From an uncultured bacterium (GTDB lineage Bacteria > Acidobacteriota > Thermoanaerobaculia > Multivoradales > JAHZIX01), in NCBI GenBank assembly GCA_965368975.1, contig CBDUPA010000016.1, positions 64,001-128,000 of the forward strand: 64,000 nucleotides of DNA, written 5' to 3'. The notes below the pieces were generated by a model, which saw nothing but the letters and a program-made list of their open reading frames with translations, searched no databases and had not been told where the DNA came from. Position 1 is the first letter of the stretch; the number at the start of each line of letters is the position of its first letter. The position numbers were made by a program, and so were the translations under genes. Shown piece after piece: positions 1 to 64,000 of the stretch.

Positions 1-3000
1 TCTGCAGTGCCGGACGCGGGCGGTCGAGCGGCAGCTCCAGCGTCGGTGGGGCGTCCAGCTCGCGCCGCCACCAGCGCAGCTGCCGCTGCAGCAAGTCGCC
101 GGCCAGCCAGCCGCGCTGCCAGCTGGCGTAGTCGGCGTACTGAACCGGCAAGGCCGGCAGCACGCGGGCCGGGTCTGCGACGCGGTAGAGGGCGTCGAGC
201 TCGCGCAGCAGCACTCCTTGCGACCAGCCGTCGGTGACGATGTGGTGCTGGGTGAGCAGCAGCACAGCCTGCTGGAAGCCGCCTTGTTGGAAGACGGCCT
301 GCTGCAAAGAGCCGCGTCGCGGACTCAGGCACAGCAGAGTGGCGCGCAGCAGTGGTGCGTGTTCCAGGTCGAAGGGCCGCGTGCGCTCGATCGCCGCCAG
401 GCGCCGAGCTTCCCGCTCAGCGACGTGGGCGGGTAGGCCGCCGAGGTCGAGCTGTGCCCAGGGCAGCGGCAGCCGTGGTTCGACGACCTGCTGCGGTTCG
501 TTGCTGCTCACGTCGTCGTCCTGGCGGGCGCTCTCGAAGCGGGTGCGCAGGATGTCGTGCCGGCGCAGGATGATCTCTAGCGCCCGGCGCAGGGCGCCGG
601 TGTCGAGGCGACCGGACAGGCGCCAGGCGGCGGGCACCAGGTAGAAGGCGTTGTCGGGCGTCAGACGGTCGAGGAACCACAGGCGCTGCTGGGCGAACGA
701 CAGCGGGGCCCGGTAGCGCCGCCCCGGCGTGCGCGGCCGGCGGGTCAGCGGCGGTCGTTCGCGGGCGGTTTCCGCCTGCCGCACGCGCACCGCCAGCGCG
801 CTCACCACCGGTGCCTCGAACAGCGCGCGCAGCGGCAACTCGACGCCGACCTCGCGGCGCAGGCGATAGACCAGCTGCGTTGCCAGCAAGGAGTGGCCAC
901 CGAGGTCGAAGAAACCGTCTTCGGCACCGACGCGCGGCAGGCCCAGGATGTCGGCCATCAAGCCCGCGATCTTGGCTTCCAGCTCATCGCGCGGTGGTAC
1001 ATAGCCGCTGCTACCGGCCGCCTGCAGCTCCGGGTGTTCGCGCAGCAGCGCTTCCAGGGCACGGCGGTCGAGCTTGCCGTTGGCGGTCAGCGGCATGGCG
1101 TCGAGTGACACGAAGGTGGCGGGCACCATGTAGTCGGGGAGGTGGAGAGCGAGGTGTTGGCGGAGGGTCTGGTGTAGGGGCTCCCCCGTGTGGGTGCCCT
1201 GCGGCGTAGCCGCATCTGGTTCTTGGGGATTCGGACCCCCGGCCCCCCGCCCAGGGCGGCCACATGGGGCCGCCCCTACACCGGAGGGTTCGGATTCCGA
1301 TCTGGGTAGGGGCACCCCCGTGTGGGTGCCCTGCGGCGTAGCCGCATCCGGTTCTGTTTCCCCACCCACCACATACGCCACCAAGCGCACGTCCTGCGCC
1401 TGGCCGCGGGCCCCGAAGGTCTGCGCCAGCACCGCTGCCTCGCGCACCGCTGGGTGGGCTTCGAGTGTCGCCTCGATCTCGCCCAGTTCGATGCGGAAGC
1501 CGCGAATTTTGACCTGGAAGTCGAGGCGGCCGAGGTATTCGAGATCGCCGTCCGCCAGCCGGCGGGCGAGATCGCCGCTGCGGTAGAGGCGCGAGCCCGT
1601 GCGCTCCTGACGACCGGTCCGCTGATCGGTCGCGAGCAGGAACGGATCGGGCAGGAAGCGCGACGCGGTCAGGGCGGGACGATCGAGGTAGCCGCGCGCC
1701 AGGCCGGCGTCGAGCAGCCGCTCGCCTCGGTGGCCGTGCTGGACCTCGCCGCTGACGCAGATCTCTCCGCTGACGCCGACCGGCACCAGGCGCAGGTCCA
1801 TGTCGACCAGGTGCAGGCGCTGGTCGCGCAGCGGCACGCCCACCAGGCTGGCACTGCTTCGCTGAGTGCTGGCGGCGAAGACATCGCTGGCGGTGACGCG
1901 ACGGAAGCTACTGTGCACGGTGGTCTCGGTGATGCCGTACATGTTGAGCAGCCGTGGCGCGGCGTCGCCGTGGCGCTCGACCCACGGGCGCAGCGACGCG
2001 AAGTCGAGTTCTTCGCCGGCGAAGATGACCGCGCGCAGCGCCAGCTGTCCGGGCTGGCCGAGGTGTTGCTCGGCGCGGATCAGCGGCTGGAAGGCGGAGG
2101 GTGTCTGGTCCAGCAGGGTGACGCGTTCGCGTTGCAGCAGGCGGAACAGGGCCTCCGGCGAGCGCGCCACCGCGCGCGGCACGATCACCAGCCGGCCGCC
2201 GTGCGCCAGCGCCACCCACATCTCCCAGACGCTGACGTCGAAGGCGAAGGAGTGGAACAGCGTCATCACGTCGTGCGGTCCGAAGTCGTACCAGGCTTCG
2301 GTGGAACGCAGCAAGCGCGCGATCGCTCGCCGTGGCATCGACACGCCCTTGGGCTGACCGGTTGACCCGGAGGTGTAGATCACGTAGCCCAAGGCATCCG
2401 GATCCGTCGCGGGCAGGGTCTCGGTTGCCGGTGGTGAAGAGACCCCTGCGGAGGCGTCGACCACGGTGACTCCCGCCGGTACCTCCAGCTCGGTCGCCAG
2501 TTCGGGCGACGTCATCAGCACGCGCGCGCCCGCGTCCGCCAGCGCGAACTGACGGCGCTGGCGCGGATGACTGGGGTCGAGCGGCAGGTAGCCGGCGCCG
2601 CTACGCAGCACGCCGAGCAACGCCGGGATCAGCGCGGGACCTCGCTCCAGGCTGACTGCGACCAGGGTCTCGGGGCCGGCGCCGAGCATGCGCAGGCGGT
2701 GGGCGAGGGCGTCGGCGCGGCGGACCAGTCCCTGGTAGCTCAACCAGTTGTGCTCACAGCTGACCGCAATGGCGTCGGGACGCTGGCGCGCCTGTTCGAG
2801 GAAGCGATCCTCGGGTGCCTCGGCGGGGTAGCGGACACCGGCGTGGCGTTCGCACAGCAGCTGGTGGCGCTCGGCCGCCGGCAGCACCTGCAGCGCTTCG
2901 AGCGGCCGCGATGGATCGCGCACGATGGCCCACAGCAACGTCTGAAACTGGGCCAGCCAGCGGGCCACGGTGCTGTCGTCGAACAGGTCGGTGTTGTACT

Positions 3001-4534
3001 CGAACTGGGTGTTGTCGAAGCGCTCGTTGCCGCGCCCGCGGCCGCAGAAGAGGATCAGGTCGACCTGCGAGGCACCATTCTGGATGAAGTCGTCGGCCAC
3101 CTCGATGCCGCGCATGTGCAGCGAGTCCATCGGCAGGTTGTTGAGCGAGAACATCACCTGGTAGACCGGCGGATAGCTGATGTCGCGCTGCGGTTGCAGT
3201 TCTTTGACCAGGCGGTCGAAGGGCAGCTGCTGGTGTTCGAACACCTCCAGCACCTGCTCGCGGGTAGCGTGCAGTAGCTGCGAGAAGCTCTGGCCGGGCG
3301 TCAGCCGGTTGCGCAGGACGATGGTATTGACGAAGAAGCCGGCCAGTTGCTCGCAGCCGCGCGTCGGGCGGCCGGCGACCGGTGAGCCGATCAGCAGGTC
3401 GCGCTGGCCGGTCAGGCGCCACAGCAGGAGGGACAGCACCGCCAGCAGCAACATGTAGGGCGTTACCGACTCGGTGCGGCGCAACGCCAGGATCGGCGCT
3501 TCCAGCTCGGGCGGCAGGTACCCCATGCGACGATGGCCATGGTGGCTCCACACCGCTGGCCGCGGGCGGTCATAGGGCAGGTCGAGGACCATCGGTGCGC
3601 CGTCGAGGTAGCGGCGCCAGAAGGCGAGCTCACGCTCGGTGGCCGAGCTGGCCAGCCACTGGCGCTGCCAGATGCTGAAGTCGCGGTACTGGAAGGGCAG
3701 CGGCGGCAGCTCGGCGTTGCGCTCGGCCGCCTCTTCGGCGGGGTCGTCGATCGGGGCGGTGCGCTGGCGCGTGTTGTAGAGCAGCGACAGCTCGTCGTAG
3801 AGGATGCCGAGCGACCAGCCGTCGCTGACGATGTGGTGCTGCATCACCTGGATCAGGTGGCTCTCGGGAGCCAACCGCCACAGGGTGGTGCGCGTTAGCG
3901 GACCGTGTTCGAGGTCAAACGGACGTCGACCCTCACGGCACGCCAGGGCGTTGATCTCGTCGCTGCCCGGCTCCCAGCCGAAGCGCGACAGGTCGACCAC
4001 CGGCAGCGGCCAGCGACGCGGCGGCGGCTCGACGATCTGTACCGCCTGATCCGCCAATTGGGAAGGATCTGCCAGCTGTGACGGGTCTGCCTCTCCTTCC
4101 GGCTGGTCCACCACGCGCACCACGGTGCGCAGCACCTCGTGGCGGGCGACGACATCGGCGAAGGCGTCGCGCAGGGCTTCGATGTCGAGTTTGCCGAAGA
4201 GGTAGAAGGCGATGATCGGCAGGCTGTAGCTGAGATTGGCCGGCGACAGCTGGTCGAGCAGCCACAGGCGCTGCTGCATCGGCGACAGCCGTACCGGCCG
4301 TTCGGGATGCTCGCGCGTCACCGGCTGGACCTCGACCGGTACTTCCGGCACCGGTGCTGCCGGCCTAGGCGAGCCGCTCACCGAGTCCGCCGCAGGGACA
4401 CCGGCCTGGGCCCGGCTGTCCGGCGTGGCTCGCGGCGCGGACGCGGTGCCGCGCTGCTGCAGCTTGCGCTCCAGCAGCGCGCGTTGTTCGGGACTCAGCG
4501 AGGAGAGGCGCCGGTAGAGATCCTTCAGGCTCAT
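1..4534 (-). CDS. Non-ribosomal peptide synthetase (C-A-PCP-C...), runs off the left edge
   Basis: ATG at 4534 (MSLKDLYRRLSSLSPEQR). The frame stays open to the window edge, so it is absent from the ORF track. Motifs: C domain HHIVSDGWS (~3815-3840), A domain YTSGSTGQPKG (~2350-2378), NMYGITETTVH and NGKLDR, PCP FFDLGGHSLL (~890-915), second C domain HHIVTDGWS (~225-250). Confidence 0.93.
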   Translation of the reverse strand, partial: MSLKDLYRRLSSLSPEQRALLERKLQQRGTASAPRATPDSRAQAGVPAADSVSGSPRPAAPVPEVPVEVQPVTREHPERPVRLSPMQQRLWLLDQLSPANLSYSLPIIAFYLFGKLDIEALRDAFADVVARHEVLRTVVRVVDQPEGEADPSQLADPSQLADQAVQIVEPPPRRWPLPVVDLSRFGWEPGSDEINALACREGRRPFDLEHGPLTRTTLWRLAPESHLIQVMQHHIVSDGWSLGILYDELSLLYNTRQRTAPIDDPAEEAAERNAELPPLPFQYRDFSIWQRQWLASSATERELAFWRRYLDGAPMVLDLPYDRPRPAVWSHHGHRRMGYLPPELEAPILALRRTESVTPYMLLLAVLSLLLWRLTGQRDLLIGSPVAGRPTRGCEQLAGFFVNTIVLRNRLTPGQSFSQLLHATREQVLEVFEHQQLPFDRLVKELQPQRDISYPPVYQVMFSLNNLPMDSLHMRGIEVADDFIQNGASQVDLILFCGRGRGNERFDNTQFEYNTDLFDDSTVARWLAQFQTLLWAIVRDPSRPLEALQVLPAAERHQLLCERHAGVRYPAEAPEDRFLEQARQRPDAIAVSCEHNWLSYQGLVRRADALAHRLRMLGAGPETLVAVSLERGPALIPALLGVLRSGAGYLPLDPSHPRQRRQFALADAGARVLMTSPELATELEVPAGVTVVDASAGVSSPPATETLPATDPDALGYVIYTSGSTGQPKGVSMPRRAIARLLRSTEAWYDFGPHDVMTLFHSFAFDVSVWEMWVALAHGGRLVIVPRAVARSPEALFRLLQRERVTLLDQTPSAFQPLIRAEQHLGQPGQLALRAVIFAGEELDFASLRPWVERHGDAAPRLLNMYGITETTVHSSFRRVTASDVFAASTQRSSASLVGVPLRDQRLHLVDMDLRLVPVGVSGEICVSGEVQHGHRGERLLDAGLARGYLDRPALTASRFLPDPFLLATDQRTGRQERTGSRLYRSGDLARRLADGDLEYLGRLDFQVKIRGFRIELGEIEATLEAHPAVREAAVLAQTFGARGQAQDVRLVAYVVGGETEPDAATPQGTHTGVPLPRSESEPSGVGAAPCGRPGRGAGGPNPQEPDAATPQGTHTGEPLHQTLRQHLALHLPDYMVPATFVSLDAMPLTANGKLDRRALEALLREHPELQAAGSSGYVPPRDELEAKIAGLMADILGLPRVGAEDGFFDLGGHSLLATQLVYRLRREVGVELPLRALFEAPVVSALAVRVRQAETARERPPLTRRPRTPGRRYRAPLSFAQQRLWFLDRLTPDNAFYLVPAAWRLSGRLDTGALRRALEIILRRHDILRTRFESARQDDDVSSNEPQQVVEPRLPLPWAQLDLGGLPAHVAEREARRLAAIERTRPFDLEHAPLLRATLLCLSPRRGSLQQAVFQQGGFQQAVLLLTQHHIVTDGWSQGVLLRELDALYRVADPARVLPALPVQYADYASWQRGWLAGDLLQRQLRWWRRELDAPPTLELPLDRPRPALQ
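1174..1349. repeat. Cluster of three GTAG-type REP palindromes (REPIN-like) inside the NRPS reading frame
   Basis: GTAGGGGCTCCCCCGTGTGGGTGCCC (1174-1199), inverted GTAGGGGCGGCCCCATGTGGCCGCCC (1279-1254) and GTAGGGGCACCCCCGTGTGGGTGCCC (1306-1331). The two direct copies are each followed by a TGCGGC-GTA-GCCGCA hairpin. Confidence 0.85.
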
Positions 4535-4592
4535 ACCGGCATCCTCACCCGTGGAGGTGCGCCAATCAACCCCCTATCCGCAGAGGGACACG

Positions 4593-7500
4593 TCAGGCGC
4601 CGGCCGGGGCCGCATTCGGACTGTTCGCCATCTCCTTGAGCCGCTTCAGGTGCTCCAGGCTGTCCATCACCTCGTTGACGCTGACACCGAAGTCGAGCAG
4701 GCAGCCGAGGTCGGTGACGCCGGAGGCGCGCATGGTGTTGACCAGGTCCATGCAGCTTTCCGGTGTGCCCATCAGCGAGGCGGTGTGGAAATAGCGCTCG
4801 AATTCCATCTCCAGCAGCTGGTTGAGGTCGTCCTCGTTGATCGCGGCGTCGTTGAACTCGTCGCCGGAGACGCTGCGTGCCAGCTCGCGCAGCAGGTTGG
4901 TGTGCGAGCGCAGGTAGTCGATGAAGGGCTGGCGGGCGGTGTCCATGACCTTCTGCATGTCGTCGCCGAGGAAGGCGTGCATCATCACCGACACCTGGCC
5001 GGTCGCGGGATCGAACCCGCTGGCGGCACGAGTGTCCCGGTAGAGCTGCACCCGATCCTTCACCACGTCGAGCGTCAGGCCAATCATGGAGGTCAGGACG
5101 TGACCGCCGATCTGGGCCGTGCGTTCGAAGGTGCCCGGCGTCGAGGCGCAGGTCACCCAGGTCACCATTTCCTTTTGCACCGGTGTCGGATAGACGCGCA
5201 CGTCGATCTCACGGCCGACGCCGTTGGGTCCGTGGAAGGTCTCTCCACGCCACAGACGCTGCATGGTCTGGATTTTGTCGAACATCAGCTCGCGGCGGTT
5301 CTGGAAGGCCTCCGGGTTGAACAGGAAGTCGTCCGGGTGGAAGCCCGAGGCGAAGCTGACTTCGGCACGCCCGTGGCTGAGGTTGTCGACCACCGCCCAT
5401 TCCTCGGTGATCTTGACCGGATGGTGCATGGGCAGGACGACGCTTCCCGAGCGCACCTTGATGTTCTCGGTGACCATGGCGATGGCACCGGCGAGCACGG
5501 CCGGGGCCGGATACAGGCTGCCGAAGTTGTTGAAGTGACGCTCGGGCGTCCAGATCGCCGAGAAGCCGTTGGCATCGGCCCACTTGGCGGCCTCGAGGAT
5601 CAGCTCGTACTTGTTGTCCGGGAACATATCTTCGTCGCCGGAGAAGAAGAACAGGCTGAAGTCCATCGGCTGCGGGTGAGCGCCTTGCGGGGCGCTGGCG
5701 GCCTGCGGTGCCGGGGCGGGTGTCGAGACCTGGACGGTCGCCTGTGGAGGAGCGGCCTGCTGTGATGGGGCTGGCTGTTGGGCCGCCGGTGCCGGTGCTG
5801 GCGCCGCCGGTGCGGGCTCCGGTTCGGAGGCCGCCGGCACCTCGGCACCGCTCAGCGTCGCCTCGATCTCGTCGGCGCTCATGCCTTCGATTTCCTCCAG
5901 CAGCTTCAGCTGATCGGCCAGGTCCGGCGACTCGTTCTCGATGATCTGCGCCAGCTCTTCGATGGTCGGCGACTCGAAGAAGGTGCGCACGTTCAGTTTG
6001 ACCTGGAACACCTCCTGGATGCGCGAGATCACCTGCAGGGCGACCAGCGAGTTGCCGCCGAGGGCGAAGAAGTTCTGGCGGATACCGATGCCCTGGGCGC
6101 CCAGGACGTTCTCCCACATGTCGACCAGCACTTCCTGGATCTCGTTCTCGGGAGCCACAAAGTCCTGGTCGTAGTTGTCGATCGAGTAGCGCTTGGCGAC
6201 GTAGGAGTCCTTGCCCCCTTCTTTGCTGCTGTCGTTGCCACTGGCGGGGAGTACGGCGTCCGGTTCCTTGGCGGCGACCGGTGCGGGAGCAGCCGCCGGT
6301 GCGGGTGCCTGCGGCGGCGGGGCCACCGGGGCGGCCGGTGCCGGTGCGGGGGCGGGTGCCGGTGCGGGAGCGCTCTGGGGTAGCGATGCGGCGCCCAGTT
6401 GCGGCTGCACACCACCGCTGGCGGCCTGCAGATCCCGGACGTCGATGACGTACCGCTGGCGCTCGTAGGGGTAGCCGGGCAGCGGCACCTTGCGCCGCTT
6501 CTGGTCCTCGTTGAATGCCTGCCAGTCGAGGTCGACACCGGCGCACCACAGGGTGCCCAGGGCCTTGAGCAGGTAGGAGTCGTCGGCCTCCGGGTCGCGC
6601 GGGTGCGGCAGGCTGGAGTGCACCGCGTGCTTGCTCTCGTCGCGCCCGGCGTGCTGGCTGGCGAGGGTGGTCAGGGCGGTACCCGGACCGACCTCGAGCA
6701 GCAATAGCGCTTCCTTCTCGAACAGCGTGGCGATGCCGTCGCCGAAGCGCACTGTCTCGCGCAGGTGGCGTACCCAGTAGTCGAGATTCTGCACTTCTTC
6801 GGCACCGATCCAGGTGCCGGTCAGCGTCGATACGTAGCGGCTCTCGGGGGCGTTGAGGGTGACGCCGGCCACCGCTTGGCGGAAGCTGTCGAGGATCGGA
6901 TCCATGGCCGACGAGTGGAAGGCGTGCGAAGTGTGGAGGTCGCGCGCCTCGACGCCCAGGCCGTCGAGCTTGGTCTTGAGCGCCGCCACCGCGTCGGCGG
7001 GGCCGGAGACCACGCACTGGCCGGGCGCGTTGACCGCCGCCAGTGCCAGGTCACCGGTGAGGTGCGCCTGCAGGTCCGCCTCGGCCATCGGCACCGACAG
7101 CATGGCGCCGCCGGGCAGGTCCTTCATCAGCTGGATGCGCGCCGACACCAGGGCAATGGCGTCTTCGAGCGACAGCACACCGGCCTGGTGGGCGGCGGCA
7201 TACTCGCCGATCGAGTGGCCGATCATGGCGCCGAAGTTTACGCCCCACGACTTCCACAGCTCGGCCAGCGCGGTCTCGACGGTGAACAGCGCCGACTGCG
7301 CGTACTCGGTCTGCTGCAGCTTGGCGCCGGCGGTTTCTTCGTCTTCCATGGTCAGGGCGCCGCCGCCGGTGGGGTAGACGGCCTGCACGAGGTCGAAGTC
7401 CGGCACCGCGCCCGAGCCGAGGCCGCCGAGCTGTGCCTGGAACAGTGCCGCGCACTGGTCGAAGGCCTGGCGGAACACCGGCTCGCCCTGGTAGAGGCGA

Positions 7501-9155
7501 GCGGCCATGTTCGGATGCTGGCTGCCCTGGCCCGAGAACATCAGCGCCACCGACGGCTTGCGGCCGCGGTAGCGGGCCTCGACGCTGCGGCTGGCCATGC
7601 CACCGCGCAGCGCCGCGATGGCGTCCTGGTGCTCACGGCAGACGATGGCGCGCCGCTGCTCGAAGGCACGGCGGCCGACCTGCAGCGAGTAGGCGACATC
7701 GGCCAGGTTCAGGTTCGGGTGGCGCTCCAGGTGGTCGGCCAGCTGCTGGCCTTGCGCCGCCAGGGTGCTGGGCGAGCGCGCCGACACCAGGAATAGCTTG
7801 TGCGCCTTGCCAGCGTCGGTGCCCGGCCGCGCAGGCGCTTCCTCGATCACCGCGTGAGCGTTGGTGCCGCCGAAGCCAAACGAGCTGACGCCCGCCATGC
7901 GCTTCTTGCCCGGCGTCCAGTCCATCAGCTCGGTGTTGACGAAGAACGGGCTGTTGTCGAAGTCGATGCGCGGGTTCGGGCGGCGATAGTGCAGAGTCGG
8001 CGGGATGGCGTTGTTGTAGACGCTAAGCGCCGCCTTGATGAAGCCGGCGACGCCGGAGGCCACTTCGGTGTGGCCGATGTTGCTCTTGACCGAACCGATC
8101 GGCACCGAGTGACGCGCGACGCGCTTGCCGAACGCCTTGTTGAGGGCGCTGACTTCGATCGGGTCGCCCAGGGTGGTGGCGGTGGCGTGGCCCTCGACGA
8201 AGCCGATGTCCGACGGTTCGACGCCGGCCGCGGCCAGTGCCTCGACGATCACCTGTGCCTGACCCTTGACGCTCGGGGCGGTGTACCCGACCTTGTCCGA
8301 GCCATCGTTGTTGAGCGCCGAGCCGCGCACCACGCAGTAGATGTGGTCGCCGTCTTCGAGCGCGTCGTCCAGGCGTTTGAGCGCCACCACGCCGACCGCG
8401 TTGCCGAACACCGTGCCCTCGGCCTCGGCGTCGAACGGTTTGCAGTGGCCGTCGGGGCTCAGGATGCCGCCTTCGGTGTAGTGGTAGCCGTGGTCGCTCG
8501 GCAGGCTCTGCGACACCGCGCCCGCCAGCGCCAGGTCGCATTCACCGTTGAGCAGGTTCTGGCACGCGACATGGATGGCCACCAGCGAGGTCGAGCAGCC
8601 GGTCTGGATGGTCAGGCCGGGCCCGGTGAGGTCGAGCTTGTAGTTGACGCGGGTGGTCACCGAGTCCTTCTCGTTGCTGACCGTGAACAGCGTCGTGTCG
8701 ACGCCCATGGCGTGCAGCTGTTCCTGGTAGGGGTACAGGCCCAGCATGTAGTGGCTCATGGTGATGCCGCCGTAGACGCCCACCTTGCCATCGAAGCGCA
8801 CGGTGTCGCAGCCAGCGTCTTCCAGGGCGTGCCAGGCGGTCTCCAGGAAGCAGCGTTGCTGCGGGTCGATCACCTCGGCCTCGCGCGGCGAGTAGCCGAA
8901 GAAGCCGGCGTCGAAGTGATCCATGTTCGGGATCACGCCGTGCACCGGCACGAAGTTGGGCTTCTTGAAAACCTCAGGCGAGACGCCCGCCGCCACCAGC
9001 TCTTCTTCGCTGAAGCGGTGCAGACCCTCCACGCCGTCGCGCAGCATGCGCCAGTATTCTTCCGCGGTCTCGGCGCCGGGGAAGCGGCAGGCGATACCGA
9101 CTACCGCGACTTCGCTGCCTTCGAATTCCAGGTCATCATCATGTTCGTCGTGCAT
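4593..9155 (-). CDS. Type I PKS KS-AT-ACP fused to a C-terminal MupA/Atu3671-like luciferase-like monooxygenase
   Basis: KS: QTGCSTSL, EGHATAT, KSNIGHT. AT: GHSIG and HAFHS. ACP: FFALGGNSL. LLM domain: MDFSLFFFSG...WTPERHFNNFG. ATG at 9155 follows a GAGGA SD; the track starts at 9170. Confidence 0.93.
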   Translation of the reverse strand: MHDEHDDDLEFEGSEVAVVGIACRFPGAETAEEYWRMLRDGVEGLHRFSEEELVAAGVSPEVFKKPNFVPVHGVIPNMDHFDAGFFGYSPREAEVIDPQQRCFLETAWHALEDAGCDTVRFDGKVGVYGGITMSHYMLGLYPYQEQLHAMGVDTTLFTVSNEKDSVTTRVNYKLDLTGPGLTIQTGCSTSLVAIHVACQNLLNGECDLALAGAVSQSLPSDHGYHYTEGGILSPDGHCKPFDAEAEGTVFGNAVGVVALKRLDDALEDGDHIYCVVRGSALNNDGSDKVGYTAPSVKGQAQVIVEALAAAGVEPSDIGFVEGHATATTLGDPIEVSALNKAFGKRVARHSVPIGSVKSNIGHTEVASGVAGFIKAALSVYNNAIPPTLHYRRPNPRIDFDNSPFFVNTELMDWTPGKKRMAGVSSFGFGGTNAHAVIEEAPARPGTDAGKAHKLFLVSARSPSTLAAQGQQLADHLERHPNLNLADVAYSLQVGRRAFEQRRAIVCREHQDAIAALRGGMASRSVEARYRGRKPSVALMFSGQGSQHPNMAARLYQGEPVFRQAFDQCAALFQAQLGGLGSGAVPDFDLVQAVYPTGGGALTMEDEETAGAKLQQTEYAQSALFTVETALAELWKSWGVNFGAMIGHSIGEYAAAHQAGVLSLEDAIALVSARIQLMKDLPGGAMLSVPMAEADLQAHLTGDLALAAVNAPGQCVVSGPADAVAALKTKLDGLGVEARDLHTSHAFHSSAMDPILDSFRQAVAGVTLNAPESRYVSTLTGTWIGAEEVQNLDYWVRHLRETVRFGDGIATLFEKEALLLLEVGPGTALTTLASQHAGRDESKHAVHSSLPHPRDPEADDSYLLKALGTLWCAGVDLDWQAFNEDQKRRKVPLPGYPYERQRYVIDVRDLQAASGGVQPQLGAASLPQSAPAPAPAPAPAPAAPVAPPPQAPAPAAAPAPVAAKEPDAVLPASGNDSSKEGGKDSYVAKRYSIDNYDQDFVAPENEIQEVLVDMWENVLGAQGIGIRQNFFALGGNSLVALQVISRIQEVFQVKLNVRTFFESPTIEELAQIIENESPDLADQLKLLEEIEGMSADEIEATLSGAEVPAASEPEPAPAAPAPAPAAQQPAPSQQAAPPQATVQVSTPAPAPQAASAPQGAHPQPMDFSLFFFSGDEDMFPDNKYELILEAAKWADANGFSAIWTPERHFNNFGSLYPAPAVLAGAIAMVTENIKVRSGSVVLPMHHPVKITEEWAVVDNLSHGRAEVSFASGFHPDDFLFNPEAFQNRRELMFDKIQTMQRLWRGETFHGPNGVGREIDVRVYPTPVQKEMVTWVTCASTPGTFERTAQIGGHVLTSMIGLTLDVVKDRVQLYRDTRAASGFDPATGQVSVMMHAFLGDDMQKVMDTARQPFIDYLRSHTNLLRELARSVSGDEFNDAAINEDDLNQLLEMEFERYFHTASLMGTPESCMDLVNTMRASGVTDLGCLLDFGVSVNEVMDSLEHLKRLKEMANSPNAAPAGA

Positions 9156-9232
9156 CTTTCCAATCCTCAAGTCAGGTCAAACAAGGTACGGCGTCGGTTC
9201 GCTGTCGAATCAGGGTGGCGTTTCTGGCTGCC

Positions 9233-12200
9233 TCAGCGGCGGCGGCGTCCGCGCCGACGTGCGCCCTGGGCACGCGCCTTGGCGAACAGGTCTTCCTCGT
9301 CGTCCTCACCCTCGGTGTCGGGGTCGACGACGCGGCACACGGCTTCAATGGTCGGGCTCTCGAACAGCACGATGGCGGACGTGTCCGTGCCCAACTCGCG
9401 CTGCATCAGCTTCATCACCCGCAAGCTGGTCAGTGAGTCGCCGCCCAGCTCGAAGAAGTTGTCGGTGACGCCGATGCCGTCGATGCCCAGCACCCGCTCC
9501 CAGATCGCCACCACCTGCTTTTGCAACTCGGTGGTCGGTTCCTGGTAGGGGTTGATCAGTTCCGGTCGCGGATGACCCTTGGCGGCGACGAAGCCGGTGG
9601 CTTCGCCGGTGCCGGTGGCGCGCTGCTGGCGCAGCTCGGCGGGGTCGCCGGCCGACAGCACCAGCTCGGTCTGTGCCACGTCGCGGCTGAGCACGCGCGC
9701 CAGGGTCTCTTCGACGCGGCTGTTGTCGTCACTCGCTTGCATCTGGGGCGCCAGGTCGGCCGTCTGCCAGCCCTGGAAGTGGATGGCGGTGCTGAGGTCG
9801 CCCGGGTGCACCGTGCGGCGGCCGTGAGTGTAGGCGTCGAGGAAAGCCTTGGAGGCGCGCTCCAGGGCTCGTCGCCGGCCGTCGGCCTGGACCGAGCTCT
9901 GACTGGCGAACAGCATGAAGTCGACCGGCTTGCCGCCCTGCGCGCTGTCGACCATCAGCAGGCCTTCGACCAGCTTCTCGAGTTCGGCACCGGTGGCTTC
10001 GACGGTGTCTAGTTGCAACTCGTCGCGCAGCAGCGCGGGGTAGGCGGCGTCGGCGGCGAACACCAGGCCGCGCACCTCACCCAGGGTCTCGTTCGTCCAC
10101 TTGAGTGTCGCCATCACCTGGCCAACATCGCTGACGTCGGCGCGCAGCAGGCTGGCGTCGCCGTTGCGGCCGAGCACTGGACCGCCCGTGCTGGCGTCCG
10201 GAGCGTTGTTGCCGTCACTGCCGAAGGTCGAGCGCAGCCAGGTAGCTACGTCCCCTTGCGGCTGGTCGCCGGCCGGTAGCACCAGCGCGACCTGCGCCCC
10301 CGCCCGCCGCAGCAGGAACTGCGCGATGGCTGGTGCCGGACCGCGGCTGGAGCCGAAGACGATGCACACCGAGCCGGCACGCAGACGCTCGTTGAGGTCG
10401 CTCACGCCGGTTTCGGCGTCGGGCAGCGAGGCGGGCGCGAAGTCGTGCACCCAGCGCTGGCGGTGGCGCCAGGCGACCAGCATTTCGCTGCGGTTCGAGG
10501 TCACCTCGCGCAGCAGGTCTTTGGCCAGGCGGCGCTTGTGGTCCGCGTCCTCGCTCGGCGCGTCGATGTCGATCAGGCGGCAGCGCACGCCGGGATAGGC
10601 CTCGGCGACCGCTTCCAGCGCGCCCAGCGCCGTGCTCTTGCGCGGCACCGTGCCCTCGGCGAACAGCTCCACCTGCTGGTTGGCGACCGAGATGATCTCC
10701 ACCGGCGGCAGGCTGCCGTCGCTCTGCTGGATGTGCTCGGCGGCACGCAGCAGGCCCTGGAAGCCCCACTCTGGGATCAACCACGGCTGTTGCACGAAAG
10801 TGCTGCCCGCCAGGTTCCACATGTGCAGCACCTTGAGCGGCGGCCGTCGCGGCGGCAGCATGGCGCCCATCAGCAGGGCGTAGCCGTTGGGGTCGGACGG
10901 GTTCATGGTGTAGGCGCTGCCGCTCACCTTGAGGAAGGCGTCCGCCGCCGTGACGCCGACCACCAGCTGGTTCTGCTCGCGCAGGCGGTCGACGATGTAG
11001 GAGCCGATGCCGTGCTCGTCGAGGAACACCAGCCAGTCGGCCTGCTCGCCGCCACCGGCGTCGCCGGGGATCGGCTGCAGCTGCCAGCGGCCCTCGTAGA
11101 GCCCGGGGCCCTGGGCACCGCCGGAGGTCACCTGGGCCTGTGCCGCGGCCGTCAGCTGCGCCACCTGCGCTCCCGCACCAGCCGGGGCGGTGGCGGGCCA
11201 GAAGCTCTTGCGCTCGAAGGGGTAGGTCGGCAGCTCGACGCGCTGGCGCTGTTGGCCGGCATAGAAAGCCGACCACTGTGGCTCCCGACCGCTGATCCAT
11301 AGCTGCAAGATGGCGTTGACGAGGTCGCGTAGCGGCCCGTCGCCGGGCAGCGTCGGGATGGCGCTCTGTCCCTGCAGCGGCGTGCCGTCGCTGTCGCTGC
11401 CGGTGTTGAGCTTGGGGGTCAGCGCGTCGGTCAGCGTGCGGCCCGGGCCGATCTCGACGAAGGTGCGGCCGGGCTCGGCGAGCAGGGCGGCGAGGGCCCC
11501 CGTTGGCGGTTCCTGCGCGCCCGGGCCCAGGAGGGCATTCCAGGTCTGCACGTTGGCCAGGGCGGCGGCGTCCAGGGTGCGACCGTCGCGGTCGAGCAGG
11601 GCGTGGCTCGGATCGTTCCAGCTGACGCCGGCCAGCGCGTCACCCAGGTTGCCATTCTTGTGCGCACTGGCCAGCTTCAGCGCGTCGTCCAGGCTCAGCG
11701 CGCCCGCGTCGCAGGCCGCGGCCAGCATGCCCAGGCCCTGTCCCGCCGCCGCGCGCGGCGCGTGGCCCCAGGCGCGCAGCAGGCTGGCCAGCGCCACTTC
11801 GGCGAGCACCAGGGCCGGCGCCGAATCGGACGGCGGACTCTGCAGCGCCTCGAGGGCCGGGTCGTCCTCGGCCAGGGCGTCCGAACCCTCCTGCCGCAGC
11901 AGCTCGAAGAGGCCCACGGGCAGGCCCTGGGCGACCGAGCCGGTGTCGCCGTTGAAGACGAATGCCAGCGGCCGCTCGGCCGGTTCACAGACCGCATTCT
12001 GCATGCGCTCGGCCGGTGCTTCCAGGGCCGACAAGAGCTGTCCGCCATCACTTACCACGATGCCCCGGCGGTGTTCGAAGGCGCTACGACCCACGGCCAG
12101 CGTGTGTGCCACCTCGGCCAGCGGCAAGTCGGGGTGGGCGCGCAGGTGCGCGGCCAGGTTGCGGGTCATGGTGTCGAGCGCGCTAGCGGTGCGCGCCGAC

Positions 12201-13570
12201 AGCACCACCAGGTGCTGCTCGCGCGCCGCTCCGGCGGCCTCGCGCGGCGGTGCTTCTTCCATCACCACGTGGGCGTTGGTGCCGCCGACGCCGAACGAGC
12301 TGACGCCACCGCGGCGCGGCAGGCCCCCCTCGGGGTTCCAGTCACGCAGCTGGGTGTTGACGAAGAAGGGACTGCCCTCCATTTGCAGCTTGGGGTTCGG
12401 CTTCTCGTAGTGCAGGCTCGGCGGCAGCTGCTGGTTCTGCATCGACAGCACCGTCTTGATCACACCGGTGACACCGGCGGTGGCGTCCGTGTGGCCGAGG
12501 TTGCTCTTGATCGAACCGAGGGCGCAGAAGTGCTGGCGCTCGGTGGTGGCGCGGAAGGCCTGGGTCAGTGCCTCGAACTCGATCGGGTCGCCGACCGGCG
12601 TGGCGGTGCCGTGCGCTTCGATGTTGGTGATCGTGTCGGCGTCGACCTCGGCCAGCGCCTGCGCCATGGCGATCGCCTTGGCTTGGCCCGGCACGCTGGG
12701 CGCCGAGTAGCCGACCTTGGCCGAGCCATCGTTGTTGACCGCCGCGCCGCGGATCAGCGCCAGGACCGTGTCGCCGTCGTCGACCGCGTCCTCGTAGCGC
12801 TTGAGGCAGATCACGCCGACCGCGTTGCCGGGGAGTGTGCCGGTAGCGCGATGGTCGAAGGTGCGGCAGTGACCGTCGGTAGAGAAGTAGCCGGCCGGAT
12901 CGTAGATGTAGCCACACTTCTGCGGCACGCGGACCGAGGCGCCGCCGGCCAGCGCGATGTCGCACTGGTAGTTGAGCAGGCTCTGGCAGGCCGTGGTGAT
13001 GGCCACCAGCGACGTCGAGCAAGCGGTCTGGATGTTGAGACTGGGGCCGCGCAGGTTGAGCTTGTAGGAGACGCGTGTGGTGAGGTAGTCGTTCATGCTG
13101 CCGATGGTCGACTGCATCTCACCGGCTGCCGAGTCATCGAGCCGCGCCAGACCGGTACCGTTGAGGTACGAGCTGGGCGTCGCACCGGCGAACACACCGA
13201 CCGAGCCCTCGTAGGTCGACGGATCGTAGCCCGCGCGCTCCAGCGCTTCCCAGCAGCACTCCAGGAAGAAGCGCTGCTGCGGGTCCATCATCTCGGCTTC
13301 CTTGGGCGAGAAGTTGAAGAAGGCGGCGTCGAACTTGTCGATGTCCGGCAGGATCGAGGCAGCGCCGACGTAGTTCTCGTCGTCGATCATCGCTTCCGGC
13401 ACGCCATCGGCGATCATCTGCTCACGGGTGAAGAAGGTGACCAGCTCGTCGCCGTTCTTCAAGTGCTGCCACAACTCGTCGAGGTCACGGCTGCCCGGAT
13501 AGCGGCCGGCCATGCCGACAATGGCGATGGTCTGCATCGGGTCGAAGTCACTGTTGTGTTCGGTACTCAA
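9233..13570 (-). CDS. Type I PKS KS-(degenerate AT)-(degenerate KR)-ACP
   Basis: KS: QTACSTSL, EAHGTAT, KSNLGHT. The AT site reads GQGLG instead of GHSxG. The KR region has FGSSRG and no catalytic Tyr. ACP: FFELGGDSL. TTG at 13570 follows GAGGAG. Confidence 0.9.
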   Translation of the reverse strand: MSTEHNSDFDPMQTIAIVGMAGRYPGSRDLDELWQHLKNGDELVTFFTREQMIADGVPEAMIDDENYVGAASILPDIDKFDAAFFNFSPKEAEMMDPQQRFFLECCWEALERAGYDPSTYEGSVGVFAGATPSSYLNGTGLARLDDSAAGEMQSTIGSMNDYLTTRVSYKLNLRGPSLNIQTACSTSLVAITTACQSLLNYQCDIALAGGASVRVPQKCGYIYDPAGYFSTDGHCRTFDHRATGTLPGNAVGVICLKRYEDAVDDGDTVLALIRGAAVNNDGSAKVGYSAPSVPGQAKAIAMAQALAEVDADTITNIEAHGTATPVGDPIEFEALTQAFRATTERQHFCALGSIKSNLGHTDATAGVTGVIKTVLSMQNQQLPPSLHYEKPNPKLQMEGSPFFVNTQLRDWNPEGGLPRRGGVSSFGVGGTNAHVVMEEAPPREAAGAAREQHLVVLSARTASALDTMTRNLAAHLRAHPDLPLAEVAHTLAVGRSAFEHRRGIVVSDGGQLLSALEAPAERMQNAVCEPAERPLAFVFNGDTGSVAQGLPVGLFELLRQEGSDALAEDDPALEALQSPPSDSAPALVLAEVALASLLRAWGHAPRAAAGQGLGMLAAACDAGALSLDDALKLASAHKNGNLGDALAGVSWNDPSHALLDRDGRTLDAAALANVQTWNALLGPGAQEPPTGALAALLAEPGRTFVEIGPGRTLTDALTPKLNTGSDSDGTPLQGQSAIPTLPGDGPLRDLVNAILQLWISGREPQWSAFYAGQQRQRVELPTYPFERKSFWPATAPAGAGAQVAQLTAAAQAQVTSGGAQGPGLYEGRWQLQPIPGDAGGGEQADWLVFLDEHGIGSYIVDRLREQNQLVVGVTAADAFLKVSGSAYTMNPSDPNGYALLMGAMLPPRRPPLKVLHMWNLAGSTFVQQPWLIPEWGFQGLLRAAEHIQQSDGSLPPVEIISVANQQVELFAEGTVPRKSTALGALEAVAEAYPGVRCRLIDIDAPSEDADHKRRLAKDLLREVTSNRSEMLVAWRHRQRWVHDFAPASLPDAETGVSDLNERLRAGSVCIVFGSSRGPAPAIAQFLLRRAGAQVALVLPAGDQPQGDVATWLRSTFGSDGNNAPDASTGGPVLGRNGDASLLRADVSDVGQVMATLKWTNETLGEVRGLVFAADAAYPALLRDELQLDTVEATGAELEKLVEGLLMVDSAQGGKPVDFMLFASQSSVQADGRRRALERASKAFLDAYTHGRRTVHPGDLSTAIHFQGWQTADLAPQMQASDDNSRVEETLARVLSRDVAQTELVLSAGDPAELRQQRATGTGEATGFVAAKGHPRPELINPYQEPTTELQKQVVAIWERVLGIDGIGVTDNFFELGGDSLTSLRVMKLMQRELGTDTSAIVLFESPTIEAVCRVVDPDTEGEDDEEDLFAKARAQGARRRGRRRR

Positions 13571-13743
13571 GGCGCTGCTCCTCAAGGAAACCCCAGGTCG
13601 CGAGCCGTGCCGCTGCAGGTCAGGCCGCGCGAGGCCGGGAGGTCAGGTCCCGGGCCAGGGAAGAATCGGGTCGTTCAAGATCGGATCAGGTCATTCGGGC
13701 AATCGAGCCATTCAGGTTAATTCAGAGTCTCGGGCGGATCGAA

Positions 13744-15144
13744 TCAGTCGTCGTCCTCGGGCGGCAGCTCCCAGGCCTCGGCCCCCAGCGTCACCGGTTG
13801 CCGGCTCTCCTGGGCGTTGTACGCATCCCAGTCGATCCTGACACCGGCCAGCCAAAGTCGCGACACCGTGGAATGCAGCCAGCGCGACGCCGGCAGGGTG
13901 TCGCCGGGGTGTGGAATCGACGTCAAGTGCTGCTCGTCACTCTTCTCGGTCGTGCTCGGCGCCTGCGCCGCCAGCGTGGTCAGCGCGCGTCCGGGGCCCG
14001 CTTCGAGCAGGATCTGGCGCGTCTGTCCGGCGCGTACCGTCGCCAGGCCATCGGCGAAGCGCACCGTCTCGCGCAGGTGGCGCACCCAGTAGTCGGGGTT
14101 GAGCGCTTCGGCGTCAGTGGCCCAGGTGCCGGTGACGTTGGAGAGATACGGGATGGTGGGCGACGACAGGTGCAGTCCATCGTGCAGGCTGCTGCGGAAC
14201 TCATCCAGGATCGGGTCGACCATGGTCGAGTGTCCCGCGGCCTTGATGGCCAGCATGCGCACCTCGTGGCCGCGCAGTTCCAACATCGCCTGCAGCTCTT
14301 GTACCCGCTCTTCCGGTCCCGAGACGACGCAGCGCGCCGGCCCGTTGACCGCCGCGATGTCCAAGCCGCCGAGCAGAGGTCGCACCTCGGCCTCCGGCAT
14401 CGGCACGCTGAGCATGGCGCCGCCCGGCAGGTTCTCGATCAGTCGTCCGCGCAGCGCCACCAGTAGCACCGCGTCGTCCAGCGTCAAGACGCCGGAGAGA
14501 TTCGCCGCCACGTACTCACCCAGGCTGTGCCCGAGCATCGCCCGCGGTGTCACGCCCCAGGACAACCACAGCTTGGCCATGGCGTACGAGGTCGAGAACA
14601 GTGCCGGCAAGGCGACCGACGTGCGCCGGATGGCGGCCTTGGCGGCGTCGAGATGGGCTGGGTCAGGGTAGAGCGTGCCACGCAGGTCGAAACCCAGGTG
14701 CGGTTCGAACAGCTCGGCACAGCGGTCGATCTCGCGTCGGAACACGGGCTCGGAAGCGTACAGCTCGACGCCCATGTTGACGTACTGGGTGCCGCCGCCC
14801 GGGAACAGGAAGACCACCGGTAGCTCGTTTTTGCGCAAGGCCGTGCGCAGTCGCTGCGGGTCACGCTCGTCGAGAGCGCCGATGGCGTCGCCGTGCTGCT
14901 GGAAGAGCAGTGCCGCTCGGTGCGACAACCCTCGCTCGCCACGCTGGAAGGCGTACGCGACGTCACCTGCTGCCAGCTCGGGATGGTCCTCGACGAAATT
15001 GGCCACCGCGTCCGCGGCGTCGTCGAGGCCCTCGACACCGTCGCCGGAAAAGGGCAACACATGCCAGGAGCGTGCTTCCACAGAAGGAAGCTCCGCCACC
15101 GGTCGGATCCTCGGATCCGCCGTCGGATTCTGGCCTTCGCTCAT
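13744..15144 (-). CDS. Stand-alone PKS acyltransferase with KS-AT linker remnant
   Basis: VFLFPGGGTQY, GHSLGEY active site, IAAVNGP, AAGHS, YWVRHLRETVRF, LEAGPG. No KS or ACP. Confidence 0.9.
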   Translation of the reverse strand: MSEGQNPTADPRIRPVAELPSVEARSWHVLPFSGDGVEGLDDAADAVANFVEDHPELAAGDVAYAFQRGERGLSHRAALLFQQHGDAIGALDERDPQRLRTALRKNELPVVFLFPGGGTQYVNMGVELYASEPVFRREIDRCAELFEPHLGFDLRGTLYPDPAHLDAAKAAIRRTSVALPALFSTSYAMAKLWLSWGVTPRAMLGHSLGEYVAANLSGVLTLDDAVLLVALRGRLIENLPGGAMLSVPMPEAEVRPLLGGLDIAAVNGPARCVVSGPEERVQELQAMLELRGHEVRMLAIKAAGHSTMVDPILDEFRSSLHDGLHLSSPTIPYLSNVTGTWATDAEALNPDYWVRHLRETVRFADGLATVRAGQTRQILLEAGPGRALTTLAAQAPSTTEKSDEQHLTSIPHPGDTLPASRWLHSTVSRLWLAGVRIDWDAYNAQESRQPVTLGAEAWELPPEDDD

Positions 15145-15436
15145 TCCAAGGTCTCCTCCCCGTACCCCCTAGTATCTACACCCGCAAGGCGGGCGCCGTG
15201 GTGGCAGCGGGTGATGCAAAGCAAGTCAGAGCAAGAGAATAACGGCCGCGCATCAGGGTTTGGGGTGGGGCGCGGTGCGTTGACCCATCCGGCTTTGGGG
15301 CCTCATCCAGCACCGCCGCGCGCGTCCTCGCCTGGCTACCGCTCCGCTGGTGGGTAAGCGGCGCGCCAGGGTATCAGCGACTGTAGACCATGCTCGGTAT
15401 CAGGTCAAGGAAGGGAGGTGCCAGGGAGGTGTCGCG

Positions 15437-16153
15437 TTACCGTGCTCCGCCCTCGAACCGATCCAACACTCGACGCACGTAGTTTCGTGTCTCCCGGTAG
15501 GGCGGAATGCCACCATGACGATCGACGGCTCCCTCGCCCGCGTTGTAGCCGGCGAGGATGCGGGGGAGGTCGTCGTCGAAGCGCTTGCGCAGCCAGGCCA
15601 GGTAGGTGACGCCGGCTTCCAGATTGCGACGAGGGTCGAAGAGTTCGTGCGTGCGCACGCCGAAGCGTTCGGCGGTGGCGGGCATGAGTTGCATCAGGCC
15701 GCGCGCGCCCTTGACGGACACGGCTCGAGGGTCGAAAGCGGACTCGGCGGCGACGACGGCGGCGACGAGGTCGGCGTTGAGACCGTGACGCTGGGCAGTG
15801 GCGTGGATCAGCTGGCCGTAGGGAGTTTCGGGGACCGGGAGGTGGGCCAGGAAGTCGAGGTTGGGTCTAGTGACCTCGGGCTCGGGTGGTGGCTCGGGGA
15901 CGATCTCGTCGTCGACGATGCGCTCGACGGCTGTGACGGGCAGGGTGACGGCGCCGCCGGACGGTAGCGTGAACTCGAAGCGGCTGCCGTCGTCGAGCAG
16001 CTGGAACGCGTCGACCTTCATCACCCGACCGTGGTGCATCACCACCAGCTCGGCGCTCGAGGGCAGCGTCGGAGCGAGCAAGGCGGCAGTGACGAGCGGC
16101 AGGAGCCGGCGCACGATCTGCGGCAAAGGCAGCTTCAACAAGGGCAGCTTCAT
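15437..16153 (-). CDS. Lytic transglycosylase (SLT domain), probably exported
   Basis: AVVAAESAFDPRAVSVKGARGLMQLMP and AGYNAGEGAV motifs, with a hydrophobic N-terminus from ATG 16153. Confidence 0.9.
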   Translation of the reverse strand: MKLPLLKLPLPQIVRRLLPLVTAALLAPTLPSSAELVVMHHGRVMKVDAFQLLDDGSRFEFTLPSGGAVTLPVTAVERIVDDEIVPEPPPEPEVTRPNLDFLAHLPVPETPYGQLIHATAQRHGLNADLVAAVVAAESAFDPRAVSVKGARGLMQLMPATAERFGVRTHELFDPRRNLEAGVTYLAWLRKRFDDDLPRILAGYNAGEGAVDRHGGIPPYRETRNYVRRVLDRFEGGAR

Positions 16154-16222
16154 TAATGACAGTATACGTGCGGGGTGTCGAGGCTGTTTGCCGTAGTCTG
16201 TCTGATCGCCGCGAGAGGCACC

Positions 16223-16257
16223 AAAAAAAGCGGACCCCGGTTGGCCGGAAGCCCGCT
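16223..16257 (-). terminator. Rho-independent terminator of the YVTN gene
   Basis: Minus strand reads GCGGGCTTCCGG-CCAA-CCGGGGTCCGC followed by a run of seven T. Confidence 0.75.
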
Positions 16258-16307
16258 CAAGAGACACGGAAGCGTTGTTGATTCTGGATCTTGTGGTTGC
16301 GCCGCCG

Positions 16308-17351
16308 TCAGCTGTCTTGCAGCACGGTGACGCTGGCGCCGTAGGTGTTGGCGACGTAGATGCGGCCGTTGTCCGGGTTGGCGCACACCCACTCCGGGCC
16401 CTGGCCGACGCTGACGGTGGCGATCACCTGGTTGGTGGCGCCGTCGAAGGCGGTCATGGTGTTGTCGAAGTAGTTCGAGGTGTAGACGTGGTTCAGCGTC
16501 TCGTTGACCGCGATCACCTGCGGGTAGCCGCCGACCGGAACTGTGGCGACCTGCTGGTTGGTGCTGCCGTCGAACACTTGGACGTTGCTCTCCAGCAGGC
16601 TGGAGGCGTAGATCATGTTGGTCTTCGAGTTGACGGCGACGCCACAGGCGTTCAGTTCCAGCGGGATGCGGGTCTCGATCGTGTTCGTGGCGCCGTCGAT
16701 CACGAACAGTCCGAAGCCGGTCCAGGCGCCGTCGTAGATCACCACGTAGACCTTGTTGGTCACCGGGTTGCAGGCGATGTAGTACGAACCGACGCCGATC
16801 GAGAAGCTGGTGATCTGCGTGTTGCTGGAGGTGTCGATCACCGCCACGCCGCCGCCATTGCCGTTGAGCGAGACGTAGGCCCGGTTGGTCTTCGGGTTGA
16901 CCGCGACGCCCCAATCGGTGGGGGAGCCGTTGAGCGGGATCTGCTTTTGCAGGCTGTTCGTGGCACCGTCGACCACGCCGAGTGCGAAGTCCCACCAGTT
17001 GCACACGTAGATCTTGTTGGTCTGCGTGTTGATGTCCATGCCCTGGCTCTGGGTGTCGACGCTGAAGGTCTTGGTCACCTGGTTGGTGTTGGTGTCGATC
17101 ACCGACATGCTGGCGTACATGTCGACCACGTAGAGCTCTTTAGTGTTCGGGTTGACCACGCAGCTCTGCGGATGCCCGCCGACGTTGATCGTCGCCACCG
17201 TGCTGATCGAGCCCGACGCGGCGTCCGCTTGCAGGTTGGGCTGGCCGTGGTGGCGCTGGTGCGCGGCTTTCAGGTAGCTGGGGCCGGTGCCGGCGGACCA
17301 GCGGGCATGCGGACGGGCGGGGGATGCGGTATCGCTCGGATAGTCGGTCAT
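16308..17351 (-). CDS. YVTN/YncE-type beta-propeller repeat protein
   Basis: About seven ~42-aa repeats of the form VAVNPxTNxxYVxN...VIDGATNxVxxxIPVG. Confidence 0.88.
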   Translation of the reverse strand: MTDYPSDTASPARPHARWSAGTGPSYLKAAHQRHHGQPNLQADAASGSISTVATINVGGHPQSCVVNPNTKELYVVDMYASMSVIDTNTNQVTKTFSVDTQSQGMDINTQTNKIYVCNWWDFALGVVDGATNSLQKQIPLNGSPTDWGVAVNPKTNRAYVSLNGNGGGVAVIDTSSNTQITSFSIGVGSYYIACNPVTNKVYVVIYDGAWTGFGLFVIDGATNTIETRIPLELNACGVAVNSKTNMIYASSLLESNVQVFDGSTNQQVATVPVGGYPQVIAVNETLNHVYTSNYFDNTMTAFDGATNQVIATVSVGQGPEWVCANPDNGRIYVANTYGASVTVLQDS

Positions 17352-17432
17352 TGCTCTCTCGGCCTTTCTCTTGTCTCTTGGAAGCGCAATCCCGGTCGCT
17401 ATTGGACCGTTTTCGTTGGTACCCAGATATAG

Positions 17433-17449
17433 AGCAAGGGAGATGCCAG
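17433..17449 (-). promoter_or_regulatory. Putative sigma-54 (-24/-12) promoter of the YVTN gene
   Basis: Minus strand CTGGCATCTCCCTTGCT matches TGGCA-N6-TTGC (GG-N10-GC), about 80 bp upstream of the ATG. Confidence 0.6.
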
Positions 17450-17516
17450 CTCCGCGAAGAGGCGGAACTTGTTGACTGTCAGTGACTTGACGGAATTCTA
17501 GGATGTCAGGCGGGAT

Positions 17517-17557
17517 GTCGATCGACGTCGAAACTCGGCGGCTCGACGTCGATCGAC
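17517..17557. terminator. 15-bp perfect inverted repeat downstream of patatin 1 (terminator or RNA-stability hairpin)
   Basis: GTCGATCGACGTCGA (17517-17531) and TCGACGTCGATCGAC (17543-17557). No clear U-tract. Confidence 0.45.
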
Positions 17558-17570
17558 GTTGGGGAGGGGT

Positions 17571-19313
17571 TCAGAGGTGCAGCCAGTCGTTGAGCGCGCC
17601 GCGGACGAAGAAGGTCTTGACCGCCTTGCGCGCGACCCACTTCCAGCCGAGATCGAGCGTGATCTGGTCATAGCGCTCGAGCAGGGCGTCGCGCAGGTCG
17701 CGCCGCGAGTACTCGTCGACGTCTTCGATGCCGACGTCGGGGAAGGTCCGGTGCCAGCTGTCGGGGATGTCGTAGTCCTGGTGAATGCTCGGATCTTGCG
17801 GTGGCATCGCCGGCGGGTCGTCCGGGTCCGCCGGTTCGTGCCCATAGGAGGCGCCGAGGATGCCCTGCAGCGCCTCGAACGCCTGCGTGCGGCCGATCCG
17901 GTAGTCGTACTCGCGCCAGTCTTGCTGGAAGAAACCGATGAAGCCGGCGAACTCGTCGCCCGCGAGGCGGCTGTCACTGACGCCGATCTGGTGCATGTTG
18001 ATTTCGGATTTGTCGGCCAGGTGCGAAATATAATTCAGGATAAGGGTCGTCAAGTTGAGGATTCTTCGTTTTTCGGCGCTTTCGAGCTGGGCTGATGCGG
18101 CGTCGATGACCGGCACCTCGCGCACGGCGCGCAGACTGCGGTCGAGGTCCAGGTCGACGCCGGTGCGGGCGGCTTCGGTCGCCAGGACGTCGCTGGCCAG
18201 GCGTTCTAGTTGTTCCGCGTAGGACTGACTCTGAGACGTCGGCAGCTGGTCCAGCAGGCCACTCAGCTGCTCGACCAGGCGATCGCGCCAGCCGATCTCG
18301 ATGTTGTGACGCCCGGCGCGCATCCAGTCGCGCGCCGTACTCTCGCCGCGGATCATCTGGAGCAGGCGCCAGCCATGCTGACGCAAGGTGCCGTCGGAGG
18401 AGATGTCGGCCTGGTGCCGGGACCGGTTGATGCTCGGATCGACCAGCAGGTAGATACGGTCGGGATTGGCGCCGCCGTCCGCCTGGCGGGCGCGGTCGAT
18501 CGCTTCGCCCAGCGGTTCGTTGTTGAACAGGCCGCCGTCGATGAAGCACAGGCCGCGCTCGAACAGCGCGGAGTCTTTCCGCTCCAGGGCATCCGGATAG
18601 GCGGCGATGGGACGCACCAGCTGTTCCGGCTGGAAGGCCAGCGGGAAGTTGCCACAGGCGACGGCGGTGCGCGCCAGGTGATCCCAGCTGCTGGCGATGC
18701 GTTCCGCCGCGGTGGCATGGAAGGCGTGCACGCGGTCGTCGCCGGCATCGTGCTCGATCTCGAAGCGACCCATGTCCGAGAACAGGGTAGTGACGAAGCT
18801 GTTGCCGGCCAGCGCGGGCACGGCATAGGTCATGCCGTGCATGTTGCTCAGCGACAGCGACAAGCGCAGCACCTCGGGCGCGAAGCTGGCCGGAGTCACC
18901 GGTGGCTGGTCGGCGTCGCTCAGCACCAGGTTGTGGATGATCTCGAACAGGGCCTGCTTGGAGAGCAGCGCGTTGGTCGGCGCCTTGTCCAGGAGCTTGC
19001 GGATGTCGATGTCCCGGACCCAGGCGCGGTGCAAGTGGCGCCGTCGCCCGGGTAGGTCGTACATCAGGATCCGCGCCGCCAGCGCCGCCGTCATGCCCCC
19101 GGCCGAGCCGCCGGTCATGACGTCCAGCTCGTAGTGGATGCCGGTCGCCCGCGTGCGGCGGTTCAGCGTGTCGAGAGCGTAGAGCAACTCCGTCACCACG
19201 CCCGCTTCGAAGCTGCCGAGCGACACCCCGCCGGCCATCACCAGTGCAATCTTGACGGTGCGGACCGACGGATCGTCGAATGTCGGTGTGTTCTCGCGTT
19301 GTTGATCGGGCAT
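17571..19313 (-). CDS. Patatin-like phospholipase family protein (paralog 1)
   Basis: AGGVSLGSF oxyanion motif, TGGSAGG nucleophile elbow, FIDGGLFNN. Confidence 0.88.
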   Translation of the reverse strand: MPDQQRENTPTFDDPSVRTVKIALVMAGGVSLGSFEAGVVTELLYALDTLNRRTRATGIHYELDVMTGGSAGGMTAALAARILMYDLPGRRRHLHRAWVRDIDIRKLLDKAPTNALLSKQALFEIIHNLVLSDADQPPVTPASFAPEVLRLSLSLSNMHGMTYAVPALAGNSFVTTLFSDMGRFEIEHDAGDDRVHAFHATAAERIASSWDHLARTAVACGNFPLAFQPEQLVRPIAAYPDALERKDSALFERGLCFIDGGLFNNEPLGEAIDRARQADGGANPDRIYLLVDPSINRSRHQADISSDGTLRQHGWRLLQMIRGESTARDWMRAGRHNIEIGWRDRLVEQLSGLLDQLPTSQSQSYAEQLERLASDVLATEAARTGVDLDLDRSLRAVREVPVIDAASAQLESAEKRRILNLTTLILNYISHLADKSEINMHQIGVSDSRLAGDEFAGFIGFFQQDWREYDYRIGRTQAFEALQGILGASYGHEPADPDDPPAMPPQDPSIHQDYDIPDSWHRTFPDVGIEDVDEYSRRDLRDALLERYDQITLDLGWKWVARKAVKTFFVRGALNDWLHL

Positions 19314-19412
19314 GGCGCGGATTCCTTTCTGACTCCGAGGGTCCTGCGATCTAGGTTGCGTGAGACGGATACGTTTCGCGAGCCAGCCTGCGACCGGCTC
19401 ACCGCCGAGGTT

Positions 19413-21074
19413 CTACTCGTCCGGCAGCTCCAGTAGCTTGCGCAAGCGCCCGCGCGCCCACAGCTTCAAAGGCAGCTGGGCGGCCTCCGGCAGATCCAGA
19501 TCCTCGAAGCTCTGCTTGGCGACGAGCATCAGCTGCTCGCACAGCTGGAGGCGTATCTCTTCGTCGGTGTTGGCGATGGTGAACTCGTTCGGCGGAACAG
19601 GGGGCGGTCCCGGCTCCGCGGGCGCTCCGAAGGCGGCGAGAGCGCGCGGAAAGTGCTCGTCCAGGATCTTGGGAACGTCGCGCCGGGCCATGAACTCGCC
19701 GACGGCGAAGTCGTGCTGGCGCAGTTTCTTATCAAAGAAGCCGAGCAGGCCGAAGAACTCCTCGCCCGCCAGCTCGTCCGGGTCGGCGCCGACCAGGCCC
19801 AAGCGCAGGTCGGCTTTGTTCTGCAGGCCCGCGGCATTGTTCAGGACGAAGGTGCATAGATGGAAGATTCTTCGTTTATCTGCGCTCTCGCCTGCAATAT
19901 GTGCGGCTGTCTGGAGTTTCACTTGACGATCCTGCAGTTTCAGGCTGTTCTCTAGGTAGTCCTCGGGATAGCGTGTGAGGCCGAACAACTGGCGCTTGTG
20001 CTCGACGATGTCGCCCGCCAGCTGCCCCAGGCCCTCGAGCAGTTGCAGGTCGGTTTCCGCCGAGCTGCCGGCGATCAGGTGGGCGAGCTGCTCGCTCAGG
20101 CCGTCGCGCCAGTCGAGTTCCTGGTTACGCCGGCACACGCGCAGCCACTCGCGCGCCAGGCTCTGGTCGCGGATCACCGAGGCGATGCGCCGGAGCTGGT
20201 CGGGCAGGCTCGACTCGGAGTTCAGCTCCGGGTCGTGGCGCGACGAGTCGAGCTTGGGGTCGACGAGCAGGAACAGGCGTCGATCGTCCGGGCCTCCGTC
20301 GGCCTCGCGCGCCAGCCGGATCGCCTCGCCCAGGGGCTTGTTGTCGAACAGGCCACCGTCGATGAACGCCAGGCCCTGCTGCAGTAGCTCCAGGTTGTCC
20401 ACTTCGCGCGCGCCTGGATAGTCGTCGACGTTGCGGGCCAGCGTCTGCGGTTGGAAGGCGATCGGCAGGTTGGCGCATGCCATGGCGGCGTTGCCGACGC
20501 GGTGCCAGTCGGTGTCCTCGGGCGCGTCGCGCCGCACCAGGAAGTGGGCCACGTCCTTGAACACCGTGGTCACGAAGTTGCGCCCCTTGCCGCGGCCGAT
20601 CGGCAGGAAGGGCAGCTCGTAGGTCATGCCCTGCAGGTTGCTCAGCGTCATGCCCAGGCGCAGCAGCTCGGGCGTGCAGGAGAACGGTCCGCCGTTGCCG
20701 GGCAGCACTGCCTCCGGGCCGCGCAGCAGTCCTGCTTGCAAGATCTGCTCGATGATCTTCTTGGAGAAGGCCGCGTTCTTCGGCGGATCGGTGAGCAGGT
20801 GGCGGACGTCGATGTCGCGCACCCAGGAGCGATACAGCGGATTGCGCTCCGGCTGCTCGTTCGGGGCCGGTCCATCCTGCAGGTAGCGCGCGGTCAACGC
20901 TCCGACTACGCCGCCCGCCGAGGCGCCGGTGATGATGTCGATCTCGAAGTGGTGCGGACCTTCGGCATTGCGCTGTTCCAGCTGCCGCAGCAGCTCGGTG
21001 ACGACGCCGGATTCGAAGGCTCCCAGCGAGCCGCCGCCGGCCAGGATGAGCGCGATCTTGTGGGTATGGGGCAT
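19413..21074 (-). CDS. Patatin-like phospholipase family protein (paralog 2)
   Basis: From ATG 21074 (MPHTHKIALILAGGGSLGAF), TGASAGG and FIDGGLFDN. Collinear with paralog 1. The upstream part of the track ORF overlaps menE and is rejected. Confidence 0.88.
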   Translation of the reverse strand: MPHTHKIALILAGGGSLGAFESGVVTELLRQLEQRNAEGPHHFEIDIITGASAGGVVGALTARYLQDGPAPNEQPERNPLYRSWVRDIDVRHLLTDPPKNAAFSKKIIEQILQAGLLRGPEAVLPGNGGPFSCTPELLRLGMTLSNLQGMTYELPFLPIGRGKGRNFVTTVFKDVAHFLVRRDAPEDTDWHRVGNAAMACANLPIAFQPQTLARNVDDYPGAREVDNLELLQQGLAFIDGGLFDNKPLGEAIRLAREADGGPDDRRLFLLVDPKLDSSRHDPELNSESSLPDQLRRIASVIRDQSLAREWLRVCRRNQELDWRDGLSEQLAHLIAGSSAETDLQLLEGLGQLAGDIVEHKRQLFGLTRYPEDYLENSLKLQDRQVKLQTAAHIAGESADKRRIFHLCTFVLNNAAGLQNKADLRLGLVGADPDELAGEEFFGLLGFFDKKLRQHDFAVGEFMARRDVPKILDEHFPRALAAFGAPAEPGPPPVPPNEFTIANTDEEIRLQLCEQLMLVAKQSFEDLDLPEAAQLPLKLWARGRLRKLLELPDE

Positions 21075-21160
21075 GGTCTGGTTCCTGTCGAAGACGGGGT
21101 TCCGGTCGGAGGTTCGAGTTGGAACGTCGGATCCGCTGGCCGGGTCCGGGCGTTCGGAAG

Positions 21161-22705
21161 TCACGGTCGGGCGTCTGACGCGGGCGAGGTACCCAGGTGC
21201 CGCAAGTATGCACGCGTCTGGACCGCCGCCTCGCGACGGTCGATCTTGCCCGTTGCGTTGACGGGCAGCGCCTGCACATAGGCAACGCGCCGAGGGCGCT
21301 TGAAGCGGGCCAGCTGAGTTTCTAGGAAGTTTAGCAGGTTCTCGTCTGTGGGTTCTTCCGGCGCCACCAGCGCCGCCGCCACCACCTCGCCCCACTCCGC
21401 GTCGTCGACCCCGAACACGCACGCCGCCGTGATCGCCGGATGCGCCAGCAGCGCCGCTTCGACCTCGGCCGGATGCACGTTCTCGCCGCCGCTGATGATC
21501 AGCTCCTTGGCGCGCCCCAGCAGGTGCAGCCGGCCGTGCGCGTCGAGACGTCCCAGGTCGCCCGTGCGCAGCCAGCCATCGTCGGTGAAGGCGGAGCGAT
21601 CGAGGCCCGCAGCCGTGGTAGCAGTCGCGGGCGTCCAATACCCGTCCATCAGCGTCCCTCCCGCCACCTGCACCTCGCCGTCGACGATGCGCACCCCGAC
21701 TCCGTCGAGCGGCGGTCCGACGCCCGCGTCCGTCGCGTTCTCGTCGAGCGAGCGATAGCGCTGCGTCGTCACCTGCGCGCAGGCTTCGGTCAAACCATAC
21801 GTCGCGAGCACCGGCACACCACGCTGCCGAGCCTCGTCGAGCAAGCCCGCCGGCGTCGCCGCTCCGCCCACCAGCACCGCGCGCAGCGACGGCGGAGGCG
21901 TCCAGTCGGGCAGCTTGAGCAGCCGTCGTAGCATCGTCGGCACCAGCGACATCAAGGTCACCCCTTGCTGCTTGACCACCGCCGCCACCGCGTCCGCGCG
22001 TCCCGCGTCCGTTCGCTGCATCACCACTGTCCGGCGCGCGACCAGGCAGCGCGTCAGCACCGACAATCCTCCCACGTGCCCGATCGGCAACCCGAGCCAC
22101 CAGCGATCGCCGTCGATCCAGCCCAGGTTCTCCGCGCTGGCGTTGGCGGCGGCGAGAAAGGCACGCCGGCTGAGCACCGCGATTTTCGGCTCGCTGGTGG
22201 TGCCGGAGGTGAAGAGGAGGGCGAGGGGGGAATGGAGATCGGGTCTGGTTCTGGGTAGGGGCAGGCCCATGCGGTCGGCGCCCCGATGCCTGCCCTCCGG
22301 GGTTTGGGCGGGAGAAGAAGCGGATGCGGCTTCGCCGCAGGGCACCCACATGGGGGTGCCCCTACCCAGATAAGACGTCTCGGCCAACATCGCCACCCGC
22401 CGCGCCCGTTCGGCCTCTGTCCACCTCGGATGCAGCAACGCCAGCGGATGCCCCAGCTCGATCAGCGCATAGATCCGCACCAGTACCCCCGGCCGTAGCT
22501 CACCGACCACCGGCACGACCGGCGGCAAGTCCTCGCCCCGCAGAGCCGCGATCTCACCGCGCACCGCCTCGGCGACGCGCGCGTACGTCCACACCTCGCC
22601 GTCCTTACTGGCGTCCCCGAAGAGCCACGCCGGACGCTCGGGCACCTCCTCGGCGGCGCGCAGGATCGACAGCGCCGCGTCGTCCTGCTTGGTCACGGAA
22701 TCCAT
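21161..22705 (-). CDS. menE: o-Succinylbenzoate-CoA ligase
   Basis: FTSGTTSEPK, LPIGHVGGLS, TYGLTEACAQV, WLRTGDLG, IISGGENVHP, NATGKIDR. The men operon lies nearby. Confidence 0.85.
   Translation of the reverse strand: MDSVTKQDDAALSILRAAEEVPERPAWLFGDASKDGEVWTYARVAEAVRGEIAALRGEDLPPVVPVVGELRPGVLVRIYALIELGHPLALLHPRWTEAERARRVAMLAETSYLGRGTPMWVPCGEAASASSPAQTPEGRHRGADRMGLPLPRTRPDLHSPLALLFTSGTTSEPKIAVLSRRAFLAAANASAENLGWIDGDRWWLGLPIGHVGGLSVLTRCLVARRTVVMQRTDAGRADAVAAVVKQQGVTLMSLVPTMLRRLLKLPDWTPPPSLRAVLVGGAATPAGLLDEARQRGVPVLATYGLTEACAQVTTQRYRSLDENATDAGVGPPLDGVGVRIVDGEVQVAGGTLMDGYWTPATATTAAGLDRSAFTDDGWLRTGDLGRLDAHGRLHLLGRAKELIISGGENVHPAEVEAALLAHPAITAACVFGVDDAEWGEVVAAALVAPEEPTDENLLNFLETQLARFKRPRRVAYVQALPVNATGKIDRREAAVQTRAYLRHLGTSPASDARP
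22250..22370. repeat. REPIN-like element (two inverted GTAG REPs) inserted in frame in menE
   Basis: 14-bp perfect terminal IR TCTGGGTAGGGGCA / TGCCCCTACCCAGA. The reverse complement of 22322-22370 matches 1301-1349 at 47/49 nt. Confidence 0.85.
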
Positions 22706-22750
22706 GGCCGCATTGTACGGCGTGCGTCTACGTCATCGGCGACGCTTCTT

Positions 22751-23707
22751 CTACGCCTTCGGCAGGGCTTCCGACAGCGTCTTGCCACCCTTGATGCCGA
22801 AATCGAGCGTGCGGATCGGGAACGGAATGACGATGCCGTTGGCGTCGTACGCCTTCTTGATCGCCAGGATCGCGTCGCTCGCCGCGTGCGCCCGGTCGCC
22901 TTCGCGCTGGTAGGAGATCCAGAAGCGCACCTGCAGGTTGATCGAGCTGTCCCCGAACTCCGTGAACACCACCTCCGTCTCGGTGTCCTGCAGCCGCCGC
23001 TCCAGGCCATCGACTGCGTCCCGGGTCACCCGCGCCACCGTCTCGAGATCCTCCGCGTACGACACCCCTATTGCCAGGTCGACCCGCCGCCGCTTGGTGG
23101 CGGAGAGGTTGACGAGGGTCTGCTCGTACACTTCCTTGTTCGGAATCAGCACCAGCTGGCCTTGCTGCGTCAGCACGTGCGTGGTGCGCAGATTGATCTC
23201 CTGCACCGTCCCGAACTGCCCTGCCGCCTCGATGATGTCGCCCGGCACGAACGGCTTGCGTAGCGAGATCAGGGTGCCGGAGAGGAAGTTGGCGATGATG
23301 TTCTGGAAGGCAAAGCCGATCGCCAGCCCCAGCACGCCGGCACCGGCCAGCAGCGAGGTCACCGCCTTGTCCAGCTGCAACACCCCGAGCGCCACGAACA
23401 GCCCCGTCGTCAGCACCGCGAAACGCGCTACGCGCTCGGTCAGCTTGACCAGTGTCCGGTTGTCCGCGAAGCGCCGGAACACCCGGCGGATCGACGCACC
23501 GACGAAGCGGGAAGCGATCCAGAACAGGAGCATCACCAGCACTGCCACCACCAGGTTGGGCAGCATGCTGATCAGCTTCTCCAGCCAGTCGTGGAGCTTG
23601 CTGAGAACCAGGTCGACGGGCTGCTCCAGCGAGTCTGTTGCTCGATCAGCAACAGCGGCGGCATCTTCGAGCACGTCTTGGGCCTGCATGACCATGGAGT
23701 CTAACAT
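22751..23707 (-). CDS. mscS: Small-conductance mechanosensitive channel
   Basis: LLAGAGVLGLAIGFAFQNIIANFLSG, KPFVPGD, GTVQEINLRTT, IPN, IVIPFP. Start position uncertain. Confidence 0.88.
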   Translation of the reverse strand: MLDSMVMQAQDVLEDAAAVADRATDSLEQPVDLVLSKLHDWLEKLISMLPNLVVAVLVMLLFWIASRFVGASIRRVFRRFADNRTLVKLTERVARFAVLTTGLFVALGVLQLDKAVTSLLAGAGVLGLAIGFAFQNIIANFLSGTLISLRKPFVPGDIIEAAGQFGTVQEINLRTTHVLTQQGQLVLIPNKEVYEQTLVNLSATKRRRVDLAIGVSYAEDLETVARVTRDAVDGLERRLQDTETEVVFTEFGDSSINLQVRFWISYQREGDRAHAASDAILAIKKAYDANGIVIPFPIRTLDFGIKGGKTLSEALPKA

Positions 23708-23758
23708 GCGGTCAGTGCAGGGCTTGAGGGGCCTCAAGCAGCAGAGCGGCGGCGGGGA

Positions 23759-24199
23759 TCACGCCACCGTGGGCAGAGAAGGCACACTCGATCCCAGCCG
23801 CCGCGAAAGATGCCCCGCGATCTGCTGTGCCCGCTGCACAAAGATCTCCGCCGCCGTCCCGGAGGTCTCCTCGTGCACCGTCGCGCTGAACAGCTCCAGC
23901 CAGCGGCCCCAGAGTTCTGGTGGTAGGTGCCCGAGTGCTCGGTGCTTGGGCAGAGGCTGGCCTTGATAGCGTTTCGAGGACAGCAAGATGGTGGACCAGA
24001 AGTCCACCATGGTTTCCAGGTGTTGGGACCAGTGGTCGGCCAGGTGCGGTTCGAACACGGGGCCGAGAAGGTCGTCGCCGCGCACCTTGGCGTAGAAGCT
24101 GTGCACCACGGCGCCGATGGCGGCTTCGCTGGGGAGTTGCTCTGCGTTGGCGCTAGGGGCCGGAGATTCCGGTTGGGGATGCGTCGAGTGTGCTTGCAT
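23759..24199 (-). CDS. Group III truncated hemoglobin
   Basis: VHSFYAKVRGDDLLGPVF, WSQHLETMVDFWS, YQGQPLPKH, RWLELF. Confidence 0.88.
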   Translation of the reverse strand: MQAHSTHPQPESPAPSANAEQLPSEAAIGAVVHSFYAKVRGDDLLGPVFEPHLADHWSQHLETMVDFWSTILLSSKRYQGQPLPKHRALGHLPPELWGRWLELFSATVHEETSGTAAEIFVQRAQQIAGHLSRRLGSSVPSLPTVA

Positions 24200-24254
24200 C
24201 GCGGCAGACCTCTGGATTCGAGTTGGGAGCTAGAGGCTGGGGGTTGAGGTCGGG

Positions 24255-24284
24255 GTGGGGGCAGCTCCATGCGGCCGGCGTCCC
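24255..24284 (+). repeat. Degenerate REP copy
   Basis: GTGGGGGCAGCTCCATGCGGCCGGCGTCCC resembles the REP at 22255 (GTAGGGGCAGGCCCATGCGGTCGGCGCCCC). Confidence 0.5.
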
Positions 24285-24303
24285 GGTGGCTGCTCTCCGC
24301 TCT

Positions 24304-24546
24304 CTAAGCTGCGACCCGGGCGCGCTGGTATAGGAATTCCGGGGCGAAATCGGCGCCGTTGGGCCAAGTCACGGTGTGCAGTTCGGGATGGACTTGGAAC
24401 TGGCGAAAGACCGTCGGATCCTTCAGCGGCTCGAACATCGGGCCGTACAGTTCGTCGGTCAGGTCGACCTGGCCTTCGCTGCCGTCGTTGAAGCGGAGGA
24501 GAAGGGTGTAGGCGTCGAGGTGGTGGGCTTCGGTGACACGGATCAT
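24304..24546 (-). CDS. DUF2442 domain protein (partner of a putative toxin-antitoxin pair)
   Basis: MIRVTEAHHLDAYTLLLRFNDG...GPMFEPLKD...TVTWPNGADFAPEFLY, 80 aa. Confidence 0.85.
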   Translation of the reverse strand: MIRVTEAHHLDAYTLLLRFNDGSEGQVDLTDELYGPMFEPLKDPTVFRQFQVHPELHTVTWPNGADFAPEFLYQRARVAA

Positions 24547-24550
24547 GGCT

Positions 24551-24808
24551 TTACTCCAAAGGTTCGACCGGGAGAAGTGGCTCCCTAGCTCTGGCACGTT
24601 GCCAGTTGGATTCCAACTCGGCTTGGTGAAGCTTGTACCATTCCAGAACAAGTTTCAACGCACGGCGCGGAAACTTACCGTTGACGTTGCCACTTCCAAT
24701 GTCGACTGTGATTTCATACTCCCCATACTTCGCATGGAAATGGGGCGGAGAATGATCGCGGTAGTACATGGCAATGAGAATGCCGAGGAAACGGCTTATT
24801 TCGGGCAT
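24551..24808 (-). CDS. DUF4160 domain protein (partner of a putative toxin-antitoxin pair)
   Basis: MPEISRFLGILIAMYYRDHSPPHFHAKYG...PVEPLE, 85 aa, directly upstream of the DUF2442 gene. Confidence 0.87.
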   Translation of the reverse strand: MPEISRFLGILIAMYYRDHSPPHFHAKYGEYEITVDIGSGNVNGKFPRRALKLVLEWYKLHQAELESNWQRARAREPLLPVEPLE

Positions 24809-24890
24809 CCTTGAACTCCTTGATGGGCTGAGGTCCTTGCCTGCGAATGAGTATCTCACGGTCGAGATTTGATTTTAGTGAGGCTGCAAA

Positions 24891-27800
24891 ATGCTTGATC
24901 CAATAACTCTGACGATTGTAACCGGAGCTGCGGGCAATCTCGCAGCGGCGGCTGTTGCTTACTCTGCGGGCAAGATCAAGGAGCGTTTTGACCGAGACGC
25001 TGCACTCGAGCGGGCTTTGAATTCTTGCTGCCAGGCTGGTTTGACTGCCTTGATTCTCAGTGCCAAGCAGCAGGTGCCACAGTTCGACGATGTTGTCGAG
25101 CTTGGGTTTCGGGAGGCTCTCGAAGGCGAGAAGCTCATAGATGGCTTCGGGTCTCGCTTGCGCCGGGTCCTGCGCGGCAAGTCTCTGGAAGTCGATGACA
25201 TGGCCGATCTCTTCCAAGATCATGGGTTCGACCTTTCGAAGGTCCCAGGTCTGGATCTGGAGGTCAGCTTCCGCGAGTTCGAGGCGGTGTTTCTCGAGAG
25301 AGCTGTACAGGAAGACATCCTTCGCAAGGAAGCAGAGGCGTACCAGAGTCGCAAACGAACGCAGCTTCTGGAGCGGGTCGTTGAGTTGCTGGAGGCGGGG
25401 CAGAAGACGATAGTTGAGTCTTCGCAGCCACGTCAGAACACAGATGCAAAGCAGGCCCACGACCGCTATCTCGAACGCCTGATTCGCGACTGCCAGGGGC
25501 TGGCCTTAGCGGAGCTGGGTGGACAAGGTGATGCGACATCGAAGGTCAAGTTGGACGATGTGTATGTGGATCTGCTGACGAAGAGCCGCATCGAGCTGAC
25601 GCCGGAGGAGAAGAAGGAACGTCGCTCTCGCCACAAGAAGGACCGCCCTCTCACGGCCTTGGAAGCAACGGCCCAGACTCCGCACCTCGTCTTGCTCGGT
25701 GATCCCGGCAGTGGCAAGAGTTCGTTCGTTCGCCATCTGACGGCGCGACTGGCGCGAGCACGCCTGGACGGAGCGGAAGCGTACGAGGGCACCCGCGACC
25801 TGCTGCCGATCTTCGTCATTCTGCGGCGCCTGGTGCCTCACCTGCGGAACCTGAAGCTGAAGGGCTTGACGAAGGATCGGCGCCAGCCGCTCTTGCTCGA
25901 TGCGCTGAAGGAAACTGTCCTGGAGTTCGTGGGCGAATGTGATGCTAAAGCATTCGGGGAGGCGGCACGGGATGCCCTGGTGGACGGCAAGTGCTTCTTG
26001 GTGCTGGACGGCCTGGACGAGGTGCCGACGGACCTTCGCCCGGCAGTCGCGGAGACGGTGGCGGCAGCGGTGGAGAAGTATGCCTTGCCGCGGGTGATCG
26101 TCACCTGCCGCGTGCGGTCCTACCAGAGCGGTGCCGTACTGACCGGCTTCCAGGACCACGAACTCGCGCCCTTCACGAAGGAGCAGGTACAGCGTTTCGT
26201 GGCGGGTTGGTACGGGGCGCAGCAGCGGCACGGGCACGTGACCTCTGCTGAGGCCAAGGAGCGCACGGAAGATCTCCAGCAGGCGGCCGGTGGGCTGCAC
26301 GAACTGGCGCAGAATCCGATGCTGCTGACCACGATGGCACTGATTCATCAGCAGAACATCGGCCTGCCGCGCCAGAAGGTGTTGCTGTACGACGAGGCGG
26401 TGAAGGTGCTGCTGGTGCGCTGGCAGAAGCGCATTGGATTTGCCGGGGCCGTCTCGGGAGAACTGGCCGAGGTGCTGCAAGATGCGACGCGGATCCGGCC
26501 GGTATTGGAACGGTTGGCGTTTGAGGTGCACTTGGCCGAGGAGGCGGATGCTGCAGCGGAAGAGCAGGGCGAAATGTCGGGGCTGGACTGGGGGCGGATC
26601 GTCCAGATCTTGAAGGAAGACAAGTACCTCGGCTCGACCTCACTGGCAGAGGCGTTCCTCGACTACGTGGACCAGCGCGCCGGGATCTTGGTGGGACGAG
26701 GGGGTGGTCCGGGCGAGCCGCTACGCTACAGCTTCCCGCATCGGACCTTCCAGGAGTACCTGGCCGGCTGCTACTTGGTCGCCGAAACGGACGATGCCGT
26801 GGGCGCGGTATACGAGCGGGCAGCAGCCGGGGACTTCTGGTACCTGGCGGTGCAGCTGGGAGCGGAAGAGTTAGTCTACAGTCGGCGCTTTCCGTCCTTG
26901 GTCCAGCGGCTGGCGCTGGGCCTGTACCCGTCGGGTGGCAAGCGAGATGAGTCGGCGCGGCGGGCGAGCCTGTGGGCTACTTGGATGGCGACGCTGCTGG
27001 AGGCGCAGCCGGGCGGGGTGGCGAGCAGCGGACCGGAGAGCTGGAAGAGCTTTCTAGGCCGGTGTCGGAAGCGGCTATGTGCGCTGCTGGGCAAGGGGCT
27101 GCCTGTGCGGGAGCGAGTGGAGGTGGGACGGTTGTTGGCCAAGCTCGGAGACCCGCGGCCGGAGGTGATGACGGTGGAGGGGATGGAGTTCTGCCGCGTG
27201 CCGGCGGGGCCGTTCTGGATGGGCAGTGATGACTCGGACGAGCTTGCCTTCGGTGATGAGAAGCCGATCACACGGCAAGAGGTGAACTACGACTACTGGA
27301 TGGCGCGCTACCCAGTGACGCAAGCTCAGTTCCGGCTGTTCGTGGAGGCCGGCGGTTACCGGGACTACCGCTACTGGTCGGAAGCCCAGGCCGCCGAGCG
27401 CTGGATGGCGGAGACTGGGTTCGATCGGCGACAGGGGCCGGTCTCGTACGGAGAGCGCTTCGACTTGTCGAATCACCCGGTTGTCGGGGTGAGTTGGTTC
27501 GAGGCGTTGGCGTTCACGCGTTGGCTGACGGCGGAGTACCGCGAACGAGGCTGGCTGCCGGATGGTTGGTGCATCTCTCTGCCCTCGGAGTTGGAGTGGG
27601 AGAAAGCGGCCCGTGGCGGGGAGCAGGTGCTCGTATCTGCGCTTGGTGAGGGTATTGAAATGGTGCAAGGGTGGATCTGTAAAGCACTTCAGGCCGAGCA
27701 GCAAGAGAACCCGGAACCTCGCCGGTTCGTTCCGTGGACGGGTGGTTTCGAAGCGGATCGGCTGAACTGGAGTGGGCAGCGGCTAGGCGCAACGTCGGCA

Positions 27801-28109
27801 CCGGGGCTGTTCCCGAAAGGCAGCAGCCCGGTGGGCTGCGAGGAGATGTGCGGCAACGTCTGGGAGTGGACGCGCAGCATCTGGGGCGAGGTCCCTTATC
27901 CTACAGCCGCTGCGGATCGACGAGATAGAGAGGATTTTTCGAATTCAAGCGAGTTCCGCGTCTGGCGTGGCGGTTCGTTCGCCGACTATCGGCAAGGCGT
28001 GCGCTGCGCCTACCGCTACAGGGGTCCTCCGGACTTCCAGTTCTTCGACGTGGGTTTTCGTGTTGCGCTCCTCCCGTTATCTCTGAACTCTGAAGACTCT
28101 GAACTCTGA
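24891..28109 (+). CDS. DGR target 1: N-terminal helical domain + NACHT NTPase + FGE-sulfatase-like (CLec fold) domain with C-terminal VR
   Basis: Walker A GDPGSGKS, Walker B VLDGLDEV, VTCR, NPMLLT, FPHRTFQEYLA. FGE motifs VPAGPFWMG, RYPVT, HPVVGVSW, LPSELEWEKAARG, GNVWEW, RGGSF, GFRV. Confidence 0.95.
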   Translation: MLDPITLTIVTGAAGNLAAAAVAYSAGKIKERFDRDAALERALNSCCQAGLTALILSAKQQVPQFDDVVELGFREALEGEKLIDGFGSRLRRVLRGKSLEVDDMADLFQDHGFDLSKVPGLDLEVSFREFEAVFLERAVQEDILRKEAEAYQSRKRTQLLERVVELLEAGQKTIVESSQPRQNTDAKQAHDRYLERLIRDCQGLALAELGGQGDATSKVKLDDVYVDLLTKSRIELTPEEKKERRSRHKKDRPLTALEATAQTPHLVLLGDPGSGKSSFVRHLTARLARARLDGAEAYEGTRDLLPIFVILRRLVPHLRNLKLKGLTKDRRQPLLLDALKETVLEFVGECDAKAFGEAARDALVDGKCFLVLDGLDEVPTDLRPAVAETVAAAVEKYALPRVIVTCRVRSYQSGAVLTGFQDHELAPFTKEQVQRFVAGWYGAQQRHGHVTSAEAKERTEDLQQAAGGLHELAQNPMLLTTMALIHQQNIGLPRQKVLLYDEAVKVLLVRWQKRIGFAGAVSGELAEVLQDATRIRPVLERLAFEVHLAEEADAAAEEQGEMSGLDWGRIVQILKEDKYLGSTSLAEAFLDYVDQRAGILVGRGGGPGEPLRYSFPHRTFQEYLAGCYLVAETDDAVGAVYERAAAGDFWYLAVQLGAEELVYSRRFPSLVQRLALGLYPSGGKRDESARRASLWATWMATLLEAQPGGVASSGPESWKSFLGRCRKRLCALLGKGLPVRERVEVGRLLAKLGDPRPEVMTVEGMEFCRVPAGPFWMGSDDSDELAFGDEKPITRQEVNYDYWMARYPVTQAQFRLFVEAGGYRDYRYWSEAQAAERWMAETGFDRRQGPVSYGERFDLSNHPVVGVSWFEALAFTRWLTAEYRERGWLPDGWCISLPSELEWEKAARGGEQVLVSALGEGIEMVQGWICKALQAEQQENPEPRRFVPWTGGFEADRLNWSGQRLGATSAPGLFPKGSSPVGCEEMCGNVWEWTRSIWGEVPYPTAAADRRDREDFSNSSEFRVWRGGSFADYRQGVRCAYRYRGPPDFQFFDVGFRVALLPLSLNSEDSEL
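27951..28073 (+). repeat. DGR variable repeat VR1
   Basis: 123-bp ungapped match to the TR with 20 mismatches at TR adenines, 2 non-A mismatches in CAC-AAC and a TT>CG change near the 3' end. Confidence 0.95.
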
Positions 28110-28134
28110 ATCTCTGATCTGGCAAAGGGGGAGC

Positions 28135-28156
28135 CCGAGGGGGCTTGCCCCCTCGG
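28135..28156 (+). other. DGR target hairpin/cruciform downstream of VR1
   Basis: CCGAGGGGG-CTTG-CCCCCTCGG; an identical copy follows VR2. Confidence 0.85.
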
Positions 28157-28181
28157 AGGATTGTGGTATCTTCTGCGCGCA

Positions 28182-28535
28182 ATGAGTCGACCGGAGATGC
28201 CAATCTTCGTCCGTAGCTTCGATTTCTTGACTTGGTTATTGCCTCTTACCAATCACTTTCCACGTGCCCACCGGCACACAGTTACGCAGCGTCTCCTGAA
28301 TGCTGCCTTCGATCTACGAGAGTGCCTGGAAGCAGCGAACACGCGGCTGGGTCCTGAGCGGTTAGAGTTTCTGGTAGAGGCTGATGTCGCGTTGGGGCGA
28401 GTCAGGACCTACTTGAGGCTGGTGGAGAAATGGCAGTGGATATCGCCGGGTCAGTATGAGCACGCGGCGCGAATGGTCGCGGAGATCGGCAGGCTCCTCG
28501 GAGGTTGGAAGAAGACAGTCTTGCCTCGAACTTAG
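28182..28535 (+). CDS. avd: DGR accessory variability determinant (bAvd-like four-helix bundle)
   Basis: 117 aa, MSRPEMPIF...FPRAHR...[11 protein letters not shown], located between the VR and the TR. Confidence 0.9.
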
Positions 28536-28585
28536 GCGACAGTTCCCGGCGTCTGACGCCGGTTTCTGTGGGGATTCGCCCGAAG

Positions 28586-28708
28586 GAGTTCCGCGTCTGG
28601 CGTGGCGGTTCGTTCGCCAACAATCACAACAACGTGCGCTGCGCCTACCGCAACAGGAATCAACCGAACAACCAGAACAACAACATGGGTTTTCGTGTTG
28701 TTCTCCTC
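28586..28708 (+). repeat. DGR template repeat (TR)
   Basis: Copy of the VR with 11 AAC/AAT codons and 30 adenines in 123 bp, between avd and RT. Confidence 0.95.
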
Positions 28709-28842
28709 ACATTCTCCGATCGCCGGAACTTCCTGGCGGGTCTCCGACCTTTCAGGCCGAGGCGGAAAATGGCGGGGTGGGTTCCCGGCCGCATCCGGGC
28801 AATGTACACAACTGAGCCTTGCTCGGATCGGGCATATAGGTA

Positions 28843-29958
28843 GTGGCTCCGCCTCCTGGCTCCGGCCTGAGGCGGGGCGAGTTCGCCTCGGAGTTCGACC
28901 ACCTTATCGAGTGGTCGAATCTACGCCTCGCCTACCGCAAGGCCAGCAAGGGCAAGCGCGGCCGGTCCGATGTGGCCGCATTCGAGCTGTGCCTCGAAGA
29001 TAACCTCTTGGACCTGCAAGCCGACCTGCAAGCCAGAACCTATCGCCCCGGCGGCTATCGAAGTTTCTTTATCCACGAGCCAAAACGTCGGCGCATCAGT
29101 GCCGCACCGTTTCGGGATCGCGTAGTGCACCACGCGCTGTGCAACGTGATCGAGGAGCGCTTCGAACGCTCGTTTGTTTCTGAGAGTTTCGCCAACCGAG
29201 TTGGCAAGGGTACCCATCGAGCGCTCGAACACGCCCAAGACTGTGCGCAGCGATTCCGTTTCGTCGTCCAACTCGACATCCGGCAGTTCTTCCCCAGCAT
29301 CGATCACGAGATTCTGTTCGCGTTGCTGCGGCGGAAGATCGAAGACTCCGCAGTGCTCTGGTTGATCGGGCTGATCCTGGCCTCGGGAGAGGGAGTGCTG
29401 GCGGACGAGTACGATCAGGTCTTCTTTCCGGGTGATGATCTGTGGGCTGCGTTGCGACCGAGGGGCTTGCCCATTGGCAACTTGACCAGTCAGTTCTGGG
29501 CCAATGTCTACATGAGCGGTCTGGATCACAAGATCAAGCGGCAGCTGCGTTGCCGGGGGTATGCACGCTACGTAGACGACCTGCTCTTGTTCTCGAACAG
29601 CAAGCGTGAGCTGTGGATGTGGAAAGGGGCGCTGGGGGCGGAGCTGGAGCGCTTGAGGCTGAAGGTTCATCCCGGCGTGCAACCACGGCCGGTGCCAGAA
29701 GGTGTTCCGTTTTTGGGCTTCGTGATCTATCCGCACAAGCGCCTGCTCAAGCGGCGCAAGGCGGTGCACTACCGGCGACGTTTGCGGGGCAAGCTGAGGG
29801 CCTCGACTCAGGCAGAAGAGCCGTTGCGGCAGAGCGTGCAATCGTGGTTGAATCATTGCCGATACGGGAACACGTTTCATTTGTGTGCGAAGCTCCTGGC
29901 GGAGGCTGGAGTTAGCTGCGAGTTGTGGCCGGAGGAACTGGCCGCCCATGATCTGTGA
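28843..29958 (+). CDS. DGR reverse transcriptase
   Basis: 371 aa with PKRRRISAAPFRDRVVHHA, GKGTH, LDIRQFFPSIDH, RGLPIGNLTSQFWAN (DGR-type motif), RYVDD and PFLGF. No endonuclease domain. Confidence 0.95.
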   Translation: MAPPPGSGLRRGEFASEFDHLIEWSNLRLAYRKASKGKRGRSDVAAFELCLEDNLLDLQADLQARTYRPGGYRSFFIHEPKRRRISAAPFRDRVVHHALCNVIEERFERSFVSESFANRVGKGTHRALEHAQDCAQRFRFVVQLDIRQFFPSIDHEILFALLRRKIEDSAVLWLIGLILASGEGVLADEYDQVFFPGDDLWAALRPRGLPIGNLTSQFWANVYMSGLDHKIKRQLRCRGYARYVDDLLLFSNSKRELWMWKGALGAELERLRLKVHPGVQPRPVPEGVPFLGFVIYPHKRLLKRRKAVHYRRRLRGKLRASTQAEEPLRQSVQSWLNHCRYGNTFHLCAKLLAEAGVSCELWPEELAAHDL

Positions 29959-30010
29959 GGGTAAGTTGTTCGAATTCGTTTACTAACGATTGAGTCTTCA
30001 AGAGGTTCAC

Positions 30011-33000
30011 ATGACGGACCCTTTTTCCAGCATTCTGATCGGCGCCGCCGGTAACGTCACCGCCGGTCTGATTTCCTCCTCCATCGGTGAAGTCGGGGCG
30101 TGGCTCAAGGGAGATGCGGAGCGCGAAGCGGCGCTGAACCGAGCTACACAGACGGGACTGGCCGCCCTCCTGGTCAAGGCCAAGGGGCAGGCCCCGGACC
30201 TGTCCGATCACGTCGAGACTGCCTTCCAGCTGCCCTTGCGCCATCCGGACCTGATGGCGGATCTCGGTAAGCTGCTGCAGGTGGCGCTGCGCGGCCGAGA
30301 GTTCGACAGCGAGACCGGAGCACGCCTGTTCAGGGAATACCAGTTCGATCTCGCGGATCTACCGGGCCTCGACCTGCAGGAGTGCTTGCGCGAGCTAGAG
30401 GCGGCGTTCATCGAGACCGCTGACCGCCAGGAGGTCCTGCAGACCGAACTGCTGACCTTCCACGCCCGCCGGCACTCGCAGTTGCTGGAGGAGGCTGTGG
30501 CGCTGCTGCGGCGCATCGGAACGGCGCCTGCGGGGCTCGCTGGTGCGGCGGACGCAGAGACGACGCGTCAGTTGTACCTCCAGCAACTGGCGAGGCATTG
30601 CCAGGCGCTGCCGTTGGCCGAGCTGGGTGGCAAGGGGCAGGGGTTGACCAAGGTGCGGCTTGGCGATGTCTTCATCGAGCTGAACACCCAGACGCGGATC
30701 CCGCGGACGCCGGAAGAGAAGAAGGTCTTCGAAGAAGAGCACGGCTACCCCTCGGATGATCGCCTACTGACCGCCGAGCAGGCCGCGGACCGGCACCCGC
30801 AGCTGGTGCTGCTGGGCCACCCCGGTAGCGGCAAGAGTTCGTTCATCCGGCATCTGGTGGCACGGCTGGCGGCTCCGGGGCCGGCTGCCCCCGCACCGCC
30901 GTGGGCGGAGGGATTGCTACCGGTCCTGCTCGTCTTGCGCCATCTGGCGCCCCTCCTCGCCCGGCTCGAGCTTGACTCGCTCGACCTGGAGCAACGGCGG
31001 CAGCGGCTGGGCGAGGCGCTGCAGGCGGCCGTGGTCGAGAGCGCCAGGCTGTGCGGTGCGGAAGCCTTCGGGGAGAGGCTGCGCGAGGCTCTGATCAGCG
31101 GCCGCTGCCTGCTGGTCCTGGACGGGCTGGACGAGGTGCCGGCGAAGCTGCGACCGATCGTCCGGCGCGCGGTTGAGGCCGCGCTGCAAACCTACAGCCT
31201 CGCCCGCGTGATCGTGACCTGTCGGGTCCATTCCTACCAGGGCCGGGCGCAGCTGCCGGACTTCACCGTCCACGAACTGATGCCGCTGACTTCCGGCCAG
31301 GTCGAGCGCTTCGTAGAGGTGTGGTACCACGCCCGCCACCTCCACGGGTATGTCACCGCGGCGGAGGCCGAAGAGCGGGCCGAAGACTTGAAGCGCGGGG
31401 CGCGGGGCCTGCTTCAGCTGGCGGACAATCCGATGCTGCTGACCACGATGGCCCTGGTCCACCAGCAGAATATCCGGCTGCCGCCGCAGAAGGTCTGTCT
31501 CTACCACGAAGCGGTCAAGGTGCTGCTGGTGCGCTGGCAGGAAAGCAAGGGGCTGATCCGGGAACTGGCTCCGCGGCTGGTCGAGATCCTGAACGAGGAC
31601 GGCCGCATCCGCCCGGTGCTGGAGCGGCTGGCCTTCGAGATCCACCGCAGGGAGCAGGAGGTGGGTGAGAGCGAGGAGTCCGGCCTGGAATGGGAGCGGA
31701 TGCTCAAGATTCTCAAGGCACCGGTGTACCTGGGTTCGACATCCCTGGCGGAGGCCTTCCTGGAGTACGTCGATCAGCAGGCCGGGATTCTGGTGGGTCG
31801 CGGTGGGGGACCGGACGACGCGTTGCGCTACAGCTTCCCGCATCGCACCTTCCAGGAATACCTGGCTGGCTGTTATCTGGTCAGCCAGTCGGAACCGGTG
31901 ACGGAGATCTATCAGCAAGCGGCGGCCGGCGACTTCTGGTACCTACCCGTGCAGCTGGCGGCGGAAGAACTGCTGCACAACCGCCGAGTTCCTCAATTCC
32001 TGCTGCGCATCGCGGTGGGTCTGTTTCCGGTGGGCGGCAAGCGCGATCAGCCGGCACGACGTGCCAGCCTGTGGGCGGCTTGGATGGCGGCCCTGCTGGA
32101 AGCGCAGCCGGGTGGAGTGACGAGCAGCGGCCCAGAGAGTTGGAAGAGCTTTCTGGCGCGCTGTCGCAAGCGGTTGGTCTCGCTGTTGGGCAAGGGGCTG
32201 CCGGTGCGGGAGCGCGTGGAGGCGGGACGGTTGCTGGCCAAGCTGGGGGATCCGCGGCCGGAGGTGATGACGGTGGACGGGATGGAGTTCTGCCGCGTGC
32301 CGGCGGGGCCGTTCTGGATGGGGAGTGAGGAACAGCCGTCAGTCGCTTACCACAAGGAGACTCCGATCACGCGCCAGGAAGTGGACTACGACTTCTGGAT
32401 GGCGCGCTATCCGGTGACGCAGGCGCAGTTCCGGCGGTTCGTGGACGCGGGGGGCTATCGCGAGGCACAGTTGTGGGCGGAGGCGCAAGCCGCTGAGTAC
32501 TGGACGGCGGAAGCAGGATTCAAGGGCCGTCTGGGGCCGGTCTTGAAGGGAGAGCCGTTCGACTTGCCGAATCACCCGGCAGTGGGGGTGAGCTGGTTCG
32601 AGGCGCTGGCGTTCACGCGCTGGCTGACGGCACGGGCGTGGGACGAAGGCTGGTTACCGTCCGGGTGGCGGGTGGCGTTGCCGTCCGAGTTGGAGTGGGA
32701 GAAGGCGGCGCGGGGTGGGGAGCAGGTGCCGGTCTCGGTGGTCCGAGCCCGGCTGGAGGTGGTGCGCGAAGGGCTCGGGAGGCTGGATGGCGAGCTGGTA
32801 GAGAACCCGGAACCGCGTCGCGTCTATCCGTGGGGCGGGGACTTCGATGCGGACACGGTGAATTCTCACGGCCGTCTAGGCGGCACCTCGACGCCAGGGG
32901 TGTTTCCACAGGGGGCGAGCCCGGTGGGCTGTGAGGAGCTGAGCGGTACGGTGTGGGAGTGGACGAGGAGCAGCTTGGGCGAGTATCCCTATCCCGCCGA

Positions 33001-33202
33001 TCCCGAGGGTCGCCGAGACATAGAGAATATTTCGAATGTTAGTAAGTCTCGCGTGGTGCGCGGTGGTTCGTGGAACGACAGTCTCACCTACGTGCGCTGC
33101 GCCTGCCGCTTCGGCTGGCGTCCGGGCGTCCAGGACTTCAACTGCGGTTTTCGTGTTGTTCTCCTCCCATCCACTCTGAACTCTGTCTTCTCTGAGCTCT
33201 GA
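30011..33202 (+). CDS. DGR target 2: N-terminal helical domain + NACHT NTPase + FGE-sulfatase-like (CLec fold) domain with C-terminal VR
   Basis: ATG 30011 after a GAGG SD. GHPGSGKS, VLDGLDEV, FPHRTFQEYLA, LPSELEWEKAARG, GTVWEW, RGGSW, GFRV. Collinear paralog of target 1. Confidence 0.95.
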   Translation: MTDPFSSILIGAAGNVTAGLISSSIGEVGAWLKGDAEREAALNRATQTGLAALLVKAKGQAPDLSDHVETAFQLPLRHPDLMADLGKLLQVALRGREFDSETGARLFREYQFDLADLPGLDLQECLRELEAAFIETADRQEVLQTELLTFHARRHSQLLEEAVALLRRIGTAPAGLAGAADAETTRQLYLQQLARHCQALPLAELGGKGQGLTKVRLGDVFIELNTQTRIPRTPEEKKVFEEEHGYPSDDRLLTAEQAADRHPQLVLLGHPGSGKSSFIRHLVARLAAPGPAAPAPPWAEGLLPVLLVLRHLAPLLARLELDSLDLEQRRQRLGEALQAAVVESARLCGAEAFGERLREALISGRCLLVLDGLDEVPAKLRPIVRRAVEAALQTYSLARVIVTCRVHSYQGRAQLPDFTVHELMPLTSGQVERFVEVWYHARHLHGYVTAAEAEERAEDLKRGARGLLQLADNPMLLTTMALVHQQNIRLPPQKVCLYHEAVKVLLVRWQESKGLIRELAPRLVEILNEDGRIRPVLERLAFEIHRREQEVGESEESGLEWERMLKILKAPVYLGSTSLAEAFLEYVDQQAGILVGRGGGPDDALRYSFPHRTFQEYLAGCYLVSQSEPVTEIYQQAAAGDFWYLPVQLAAEELLHNRRVPQFLLRIAVGLFPVGGKRDQPARRASLWAAWMAALLEAQPGGVTSSGPESWKSFLARCRKRLVSLLGKGLPVRERVEAGRLLAKLGDPRPEVMTVDGMEFCRVPAGPFWMGSEEQPSVAYHKETPITRQEVDYDFWMARYPVTQAQFRRFVDAGGYREAQLWAEAQAAEYWTAEAGFKGRLGPVLKGEPFDLPNHPAVGVSWFEALAFTRWLTARAWDEGWLPSGWRVALPSELEWEKAARGGEQVPVSVVRARLEVVREGLGRLDGELVENPEPRRVYPWGGDFDADTVNSHGRLGGTSTPGVFPQGASPVGCEELSGTVWEWTRSSLGEYPYPADPEGRRDIENISNVSKSRVVRGGSWNDSLTYVRCACRFGWRPGVQDFNCGFRVVLLPSTLNSVFSEL
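33077..33166 (+). repeat. DGR variable repeat VR2
   Basis: 90-bp ungapped match to the 3' part of the TR (28619-28708) with 21 mismatches at TR adenines and 4 non-A mismatches. Confidence 0.9.
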
Positions 33203-33228
33203 AGCTCTGATCTGAGAGGTGGGGGAGC

Positions 33229-33250
33229 CCGAGGGGGCTTGCCCCCTCGG
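33229..33250 (+). other. DGR target hairpin/cruciform downstream of VR2
   Basis: CCGAGGGGG-CTTG-CCCCCTCGG within GGGGAGCCCGAGGGGGCTTGCCCCCTCGGAGGAT, shared with target 1. Confidence 0.85.
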
Positions 33251-33274
33251 AGGATCGTGCCGCCGATCCCCGGA

Positions 33275-33419
33275 GGGCGCAATGCCTTGCGCCCCTACGC
33301 CCCACCCTTCCCCACGAACGTTACGCATCCAGGACGCTCATCCCAGCCACCACTGTGGTCGTGCCATGCGTAGCGTTCGGTCGGGGGGAGGGTCCGTAGG
33401 GGCGCAGGGGTCTGCGCCC
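33275..33419. repeat. Two intergenic GTAG-type REP palindromes
   Basis: Inverted GTAGGGGCGCAAGGCATTGCGCCC (33298-33275) and GTAGGGGCGCAGGGGTCTGCGCCC (33396-33419). Confidence 0.75.
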
Positions 33420-33450
33420 TCTGCTCTGCTCCCATCCGGCTCTCCGGTCG

Positions 33451-34389
33451 CTATCCAACCACCAACCCGACCCCCAACAACAGGCTCACCAGCAACAACA
33501 ACCGCGCCGTCTCCCCCAGCAGCGGATTCAACGCCCCGCCATCCCGCGTCCACACTCTTCTCACCAACACGACCGCCAACGGCAACGTGACCCACGGCAG
33601 CAACACCCACCGCGACGCCAGCCCCATTCCGACCACCACCCCCGGCACCACGTACGCGACGCTGAGCAGCAACAAGTACTCCACCCGCGTCCCCGTCGCA
33701 CCGAGCCGCACCGCCAGCGTGCGTTTCCCGGCTCGGGCATCCGTCTCCCGGTCGCGCAAGTTGTTGACCACCAGGATCGCCGTCGACAGACACCCCACGG
33801 TCACCGAGCACCACCACGCCAGCTCCGGAATCCGCAGCATCTGCGCGTAGACGGTTCCGCAGACGGCGACGAAGCCGAAGAAAATCATCACGAAGATGTC
33901 TCCGAGCCCGTGATACGCCAGCGGAAAAGGCCCGCCGGTGTAGGCGACAGCGCAGACGACCGCCACCAGGCCGATGACGAAGAGGGGCCAGCCGGCTTCG
34001 TAGCTGAGGTAGAGACCACTGATAAAAGCGAGCGTCAGCGCGAGCGCCAGGCCGGCCCGCATCTGCCGGGGCGTCAGCAGGCCGGCGGCGACGGCGCGGG
34101 TGGGGCCGAGACGGTCTTCTGTGTCGGCCCCTTTTTCGAAATCGAAGACGTCGTTGGCGAAGTTCGTCCCGATCTGGATCCAGATCGCCACCATCAGGGC
34201 GCCGAGAGCGGGCCCCAGCCGGAAACCGCCGGCGTGCCAGGCGAGGGCGGTGCCGACGAGAACGGGGGCGATGCCGGCCCACAGGGTGGCGGGACGGACA
34301 GCCAGGATCCAAGCTTGGAAGGACCCCGGCGGGGCCACCACTGGCTGTACCGACTCGGAACGGACTTCGCCTTGGACGGTCTGTGTCAT
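33451..34389 (-). CDS. menA: 1,4-dihydroxy-2-naphthoate polyprenyltransferase
   Basis: [54 protein letters not shown]; multiple TM segments. Confidence 0.93.
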
Positions 34390-34404
34390 CGCCGCGCCAT
34401 CACG

Positions 34405-35244
34405 TCACGGGTAGCGCTTGAAGGACTTGAAGTTGGGCTTGCGCTTCTCGAGGAACGCGTTCTTGCCTTCCTGGCCTTCTTCGGTCATGTAGTACAGCAG
34501 CGTCGCGTTGCCGGCGAGTTCCTGCAGACCGGCCTGACCGTCGCAATCAGCGTTGAGGGCCGACTTCATGCAGCGGATGGCGAGCGGGCTGCGCTCGAGC
34601 ATCTCGCGGCACCACTGGATGGTTTCGGCTTCCAACTGGTCGAGCGGCACGACGGTGTTGACCATGCCCATGTCGAGGGCTTCCTGGGCGCTGTATTGAC
34701 GGCACAGGAACCAGATCTCGCGCGCCTTCTTCTGGCCGACGTGGCGGGCCAGGAAGGAGGCGCCGTAGCCGCCGTCGAAGCTGCCGACTTTGGGGCCGGT
34801 CTGGCCGAAGATGGCGTTGTCGGCGGCGATGGTGAGGTCGCACATGACGTGCAGCACGTGACCACCGCCGATGGCGTAGCCGGCGACCATGGCGACGACA
34901 GGCTTGGGGATGGTGCGGATCTGGCGCTGTAGGTCGAGGACGTTGAGGCGCGGGGTGCCTTCGCCGTCGACGTAGCCGGCGTCGCCGCGGATGCGCTGGT
35001 CGCCGCCGGAGCAGAAGGCCTTGGTGCCGGCGCCGGTGAGCACGACGACGCCGACTTCTTCGTCGTTGCGTGCCAGCTCCATGGCGATGCTCATCTCCTT
35101 GACGGTGAGCGGCCGGAAGGCGTTGTGGATCTCCGGGCGGTTCATGGTGATCTTGGCGATGCCTTCGGGGTCGCCGTCGCTATAGGCCTTTTCGTACAGG
35201 ATATCGGTGAACTCGGCGGCGGAGCGCCATTCGACTTGACTCAT
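34405..35244 (-). CDS. menB: 1,4-dihydroxy-2-naphthoyl-CoA synthase
   Basis: From ATG 35244: [41 protein letters not shown]. Confidence 0.96.
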
Positions 35245-36152
35245 GGATGCATCTCCTCGGGAGGTGTCGTCAACAAGTCGGCCACAGTGGCCGGGTCTTC
35301 GAGTAGGGGATTGTGGCCGACGCCGGGCAGCAGGTGGACGGGCGGTCCAGTGGCTTCCGAGCTGGCTTCCGAGCTGGCCTCCGAGGAGGCTTCCGAGGCG
35401 GCGGCCAGGCGGTCGGCGAGGGTGCGGGCGAGGGCGCTGAACTTGGCGTCCTCGCCGCCGACGATCAGGGTGAGGTGGGGCTGGGAACGGCGCGTGCGCC
35501 AGCTGTCGACCAGGCGGTGGCCGTAGTCGGGCATCTCGGCGAGGCCGAGGATTTCGAGGCTGCGCGCCAGGCCCTCGGCGCTGTGCTGACGGCGCCAGCG
35601 TCGCTGCGCTTCTTGGAGGTCGGCGGGGAGCTGCTGCTGGCTGGCGAACAGAGGCAGGGCTTCCCAGGCGTCGAGGAAAGCATCGAGTCCTTCTGCACGT
35701 AGCAGATCGATCCAGCGACGGTCGGCGGTGCGGCGCTCCTGGCGCTGGATGTCGCCTTCGCGGCCTTCCGGCAGGCCGGGGTGGACGCCGATCAGCGTGA
35801 CGCGCGCCAGCTCTTGCTCGGAGAGAGCCTCTCGGGAAGCGCCACCGCCGAGCCCGTGCTCGACCAGCACGCCGAGCGCGACGCGGGCGCCCAGTGAGTA
35901 GCCGGCGAGGTGGACCGGCTGGCCGGTGGTGGTGGCGAGCTGGCGCACGTGTTCGGCGATGCGGGCGGTCTCGTCGGCAAAGCTCATACTGCGATGGCCG
36001 GCAGGGGGTTGAGTGGCTCGAGGTAGACCGTGCCCGAGCAGGTCGGGGGTGCGCACCGTGACGCGTGAGTGGCGGGCGCGCAGGTGGTCGATGACGGGGC
36101 ACCAGGCGTCGCCGCCACCGGTGAAGCCGTGCAGCAGGAGGAGCGGGTTCAT
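35241..36152 (-). CDS. menH: SHCHC synthase (alpha/beta hydrolase)
   Basis: [38 protein letters not shown] overlaps with both menD and menB. Confidence 0.88.
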
Positions 36153-38089
36153 CGCGCCTCCAACATCGGGCGCAGACGCGTGTCGACGTCGGCCCACAGG
36201 CGGCGCTGGAAGGCGGCGGCGCTGAGGTCGCCGTCGGTGGGGACGAGGACTTCGACGACGGTGGGACGGGCCGCGGCGCGCGCTTCGGCGAGGGCGCGGC
36301 GCAGGTCGTCGGCGCTGCGCACGCGTTCGTGGCGCAGGCCCCAGAGCTGGGCGGCGGGGCCGAGGTCGCGGCCATGCGGGGTGGTCCAGTGACGCAGGGT
36401 TTCGGCGTCGATGCCAGGCGTGCGGGCGATTGGCAGCATCTCGAAGATGCGGCCGCCGTCGTTGTGCAGCACGACGATTACGAACGGCACGTCGAGCTGG
36501 GCGGCGCAGGCGAGGCCGCCGAGGTCGTGCAGGAAGCTGACGTCGCCGAGCAGCAGGGTGGCGGGGCGGCCGGCGGCCTGGGCGGCCCCAGCGGTGCCGG
36601 CGATCAGGCCGTCGATACCGTTGGCGCCGCGCTGGCTCCACACGCGCAGGTCTTTGCGCCGCGCGCGGCACCAGGTGTCGACGTGCCGCACGGCCAGGCT
36701 GTTGCCCAGGGCCAGCAGTTCGCCGGCGGCGGTGCTGTCGACGGTCAGGCGGGTGGCGAGAGCTTCGGTCAGCGGGTCGCCAGTGTCTTCGAGCAGGCCA
36801 TCGGCGCTCGCCCAGGCGTTCCGGTTGGCCAGTGTCCAGCTGCGACGCCAGGGGGAGGTCGAGCCGTCTTCCTCGTCCGCGGCGCGGTGAAAGACGCGGC
36901 GCGGGCCTTGTTCTAGCTGGTCGGCGACGGCCGTGGCGATGTCGCCGACGTCGCCGTAGATCAGGGCCTCGGCGCTGGAGCCGGGGTCGTTCCAGCCGTG
37001 GGCGGCGAGGACGAAGCGGCGGTGGCGTGGGTGTTCGTCGAGGTAGCGTTGCCACAGGCCGGAGGTGGGCGGGGCACCGACTTGAAGGACGACGTCCGGC
37101 GCGTGGGTGCGGCGGAAGGCTTCGCTGTGGAGCAGTGTGTCGAAGGCGTCGGCGTGCAGGATCTCGTCAGGGGGGATGGCCGCGTCGCAGGCAAAGAAGC
37201 GCAGTTGACTGGTGGCCTCGGCGAGCAGTGGATAGCCGGTGAGCGCGGCCAGGCGCAGGATGGCGGTGCGCGGTGTGTGCCGTGCGTGCTGGGTGCTCTG
37301 TGTGTGCTGGGTCAGGGCTGCCGGGCCGGCGACGATCAAGCCGGAACGCGCCGCGCGGCAAGCGCTGACGAGTAGCTGAATGGCTTCGGCGTTCGGCTGT
37401 GTTTGCGGTGCGTAGGGACGAGTTATTGGCTGCTGGCACAGGGCGTCGACGCGGCGGAAGAGGTCGTGCTCGGGATGGTGGTGCTCAGGACGGTGGTGCT
37501 CGGGATTGGCCGCATGCGCTGGTTCGACGTCTTCGAGCGGGTACGGTTCGAGGGGTTTGCGCGCGCGGGCGTTCAGGTGGACGGCGCCGGGACGCGGCCA
37601 GCGGCTGGTGAAGACGGCCTGGGCGGCGGCACGGCGCAGACCGCGCAGGGCGGCGTCACCGGCTTCGGGGGCGCCGAGGTCGAAGAAGGCGCGGGCGTGG
37701 TCGCCGAAGAGTTTCAGCTGGTCGATGGTCTGCGGTGCGGCGCACTGCGTCAGCTCGACGGGGCGGTCGGCGGTCAGGGCGAGCAGCGGTACGTGCGCCT
37801 GGGCGGCTTCGATGACGGCCGGCAGGTAGTGGGCGCCGGCGGTGCCGGAGGTGCATAGCAGCAGGCTGGGCCGACCGCTGGCGCGCGCCTGACCGAGGGC
37901 GTAGAAGGCGGCGGCGCGTTCGTCGTGGATGTCGGTGCAGGTCAAGTCTGGGTGCGCGATGGCGGCGGCGACGAAGGGGGTCGAGCGCGAGCCGGGGCTG
38001 ATGACCACGTCGGTGACACCGGCGGCGGCGAAGCTGTCGAGCAGCAGCCGCGCCCACTCGGTGAGCAGGTTGGCGGCCGCCGTGCTCAC
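36149..38089 (-). CDS. menD: SEPHCHC synthase
   Basis: [53 protein letters not shown]. Confidence 0.94.
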
Positions 38090-39755
38090 CGCATCCCTTC
38101 CTCGGGTTCGGGGCGCTCGGGTGGCCCCGGTTCACGCGAGACTGGATTGTCCGAAACGAGGGCCGAGAGGATGGCTTGCTGCTTCATCGCCGTCTCGCGG
38201 TACTCGAGTTCGGGGTCCGAGTCGGCGACGATGCCGGCACCGGCGAACAGGTAGGCGGTGTCGGGGGTCAGCAGGGAGGAGCGCAGGGCGACCGCGAACT
38301 CGCCATCACCGTTGGCGTCGAACCAGCCGACCGGGCCGGCGTACCAGCCGCGCGGCGTCGACTCTCGCTCGACGATCCAGCGCACCGCGTCGGCCGTGGG
38401 CACGCCACCGACGGCGGGTGTCGGATGCAGCGTCTCGACCAAGTCGAGCACGTGCGGTGTCGAACTCTGGCTCTTGGCTTGTCCGGGAGCTGGTGCGGGC
38501 GTCGCGATCAGGCGACCGCGGATCGGCGTCTGCAGGTGGACGACGTGGCGCAGCTTGAGCAGGCGCGGCTGGCTGTCCCAGTGCAGCGGACGGCACAGCG
38601 GTTCCAAGCGTTCGACGATGTGGCGCACCACCCAGGCGTGCTCGCCTTGTTCTTTTGGGCTGGCCAGCAGGCGCTCGGCCTCGGCGTCGCCGAGCCCGGC
38701 GGAACCGGCGAGTGCTTCGGTCTCGACCTGCAGCCCGTGGCGACGGATCAGCCGCTCCGGGGTGACGCCGAGGAAGCTGATGCCGGCGCGGTGGAAGGCG
38801 AAGCGGAAGCCGCCGAAAGCAGTGTGCAGGGCGGACAGCCGTTCGAGCACGGCGATCGGGTCGAGTGGTCGCGGCAGGTCGAGCTCGGCGCGGCGCGCGG
38901 CGACGATCTTCTCGAAGCGACCGTCGCGGATGGCGTCGCGGATGGCCTCGATCTGCGCCGTCCATTCTTCGAGCGGGCGCTGGTGCAGGCGTTCGTGCAG
39001 GGACAGATCGTCGTCGGTGTGCTGAGCGATCGATGGCTTTGCGGTCTTCGGGCGCGGCGCAGCCGGTCGCCCCAGGTCGTCGAGGAGCATTTCCAGGCTG
39101 TCGAGCCAGGCATCGTCGACGCGCTGACGATCCGTGGGCGCCAGCGTGACGGTGAGCAGCGCCGGGGCGTTTGCGCCGTCGCCAGCGGGTAGCACGGCGT
39201 AGCGTAGGCGGGGCAGCACGAAGCTGCCGTCGCCGAACGGCGCCCAGGGGTCGTTCGTGTCCAGTTCTTGACGCTCGCGCGGCGCGAAGGCGAGGCCGCC
39301 GTAGAGGCGGGAGCCGAGGAGCGCGTGCTTGGCTGGCTGGTCTGTTGGCTGCTGGGCCGTTGGGGAGCGGAGGTCGGGATGGCTGACTTCGTGCAGGCGT
39401 GCGAACAGCTCGTCGGCCTGGCGCCGCAGGTCGCTGCAGCGGTCGCGGGTGCCGTTGGCCTGCAACGTCGCCGCGGCGCCGACGGCGGCGACGGCGGCTC
39501 CGTGCTGCGGCGCCCACAGCAGGCCGTGATCAATGGCGGTGGCTCCGACAGCCTCACCGAACAGTGTCGGCAGGGCGCGTACCAGACGAGCCAACGTGCG
39601 CTCGGGCGTCAACCGCGGTGCCGGCAAGTGCAGCACCGTCCAGGCATCCGGGGACGCCGCCGCCAGTGTTTCGGCGACGAAGCCGCGCAGGCTGTCGGGG
39701 GCCGGTGCGTCGGTGGCAGTGAAGTCGGTGGCTGGAGTCTGTTGCAGAGCTTCGT

Positions 39756-39759
<4 letters not shown>
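38086..39759 (-). CDS. menF: Isochorismate synthase
   Basis: KIVAAR, FLGVTPERL, EALAGS, KEQGEH, LHPTPAVGG, RGWYAGPVGW, FAGAGIVADSDP. Confidence 0.9.
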
Positions 39760-41779
<2,020 letters not shown>

Positions 41780-41797
41780 GTCGTGGGTTCTCCGCGG

Positions 41798-42907
41798 TCA
41801 GCGTCGGCGGTGCACCGTAGCCTCCGCCACCGTGGTCAGAGCCACGACGGCGTCGCCATCGGGAAGGCCGTTCAGGCAGCGCACCGCGCGATGCGAGCGC
41901 TCCAAGGCCAGTTTTCGGCAGTCCTCCACTGCACCGGTGCGGTGCAGGGATGCGATCAAACGGTCGCAGAGCTCGGCGGGCGGCCTTTCGGTGGGCGATT
42001 GGGCCTCGCCGGCCTGCAAAATGCGCTCGATCACGGGCCGCAATTCGGCGTCGCGTTCGAGCGCGAGAATCAGGGGGTAGGTCATCTTGCCTTCACGCAG
42101 ATCCGTGAACAGGGTCTTGCCGGTGGTCTGTGTGTCGCCGGTGAGGTCGAGCAGGTCGTCGATCACCTGGAAGGCGACGCCGAGGTGGCTGCCGTACTCT
42201 TCGAGCTCGGAGCACTGCTCGGGCGACAGGCCGCCGCACTTGCCGCCGGCATACATGGCCCAGCGGAAGAGCGCCGCCGTCTTGCCCTCGGCGACCTGGA
42301 AGTAGACGTCGCGGCCGGCGTCGATGCGGCCGCGGTGTTCGAGCTGCACCGACTCGGCGAGCACCATCTGCTCGATGGTGGCGAGCAGCGGCTCCAGCGT
42401 GTCGGGGATCTCGGCGCGGCGTACCCGGCGCAGGGCTTCGATCAGCATCCAGTCGCCAGCGAAGACCGAGGCGGCGTTGCCGTATTCGTGGCGCGCGGTG
42501 GGGGCGCCGCGGCGCGTGTTGGCGAGGTCGACGACATCGTCGTGCAACAGCGTCGCGTTGTGCACCAGCTCGACCGCTACCGCCATGTCCAGCGCCGCTG
42601 GCGAAAAGCCACTACCGGCGCGTGCAGCCAGGGCCACGCACAGCGGACGCAGGCGCTTGCCGCCCTGCTCCAAGAGGTGGTTGGCGCTCCGGCCGACCAA
42701 GCTCTCGGCCACCGAGCCGACAGGAGCGATGGCGTCGAGGGCCTCGTCGACGGTCTCGAGGTCAGGTGCGACGAATTCGCTGAGCCCCAACAAGCGGCTG
42801 GCGAGGTCGTCGAGCCCGCGCTCGGCGCACAGGCGACTGAGCTTGCCGAGCAGTTGCGGCGAGCCGACGGGGCCGAGTTCGGAGCCGGAGCGGGGAGCCT
42901 GGTTCAT
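41798..42907 (-). CDS. Polyprenyl diphosphate synthase
   Basis: GGKRLRP, HNATLLHDDVVD (FARM), RRG, KTAALF, FQVIDDLLD (SARM). Confidence 0.93.
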   Translation of the reverse strand: MNQAPRSGSELGPVGSPQLLGKLSRLCAERGLDDLASRLLGLSEFVAPDLETVDEALDAIAPVGSVAESLVGRSANHLLEQGGKRLRPLCVALAARAGSGFSPAALDMAVAVELVHNATLLHDDVVDLANTRRGAPTARHEYGNAASVFAGDWMLIEALRRVRRAEIPDTLEPLLATIEQMVLAESVQLEHRGRIDAGRDVYFQVAEGKTAALFRWAMYAGGKCGGLSPEQCSELEEYGSHLGVAFQVIDDLLDLTGDTQTTGKTLFTDLREGKMTYPLILALERDAELRPVIERILQAGEAQSPTERPPAELCDRLIASLHRTGAVEDCRKLALERSHRAVRCLNGLPDGDAVVALTTVAEATVHRRR

Positions 42908-42975
42908 GATGTGTTGGCGTTCGAGGGCAGTATGGGGCTGAGTCTGTTCTTGGGGGGGCTGAGTCTTTGGGGGCG

Positions 42976-43695
42976 TCAGCGAGTCGCTGCCACTTCGGGT
43001 TCCAGGTCGAAGGTGTCGTCGGCTTTGTAGTCGTCGGCTTTGTAGTCGTCAGCTTCGTACTCGTCAGCTTTGTACTCGTCCGCGTCAAGAGCATTCGCGT
43101 CCGGAGCCGGGGTCGATGCAGGCGCCGGCTTGAGCGACGGTTGGCTGGACGGCTGGCGGCGTACCGCCCGGCTGACCTTCAGCCCGCCGCGCAGCACCTT
43201 GAGGCCGAAGCCGCCCACCGAGCCGCCCTTGAGGAAGATTTCGGCCATCGAGTCCGCCATCTCGGTCAGCGTCTCGATCGCCTGCAGGCGTTCCAAGAAA
43301 GCCTGGGCTTCGACGTCCGTCTTGGCCTCTTCTTCGAGCAGCGGGATCCACTCGCTCAGGTGCTCGCGGATCGGATCCCACTCACGCCGCTTGCGGATCA
43401 GCAGCACGTTGCGCGTCACCTTGGCCAGGTCGGTCTCGGGCCGGTAGAGCACCCGTCGCGAGCCCGGCGCCTTCTCGGGCATCACCAGACCCCACTCACG
43501 CAATTCCCGGCAAGCCATGCTCACCGCGCCGCGCGACATCTCCAGCCCGGCCATGATCTCTTCGGCGTCCGCTCCCTCGGGCCGCGACAGCAGCCAGCCG
43601 TAGGCGCGCGCCGTGGTCGGCGAGACGCCCCAGAAGGGCCCGAGGGCTCCCCACAGCTGCACGAAAGATTCACGGACATCGTTCACCGCACTCAT
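42976..43695 (-). CDS. GbsR/MarR family transcriptional regulator
   Basis: FVQLWG...WGVSPT, SRGAVSMACRELREWGLV HTH, RKRREWDP. First gene of the men operon. Confidence 0.85.
   Translation of the reverse strand: MSAVNDVRESFVQLWGALGPFWGVSPTTARAYGWLLSRPEGADAEEIMAGLEMSRGAVSMACRELREWGLVMPEKAPGSRRVLYRPETDLAKVTRNVLLIRKRREWDPIREHLSEWIPLLEEEAKTDVEAQAFLERLQAIETLTEMADSMAEIFLKGGSVGGFGLKVLRGGLKVSRAVRRQPSSQPSLKPAPASTPAPDANALDADEYKADEYEADDYKADDYKADDTFDLEPEVAATR
43017..43085 (-). repeat. 15-bp in-frame tandem repeat (ADEYK/ADDYK x4-5) in the regulator C-terminus
   Basis: Repeated GTCGGCTTTGTAGTC-like units encoding DADEYKADEYEADDYKADDYKADD. Confidence 0.8.
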
Positions 43696-43703
43696 GACGG
43701 CGG

Positions 43704-43752
43704 ACTATACAGGAGGCCTCCTGAACTTTCAATCCTTTTTGAAGGTTCAGGA
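43704..43752 (-). promoter_or_regulatory. Sigma-70 promoter of the men operon overlapped by a 14-bp inverted-repeat operator
   Basis: Minus strand TTGAAA (43732-43727)-17 nt-TATAGT (43709-43704). IR TCCTGAACTTTCAA-N6-TTGAAGGTTCAGGA (43719-43752) matches at 13/14 positions. Confidence 0.7.
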
Positions 43753-43895
43753 TGTTCGAGCGCTTGGGCGGCCTCGCGAGTGTGGCGGCCAGGTGCCGGT
43801 CACGCAGCCTGTGCAAGGGTGCTCAAGGATCGGCGGAGTCTATGACAAAGAGCTGTGATCTGGGAAGAGTTGATCTTCTGGACATCCTGGACTCG

Positions 43896-43924
43896 TTGAC
43901 TTTCGTACGTGCGCTGGATATTGT
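43896..43924 (+). promoter_or_regulatory. Sigma-70 promoter upstream of the DUF3800 leader
   Basis: TTGACT-17 nt-TATTGT. Confidence 0.65.
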
Positions 43925-43932
43925 TCAGCCAC

Positions 43933-43992
43933 AAACCCTGGGAGAGACGCCCTTTGCGACTCGTGTGGGCTTAGCGGCCCCCCTGGGGTATT
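43933..43992 (+). ncRNA. Candidate DUF3800-associated structured RNA
   Basis: Outer stem ACCCUGGG/CCUGGGGU (with G-U pairs) enclosing a GCCC/GGGC stem, located between the promoter and the DUF3800 gene. Confidence 0.4.
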
Positions 43993-44051
43993 TCCTTGTT
44001 CCGTTGATTTTAGGGAGGCCGATAAATCCGTGTTTCTGTAACGGAGTTACG

Positions 44052-44942
44052 GTGTTTCTACTCTATCTGGACGAGTCTGGGGTCCCGGAGTCACACGCAG
44101 ACCAGACCAGCCACTTCGTTGTCGTCGGCTTGGCCGTACACGAGGGAACGTGGTTCGCACTAGAGAAGCAGGTCGCTGGCCTCAAGCGACGTTTCGGACT
44201 CCAAGGGGATTCTGAATATGAACTCCACGCTGGTTGGATTCTGCAGCGCTATCGAGACCAGGAAGAAGTCGAGCAGTTCGAGAGCTTGAGCCTGCAGGCT
44301 CGCTTCGATGCGGTCCAGCAGGTTCGACAGGCCAAGCTCGAGAACTTGAAAGAACGCTCGTCGAAATCACGAACGCGCAAGCTGGCCGCTTTCAGGAAGA
44401 CGGAACCGTTCATTCACCTGACGGCTGTCGAGCGGCGACAATTGGTCGCAGAGACGCTAAGGATCGTTGCGAAGTACCGCCGAGGGCTGTGCTTGTTCGG
44501 CGAAGCGATCAACAAGACAACTCTGAGCCCAGCGGTCGATCCCTGGGAGGAGTGCTTCGATCACCTGGTCACGCGGTTCGAGAAGTTTCTCAAGACCAGG
44601 AAGCGCAAGACGTGGGGGCTGATCGCGGCTGACCACTACGATACCCAGGCCAAGCTCCTACCGGCTCGACTGGCTCGGTTTCAGCGTACGGGTACGCGTT
44701 GGGCCGACATTGAGCGGGTGATAGAGTCTCCGTTCTTCGTCGATAGCCGGGGGTGCTCTGGAGTCCAGCTTGCCGACCTCTGTGCTTTTGCCTTGAGGCG
44801 GTATCTGGAGAATGAGGAAGAAGACAACTTCCGCCTTATCTTGCCGAAGTTCTTTCGGTCCCGAGGACAACTCGTCGGCCTACGGCATTTCACCAAGGCC
44901 GGGTGTCCGTGCCTCATTTGCCGAGAACGTCAACATGACTAA
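44052..44942 (+). CDS. DUF3800 domain protein (RNase H-like fold)
   Basis: GTG start after a GGAG SD. LYLDESG at the N-terminus, ELHA, and VQLADLCAFAL at the C-terminus. Confidence 0.85.
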   Translation: MFLLYLDESGVPESHADQTSHFVVVGLAVHEGTWFALEKQVAGLKRRFGLQGDSEYELHAGWILQRYRDQEEVEQFESLSLQARFDAVQQVRQAKLENLKERSSKSRTRKLAAFRKTEPFIHLTAVERRQLVAETLRIVAKYRRGLCLFGEAINKTTLSPAVDPWEECFDHLVTRFEKFLKTRKRKTWGLIAADHYDTQAKLLPARLARFQRTGTRWADIERVIESPFFVDSRGCSGVQLADLCAFALRRYLENEEEDNFRLILPKFFRSRGQLVGLRHFTKAGCPCLICRERQHD

Positions 44943-45075
44943 TGGTGCCCTGCTAGAGTAATCTCCTGTCGTCCTGCTTCCCGGCAAGCCGCTCAGAAAG
45001 TAGGGGACGACCCGCCCTCCGGGCCCGACCTGACTGCGTCCACCCATCCCGCGATCCCTTCCAGGAGACATCCGC

Positions 45076-47181
45076 ATGCCGAACCACCGTGCCGCCCTTC
45101 CTCTCTCCCGCTACTTCTTGGCACTGCCCGTGCTCGCTGTCGTGACGCTGCTCGCGGCCTGCGGTCCGCGTGCCGAAGCGCCTGCCGCGGATGCGGCCGA
45201 TGAAGCTGGCCGCCTGAGTCGCGAGGAGATCGCGCAGTCGGTGCAGTCGACCATGGACGCGAGTGTTGATCCTTGCCAGGACTTCTACCGCTACGCCTGC
45301 GGTGGCTGGCTCGACAACACCGAGCGGCCGGCGGATCAGGCGCGTTGGGTGCGCAGCATCTCGCAGATCCGCGAGGCCAACCTGGAAGCGCTGCGCACGC
45401 TGGTCGACGAACTGAGCAGCTCCGAGGCCGAGCTGAGCGGTGCCGAGGCGCAGGTCGCGTCGTTCTATGGATCGTGCATGGCGGTGGAGGAGACGCCGGC
45501 ACCGGTGTCGGCGCTCGACGCGTACTTCGCGCGCATCGCCAAGGTCGAGGACGTCGAGTCGCTGTTCGCGGCGCTCGGTGACCTGCATCCGCAGGGGGTC
45601 AACGCCCTGTTCAGTATCGGTACCGAAGCCGACTTCAAAGAGCCGACCGTGATGACCGCATTCCTCTTCCAGGGCGGCCTCGGCCTGCCCGAGCGCGGCT
45701 ACTACCTGCGCGACGACGAGGGCAGCCAGACGCTGCGCCAGCGCTACCAGGAGGGCATGGCGAGTCTGTTCGAGCTGTTCGGCGACGAGCCGGCTGCGGC
45801 CGGTGAGCGCGCCGCTGCCGTGCTCGCCTTCGAGACCCGCATGGCCGAGGTGTCGCTGAGTCCGGCAGAGATGGGCGACCTGCCCAGCCTGTACCACCCG
45901 ATGCAGCGGCAGGGCCTGCAAGAACTGGCGCCGGCGTTGGCCTGGGGCAGCTATTTCGACACCACCGGCTATGACGGCATCGACGACCTCGTCGTGGCGA
46001 CGCCCGACTACTTCAAGGGCATCGAGCCGCTGGTCACCGGCGGTGACTTCGCCGACGTCCGCAGCTATCTGCGCTGGCGCGTCATCGACGCCTTCGCCGA
46101 CTACCTGGGCGGCGAGGCCGAGCAGGCGCACTTCGCGGTCAACGAGCAGCTGGTCGAAGGGCAGGAGCAGATGGAAGCGCGCTGGAAGCGTTGCCTCGAC
46201 GCCACTGACGCAGTGCTCGGTGAGTCGCTGGGCGAACTCTTCGTCGAGCGTCGCTTCGCCGGTGAGAGCAAGCAGGTCGCTGAACAGATGATCGAGGACA
46301 TCGAGACTTCCTTTGTCGAAGCGCTGCCGGCCGTCTCCTGGATGGACGACGAGACGCGCGGCCGCGCCCAGGGCAAGGCCGAGGCACTGAACGACAAGAT
46401 CGGCTATCCCGACACCTGGCGCGACTACTCGGCGCTGCAGCTGGAGGCCGGCAACTACCTGGCCAACCGCGTGGCCAGCGCGCGCCTGGAGTTTGCCCAC
46501 GACATGGACAAGGCCGGCCAGCCCACCGATCGCGACGAGTGGGGCATCACGCCGCCGACCGTCAACGCTTACTACAACCCGATGCTCAACGAGATCGTCT
46601 TCCCCGCCGGCATTCTGCAGCCGCCGATGTTCCATCGCGACTACCCGGCGCCGATGAACTATGGTGCCATTGGCCTGGTGATGGGCCACGAGCTGACCCA
46701 CGGCTTCGACGACTCGGGGCGCCAGTTCGACCCGCAGGGCCGCCTCGCCGAGTGGTGGGAGCCCGAGGCGAGCGAGCGCTACGAAGAGCAGGCGATGTGC
46801 GTCGAGAAGCTGTATGACGGCTACGAGGTGTTGCCCGACCTGACGCTCAACGGCGAGCTGACCCTGGGCGAGAACATCGCCGACCTGGGCGGCATCAAGC
46901 AGGCCTTCTGGGCCTGGCGCCGCTGGGCCGAGCGCAACGGCCAGCCCGAGCCGCTGACCGACTCGCTGACCAACGACCAGCTGTTCTTCGTCGCCTACGG
47001 CCAGGTATGGTGCTCGCTGCAGACGGACGAGATGGTGCGCATGCGGGCGCGCGCGGACTCGCACGCCCATCCCGAATACCGCGTCGTTGGTCCGCTGAGC
47101 CAGTTCCAGGGCTTCGCCGACGCCTTCCAGTGCGCCGAGGGTACGCCGATGAACCCGGTCGAGAAGTGCGAGGTCTGGTGA
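45076..47181 (+). CDS. M13 family metallopeptidase (neprilysin/PepO-like), lipoprotein
   Basis: LAAC lipobox, DPCQDFYRYACGGW, VNAYY, GHELTHGFD, GENIADLGG. Confidence 0.95.
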   Translation: MPNHRAALPLSRYFLALPVLAVVTLLAACGPRAEAPAADAADEAGRLSREEIAQSVQSTMDASVDPCQDFYRYACGGWLDNTERPADQARWVRSISQIREANLEALRTLVDELSSSEAELSGAEAQVASFYGSCMAVEETPAPVSALDAYFARIAKVEDVESLFAALGDLHPQGVNALFSIGTEADFKEPTVMTAFLFQGGLGLPERGYYLRDDEGSQTLRQRYQEGMASLFELFGDEPAAAGERAAAVLAFETRMAEVSLSPAEMGDLPSLYHPMQRQGLQELAPALAWGSYFDTTGYDGIDDLVVATPDYFKGIEPLVTGGDFADVRSYLRWRVIDAFADYLGGEAEQAHFAVNEQLVEGQEQMEARWKRCLDATDAVLGESLGELFVERRFAGESKQVAEQMIEDIETSFVEALPAVSWMDDETRGRAQGKAEALNDKIGYPDTWRDYSALQLEAGNYLANRVASARLEFAHDMDKAGQPTDRDEWGITPPTVNAYYNPMLNEIVFPAGILQPPMFHRDYPAPMNYGAIGLVMGHELTHGFDDSGRQFDPQGRLAEWWEPEASERYEEQAMCVEKLYDGYEVLPDLTLNGELTLGENIADLGGIKQAFWAWRRWAERNGQPEPLTDSLTNDQLFFVAYGQVWCSLQTDEMVRMRARADSHAHPEYRVVGPLSQFQGFADAFQCAEGTPMNPVEKCEVW

Positions 47182-47201
47182 TCTCCGATCCCGATCCGAA
47201 A

Positions 47202-47228
47202 ATAGGGGCACCCCCCAGTGGGTGCCCC
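47202..47228 (+). repeat. Degenerate REP between convergent genes
   Basis: ATAGGGGCACCCCCCAGTGGGTGCCCC, similar to the REP at 1306. Confidence 0.6.
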
Positions 47229-47248
47229 GGTTGGGGGCGGGCCGAAGT

Positions 47249-49057
47249 CTAATTCGCGTCCGCCTGCTGTAGCTTGCCGATCCACAACTCGGCTTGCTCC
47301 AGTAGCTGCGGGCTCTGGCTCTCCTCGACGATGATCTGCAACAGCGCCAGGGCTTCCGCGTGGCGGTCCTGGCGCAGCAGGTTCATGGCGTCGCGGTAGT
47401 CGAGCTGCAATTGCATCTCGCGCGCCCGTTGCAGCGTCGGCTTGTCGGCACCCAGCTGGCGCAGCCGTTCGACTGCCGTGTCGACGCCCTCGCGCTGCCC
47501 CAGGCGGGCATGGGCGAGCATCAGGTTGAAGGTGATGTCCGTGCGCCCGGGGAGTAACCGCTGCGCCTGCTGGAGGGCCGTCACCGCCTCGGGCGAGGCT
47601 TCCGGTTCGATGCTCCAGGCATAGCCCAGCCGCTCCCAGCACGGCGCGAAGTCGGGGGAGGCGTCGAGGCAGGCGGTCAGCGCCGCGCGCGCCTCGGCCA
47701 CCAGCATCAGCTCTTCCTCACCCTGCGCCCGCTGGCCGGTGAACGGTCGCAGCAGGCTCTCGGCGAACAGGTAGCGCAGCAAGAAATCGTCCTCCCTTGC
47801 CCCAGTCAGCGCCTGGCGATAGTGCCAGCTGGCCTGCGCGAAGTCTTCGTCGCGGTAGGCCAGGAAGCCGAGTCCCGCGTGCGCCGCGCCTTGCCCCGGG
47901 TCGCGTTCCAAGGCCGCCTGGTAGTGAGCCGCGGCGGCGACCGAGTCGCTGGGACGGCTATGGGCGAGCAGGTGACCGAGCGCCGTCAACGCCTCGGCAT
48001 CTTCCAGCGTCACAGAGGTCGGCTGGATCTCGGTCAGCGGCTGGATCTCGACGCCGCGTGCAGCTCGATCCTCGCGCAGGTGCTCGACCACCAGGTCGCG
48101 CAGCGCCGAGCCGTCGGGCAATTGGTAGACCTCGTCGAACGCTCGCCGCGGGTCGTCCAAGTCGGCGATCCTACCTAGGTACTCGCGGGTCTGCAGTCGG
48201 ACTTCGTCCGGGCCGGTCGTCAAGTAGTGCACCAGCGCCCAGCTCTGCATGTAGAAGAGGCTGACGAAACGGGTATCGCCCCCTGCTTGTCCCGAAGAGA
48301 GGTTCGAGGAGTTGGTGGTGAACAGCTCGTCGAGCGGCAGCCACGAGCGCTTGAACAGCGGCAGCGCCATGCTGCGCCGGTTGCCGGCTTGCACCGGTGC
48401 CAGGCGCGCGGTGCCGCCAGCCAGCTCGAAGGTGCTGAACTGCTCCGCGACGCCCTGGCGGTACCATTCCGGCAGTGCCGGCAGATTGGTTTGCAGGAAC
48501 TGGTTGATCAGCTGCCGCTGCACCTTGGCGTCCAGACTCTCGGCGCGAGCGCCCTCGCCGACGTAGATCGCCGCGTAATTGCCGTGCTCGTGCGGCGCCA
48601 GGAAGCCACTCTCGACAGCCGTCAGACCGCTGGGTGGCACGTAGGGCGTCAGCTGATCGCGGCGCGCGAAGACGTAGAGCACCGTCGGCCGCGGCGCGGT
48701 CAGGCGCGCGTCTGGTGCCAGCTGGAAGAGTGCGTGGTGCAACTGCTCCAGGCGCAGGCCAGCGCGCCGCAGGTACGAGGGGGCGATGTTGCCGATCACG
48801 GTGTAATGGTCCGTCTGCAGACGCACCCAAGGTGCGTCGAGAGATGGCAAGCCGGACGGAGCGGTGGCGGGTGTCCGAGGCGGTTCCTCGATGATGCGCA
48901 TCGGGGTTTGCGCGTGGGTAGGCCAGGTGCAAACAGCCAGCCAGCCGCCGAAGAAGGCAGCGAGCAGGAAGGAGAGCCCCAAGCGGTGGGTTCTTCGTGG
49001 TGCTCTTGCCGCTGGCGCGGGAGTCGGAGGAGTGGTGCGGTCCGTCAAGTCGTGCAA
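47249..49057 (-). CDS. Exported TPR-repeat protein with a DUF1570/peptidase-like N-terminal region lacking HExxH
   Basis: Hydrophobic N-terminus, PEWYRQGVAE, FYMQSWALVHYL, C-terminal TPRs. Start position uncertain (TTG). Confidence 0.7.
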   Translation of the reverse strand: MHDLTDRTTPPTPAPAARAPRRTHRLGLSFLLAAFFGGWLAVCTWPTHAQTPMRIIEEPPRTPATAPSGLPSLDAPWVRLQTDHYTVIGNIAPSYLRRAGLRLEQLHHALFQLAPDARLTAPRPTVLYVFARRDQLTPYVPPSGLTAVESGFLAPHEHGNYAAIYVGEGARAESLDAKVQRQLINQFLQTNLPALPEWYRQGVAEQFSTFELAGGTARLAPVQAGNRRSMALPLFKRSWLPLDELFTTNSSNLSSGQAGGDTRFVSLFYMQSWALVHYLTTGPDEVRLQTREYLGRIADLDDPRRAFDEVYQLPDGSALRDLVVEHLREDRAARGVEIQPLTEIQPTSVTLEDAEALTALGHLLAHSRPSDSVAAAAHYQAALERDPGQGAAHAGLGFLAYRDEDFAQASWHYRQALTGAREDDFLLRYLFAESLLRPFTGQRAQGEEELMLVAEARAALTACLDASPDFAPCWERLGYAWSIEPEASPEAVTALQQAQRLLPGRTDITFNLMLAHARLGQREGVDTAVERLRQLGADKPTLQRAREMQLQLDYRDAMNLLRQDRHAEALALLQIIVEESQSPQLLEQAELWIGKLQQADAN

Positions 49058-49090
49058 GAGAAGGTCTCCTTCAGCCGCTACAATGGCTCG

Positions 49091-50233
49091 ATGATGCTAC
49101 TTGGCCGCGGTCTGTCGTTCAAACGTCTTCCTCTTCTGCCATCTTGGACTGCTGAGCGGCGCCGGGGGTTCCAAGCTTGCGCGCCAGTGCTCGTGCTGCT
49201 GCTCGTCCTGCTGGCGACCTTCCCAGCGCTGCCGGCAAGTGCCGCCAAGGGGGACGTCGAGCTGATTTTCGACGCGCCGCCCGAACTCGAACCGATCGTA
49301 CGCCGCCTGCGGCAGATGCCCGCCGGCAGCTACGAAGGCGGTCTCGACGTCACCGGCTTGCGCGACCCGGGGGGCCCGATCCGCGTCATCCTGGCGGCCG
49401 AGGGCTCGCCCCTGGCCGAGCGCGCGCCCGCCTGGGTCAATGGCTACGCCCTCGGGAACATCGGCGTCGTCGTGCTCCTCGCCGAGCGGGTGCCGTCGTA
49501 TCCGAATGGCTCGCTCGAAGAAGTCCTGCGCCACGAGGTCGCACACGTCCTGATCGACCGCGCCGCCGGCGTCACGGGCGAGAACGCTCCGCGTCGCGTG
49601 CCGCGCTGGTTGCACGAGGGCACCGCCATGCTGGCTGCCGGCCAGTGGGGCCTGCGTGGCCAGGGCTATGTCACCCTCGCGCGTCTGCGCATCCGTAACC
49701 TGTCGCTGGCCCGCATCGACGAGTACTTCGCCGGCAGTCCCGACGACGTCACCCGTGCCTACGCCCTCTCCGGCGCCTTCGTTCACTACGTGGAACAGCA
49801 GTACGGCGGCCGTCGCGGCGGTGCCATCGCCGCCATCCTCTCGCGCCTGGAACAGGGCCGGCCCTTCCCTGGCGCTTTTCGCGACGTCACCGGCGTCTCG
49901 CTGGCCTATGCCGAACTCGAGTTCTGGGGCGGCGAGAGTTTCTTGAGCCGCTGGCTGCCCCTGATCGCCAACGAAGGCTTTCTGTGGGCCGGTATCTCGT
50001 TGCTGGCGCTGCTCGCGATCTACCTGCGTCGTCGTCGGGATGCCCGCATGCGCGAGCGCTGGTTGAAGGAAGAAGAGCTGGAACGGTTGCAGCTGGAGGC
50101 GGAGAAGTTGCGGCGGGAAGGGGAGCTGGATGGGTTGCGGTTGGTGGGGGAGGTGTCGGCGTCGGAGGAGTTGGCGTCGGAGGGGGAGGGAGCTGGAGCG
50201 GGAGATTCGGAGTCGGAGGAGTGGGTGAACTGA
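49091..50233 (+). CDS. Peptidase MA-like zinc metalloprotease with C-terminal TM anchor
   Basis: Signal peptide, LRHEVAH, PRWLHEG, AYALS, and a TM segment followed by RRRR. Confidence 0.78.
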   Translation: MMLLGRGLSFKRLPLLPSWTAERRRGFQACAPVLVLLLVLLATFPALPASAAKGDVELIFDAPPELEPIVRRLRQMPAGSYEGGLDVTGLRDPGGPIRVILAAEGSPLAERAPAWVNGYALGNIGVVVLLAERVPSYPNGSLEEVLRHEVAHVLIDRAAGVTGENAPRRVPRWLHEGTAMLAAGQWGLRGQGYVTLARLRIRNLSLARIDEYFAGSPDDVTRAYALSGAFVHYVEQQYGGRRGGAIAAILSRLEQGRPFPGAFRDVTGVSLAYAELEFWGGESFLSRWLPLIANEGFLWAGISLLALLAIYLRRRRDARMRERWLKEEELERLQLEAEKLRREGELDGLRLVGEVSASEELASEGEGAGAGDSESEEWVN

Positions 50234-50287
50234 GCAGGTTGCTGTCTGGCACTAGGCGGAGTGCGGATGATGTTAACGTAGCATAGG

Positions 50288-53200
50288 TTAAAGCGTTAGG
50301 TGAAGGGTGGCGGTGGGTGGGAGGTGTTCGATGCTCTTGACCTTTGAACGGCCCAGAATTAGAACAATATTGGTAAGGCTATCGGGTAGTCCTTCCAAGT
50401 GAGAGACCGGAGCTGAGCCGAGGTTCAGCGTAAGCTGGTCAAGGTTTTCGGGAAGGCCGGTGAGGCTCTTCACAGGTGAGGAGCCGACTTCGATGGTCAA
50501 TTCTCGCAGTGTGGCCGGAAGCGGCCCTAGCCGGTTGACTTGAGAATTGCTGATGTCGAGTTGAAGCTTCTTGAGTGTAGCGGGTAGGCTACCTAGGTTT
50601 CTGACAGCCGAAGACTCAAGAGTAAGTTCGAGCTCTTGTAGTCCACTTGGTAGTCCTGCAAGACTATGAACACGTGACCTTCCTAGGTTGATGCTAAGTT
50701 CTTGCAGTGTTTCCGGCAATCCATCTAGATGAGTCATGTTCCAAGGAACTTCGCTGAGCCTTAGAGTCCGCAGCCTCCTTGGCAAAGCCCTGAGCGTCCA
50801 TGGAAAGTACGTCTTCGCTGTTAGGTTAAGAATCTGGAGGTGTTCTGGCAATCCCTCCAAGCTTCTTATTTTTGATCTGGTTATGTCCAGTGCAAGATGT
50901 TGAAGGTTTCTCGGAAGAAGAGTAATGCTGTTTACATGAGATCCCTGAAGGTCAAGCGTAAGTTGCTGCAAGCTTTCGGGAAGTCCTGCAATATCTTGAA
51001 CCTCAGAGGTTCCGATCTTGAGTTCCAACTGAATGAGCCCCTGGGGGAGCCCCCGAATGTCGTCAACCTTCGAGGAGTCGAGATCTAGAGTCAAATGGCG
51101 AAGGCTGGCAGGTAGTTCAACTAAGCTTTGAATCAGGGAGTCCGAGAGATCGAGGGAGAGAACCTGGAGACCTTGAGGCAGTTGGCCCAGACCAGCAATC
51201 TTAGTTCCACTTAGGTCGAGATCTAGCCTCCTGAGATTCTGAGGTATTCCGCTCAGGTTTTGAAGACTTGATCGTGAAGCAGAAAGCCTTAGTTCTTTAA
51301 GATTATCTGGCAGACCTCTCAAGCTCGCTACAAGAGAATCTCCAAGGTCGAGATCAAGATAGGTGAGGTTTGAAGGCAGTTGCTCGATGTTGTTAATTCT
51401 AGAGAGGCCGATATAAAGAGATAATTTGTCAAGATTTTTTGGGAATGTAGGTAGTTTTGTCTGTTCCGAGTGGCTTAGGTCTAGGTGAAGTTGCTGAAGA
51501 CTATCTGGCAGGGTTCCTAGGTCGAGTGGCACCGTCCTCGGTGCGGCAACCATCAACGCTCGAAGGTGTTTCGGTAGGCTTCCAAGGTCGCTAACCTTGG
51601 AATAGCGAAGATCAAGGGCCAGGTTTTCAATGTTCGGAGGCAGTCTATCTAAGGGGCCATCGAGATCAGCAATTGTGAGTTTCAAGGTTTGCAGACTGCT
51701 GGGAAGCTTGTTCAAGCTTCTTGCTTGGAGGGAATTCACTCGTAGAGTTAGTTCTTGTAGGCTGTTCGGTAGACCAGCCAAGTCCTGTACCTGAGAAGCT
51801 TGAATGTCTATCTCAAGCATCTTGAGGCCCTGCGGAAGCCCATAGAGATTCTTTACTTCGGAGTCAGAAAGATCGATTCTTAGGTGCTGTAGGCTCTCGG
51901 GCAGGCCGTTCAGGCTTGAGACGTTTCCGAAATCTAAGTGAATCTCGTGGAGAATCGAGGCTTGTGCAAGCCAAGCTAGATTACTTACCCGGGCTGACTC
52001 AAGGAACAGACTTTCAACTTGAGGAAGGGCTTCATACAGGCCAACTGGCAGGCCCCAGGAGGGTAGTTGCCTCTTGACGCTTTGGACCTGTTGGGCGTGG
52101 CGAAAGCCTAGGGCTACCATCAACCCTATGAATAGGATTGTCACACTTCCAATGGCTAGCAAACTTCTCCTTAACTGTGATGCCCGCAACAACCGCTCTT
52201 TCCCTTCCCGATTCTCCCCCCACCGCAGCCGAGGCAACTCCTGCTCTACCTGCCGTAGCTCTTTTCTCCGCAACAAGAACCGCCTCGCCTCACCCTCTCT
52301 CGACCAAGCCGCACACCGTCGCGCCAGCAGGCGGGACGCTTGTTCTGCTTCAGTCAAGACCGCCCCTGCCAGCCGCCGCACAGCTGGAATGAATCGCTCG
52401 TGCACGAGTCGCAGTCGATCCTGTGCAGTGCCGCAGCGTTCCAACACTCGAACTCCAGGCAAGGCCAGGTGATCGAGAGCGTGATCGAGCACTTCCGGAG
52501 TTTTGGGCCGAGCGATCCGGTGCAGCTCCTCTACGCTGGCCCCATCCGCTTTCCGCTGGTCTTCTTCGCCCTCTTCCTCAATCAGCACCAACAAGGCTCT
52601 GTAGACCGCTTCCCGTTCTGGCTCTGTGTACCGTTGCAGCTCGCCCTCCAGGTAACTGGTGAGCATGGCACTGTGGCCGCCGATGGAAACAAAGAAGCGC
52701 GGATCTTCGGCATGCTTGGGATTGTGGCCGAGTACTTGAAGTGCGATCGCGAGATCGACGGGCGAGACCTTGTCGCCTTCCGCGATGCTTCGGATGATTT
52801 GATCCCGCACGGTTTCTTGGACCGTCAAGTCCGCCTCGGCGGCCAGGGTGGAAAAGATCTCCTTGGCGCGGTCCCGGTTGAAGTGCTCGACGGGTAGCTC
52901 GCGGACGCGGTGACGGACGCTTTCGTCTAGGTGCTTCAGCGACCAAACGACCCAGGAATAGTGGTACTCCCGCCGCATCGCCAGAATCCACGTCACCCTG
53001 TACGGCGGGTCCGCTTCCAGATGCTTTTGCAGAAGCTCGAACACGTCCCGGTCCGCCCCGAGCTGCTCGGTCTGGTCTACCAGCAGCGCCCCTTTTTCCA
53101 GACCGTTCGGGTTCTTACCCAACTTCGACCGCACAGCCCGCCGGAACTTCTCGCCCGGATCAGTAGCAACAGCCTCCCAATAGGCCACTTCTTTCTCGTC

Positions 53201-53650
53201 CAGAAGGTTCTGCACACCGGCGCGCAGCAGGGACGTTTTGCCCACGCCGCTTTCGCCCATGACGATCACAAGCGGCACCTGGTCGTCCTGGATCCAGTCC
53301 TTGAGTTTCTGGAGTTCTTCCTGCCGGCCCAGCTTCTTGAAGATCTCGCCGTCCTGCGGCGTGAACGCCGAGGCGCCGCGCAGGATCGGGCCTTGGATCT
53401 CGTCAGCCGTCTCAAGGGGAGGAGAGACCAGTCGCCAGAGTTTGACGAAGGCGATGCTGACAAGGAGCCCCGCGACAGCCAGCAGAGCAGGAGCTAGCCA
53501 GGTCTGGATGACGGAATCTTTGAAAGCATCCGCGTTGAACAGCCAAAGAGCGGCAGCAAGAGGAAGGGAAGCGAGCAGGCACAGCCTGGCTTCTGGGCGT
53601 CCCCACTTGAGATGACGGATGAGTTGGCGAAGCTTGGTCAACAATTTCAT
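50288..53650 (-). CDS. Membrane-anchored STAND (nSTAND1-like) NTPase with ~25 C-terminal 22-aa leucine-rich repeats
   Basis: Two N-terminal TMs, GRQEE, GESGVGKTSLLRAG, LLVDQTEQL, MRREY, LVHE, a third TM, then LxGLPxxLxxLxLDLSxSxVxx repeats. Confidence 0.85.
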   Translation of the reverse strand: MKLLTKLRQLIRHLKWGRPEARLCLLASLPLAAALWLFNADAFKDSVIQTWLAPALLAVAGLLVSIAFVKLWRLVSPPLETADEIQGPILRGASAFTPQDGEIFKKLGRQEELQKLKDWIQDDQVPLVIVMGESGVGKTSLLRAGVQNLLDEKEVAYWEAVATDPGEKFRRAVRSKLGKNPNGLEKGALLVDQTEQLGADRDVFELLQKHLEADPPYRVTWILAMRREYHYSWVVWSLKHLDESVRHRVRELPVEHFNRDRAKEIFSTLAAEADLTVQETVRDQIIRSIAEGDKVSPVDLAIALQVLGHNPKHAEDPRFFVSIGGHSAMLTSYLEGELQRYTEPEREAVYRALLVLIEEEGEEDQRKADGASVEELHRIARPKTPEVLDHALDHLALPGVRVLERCGTAQDRLRLVHERFIPAVRRLAGAVLTEAEQASRLLARRCAAWSREGEARRFLLRRKELRQVEQELPRLRWGENREGKERLLRASQLRRSLLAIGSVTILFIGLMVALGFRHAQQVQSVKRQLPSWGLPVGLYEALPQVESLFLESARVSNLAWLAQASILHEIHLDFGNVSSLNGLPESLQHLRIDLSDSEVKNLYGLPQGLKMLEIDIQASQVQDLAGLPNSLQELTLRVNSLQARSLNKLPSSLQTLKLTIADLDGPLDRLPPNIENLALDLRYSKVSDLGSLPKHLRALMVAAPRTVPLDLGTLPDSLQQLHLDLSHSEQTKLPTFPKNLDKLSLYIGLSRINNIEQLPSNLTYLDLDLGDSLVASLRGLPDNLKELRLSASRSSLQNLSGIPQNLRRLDLDLSGTKIAGLGQLPQGLQVLSLDLSDSLIQSLVELPASLRHLTLDLDSSKVDDIRGLPQGLIQLELKIGTSEVQDIAGLPESLQQLTLDLQGSHVNSITLLPRNLQHLALDITRSKIRSLEGLPEHLQILNLTAKTYFPWTLRALPRRLRTLRLSEVPWNMTHLDGLPETLQELSINLGRSRVHSLAGLPSGLQELELTLESSAVRNLGSLPATLKKLQLDISNSQVNRLGPLPATLRELTIEVGSSPVKSLTGLPENLDQLTLNLGSAPVSHLEGLPDSLTNIVLILGRSKVKSIEHLPPTATLHLTL

Positions 53651-53811
53651 GATGGCCTGGTTTGATTAACAGACTTCGTAGTGGTGGCTTTCCGAGATTG
53701 TATCGGATACACGGACACCAACCCTGCCGGTAACAATCCCTCTCCACCCGGCGTAGTCCTCCTAGAAGCCACCCACCACGCCTCCCACGAGGCCGCTTCC
53801 CGGAGGACACC

Positions 53812-56289
53812 ATGAGCTCATTCCTCAAAGAAATCCGCATCGCCGCCCGTTCCTTGACGCGCCGGCCGCTGTTGACCATCGTTGCTGTTCTGTCGCTCGG
53901 ACTCGGCATCGGTGCCAACAGTGCCATCTTCAGCATGGTCAACGGCATCTTGCTGCGCCCCTTACCTGGACTCGACGCTCCGTCCGAGCTGGCGCGCGTC
54001 TACGTGACGAACCGGGACGTGGTCTATGCGTCCAGCGTTTCGTACCTGGACTTCGAGGACTACCAGCGCATGCAGGGCGGCGTGTTCGACGCCATGGCGG
54101 CGTACACGCCGGCGGTGTTCAGCCTGCGCCATGGGGACGGAGTCGCGGCGCGGGGCGGTGAGGTGGTGTGGGGCTCGCTGGTCAGCGGGGGGTACTTCTC
54201 GACGCTTGGCGTCAAGCCGGCGTTCGGGCGTTTCTTCGACGCGGCCGAGGTGGCGAGCGAAGGGACGGCACCGGTGGCGGTGATCAGCTATGAGCTGTGG
54301 CGTGAGCGCTTCGGCGAGGATCCCGGAATCGTCGGGCAGACGGTGCAATTGAACTCGCTGCCGTTCACCGTCGTCGGCATCGCGCCGCGCAAGTTCATCG
54401 GTACCGAGGTGCTGTTCCAGAACCAGATCTGGGTGCCGCTGACCATGGCGATGCAGGTGGCACCGGAGCAGGCGGCGGCGATGGATCTGCGCGGCGTGCG
54501 CTTCTTGCGCGTGACCGGGCGCCTAGCTGAGGCAACGACGCTGGCACAGGCGCAAGCGCGCATGGAAACGGTGGGGCAGCAGCTGGAGGCCGAGTATCCG
54601 GAGGATAACAAGAAGACGCAGGTGGTGGTGATTCCGGAGTCGGAAGCGCGGCTGGAGGTGGGGCTCGACGGGCCGCTCAAGTTCGCTTCGACGATGCTGC
54701 TGGCGCTGGTGGGCCTGGTGCTGCTGATCGCGTGCGCCAACGTGGCCAATCTTCTGCTGGCGCGCGCCGCGGGGCGGCGTCGGGAGATCGGCGTGCGGCT
54801 GGCACTGGGGGCCAAGCGCTGGCAACTGGTGCGCCAGCTGCTCACCGAGAGCTGGTTGCTGGCCCTGGCTGGTGGCGTGGTGGGTCTGTTGATCGCCTTC
54901 TGGACGTCTCACTTGCTGAGCGTCTGGGAGCTGCCGACCAACCTGCCGCTCGACCTCGACGTGCCGCTCGACCTGCGCGTCACTTTCTTTACCTTGATCG
55001 CCGCGGTGCTCGCCGGCCTGATCTTCGGCCTGGTGCCAGCGCTGCAGGCGTCCCGGCCGCAGCTGGTGCCGGCGCTCAAGGACGGCGGTTCCGGTCGCGG
55101 CGCCACCGGGGGCCGACGGAAGCTGTCGATGGGGCACCTGCTGGTTGGCGTCCAAGTGGCGTTCTCGCTCGTGCTGCTGGTCAGCTCGGTGCTCTTCTTA
55201 CAGAGCCTGCGCAACGCCCAGGCGGCGGATATCGGGCTCAACGCCGAGAACCTGCTGGCCGTCACTTTCGACACCAGCCTGAGCGGTTTGGAGGAAGATG
55301 CCGGCCGGCAGTTCCAGCGCCAGGTGCGCGAGCGCGCCGAGGCGCTGCCGGGGGTCGAGGCGGTGACGCTGGCGATGCCGCTGCCGATGGACTGGATGGC
55401 GCGCATGATCAGCGTGACGCCGGCCGAGGCGGCGGACGACGACTCGGAGGTCGACGTCTTCTACAGTGCCGTCGAGCCGGGCTACTTCGAGACCGTCGGC
55501 ACGCGCTTGCTGCAGGGGCGCGCGTTCGACGAGCGCGACGACGAGGCGGCGCCGCAGGTAGTGATCGTCAACGCGGCGCTGGCTGATCGGCTGTGGCCGG
55601 GTGAGGATGCTCTGGGCCAGCAGCTGCGCAGTGGTTTCGGATCGACTTCGATGGAAGTCGTGGGTGTCGCGCAGACCGGCAAGGTGCGGCTGGTGTCCGA
55701 ACCGGCGACACCCTTCCTCTATGTTCCGCTACGCCAGCAGTTCAGCAGCCAGGTGACGCTCGCCCTGCGCACCAGCGGCCCGCCGGCACGCCTGGACCCC
55801 GCCGTCCGTGCCGAGCTGGCGGCGCTCGATCCAGATCTGGCGATCTATGACGTGCGCCCGTTCGACGAGGTCGTCTCCGGTCGCGCGCTGACGCCGATCC
55901 GCCTGGTGGCGTTGCTCGCCGGTGCCTTCGGTCTCCTCGGCTTGATCCTGGCGGCCGCCGGTCTGTACGCGGTGATGGCCTACGCCGTGGCGAGCAAGAC
56001 ACGTGAGATCGGGCTGCGCATCGCGCTCGGTGCCAGCACGGCGTCGGTGCTGTGGCGGGTGCTCGGCCAGGGGCTCAAGCTGACCGGCTTCGGCCTCGCC
56101 TTCGGTGTCGGCCTCGCCTGGCTACTCGGCCGTGGCCTCGGCTCGCTGCTGGTCGGTCTCGAAGGCGCGAGTCCACTAGTCCTGGTCGGCGTCGCCGTTG
56201 CACTGCTGGTGGTTTCGGTGCTGGCCAGCCTGCTGCCGGCACGCCGGGCTGCCCGCGTCGACCCGATGGTGGCTCTCCGAGACGAATAA
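53812..56289 (+). CDS. ADOP-family duplicated MacB/FtsX-type ABC permease
   Basis: LGLGIGANSAIFS, LLIACANVANLLLARA...REIGVRLALGA, REIGLRIALGA, PARRAARVDPMVALRDE. Confidence 0.92.
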   Translation: MSSFLKEIRIAARSLTRRPLLTIVAVLSLGLGIGANSAIFSMVNGILLRPLPGLDAPSELARVYVTNRDVVYASSVSYLDFEDYQRMQGGVFDAMAAYTPAVFSLRHGDGVAARGGEVVWGSLVSGGYFSTLGVKPAFGRFFDAAEVASEGTAPVAVISYELWRERFGEDPGIVGQTVQLNSLPFTVVGIAPRKFIGTEVLFQNQIWVPLTMAMQVAPEQAAAMDLRGVRFLRVTGRLAEATTLAQAQARMETVGQQLEAEYPEDNKKTQVVVIPESEARLEVGLDGPLKFASTMLLALVGLVLLIACANVANLLLARAAGRRREIGVRLALGAKRWQLVRQLLTESWLLALAGGVVGLLIAFWTSHLLSVWELPTNLPLDLDVPLDLRVTFFTLIAAVLAGLIFGLVPALQASRPQLVPALKDGGSGRGATGGRRKLSMGHLLVGVQVAFSLVLLVSSVLFLQSLRNAQAADIGLNAENLLAVTFDTSLSGLEEDAGRQFQRQVRERAEALPGVEAVTLAMPLPMDWMARMISVTPAEAADDDSEVDVFYSAVEPGYFETVGTRLLQGRAFDERDDEAAPQVVIVNAALADRLWPGEDALGQQLRSGFGSTSMEVVGVAQTGKVRLVSEPATPFLYVPLRQQFSSQVTLALRTSGPPARLDPAVRAELAALDPDLAIYDVRPFDEVVSGRALTPIRLVALLAGAFGLLGLILAAAGLYAVMAYAVASKTREIGLRIALGASTASVLWRVLGQGLKLTGFGLAFGVGLAWLLGRGLGSLLVGLEGASPLVLVGVAVALLVVSVLASLLPARRAARVDPMVALRDE

Positions 56290-56307
56290 TGGCGGGACGG
56301 CTAGGGG

Positions 56308-59046
56308 TTACTTGCCGACCAGGCGGGTGGCGGCGGCCCGCACGTCCATGGCACCGAGCTTGAGTGTCGTGGCGCGCTCGAGGACGCGGCGGTAGAAGAG
56401 CGTTTTGAACTGGTGGATCGGCGCGAAGGCGCTGTCCACCGCGTGCGTGGCGTCGGTGATGATCGCCAGGTTACGGTCGAAGAAGATCTCGATGCTGTCG
56501 AGCATCTTGCGGCCCACCTTGCCCTTGGCCAGGAAGAAGGGCTTGGTGCCCGCCTTTCCGCCGACGCCGTGGCCCCAGGACCACTCGCGCCAGCGCCTGC
56601 GCACCTCGGGGTTGGGGTGGCGATCGAGCCGGCGAGCGGCGGCCTTGAGGGCTTTGTCGCTCTGTACGAAGTGGTAGGTCTCCTGGTCGAGGATCGACTT
56701 GTCGCGCACGGTGCCCGGCTTGCGTTTCTCGATCGCCTCCAGCGTCGTCTTGAGCGCTCTGCGTTCGAGCACCAGGATGCTGGGGTCGGGAGCGCCGCGC
56801 GCCGCCTCGCGCTCCTTGTGCGTGCGCCGCACCTCTTCCAGCGTGACCTCTTCGAGCAGCGTGCCGTGCGGGTCGCGCTTGAAGGTCTCTTGGATGTTGT
56901 CGGCGGTGCGGCCCTTGAAGCGCTTGGGGTACTTGCTCTGGAGGTGCAGGATGCCCTCGGGCGTCAGCGTGCCGTCGTTGTTCATCAGGCGGAAGGTCAG
57001 CTTGCAGGTGCTGCACGATAGGCGCATGCGCGCGCCGCCCTTGAGCAAGCGCGCCAGGCCGAGCGTGGCGGCGCTCATGGCGACATCGATCACGATCTTG
57101 CGCAGCGGTACGGCGGCGCGCTGCAGGTGCTGCTGGGAGCGCTGGCTCAGCTCGCCCTTGTCGTTGCGCACCACGCGGCTGAGTTCCTTGCCGGCCTCGA
57201 CCATGTGGCCAATGGCGGAGGCCGAGCCCTGGATCGACAGCAGGTAGCCGGCCGCTTCGAGCAGGCCGCGCAGAATGCCGCCGACGGCCAGCGCCAGCGG
57301 GTGTTTCATGCGCAGCAGCAGCCACGACATGCCGTGGCCGGCGAGGAAGCCGATGAACATCGGCAGCGAGTCCTCGAACACCTGGATCGCTTCTTTGCTC
57401 AGACCCTTCTGCACTTCTTTGTTGACCAGCTCGACGTTGTCGAAGTACACCTCGGCGGCCTGGACCACCAGCAGGTTGGGATCGACGATGGTCTGGCGCA
57501 GCTTGGAGAAGACGAAGCGCAGGCCCGGATCGTCGACGCGCAGGCCGAAGTCCTTGGCCAGCTCGGAGGGGGCGGTGGCCATGAAGCCGTCGTCGCGGTA
57601 GCCGATACCGGTCAGGCCCTCTAGTGGCTGGCCGAGGGCGTCGTAGTAGAGCAGGCCGCTCGACCGGTGGACGATGCCCAGCATCTTCTCGCCCTCGAAG
57701 CGGCCGACGCCGATGGCCAGCCGGTTGAGCACGGCATTCGGATTGCCGCGCAGGTACTGCTGGCCGAGCGTTTCCACCAGCGGTGCCAGCTGCGCCAGGC
57801 TATTGCCGCCGGCGGCGCGGAACTCGGCCACGGTCTGGGTGTAGAGGTTGGTCAGGGCACGGCGCACGGGACTGTTGCCAATGATGCGCTCGACTTCGGC
57901 GAACTCCAGTCCATCGCTGACGGCACGGTTGTCCTGGGCGCTGATCGGCCGTTGCAACAGGTGCTCGAGCAGGCTCAGGTAGTCCTGCGCGACCGCGGGT
58001 TCCTCGAGCAGCTTCCAGTCGCCACGCACGGGCATCGCGCGCTCGCCCATCTGCTGGTCGGTCGCTTCCAGGATGCGCTTGCGACTGGTTGTCTCTCGGG
58101 CGCCAGCGGACAGCTTGCTCTGCGATAGGCCGAGTTCCTGGCGCAGGAAGGTGGCGAGTTCGTAGAGCAACATGAAGCTTGGGTCGTCCAGGCTCTCGAT
58201 GTAGACGGCCACCTCGGCATCGTTGTCGAAGTGCTGGTCGCCGGCGACCCAGCCGCGGTGCTTGGCGACCATGGCGTCTGCGAGCTTGGCGGCGCGTTCG
58301 GGGGAGGCGCCGAGCGTGCGGGCGTACTGGATGTAGCTCTCGCGGAAGGAGCCGTGCCAGGGGATGTCGAGCGGCGTCGGCTCGTCGTCTTTCTCTTCGG
58401 CGCGCTGGATCACGAGCCCCGGAGCGGAGGCCTGTTGCAGCGCGTGGACGACTTCGTGGCCGAGCAAGCTCTGTCCCTGCCAGCTCTCAGGCTGGTAGGC
58501 GCCACGGCTAAAGGCGATGTGCGGCCCGACGGTGAAGGCACGCGCTCGCAGCCGCTGGGCGGCGGCTTCGGCGCTGGCGTCGGCGTGGATGCGGATGTGG
58601 GTCAGCGGTCGGCCGAGGCGGGTCTCGAACTGCCCGCGCACCGGATCGGGCAGCGCCTGGCCACTACCGGGGGTCCACGGGCGTCGGGTCTGGATTTCGT
58701 CGCGCGCCGCCGGAGCGGGAGAGCGATGGGCGGCGCGCGAAGCGAGCGTCGGGGCGAGCGGCTCGACCGTTGTACGAGAGTCGGGCGTGCGCGAACCAGC
58801 CAGCGTAGTTGCCAGCCGGCGCGCTTGCCGCTCGTGGTGCCCGTCCGGCGGCAGGATCGTCAGGCGGTGGAGGTCGATGGGCGGCGGTGGTGGCGTCGCA
58901 CCGCCCGCGCGCGGCTCGGCGACCGCGCGTGGGGTCGCTGTCGCTCGATCCTGCTGCTGGACCTGCTCCTGGTGCTGGACCGTGTGTCGCCTGGTTGTTG
59001 CTTGCTCCGGCGCCGGGGCCTTGGCCGTCGTGCGTTGTCGTCCCAT
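56308..59046 (-). CDS. DUF4157 (eCIS core) protein with an uncharacterised C-terminal putative effector domain
   Basis: GSGQALPDPVRGQFETRLG...IRIHAD...ARAFTVGPHIAF...LLGHEVVHALQQ, followed by a hydrophobic helical region, CSTC and a basic C-terminal domain. Confidence 0.8.
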   Translation of the reverse strand: MGRQRTTAKAPAPEQATTRRHTVQHQEQVQQQDRATATPRAVAEPRAGGATPPPPPIDLHRLTILPPDGHHERQARRLATTLAGSRTPDSRTTVEPLAPTLASRAAHRSPAPAARDEIQTRRPWTPGSGQALPDPVRGQFETRLGRPLTHIRIHADASAEAAAQRLRARAFTVGPHIAFSRGAYQPESWQGQSLLGHEVVHALQQASAPGLVIQRAEEKDDEPTPLDIPWHGSFRESYIQYARTLGASPERAAKLADAMVAKHRGWVAGDQHFDNDAEVAVYIESLDDPSFMLLYELATFLRQELGLSQSKLSAGARETTSRKRILEATDQQMGERAMPVRGDWKLLEEPAVAQDYLSLLEHLLQRPISAQDNRAVSDGLEFAEVERIIGNSPVRRALTNLYTQTVAEFRAAGGNSLAQLAPLVETLGQQYLRGNPNAVLNRLAIGVGRFEGEKMLGIVHRSSGLLYYDALGQPLEGLTGIGYRDDGFMATAPSELAKDFGLRVDDPGLRFVFSKLRQTIVDPNLLVVQAAEVYFDNVELVNKEVQKGLSKEAIQVFEDSLPMFIGFLAGHGMSWLLLRMKHPLALAVGGILRGLLEAAGYLLSIQGSASAIGHMVEAGKELSRVVRNDKGELSQRSQQHLQRAAVPLRKIVIDVAMSAATLGLARLLKGGARMRLSCSTCKLTFRLMNNDGTLTPEGILHLQSKYPKRFKGRTADNIQETFKRDPHGTLLEEVTLEEVRRTHKEREAARGAPDPSILVLERRALKTTLEAIEKRKPGTVRDKSILDQETYHFVQSDKALKAAARRLDRHPNPEVRRRWREWSWGHGVGGKAGTKPFFLAKGKVGRKMLDSIEIFFDRNLAIITDATHAVDSAFAPIHQFKTLFYRRVLERATTLKLGAMDVRAAATRLVGK

Positions 59047-59089
59047 GTCGTGTCGCTGGTCGTGTCGCTTTCAGAAGGGGGACGTCAGC

Positions 59090-60820
59090 TCAGCGTAGTT
59101 GCCAGACCGCGCTGGCGCCTGCCGGCAGGTGCACCATCCAGGCGCCGCTCTGGCCAGTGGCGCTGACGCCGCCGTCCGGGTGCCCAGCCTCGGGTAGGTA
59201 GTCGTAGGTGTGGAACACCAGGTTGAGTGCCGAGGCCCCGAGGTCGAGCGGTCCTTCGTGCGCCTTCACCGCGCTCAAGTTGTGAGCCACCAGCAGCCGC
59301 TGGTCACCGTGTGTACGTAGGAAGATCAGGGCTTCCGACGCGCGCCCGGGATCGGTCAGCAGTTGCAGCTCGCCCTGCTGCAGCGCTGGCCAACTGTGGC
59401 GCAGGTGAATCAGGCGTCGGTGGTAGCCGAGCAGAGAGCCGAGGTCGTCGGTCTGTGCCGCGACGTTGGCTTCGGCACGGCCGGGGGCGAAGGCGTGCCA
59501 CGGACGGCCGGTGGTGAAGCCTCCACCGCGGTTGCCGTCCCAGGCCATCGGCGTGCGGGTGTCCGGATCGCCCTCGCCGGTGACGCCGTCGTGCATGCCG
59601 AGCTCCTGGCCGTAGTAGAGAAAGGGGGTTCCCGGCAAGGTCAGCAAGATGGCGGCCGCTACTTGCAGCTTGGCTGTGTCGTCGCCCAATCGACGGGCCA
59701 GGCGCGCCCGATCGTGATGGCTCAGGAAGGTGCCGGACAGCACGCCCGCGGGATAGTAGGTGCGGATCTCGTGCAGCGTCTGCGCGATGGGCCGCGGGTC
59801 ACCCTGCCAGACGGAACTGCCCACCGCGTCGGCGAGCGGGAAGTCGAGATGCATCGGTAGCGCGTAGCCGCGCGTGACGCCCGAGGTGTCGCCGTAGTAG
59901 GTGGCGATGACCGGGGTCGAGGCCGGGGTCTCGCCGAGCAGCAGCGCGTCGGGGTGGTAGCTGCGGATTTCGGTGGAGAAGTCGCGCCAGAAGGCGTAGG
60001 TCTGCGGACGGTCGTTCTGTAGCGCCGCCGGGCCGCTGGCATGGATGTGCCGTGTCGCGGCCAGTCGCAGACCGTCGACGCCGCGATCGAGCCAGGTGCG
60101 TGCCAGTCGCTTGACCTCGGCGCGCGCGCCGGAGCTGTCGAAGTTGAGGTCCGGCATGCCGGCGCCGAAGAGGCCGTAGTAGTACGCACCGTTCGCCGCG
60201 TGCCAGGTGCTGCCGTTCTGCGCGCCCCAGGGCTGTTTCCAGCCCGGGTCGTCGTCGCGCCAGACGTACCAGTCGCGGTGCTCGGCCTCGGCACCGCTGG
60301 CACTGTCGACGAACCACGGATGCCGCCTGGAGGTGTGATTGATCGAGAAGTCGAGCACCACCTTGATGCCCCGCTCGTGCGCGGCGTCCAGGAAGTGCTG
60401 GAAATCTTCCATCGTGCCGTAGTCCGGATCGATGGCTTCGTAGTCGATGGTGTCGTTGCCATGGGAACTCGCCGCCTCGAAGATCGGCATCAGGTACAGA
60501 CCCTCGACGCCCAGGTCGGCGTCGGTTTCCGGGTCGCCATCGTTGAGGTAGTCGAGCTTGGCGATCAGGCCGTTGAAGTCGCCGATGCCATCGCCGTCCG
60601 AGTCGGCGAAGCTGCGCACGAAGACCTGGTAAAAGACGATGCCCTCGGCCCAGTCGAGGTCCCATTGGGGGATGTCGGGGTCGATGGCGGGCGCCGTCGT
60701 GGTGGCCTCTGGAGCCGGCGGCGTGCAAGCGCCCTGCAGCAGCAGGACGAGGGCGGCGCAGGTCAGCCTGGCGCCGGAAAGCAGCGTGCCGGTGCGGGAC
60801 ATCGACGTGGGTGCACCCAT
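59090..60820 (-). CDS. GH13 alpha-amylase family lipoprotein, catalytic nucleophile substituted
   Basis: YQVFVRSFADSDGDGIGDFNG, NHTS, MPDLN, DGLRLAA, GE, FLSHHD, PGTPFLYYGQELG. LQGAC lipobox; ATG 60820 after an AGGAG SD. Confidence 0.88.
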   Translation of the reverse strand: MGAPTSMSRTGTLLSGARLTCAALVLLLQGACTPPAPEATTTAPAIDPDIPQWDLDWAEGIVFYQVFVRSFADSDGDGIGDFNGLIAKLDYLNDGDPETDADLGVEGLYLMPIFEAASSHGNDTIDYEAIDPDYGTMEDFQHFLDAAHERGIKVVLDFSINHTSRRHPWFVDSASGAEAEHRDWYVWRDDDPGWKQPWGAQNGSTWHAANGAYYYGLFGAGMPDLNFDSSGARAEVKRLARTWLDRGVDGLRLAATRHIHASGPAALQNDRPQTYAFWRDFSTEIRSYHPDALLLGETPASTPVIATYYGDTSGVTRGYALPMHLDFPLADAVGSSVWQGDPRPIAQTLHEIRTYYPAGVLSGTFLSHHDRARLARRLGDDTAKLQVAAAILLTLPGTPFLYYGQELGMHDGVTGEGDPDTRTPMAWDGNRGGGFTTGRPWHAFAPGRAEANVAAQTDDLGSLLGYHRRLIHLRHSWPALQQGELQLLTDPGRASEALIFLRTHGDQRLLVAHNLSAVKAHEGPLDLGASALNLVFHTYDYLPEAGHPDGGVSATGQSGAWMVHLPAGASAVWQLR

Positions 60821-61137
60821 GGGACTCTCCTTCCTATTGAAGTATGGCAAAGAGCCTAGCACACGGCGGAAGGCCCGTGGCGTAAGGCCGGAGGCCGGGT
60901 AGGGGGTTGTGGTCGAGGGGGACAGCTGGTTGGCATTCCTCTGGGGGGGAGATACAATATCGTGGAGTTGTGTCGTGGCGCACGTGACAACGATTTATTT
61001 ATGTTGTTCTGAATTTCCTGAGGAGCGAGTCCCCCTGACTGCCTGCGGTTGCCACCGGCTTGGTGCTGAAGACCGTGGTGCTTCCGGTTCTCGATTCCCC
61101 TGCAAAACCTAGTCCGCGTAGACGCGTGAGGCGGGCA

Positions 61138-64000
<2,863 letters not shown>

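Follow-up and report, generated by a model that had tools for sequence, protein, structure and literature searches.

A predicted DGR with two NLR-like NACHT-CLec target genes in the chromosome of an acidobacterium

DGRs with two STAND-CLec targets are described in the main text of Doré et al. 2024 (PMC10907252) as common in clade 5D, and the architecture that we describe here therefore belongs to a known kind. The initial annotation of this locus had claimed precedent for DGR-diversified NACHT/CLec sensors, and the same text confirms it. One close likeness is with the clade 5D cellular DGRs, for example DGR 3 of Thiohalocapsa PB-PSB1, whose target, as presented there, also has an N-terminal extension without a characterised domain and whose genome also carries several DGR loci. 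However, Thiohalocapsa DGR 3 has a peptidase neighbour, and none like that was found at the present locus. Moreover, Acidobacteriota are named nowhere in the main text of the clade 5D paper, whereas the present host is a member of that phylum. The kinship to clade 5D that we suggest is one of shared architecture only.

A second likeness is with the 'antigen receptor type' of bNACHT proteins in the preprint of Kibby et al. (bioRxiv 10.1101/2022.07.19.500537), which likewise combine an N-terminal domain, a NACHT domain and a single FGS/FGE domain; NNH domains are among the NACHT-associated domains given there. In the part of that preprint on which we draw, no FGS-type bNACHT is reported as phage-tested, whereas at the present locus the template repeat (TR), the variable repeats (VRs), avd and the reverse transcriptase (RT) gene are mapped explicitly.

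The DGR of the Bordetella phage BPP-1/BIP-1 (mtd-avd-TR-brt) shares with the present one the avd-TR-RT order, a VR at the 3' end of a target with a CLec fold, adenine-specific mismatches, TR codons rich in AAY, and RT and Avd proteins that are detectably homologous. It is also alike in that a GC-rich inverted repeat follows its VR but not its TR, as set out in the main text of Wu et al. 2018 (PMC5758913). However, that DGR is phage-borne and its target is a tail fibre, whereas the present DGR is chromosomal and its two targets are predicted intracellular STAND NTPases. Unlike the phage cassette, the present one also has a TCTG array between VR and hairpin, and its hairpin lies about 61 nt past the VR end. 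What the present locus adds to the described systems is its host (Acidobacteriota, Thermoanaerobaculia), two further RT loci in the same genome, and the VR-specific TCTG array with its GC hairpin.

Cassette layout, template repeat and variable repeats

The initial annotation of the window (the whole stretch of DNA analysed, 64,000 nt) had proposed the order target 1, avd, TR, RT, target 2 on a single strand, with one TR serving two targets. Both points were borne out when the ORFs and repeats were mapped on the plus strand and the TR proved alignable to both VRs, and all counts of that annotation came out identical on recomputation. The complete cassette (avd, TR, RT, two targets and post-VR elements) spans 8.4 kb and is made up as follows.

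24891..28109, plus strand: target gene 1, an uninterrupted ORF of 1072 aa
27951..28073, plus strand: VR1, in the 3' end of target gene 1, ungapped against the TR
28081..28121, plus strand: TCTG (CTCTGAA) repeat array downstream of VR1, running across the stop codon of target 1, with 6 TCTG in 70 nt versus 0.27 expected
28135..28156, plus strand: GC-rich inverted repeat after VR1, with a 9-bp stem and a 4-nt loop
28161..28535, plus strand: avd, an uninterrupted ORF of 124 aa
28586..28708, plus strand: TR, 123 nt, in the avd-RT intergenic region
28843..29958, plus strand: DGR reverse transcriptase gene, an uninterrupted ORF of 371 aa
29990..33202, plus strand: target gene 2, an uninterrupted ORF of 1070 aa from TTG
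33077..33166, plus strand: VR2, in the 3' end of target gene 2, ungapped against TR 28619-28708
33174..33214, plus strand: TCTG repeat array after VR2, with 6 TCTG in 70 nt versus 0.27 expected
33229..33250, plus strand: GC-rich inverted repeat after VR2, identical in sequence to that after VR1

Target 2 is on record in a 1063-aa form, which starts at an in-frame ATG at 30011. The rpoB product is 85-87% identical to its best named relatives, which bear the label Thermoanaerobaculia or Acidobacteriota; this sequence comparison supports the assignment of the host, at first called a probable acidobacterium, to that class.

VR1 differs from the TR at 24 positions, namely 20 of the 30 TR adenines and 4 of the 93 other bases (Fisher p = 4e-12). 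The corresponding 25 mismatches between VR2 and TR 28619-28708 fall on 21 of 29 adenines and 4 of 61 non-adenines (Fisher p = 2e-10). A lack of adenine bias in computed alignments had been set beforehand as a possible refutation, and the bias is strong. As first counted, the TR, with its 30 adenines, has 11 AAY codons and no codon (0) that substitution of an adenine can convert to a stop. When VR2 is compared across the full 123 nt there are 16 non-A mismatches, and since 12 of these sit in the 5' 33 nt we put the length of VR2 at about 90 nt.

Scanning both strands of the window with the 123-nt TR, with changes at A tolerated, gave one match, at 27951 (99 identical positions, 20 A, 4 other), and the 89-nt 3' core of the TR gave an additional match at 33078. 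Genome-wide (7.13 Mb, both strands), with a minimum of 43 matches required among the 61 non-A positions, the TR, VR1 and VR2 were the only matches. The C10 paralog was considered as a remote third target and rejected, with 34 of 90 non-A bases mismatched against the TR; its 3' flank, as far as shown, has no TCTG array, and the genome-wide search found no hairpin copy there. Exact-pattern scans for population variants, made with the hairpin region and with the 3' part of the TR, found no match in metagenome contigs, a set from which records of this genome itself may be missing, and a search for sequencing runs listed none.

We consider it highly probable that the locus is a complete chromosomal DGR (avd, TR and RT) with two flanking, paralogous, NLR-like targets, and that it works as follows. 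By analogy with the Bordetella-phage paradigm, RT and Avd would copy TR RNA to cDNA, misincorporating opposite template adenines, and the cDNA would take the place of the final stretch of the target coding sequence, ~120 nt long for VR1 and ~90 nt for VR2. A less probable reading, although one to be taken seriously, is that the cassette is a relic, intact in sequence, in which retrohoming has ceased and the VRs are a frozen record of past diversification. The four non-A mismatches in each VR could be later mutations, acquired after retrohoming stopped, or the product of non-canonical mutagenesis; VR2 has lost homology over its 5' 33 nt; and at C9, one of the two other RT loci of the genome, the TR region is lost, so that such decay does occur here. 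However, no interruption is seen in the ORFs of the RT, avd or either target, YVDD is kept, the TR retains its adenines and its freedom from stop-capable codons, and the elements after the VRs are conserved, down to an identical 22-nt hairpin at both. Non-A differences, and 5' boundaries that differ among the targets of one DGR, are moreover described in the main text of Wu et al. 2018 (PMC5758913), where the suggestion is made that non-A differences may represent a further capacity for mutagenesis.

The reverse transcriptase, Avd and genomic setting

Judged from its sequence, the RT is of DGR lineage and stands apart from the RTs of group II introns and retrons. The motifs first noted, LPIGNLTSQ and YVDD, are present at residues 209 and 243, and we take IGNLTSQ and YVDD to be typical of DGR RTs. 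The best PDB match is 8ub7_A, an RT whose structure entry also contains an Avd chain (2.3e-53, 184.8 bits), as against 2.8e-22 and 82.5 bits for the group II RT 6ar1_A and 62.9 bits for a retron-type RT. In a small tree (17 rows, built by a quick method, with long branches flagged) the RT joins eight RTs from related NACHT-CLec loci (SH-aLRT 95), and these nine, together with three phage RTs and the RTs of the C15 and C9 loci of the same genome, are split from the genome's two group II RTs (SH-aLRT 100). The phylogeny check that had been proposed, drawing on PDB scores, tree and group II cut-off, therefore did not group the RT with group II or retron RTs. In 60 genomes from the host's order, the closest RTs share only 51-59% identity and were found in three genomes; none of the 60 holds a close ortholog suited to a comparison of VRs.

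That the RT derives instead from a group II intron, a retron or a defence RT, with the likeness of TR and VRs being ordinary paralogous repetition, seems to us barely conceivable. Its top NCBIfam model is group_II_RT_mat, no DGR RT model is among its NCBIfam hits, and some PADLOC RT models match it. However, the group II score of about 121-122.5 bits is far under the 300-bit cut-off, whereas the true group II RTs of the same genome score 415-421 bits on that model. The PDB matches and the tree place the RT with DGR RTs, the mismatches fall on TR adenines (p<=2e-10), and Avd adjoins the TR. The avd product itself scores 82.2 bits on NCBIfam NF033474 (cut-off 80) and 67.8 bits on Pfam PF22296 bAvd (cut-off 40), matches 4dwl Bbp7 (2.1e-5) and 8ub7_B Avd (1.6e-4) in the PDB, and is the sole Avd match in the genome.

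Equally far-fetched is a reading of the cassette as a prophage-borne DGR that, as in the Bordetella phages, changes receptor tropism. The closest phage matches of the RT are indeed those of Bordetella phages, but their identity is only 34-35% (over 94%), and the targets are not tail fibres but NACHT proteins of 1070 aa. The cassette is flanked by genes for MscS, patatin-like lipases, an enoyl-CoA hydratase and a chorismate-binding enzyme, and no phage genes are among its flanking genes. The two upstream patatin-like lipase genes were considered as DGR-associated effectors and rejected. A counterpart of the upstream patatin PLP1 is absent from 95 related or paralogous loci and is present elsewhere in the genome only as its tandem paralog, and that comparison found no conserved effector neighbour of the cassette.

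The two other RT loci of the genome, C15 and C9, are flanked by SIR2- and Mrr-NACHT-CLec genes. Like the present locus, C15 has an RT between two NACHT-CLec targets and an A-biased TR/VR pair, in which 9 of 27 adenines and 0 of 125 other bases are changed. However, its RT is only 38-39% identical to the present one, an HTH_17 ORF stands in place of Avd, and its targets are convergent with recognisable enzymatic N-termini, whereas those of the present locus are co-directional. Of the 80 related loci that were retained, 14 have an RT and/or Avd, and clean A-biased TR/VR pairs are present in 9 of these 14; one locus from Chloroflexota (L021) has the identical order VR-avd-TR-RT-target-VR.

Target proteins and their possible role

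The initial annotation had read both targets as NACHT proteins with an FGE-type CLec domain, and Pfam matches to NACHT and FGE-sulfatase in each agree with this. The two are paralogs, 58% identical over their full length. Target 1 is laid out as an N-terminal helical domain, NACHT (PF05729, residues 266-441, 36.4 bits, cut-off 26.7) with Walker A GDPGSGKS at 270 and Walker B FLVLDG at 369, a helical linker, and the FGE-type CLec domain (FGE-sulfatase, residues 766-1059, E 2.7e-46). In target 2, NACHT spans 272-448 (28.7 bits, PF05729 cut-off 26.7) and FGE-sulfatase 767-1057. Two domains of target 1 were modelled.

24891..25400, plus strand: N-terminal all-helical domain of target 1 (residues ~1-170), AlphaFold2 blocks with pLDDT >=90
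27186..28067, plus strand: FGE-type CLec domain of target 1 (Pfam), model pLDDT 92.9, pTM 0.92

Searched against the PDB with Foldseek, the CLec model gave 82 hits at E<=0.001, with EgtB and FGE on top and TMq up to 0.62. VR1 encodes residues 1021-1061 of the 1072 in target 1, within the FGE-sulfatase match. The codons open to recoding (18 in VR1 and 17 in VR2) all lie in the C-terminal FGE-type CLec domain and allow potentially about 1e17 and 2.5e16 protein variants, respectively. Across 44 homologs, mean entropy is 3.07 bits at the 18 A-codon positions versus 0.94 at the 23 others (Mann-Whitney p 6e-7).

The N-terminal domain has no Pfam hit in either target, even at E 10, and that of target 1 has no Foldseek match in the PDB at E<=0.001 (best E 1.4). 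PF22734 NNH2 is present (E<=0.001) in 37 of 67 aligned, phmmer-linked relatives, and an ESM Atlas NNH2 cluster score of 0.91 provides a lead only; the domain is probably a divergent NNH2. A HeLo- or CC-like pore-forming N-terminal helix was unsupported beyond one borderline hydropathy window (1.64). A sequence search of the PDB with the NACHT-linker region gave 0 matches at E<=0.1, and PADLOC gave the targets no significant defence-system hit and only weak P-loop hits. Both targets have the tripartite STAND/NLR layout of an NNH2-like helical domain, a NACHT NTPase and a variable CLec sensor.

In the working that we propose, a ligand at the variable face would trigger NACHT oligomerisation, and the N-terminal domain might then serve as effector or adaptor. 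The whole would amount to a bacterial NACHT system of the 'antigen-receptor type', which most likely defends the cell against invaders. The initial annotation's putative reading, adaptive-immunity-like sensing or kin recognition, coincides with the proposal in the main text of Doré et al. 2024 (PMC10907252).

It is rather unlikely, in our estimation, that the purpose of diversifying these NACHT-CLec proteins is the recognition of kin or of self versus non-self, or tunable signalling, and not anti-phage immunity. An alternative role in kin recognition is raised in the main text of Doré et al. 2024 (PMC10907252), on the model of NLR-based heterokaryon incompatibility in fungi; no enzymatic effector can be recognised in the N-terminal domain, and phage genes are absent nearby. 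However, the NACHT-CLec genes beside the other two RT loci carry SIR2 or Mrr nuclease domains at their N-termini, which fits a defence role, and in the targets, judged without a dedicated signal-peptide tool, neither an export signal nor a clear membrane segment is predicted that would put the sensor outside the cell.

No bacterial system yet proposed comes closer to an anticipatory antigen-receptor repertoire than the DGR-diversified NLR-like sensors, of which, to our knowledge, none has been tested by experiment. The present locus extends the DGR-NLR system to the Acidobacteriota (Thermoanaerobaculia), with the defensive sensor described above as our preferred reading.

A TCTG array and hairpin downstream of the variable repeats

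The block that is identical in TR and VR ends at CTCCTC on its 3' side, and beyond it VR and TR diverge, an asymmetry of the IMH/IMH* type; in the Bordetella phage, a short IMH/IMH* difference is known. The search of the genome for further hairpin copies, proposed at the outset, found the 22-mer only after VR1 and VR2. The TR has no TCTG (0) in the 70 nt that follow it and no hairpin. Since array and hairpin follow the VRs and not the TR, they probably mark acceptor sites.

Our suggestion, which is tentative and somewhat more likely to fail than to hold, is that the TCTG (YTCTGR) array and hairpin are an acceptor-site signal of an Avd-type cellular DGR lineage, a docking element for protein or cDNA that would separate the VR as recipient from the TR as donor and extend or replace IMH/IMH*. 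If this were true, appending the array could make any gene a target of such a DGR, and the TCTG element, as a target-recognition signal, would be useful for engineering DGR targeting. No TCTG-type repeat is mentioned in the literature found by a narrow search, including the main text of Wu et al. 2018 (PMC5758913), and at the C15 locus no TCTG run is visible by eye in the short stretch after the VRs.

Overall, the 70-nt stretches that follow 18 VRs contain 67 TCTG versus 5.7 expected, and those that follow 10 TRs contain 5 versus 3.3 expected; these statistics overstate independence because the VRs of one locus are paralogs, and counted by locus the array is present in 9 of 10. Array and hairpin together are conserved in Acidobacteriota, Chloroflexota, Pseudomonadota and other phyla, within surrounding sequence that is not conserved.

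Adenine-biased repeats and their reverse transcriptase

Four co-directional ORFs of 1072, 124, 371 and 1070 aa occupy positions 24891-33202 on the plus strand, with a 123-nt template repeat (TR, 28586-28708) lying between the second and the third. When the window was scanned on both strands with this TR, any change at a TR adenine being tolerated, a single match was seen, at 27951 (99 identical positions, 20 differing at A and 4 elsewhere); the 89-nt 3' core of the TR also matched at 33078. The same scan of the whole 7.13-Mb assembly returned nothing beyond the TR and the two variable repeats (VRs). VR1 (27951-28073), at the 3' end of target 1, differs from the TR at 20 of 30 adenines and at 4 of 93 other bases (Fisher p 4e-12). 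VR2 (33077-33166), at the 3' end of target 2, differs from TR 28619-28708 at 21 of 29 adenines and 4 of 61 other bases (p 2e-10). In the 33 nt upstream of this point VR2 has another 12 non-A mismatches, and its homology is therefore shorter than that of VR1; differing 5' boundaries are reported for multi-target DGRs in the main text of Wu et al. 2018 (PMC5758913). Eleven TR codons are AAY, and A substitution cannot turn any codon of the TR into a stop.

The 124-aa protein exceeds the NCBIfam Avd cut-off (82.2 bits against 80) and also passes Pfam bAvd; among solved structures it is closest to Bbp7 and to the Avd chain of PDB 8ub7, and the host genome has no second Avd match. The 371-aa protein, with the motifs LPIGNLTSQ and YVDD, matches the RT chain of 8ub7 at 2.3e-53 (184.8 bits), compared with 2.8e-22 (82.5 bits) for a group II RT and 2.6e-16 for a retron-type RT in the PDB. 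We take 8ub7 to be the Bordetella-phage bRT-Avd complex, which agrees with the best RT matches among 155 phage records being Bordetella phages (34-35% identity across 94% of the RT). In one of these, BIP-1, the annotated tropism-switching VR adjoins the RT match.

A group II intron origin for the RT fits poorly with its score on the NCBIfam group II model, which is 121 bits against a cut-off of 300. The host genome does hold two near-identical group II intron RT/maturase genes, G000:C45:13604-14686 (-) and G000:C2:335718-336800 (-), and these score 421 and 415 bits. In a quick maximum-likelihood tree of 17 rows, rooted on a retron-type RT, small and with long branches flagged by the program, the focal RT groups with eight RTs of related loci (SH-aLRT 95). 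In the same tree this group, three phage RTs and the RTs of two further host loci (C15 and C9) are split from the two host group II RTs (SH-aLRT 100). The initial annotation had described a complete DGR serving two NACHT-CLec receptors: its mismatch counts, AAY codons and stop-free TR all held on recounting, and the DGR itself was confirmed by our recomputed TR/VR bias, Avd and RT. Sequence evidence bears out its interpretation, as far as such evidence goes.

The two target proteins and their variable domain

The two target proteins share 58% identity from end to end, and both score above the Pfam NACHT cut-off, with a Walker A motif GDPGSGKS and a Walker B-like FLVLDG. The C-terminal part of each is FGE-sulfatase (E 2.7e-46 and 2.2e-43). 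Modelled with AlphaFold2, the last 332 residues reach a pLDDT of 92.9, and the fold resembles FGE-family structures, with 82 PDB chains at E<=0.001 and a highest TMq of 0.62. Residues 1021-1061 are encoded by the VR. Among 44 homologs, mean Shannon entropy is 3.07 bits at the 18 positions with an A-containing TR codon, versus 0.94 at the 23 others (p 6e-7), and a scaffold of R-G-G, RCA, P and GFRV is conserved around the variable positions. The family as a group is therefore hypervariable exactly where this TR can rewrite it, with the scaffold kept. The computed reachable protein repertoire is ~1e17 for VR1 and ~2.5e16 for VR2.

Residues 1 to ~170 gave no Pfam match, even at E 10. With phmmer, 121 relatives were recovered at E<=1e-3 from 1.84 billion representatives. 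In an alignment of 67 sequences, made up of the query and 66 relatives from this search and the search for target 1 homologs, 37 carry PF22734 NNH2; the 0.91 score of an ESM Atlas NNH2 cluster is treated as a lead only. The model of residues 1-170 is an all-helical bundle (pLDDT >=90) with no significant match among PDB folds (best E 1.4), and no clear membrane segment was seen, only one borderline window. From its position, this domain may be an effector or an adaptor.

Systems of this kind are already described. In Doré et al. 2024 (PMC10907252), many STAND-CLec DGR targets are noted to have uncharacterised N-terminal extensions, and antigen sensing or kin recognition is proposed. Passages of the Kibby et al. 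preprint (bioRxiv 10.1101/2022.07.19.500537) class FGS-type bacterial NACHT proteins as an 'antigen receptor type' whose diversity likely comes from DGR RTs, and passages of Kaur et al. 2020 describe conflict systems with FGS domains linked to DGRs. The focal locus is therefore a further member. The string 'Acidobacteri' is absent from the main texts of Doré et al. 2024 and Wu et al. 2018.

A repeat array and hairpin after the variable repeats

Each VR is followed by the same element:

28081-28156, plus strand: TCTG/CTCTGA array and GC hairpin after VR1
33174-33250, plus strand: TCTG/CTCTGA array and GC hairpin after VR2

The array, made of five CTCTGA(A/G/T) units closed by a TCTG (six TCTG in total), spans the stop codon, and a 22-nt GC hairpin lies 61-62 nt past the VR end. 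Genome-wide, the hairpin 22-mer occurs only after VR1 and VR2, and the 3' flank of the focal TR holds only degenerate versions of the motif. Among DGR loci, the 70 nt following 18 VRs contain 67 TCTG versus 5.7 expected, whereas those following 10 TRs contain 5 versus 3.3 expected. The array is found in 9 of 10 loci, the exception being L030, and the array and hairpin pattern recurs in related loci L014, L021, L022, L036, L037, L041, L047 and L056, where the surrounding sequence differs. The element is conserved across phyla after VRs and absent after TRs. At least three TCTG lie within 80 nt of the CLec C-terminus at 19 of 22 ends in RT/Avd loci and at 18 of 42 in loci with no detected RT, among which the 15 most distant homologs all lack the array. 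Since recipients carry the element and the donor does not, we infer that the array and hairpin could be part of target-site recognition. No mention of the TCTG array was found in the literature searched, including passages of Wu et al. 2018.

Distribution and genomic setting

Among 8000 candidates scored, 449 relatives of target 1 were found at E<=1e-5, most of them sharing the NACHT-to-CLec part and differing in the N-terminus. We compared 80 loci from named genomes, most of them belonging to Chloroflexota, Rhodothermales, Bacteroidota and a deltaproteobacterial MAG. An RT and/or Avd (38-66% identity) is present in at least 14 of the 80, a lower bound given that many contigs are short. Clean A-biased TR/VR pairs were seen in 9 of these 14, several with two or three VRs, and the gene order of L021, from Chloroflexota, is identical to that of the focal locus. 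For rpoB of the host, the best named relatives, at 85-87% identity, bear the label Thermoanaerobaculia or Acidobacteriota. Of 60 genomes of the host's order, 3 contain an RT with 50% identity or more to the focal RT, so the cassette is patchy there, with its nearest kin in other phyla. This pattern would fit horizontal spread, and the GC content of the cassette (0.59-0.68, versus 0.66-0.72 in the flanks) hints faintly in the same direction. Another genome of the order, G047, also holds multiple RT matches: of six to the focal RT, three show 51-59% identity and three 38%.

The host genome also holds these NACHT-CLec loci:

G000:C10:223775-227089, minus strand, in locus L011: third full-length target paralog, 51% identity
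G000:C15:1-14000, locus L009: second DGR, of another type; ORFs 2002-5733 (+), 6040-7053 (-), 7118-7636 (-), 8041-11523 (-)
G000:C9:133000-147000, locus L010: duplicate of the C15 locus; ORFs 2377-5886 (+), 6516-7532 (+), 7833-11561 (-)

The C10 paralog has no RT nearby and no post-VR element. Against the focal TR it shows no adenine-specific relation, 34 of the 90 non-A bases being mismatched, and the gene is apparently an undiversified copy. At C15 and C9 an RT is flanked by SIR2-NACHT-CLec and Mrr-NACHT-CLec genes; in L009 the RT and an HTH_17 ORF lie between them, and at both loci HTH_17 replaces Avd. The C15 TR (~7190-7345 of L009, minus strand) differs from the SIR2 target VR at 9 of 27 adenines and 0 of 125 other bases; the VR of the Mrr target is 12 nt shorter, with 12 non-A mismatches. 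The C9 locus is 82-86% identical to that at C15 and lacks the ~350-bp TR region. Aligning either of its VR-like ends to the C15 TR requires a 12-nt gap and leaves 7-11 non-A mismatches. The locus is either served in trans or decayed.

Upstream of the cassette lies a pair of genes that is not conserved beside the related loci:

17571-19313, minus strand: patatin-like phospholipase
about 19413-21125, minus strand: patatin-like phospholipase, in tandem, 40% identical to the first

For the second gene, the listed 978-aa ORF extends too far at the 5' end. Between the pair and target 1, 3.8 kb downstream, lies an MscS channel gene. A 1120-aa STAND NTPase (50288-53650, minus strand; nSTAND1 75.9 bits, with an FNIP-repeat match) has no FGE domain and no DGR link. 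The minus strand also carries a polyketide synthase cluster at 4593-15144, with a separate acyltransferase gene and two KS-containing megasynthase genes, one of which has AT, ACP and luciferase-like monooxygenase domains, and the gene for a protein of 912 aa at 56308-59046, in which an eCIS_core domain scores 88.2 bits.
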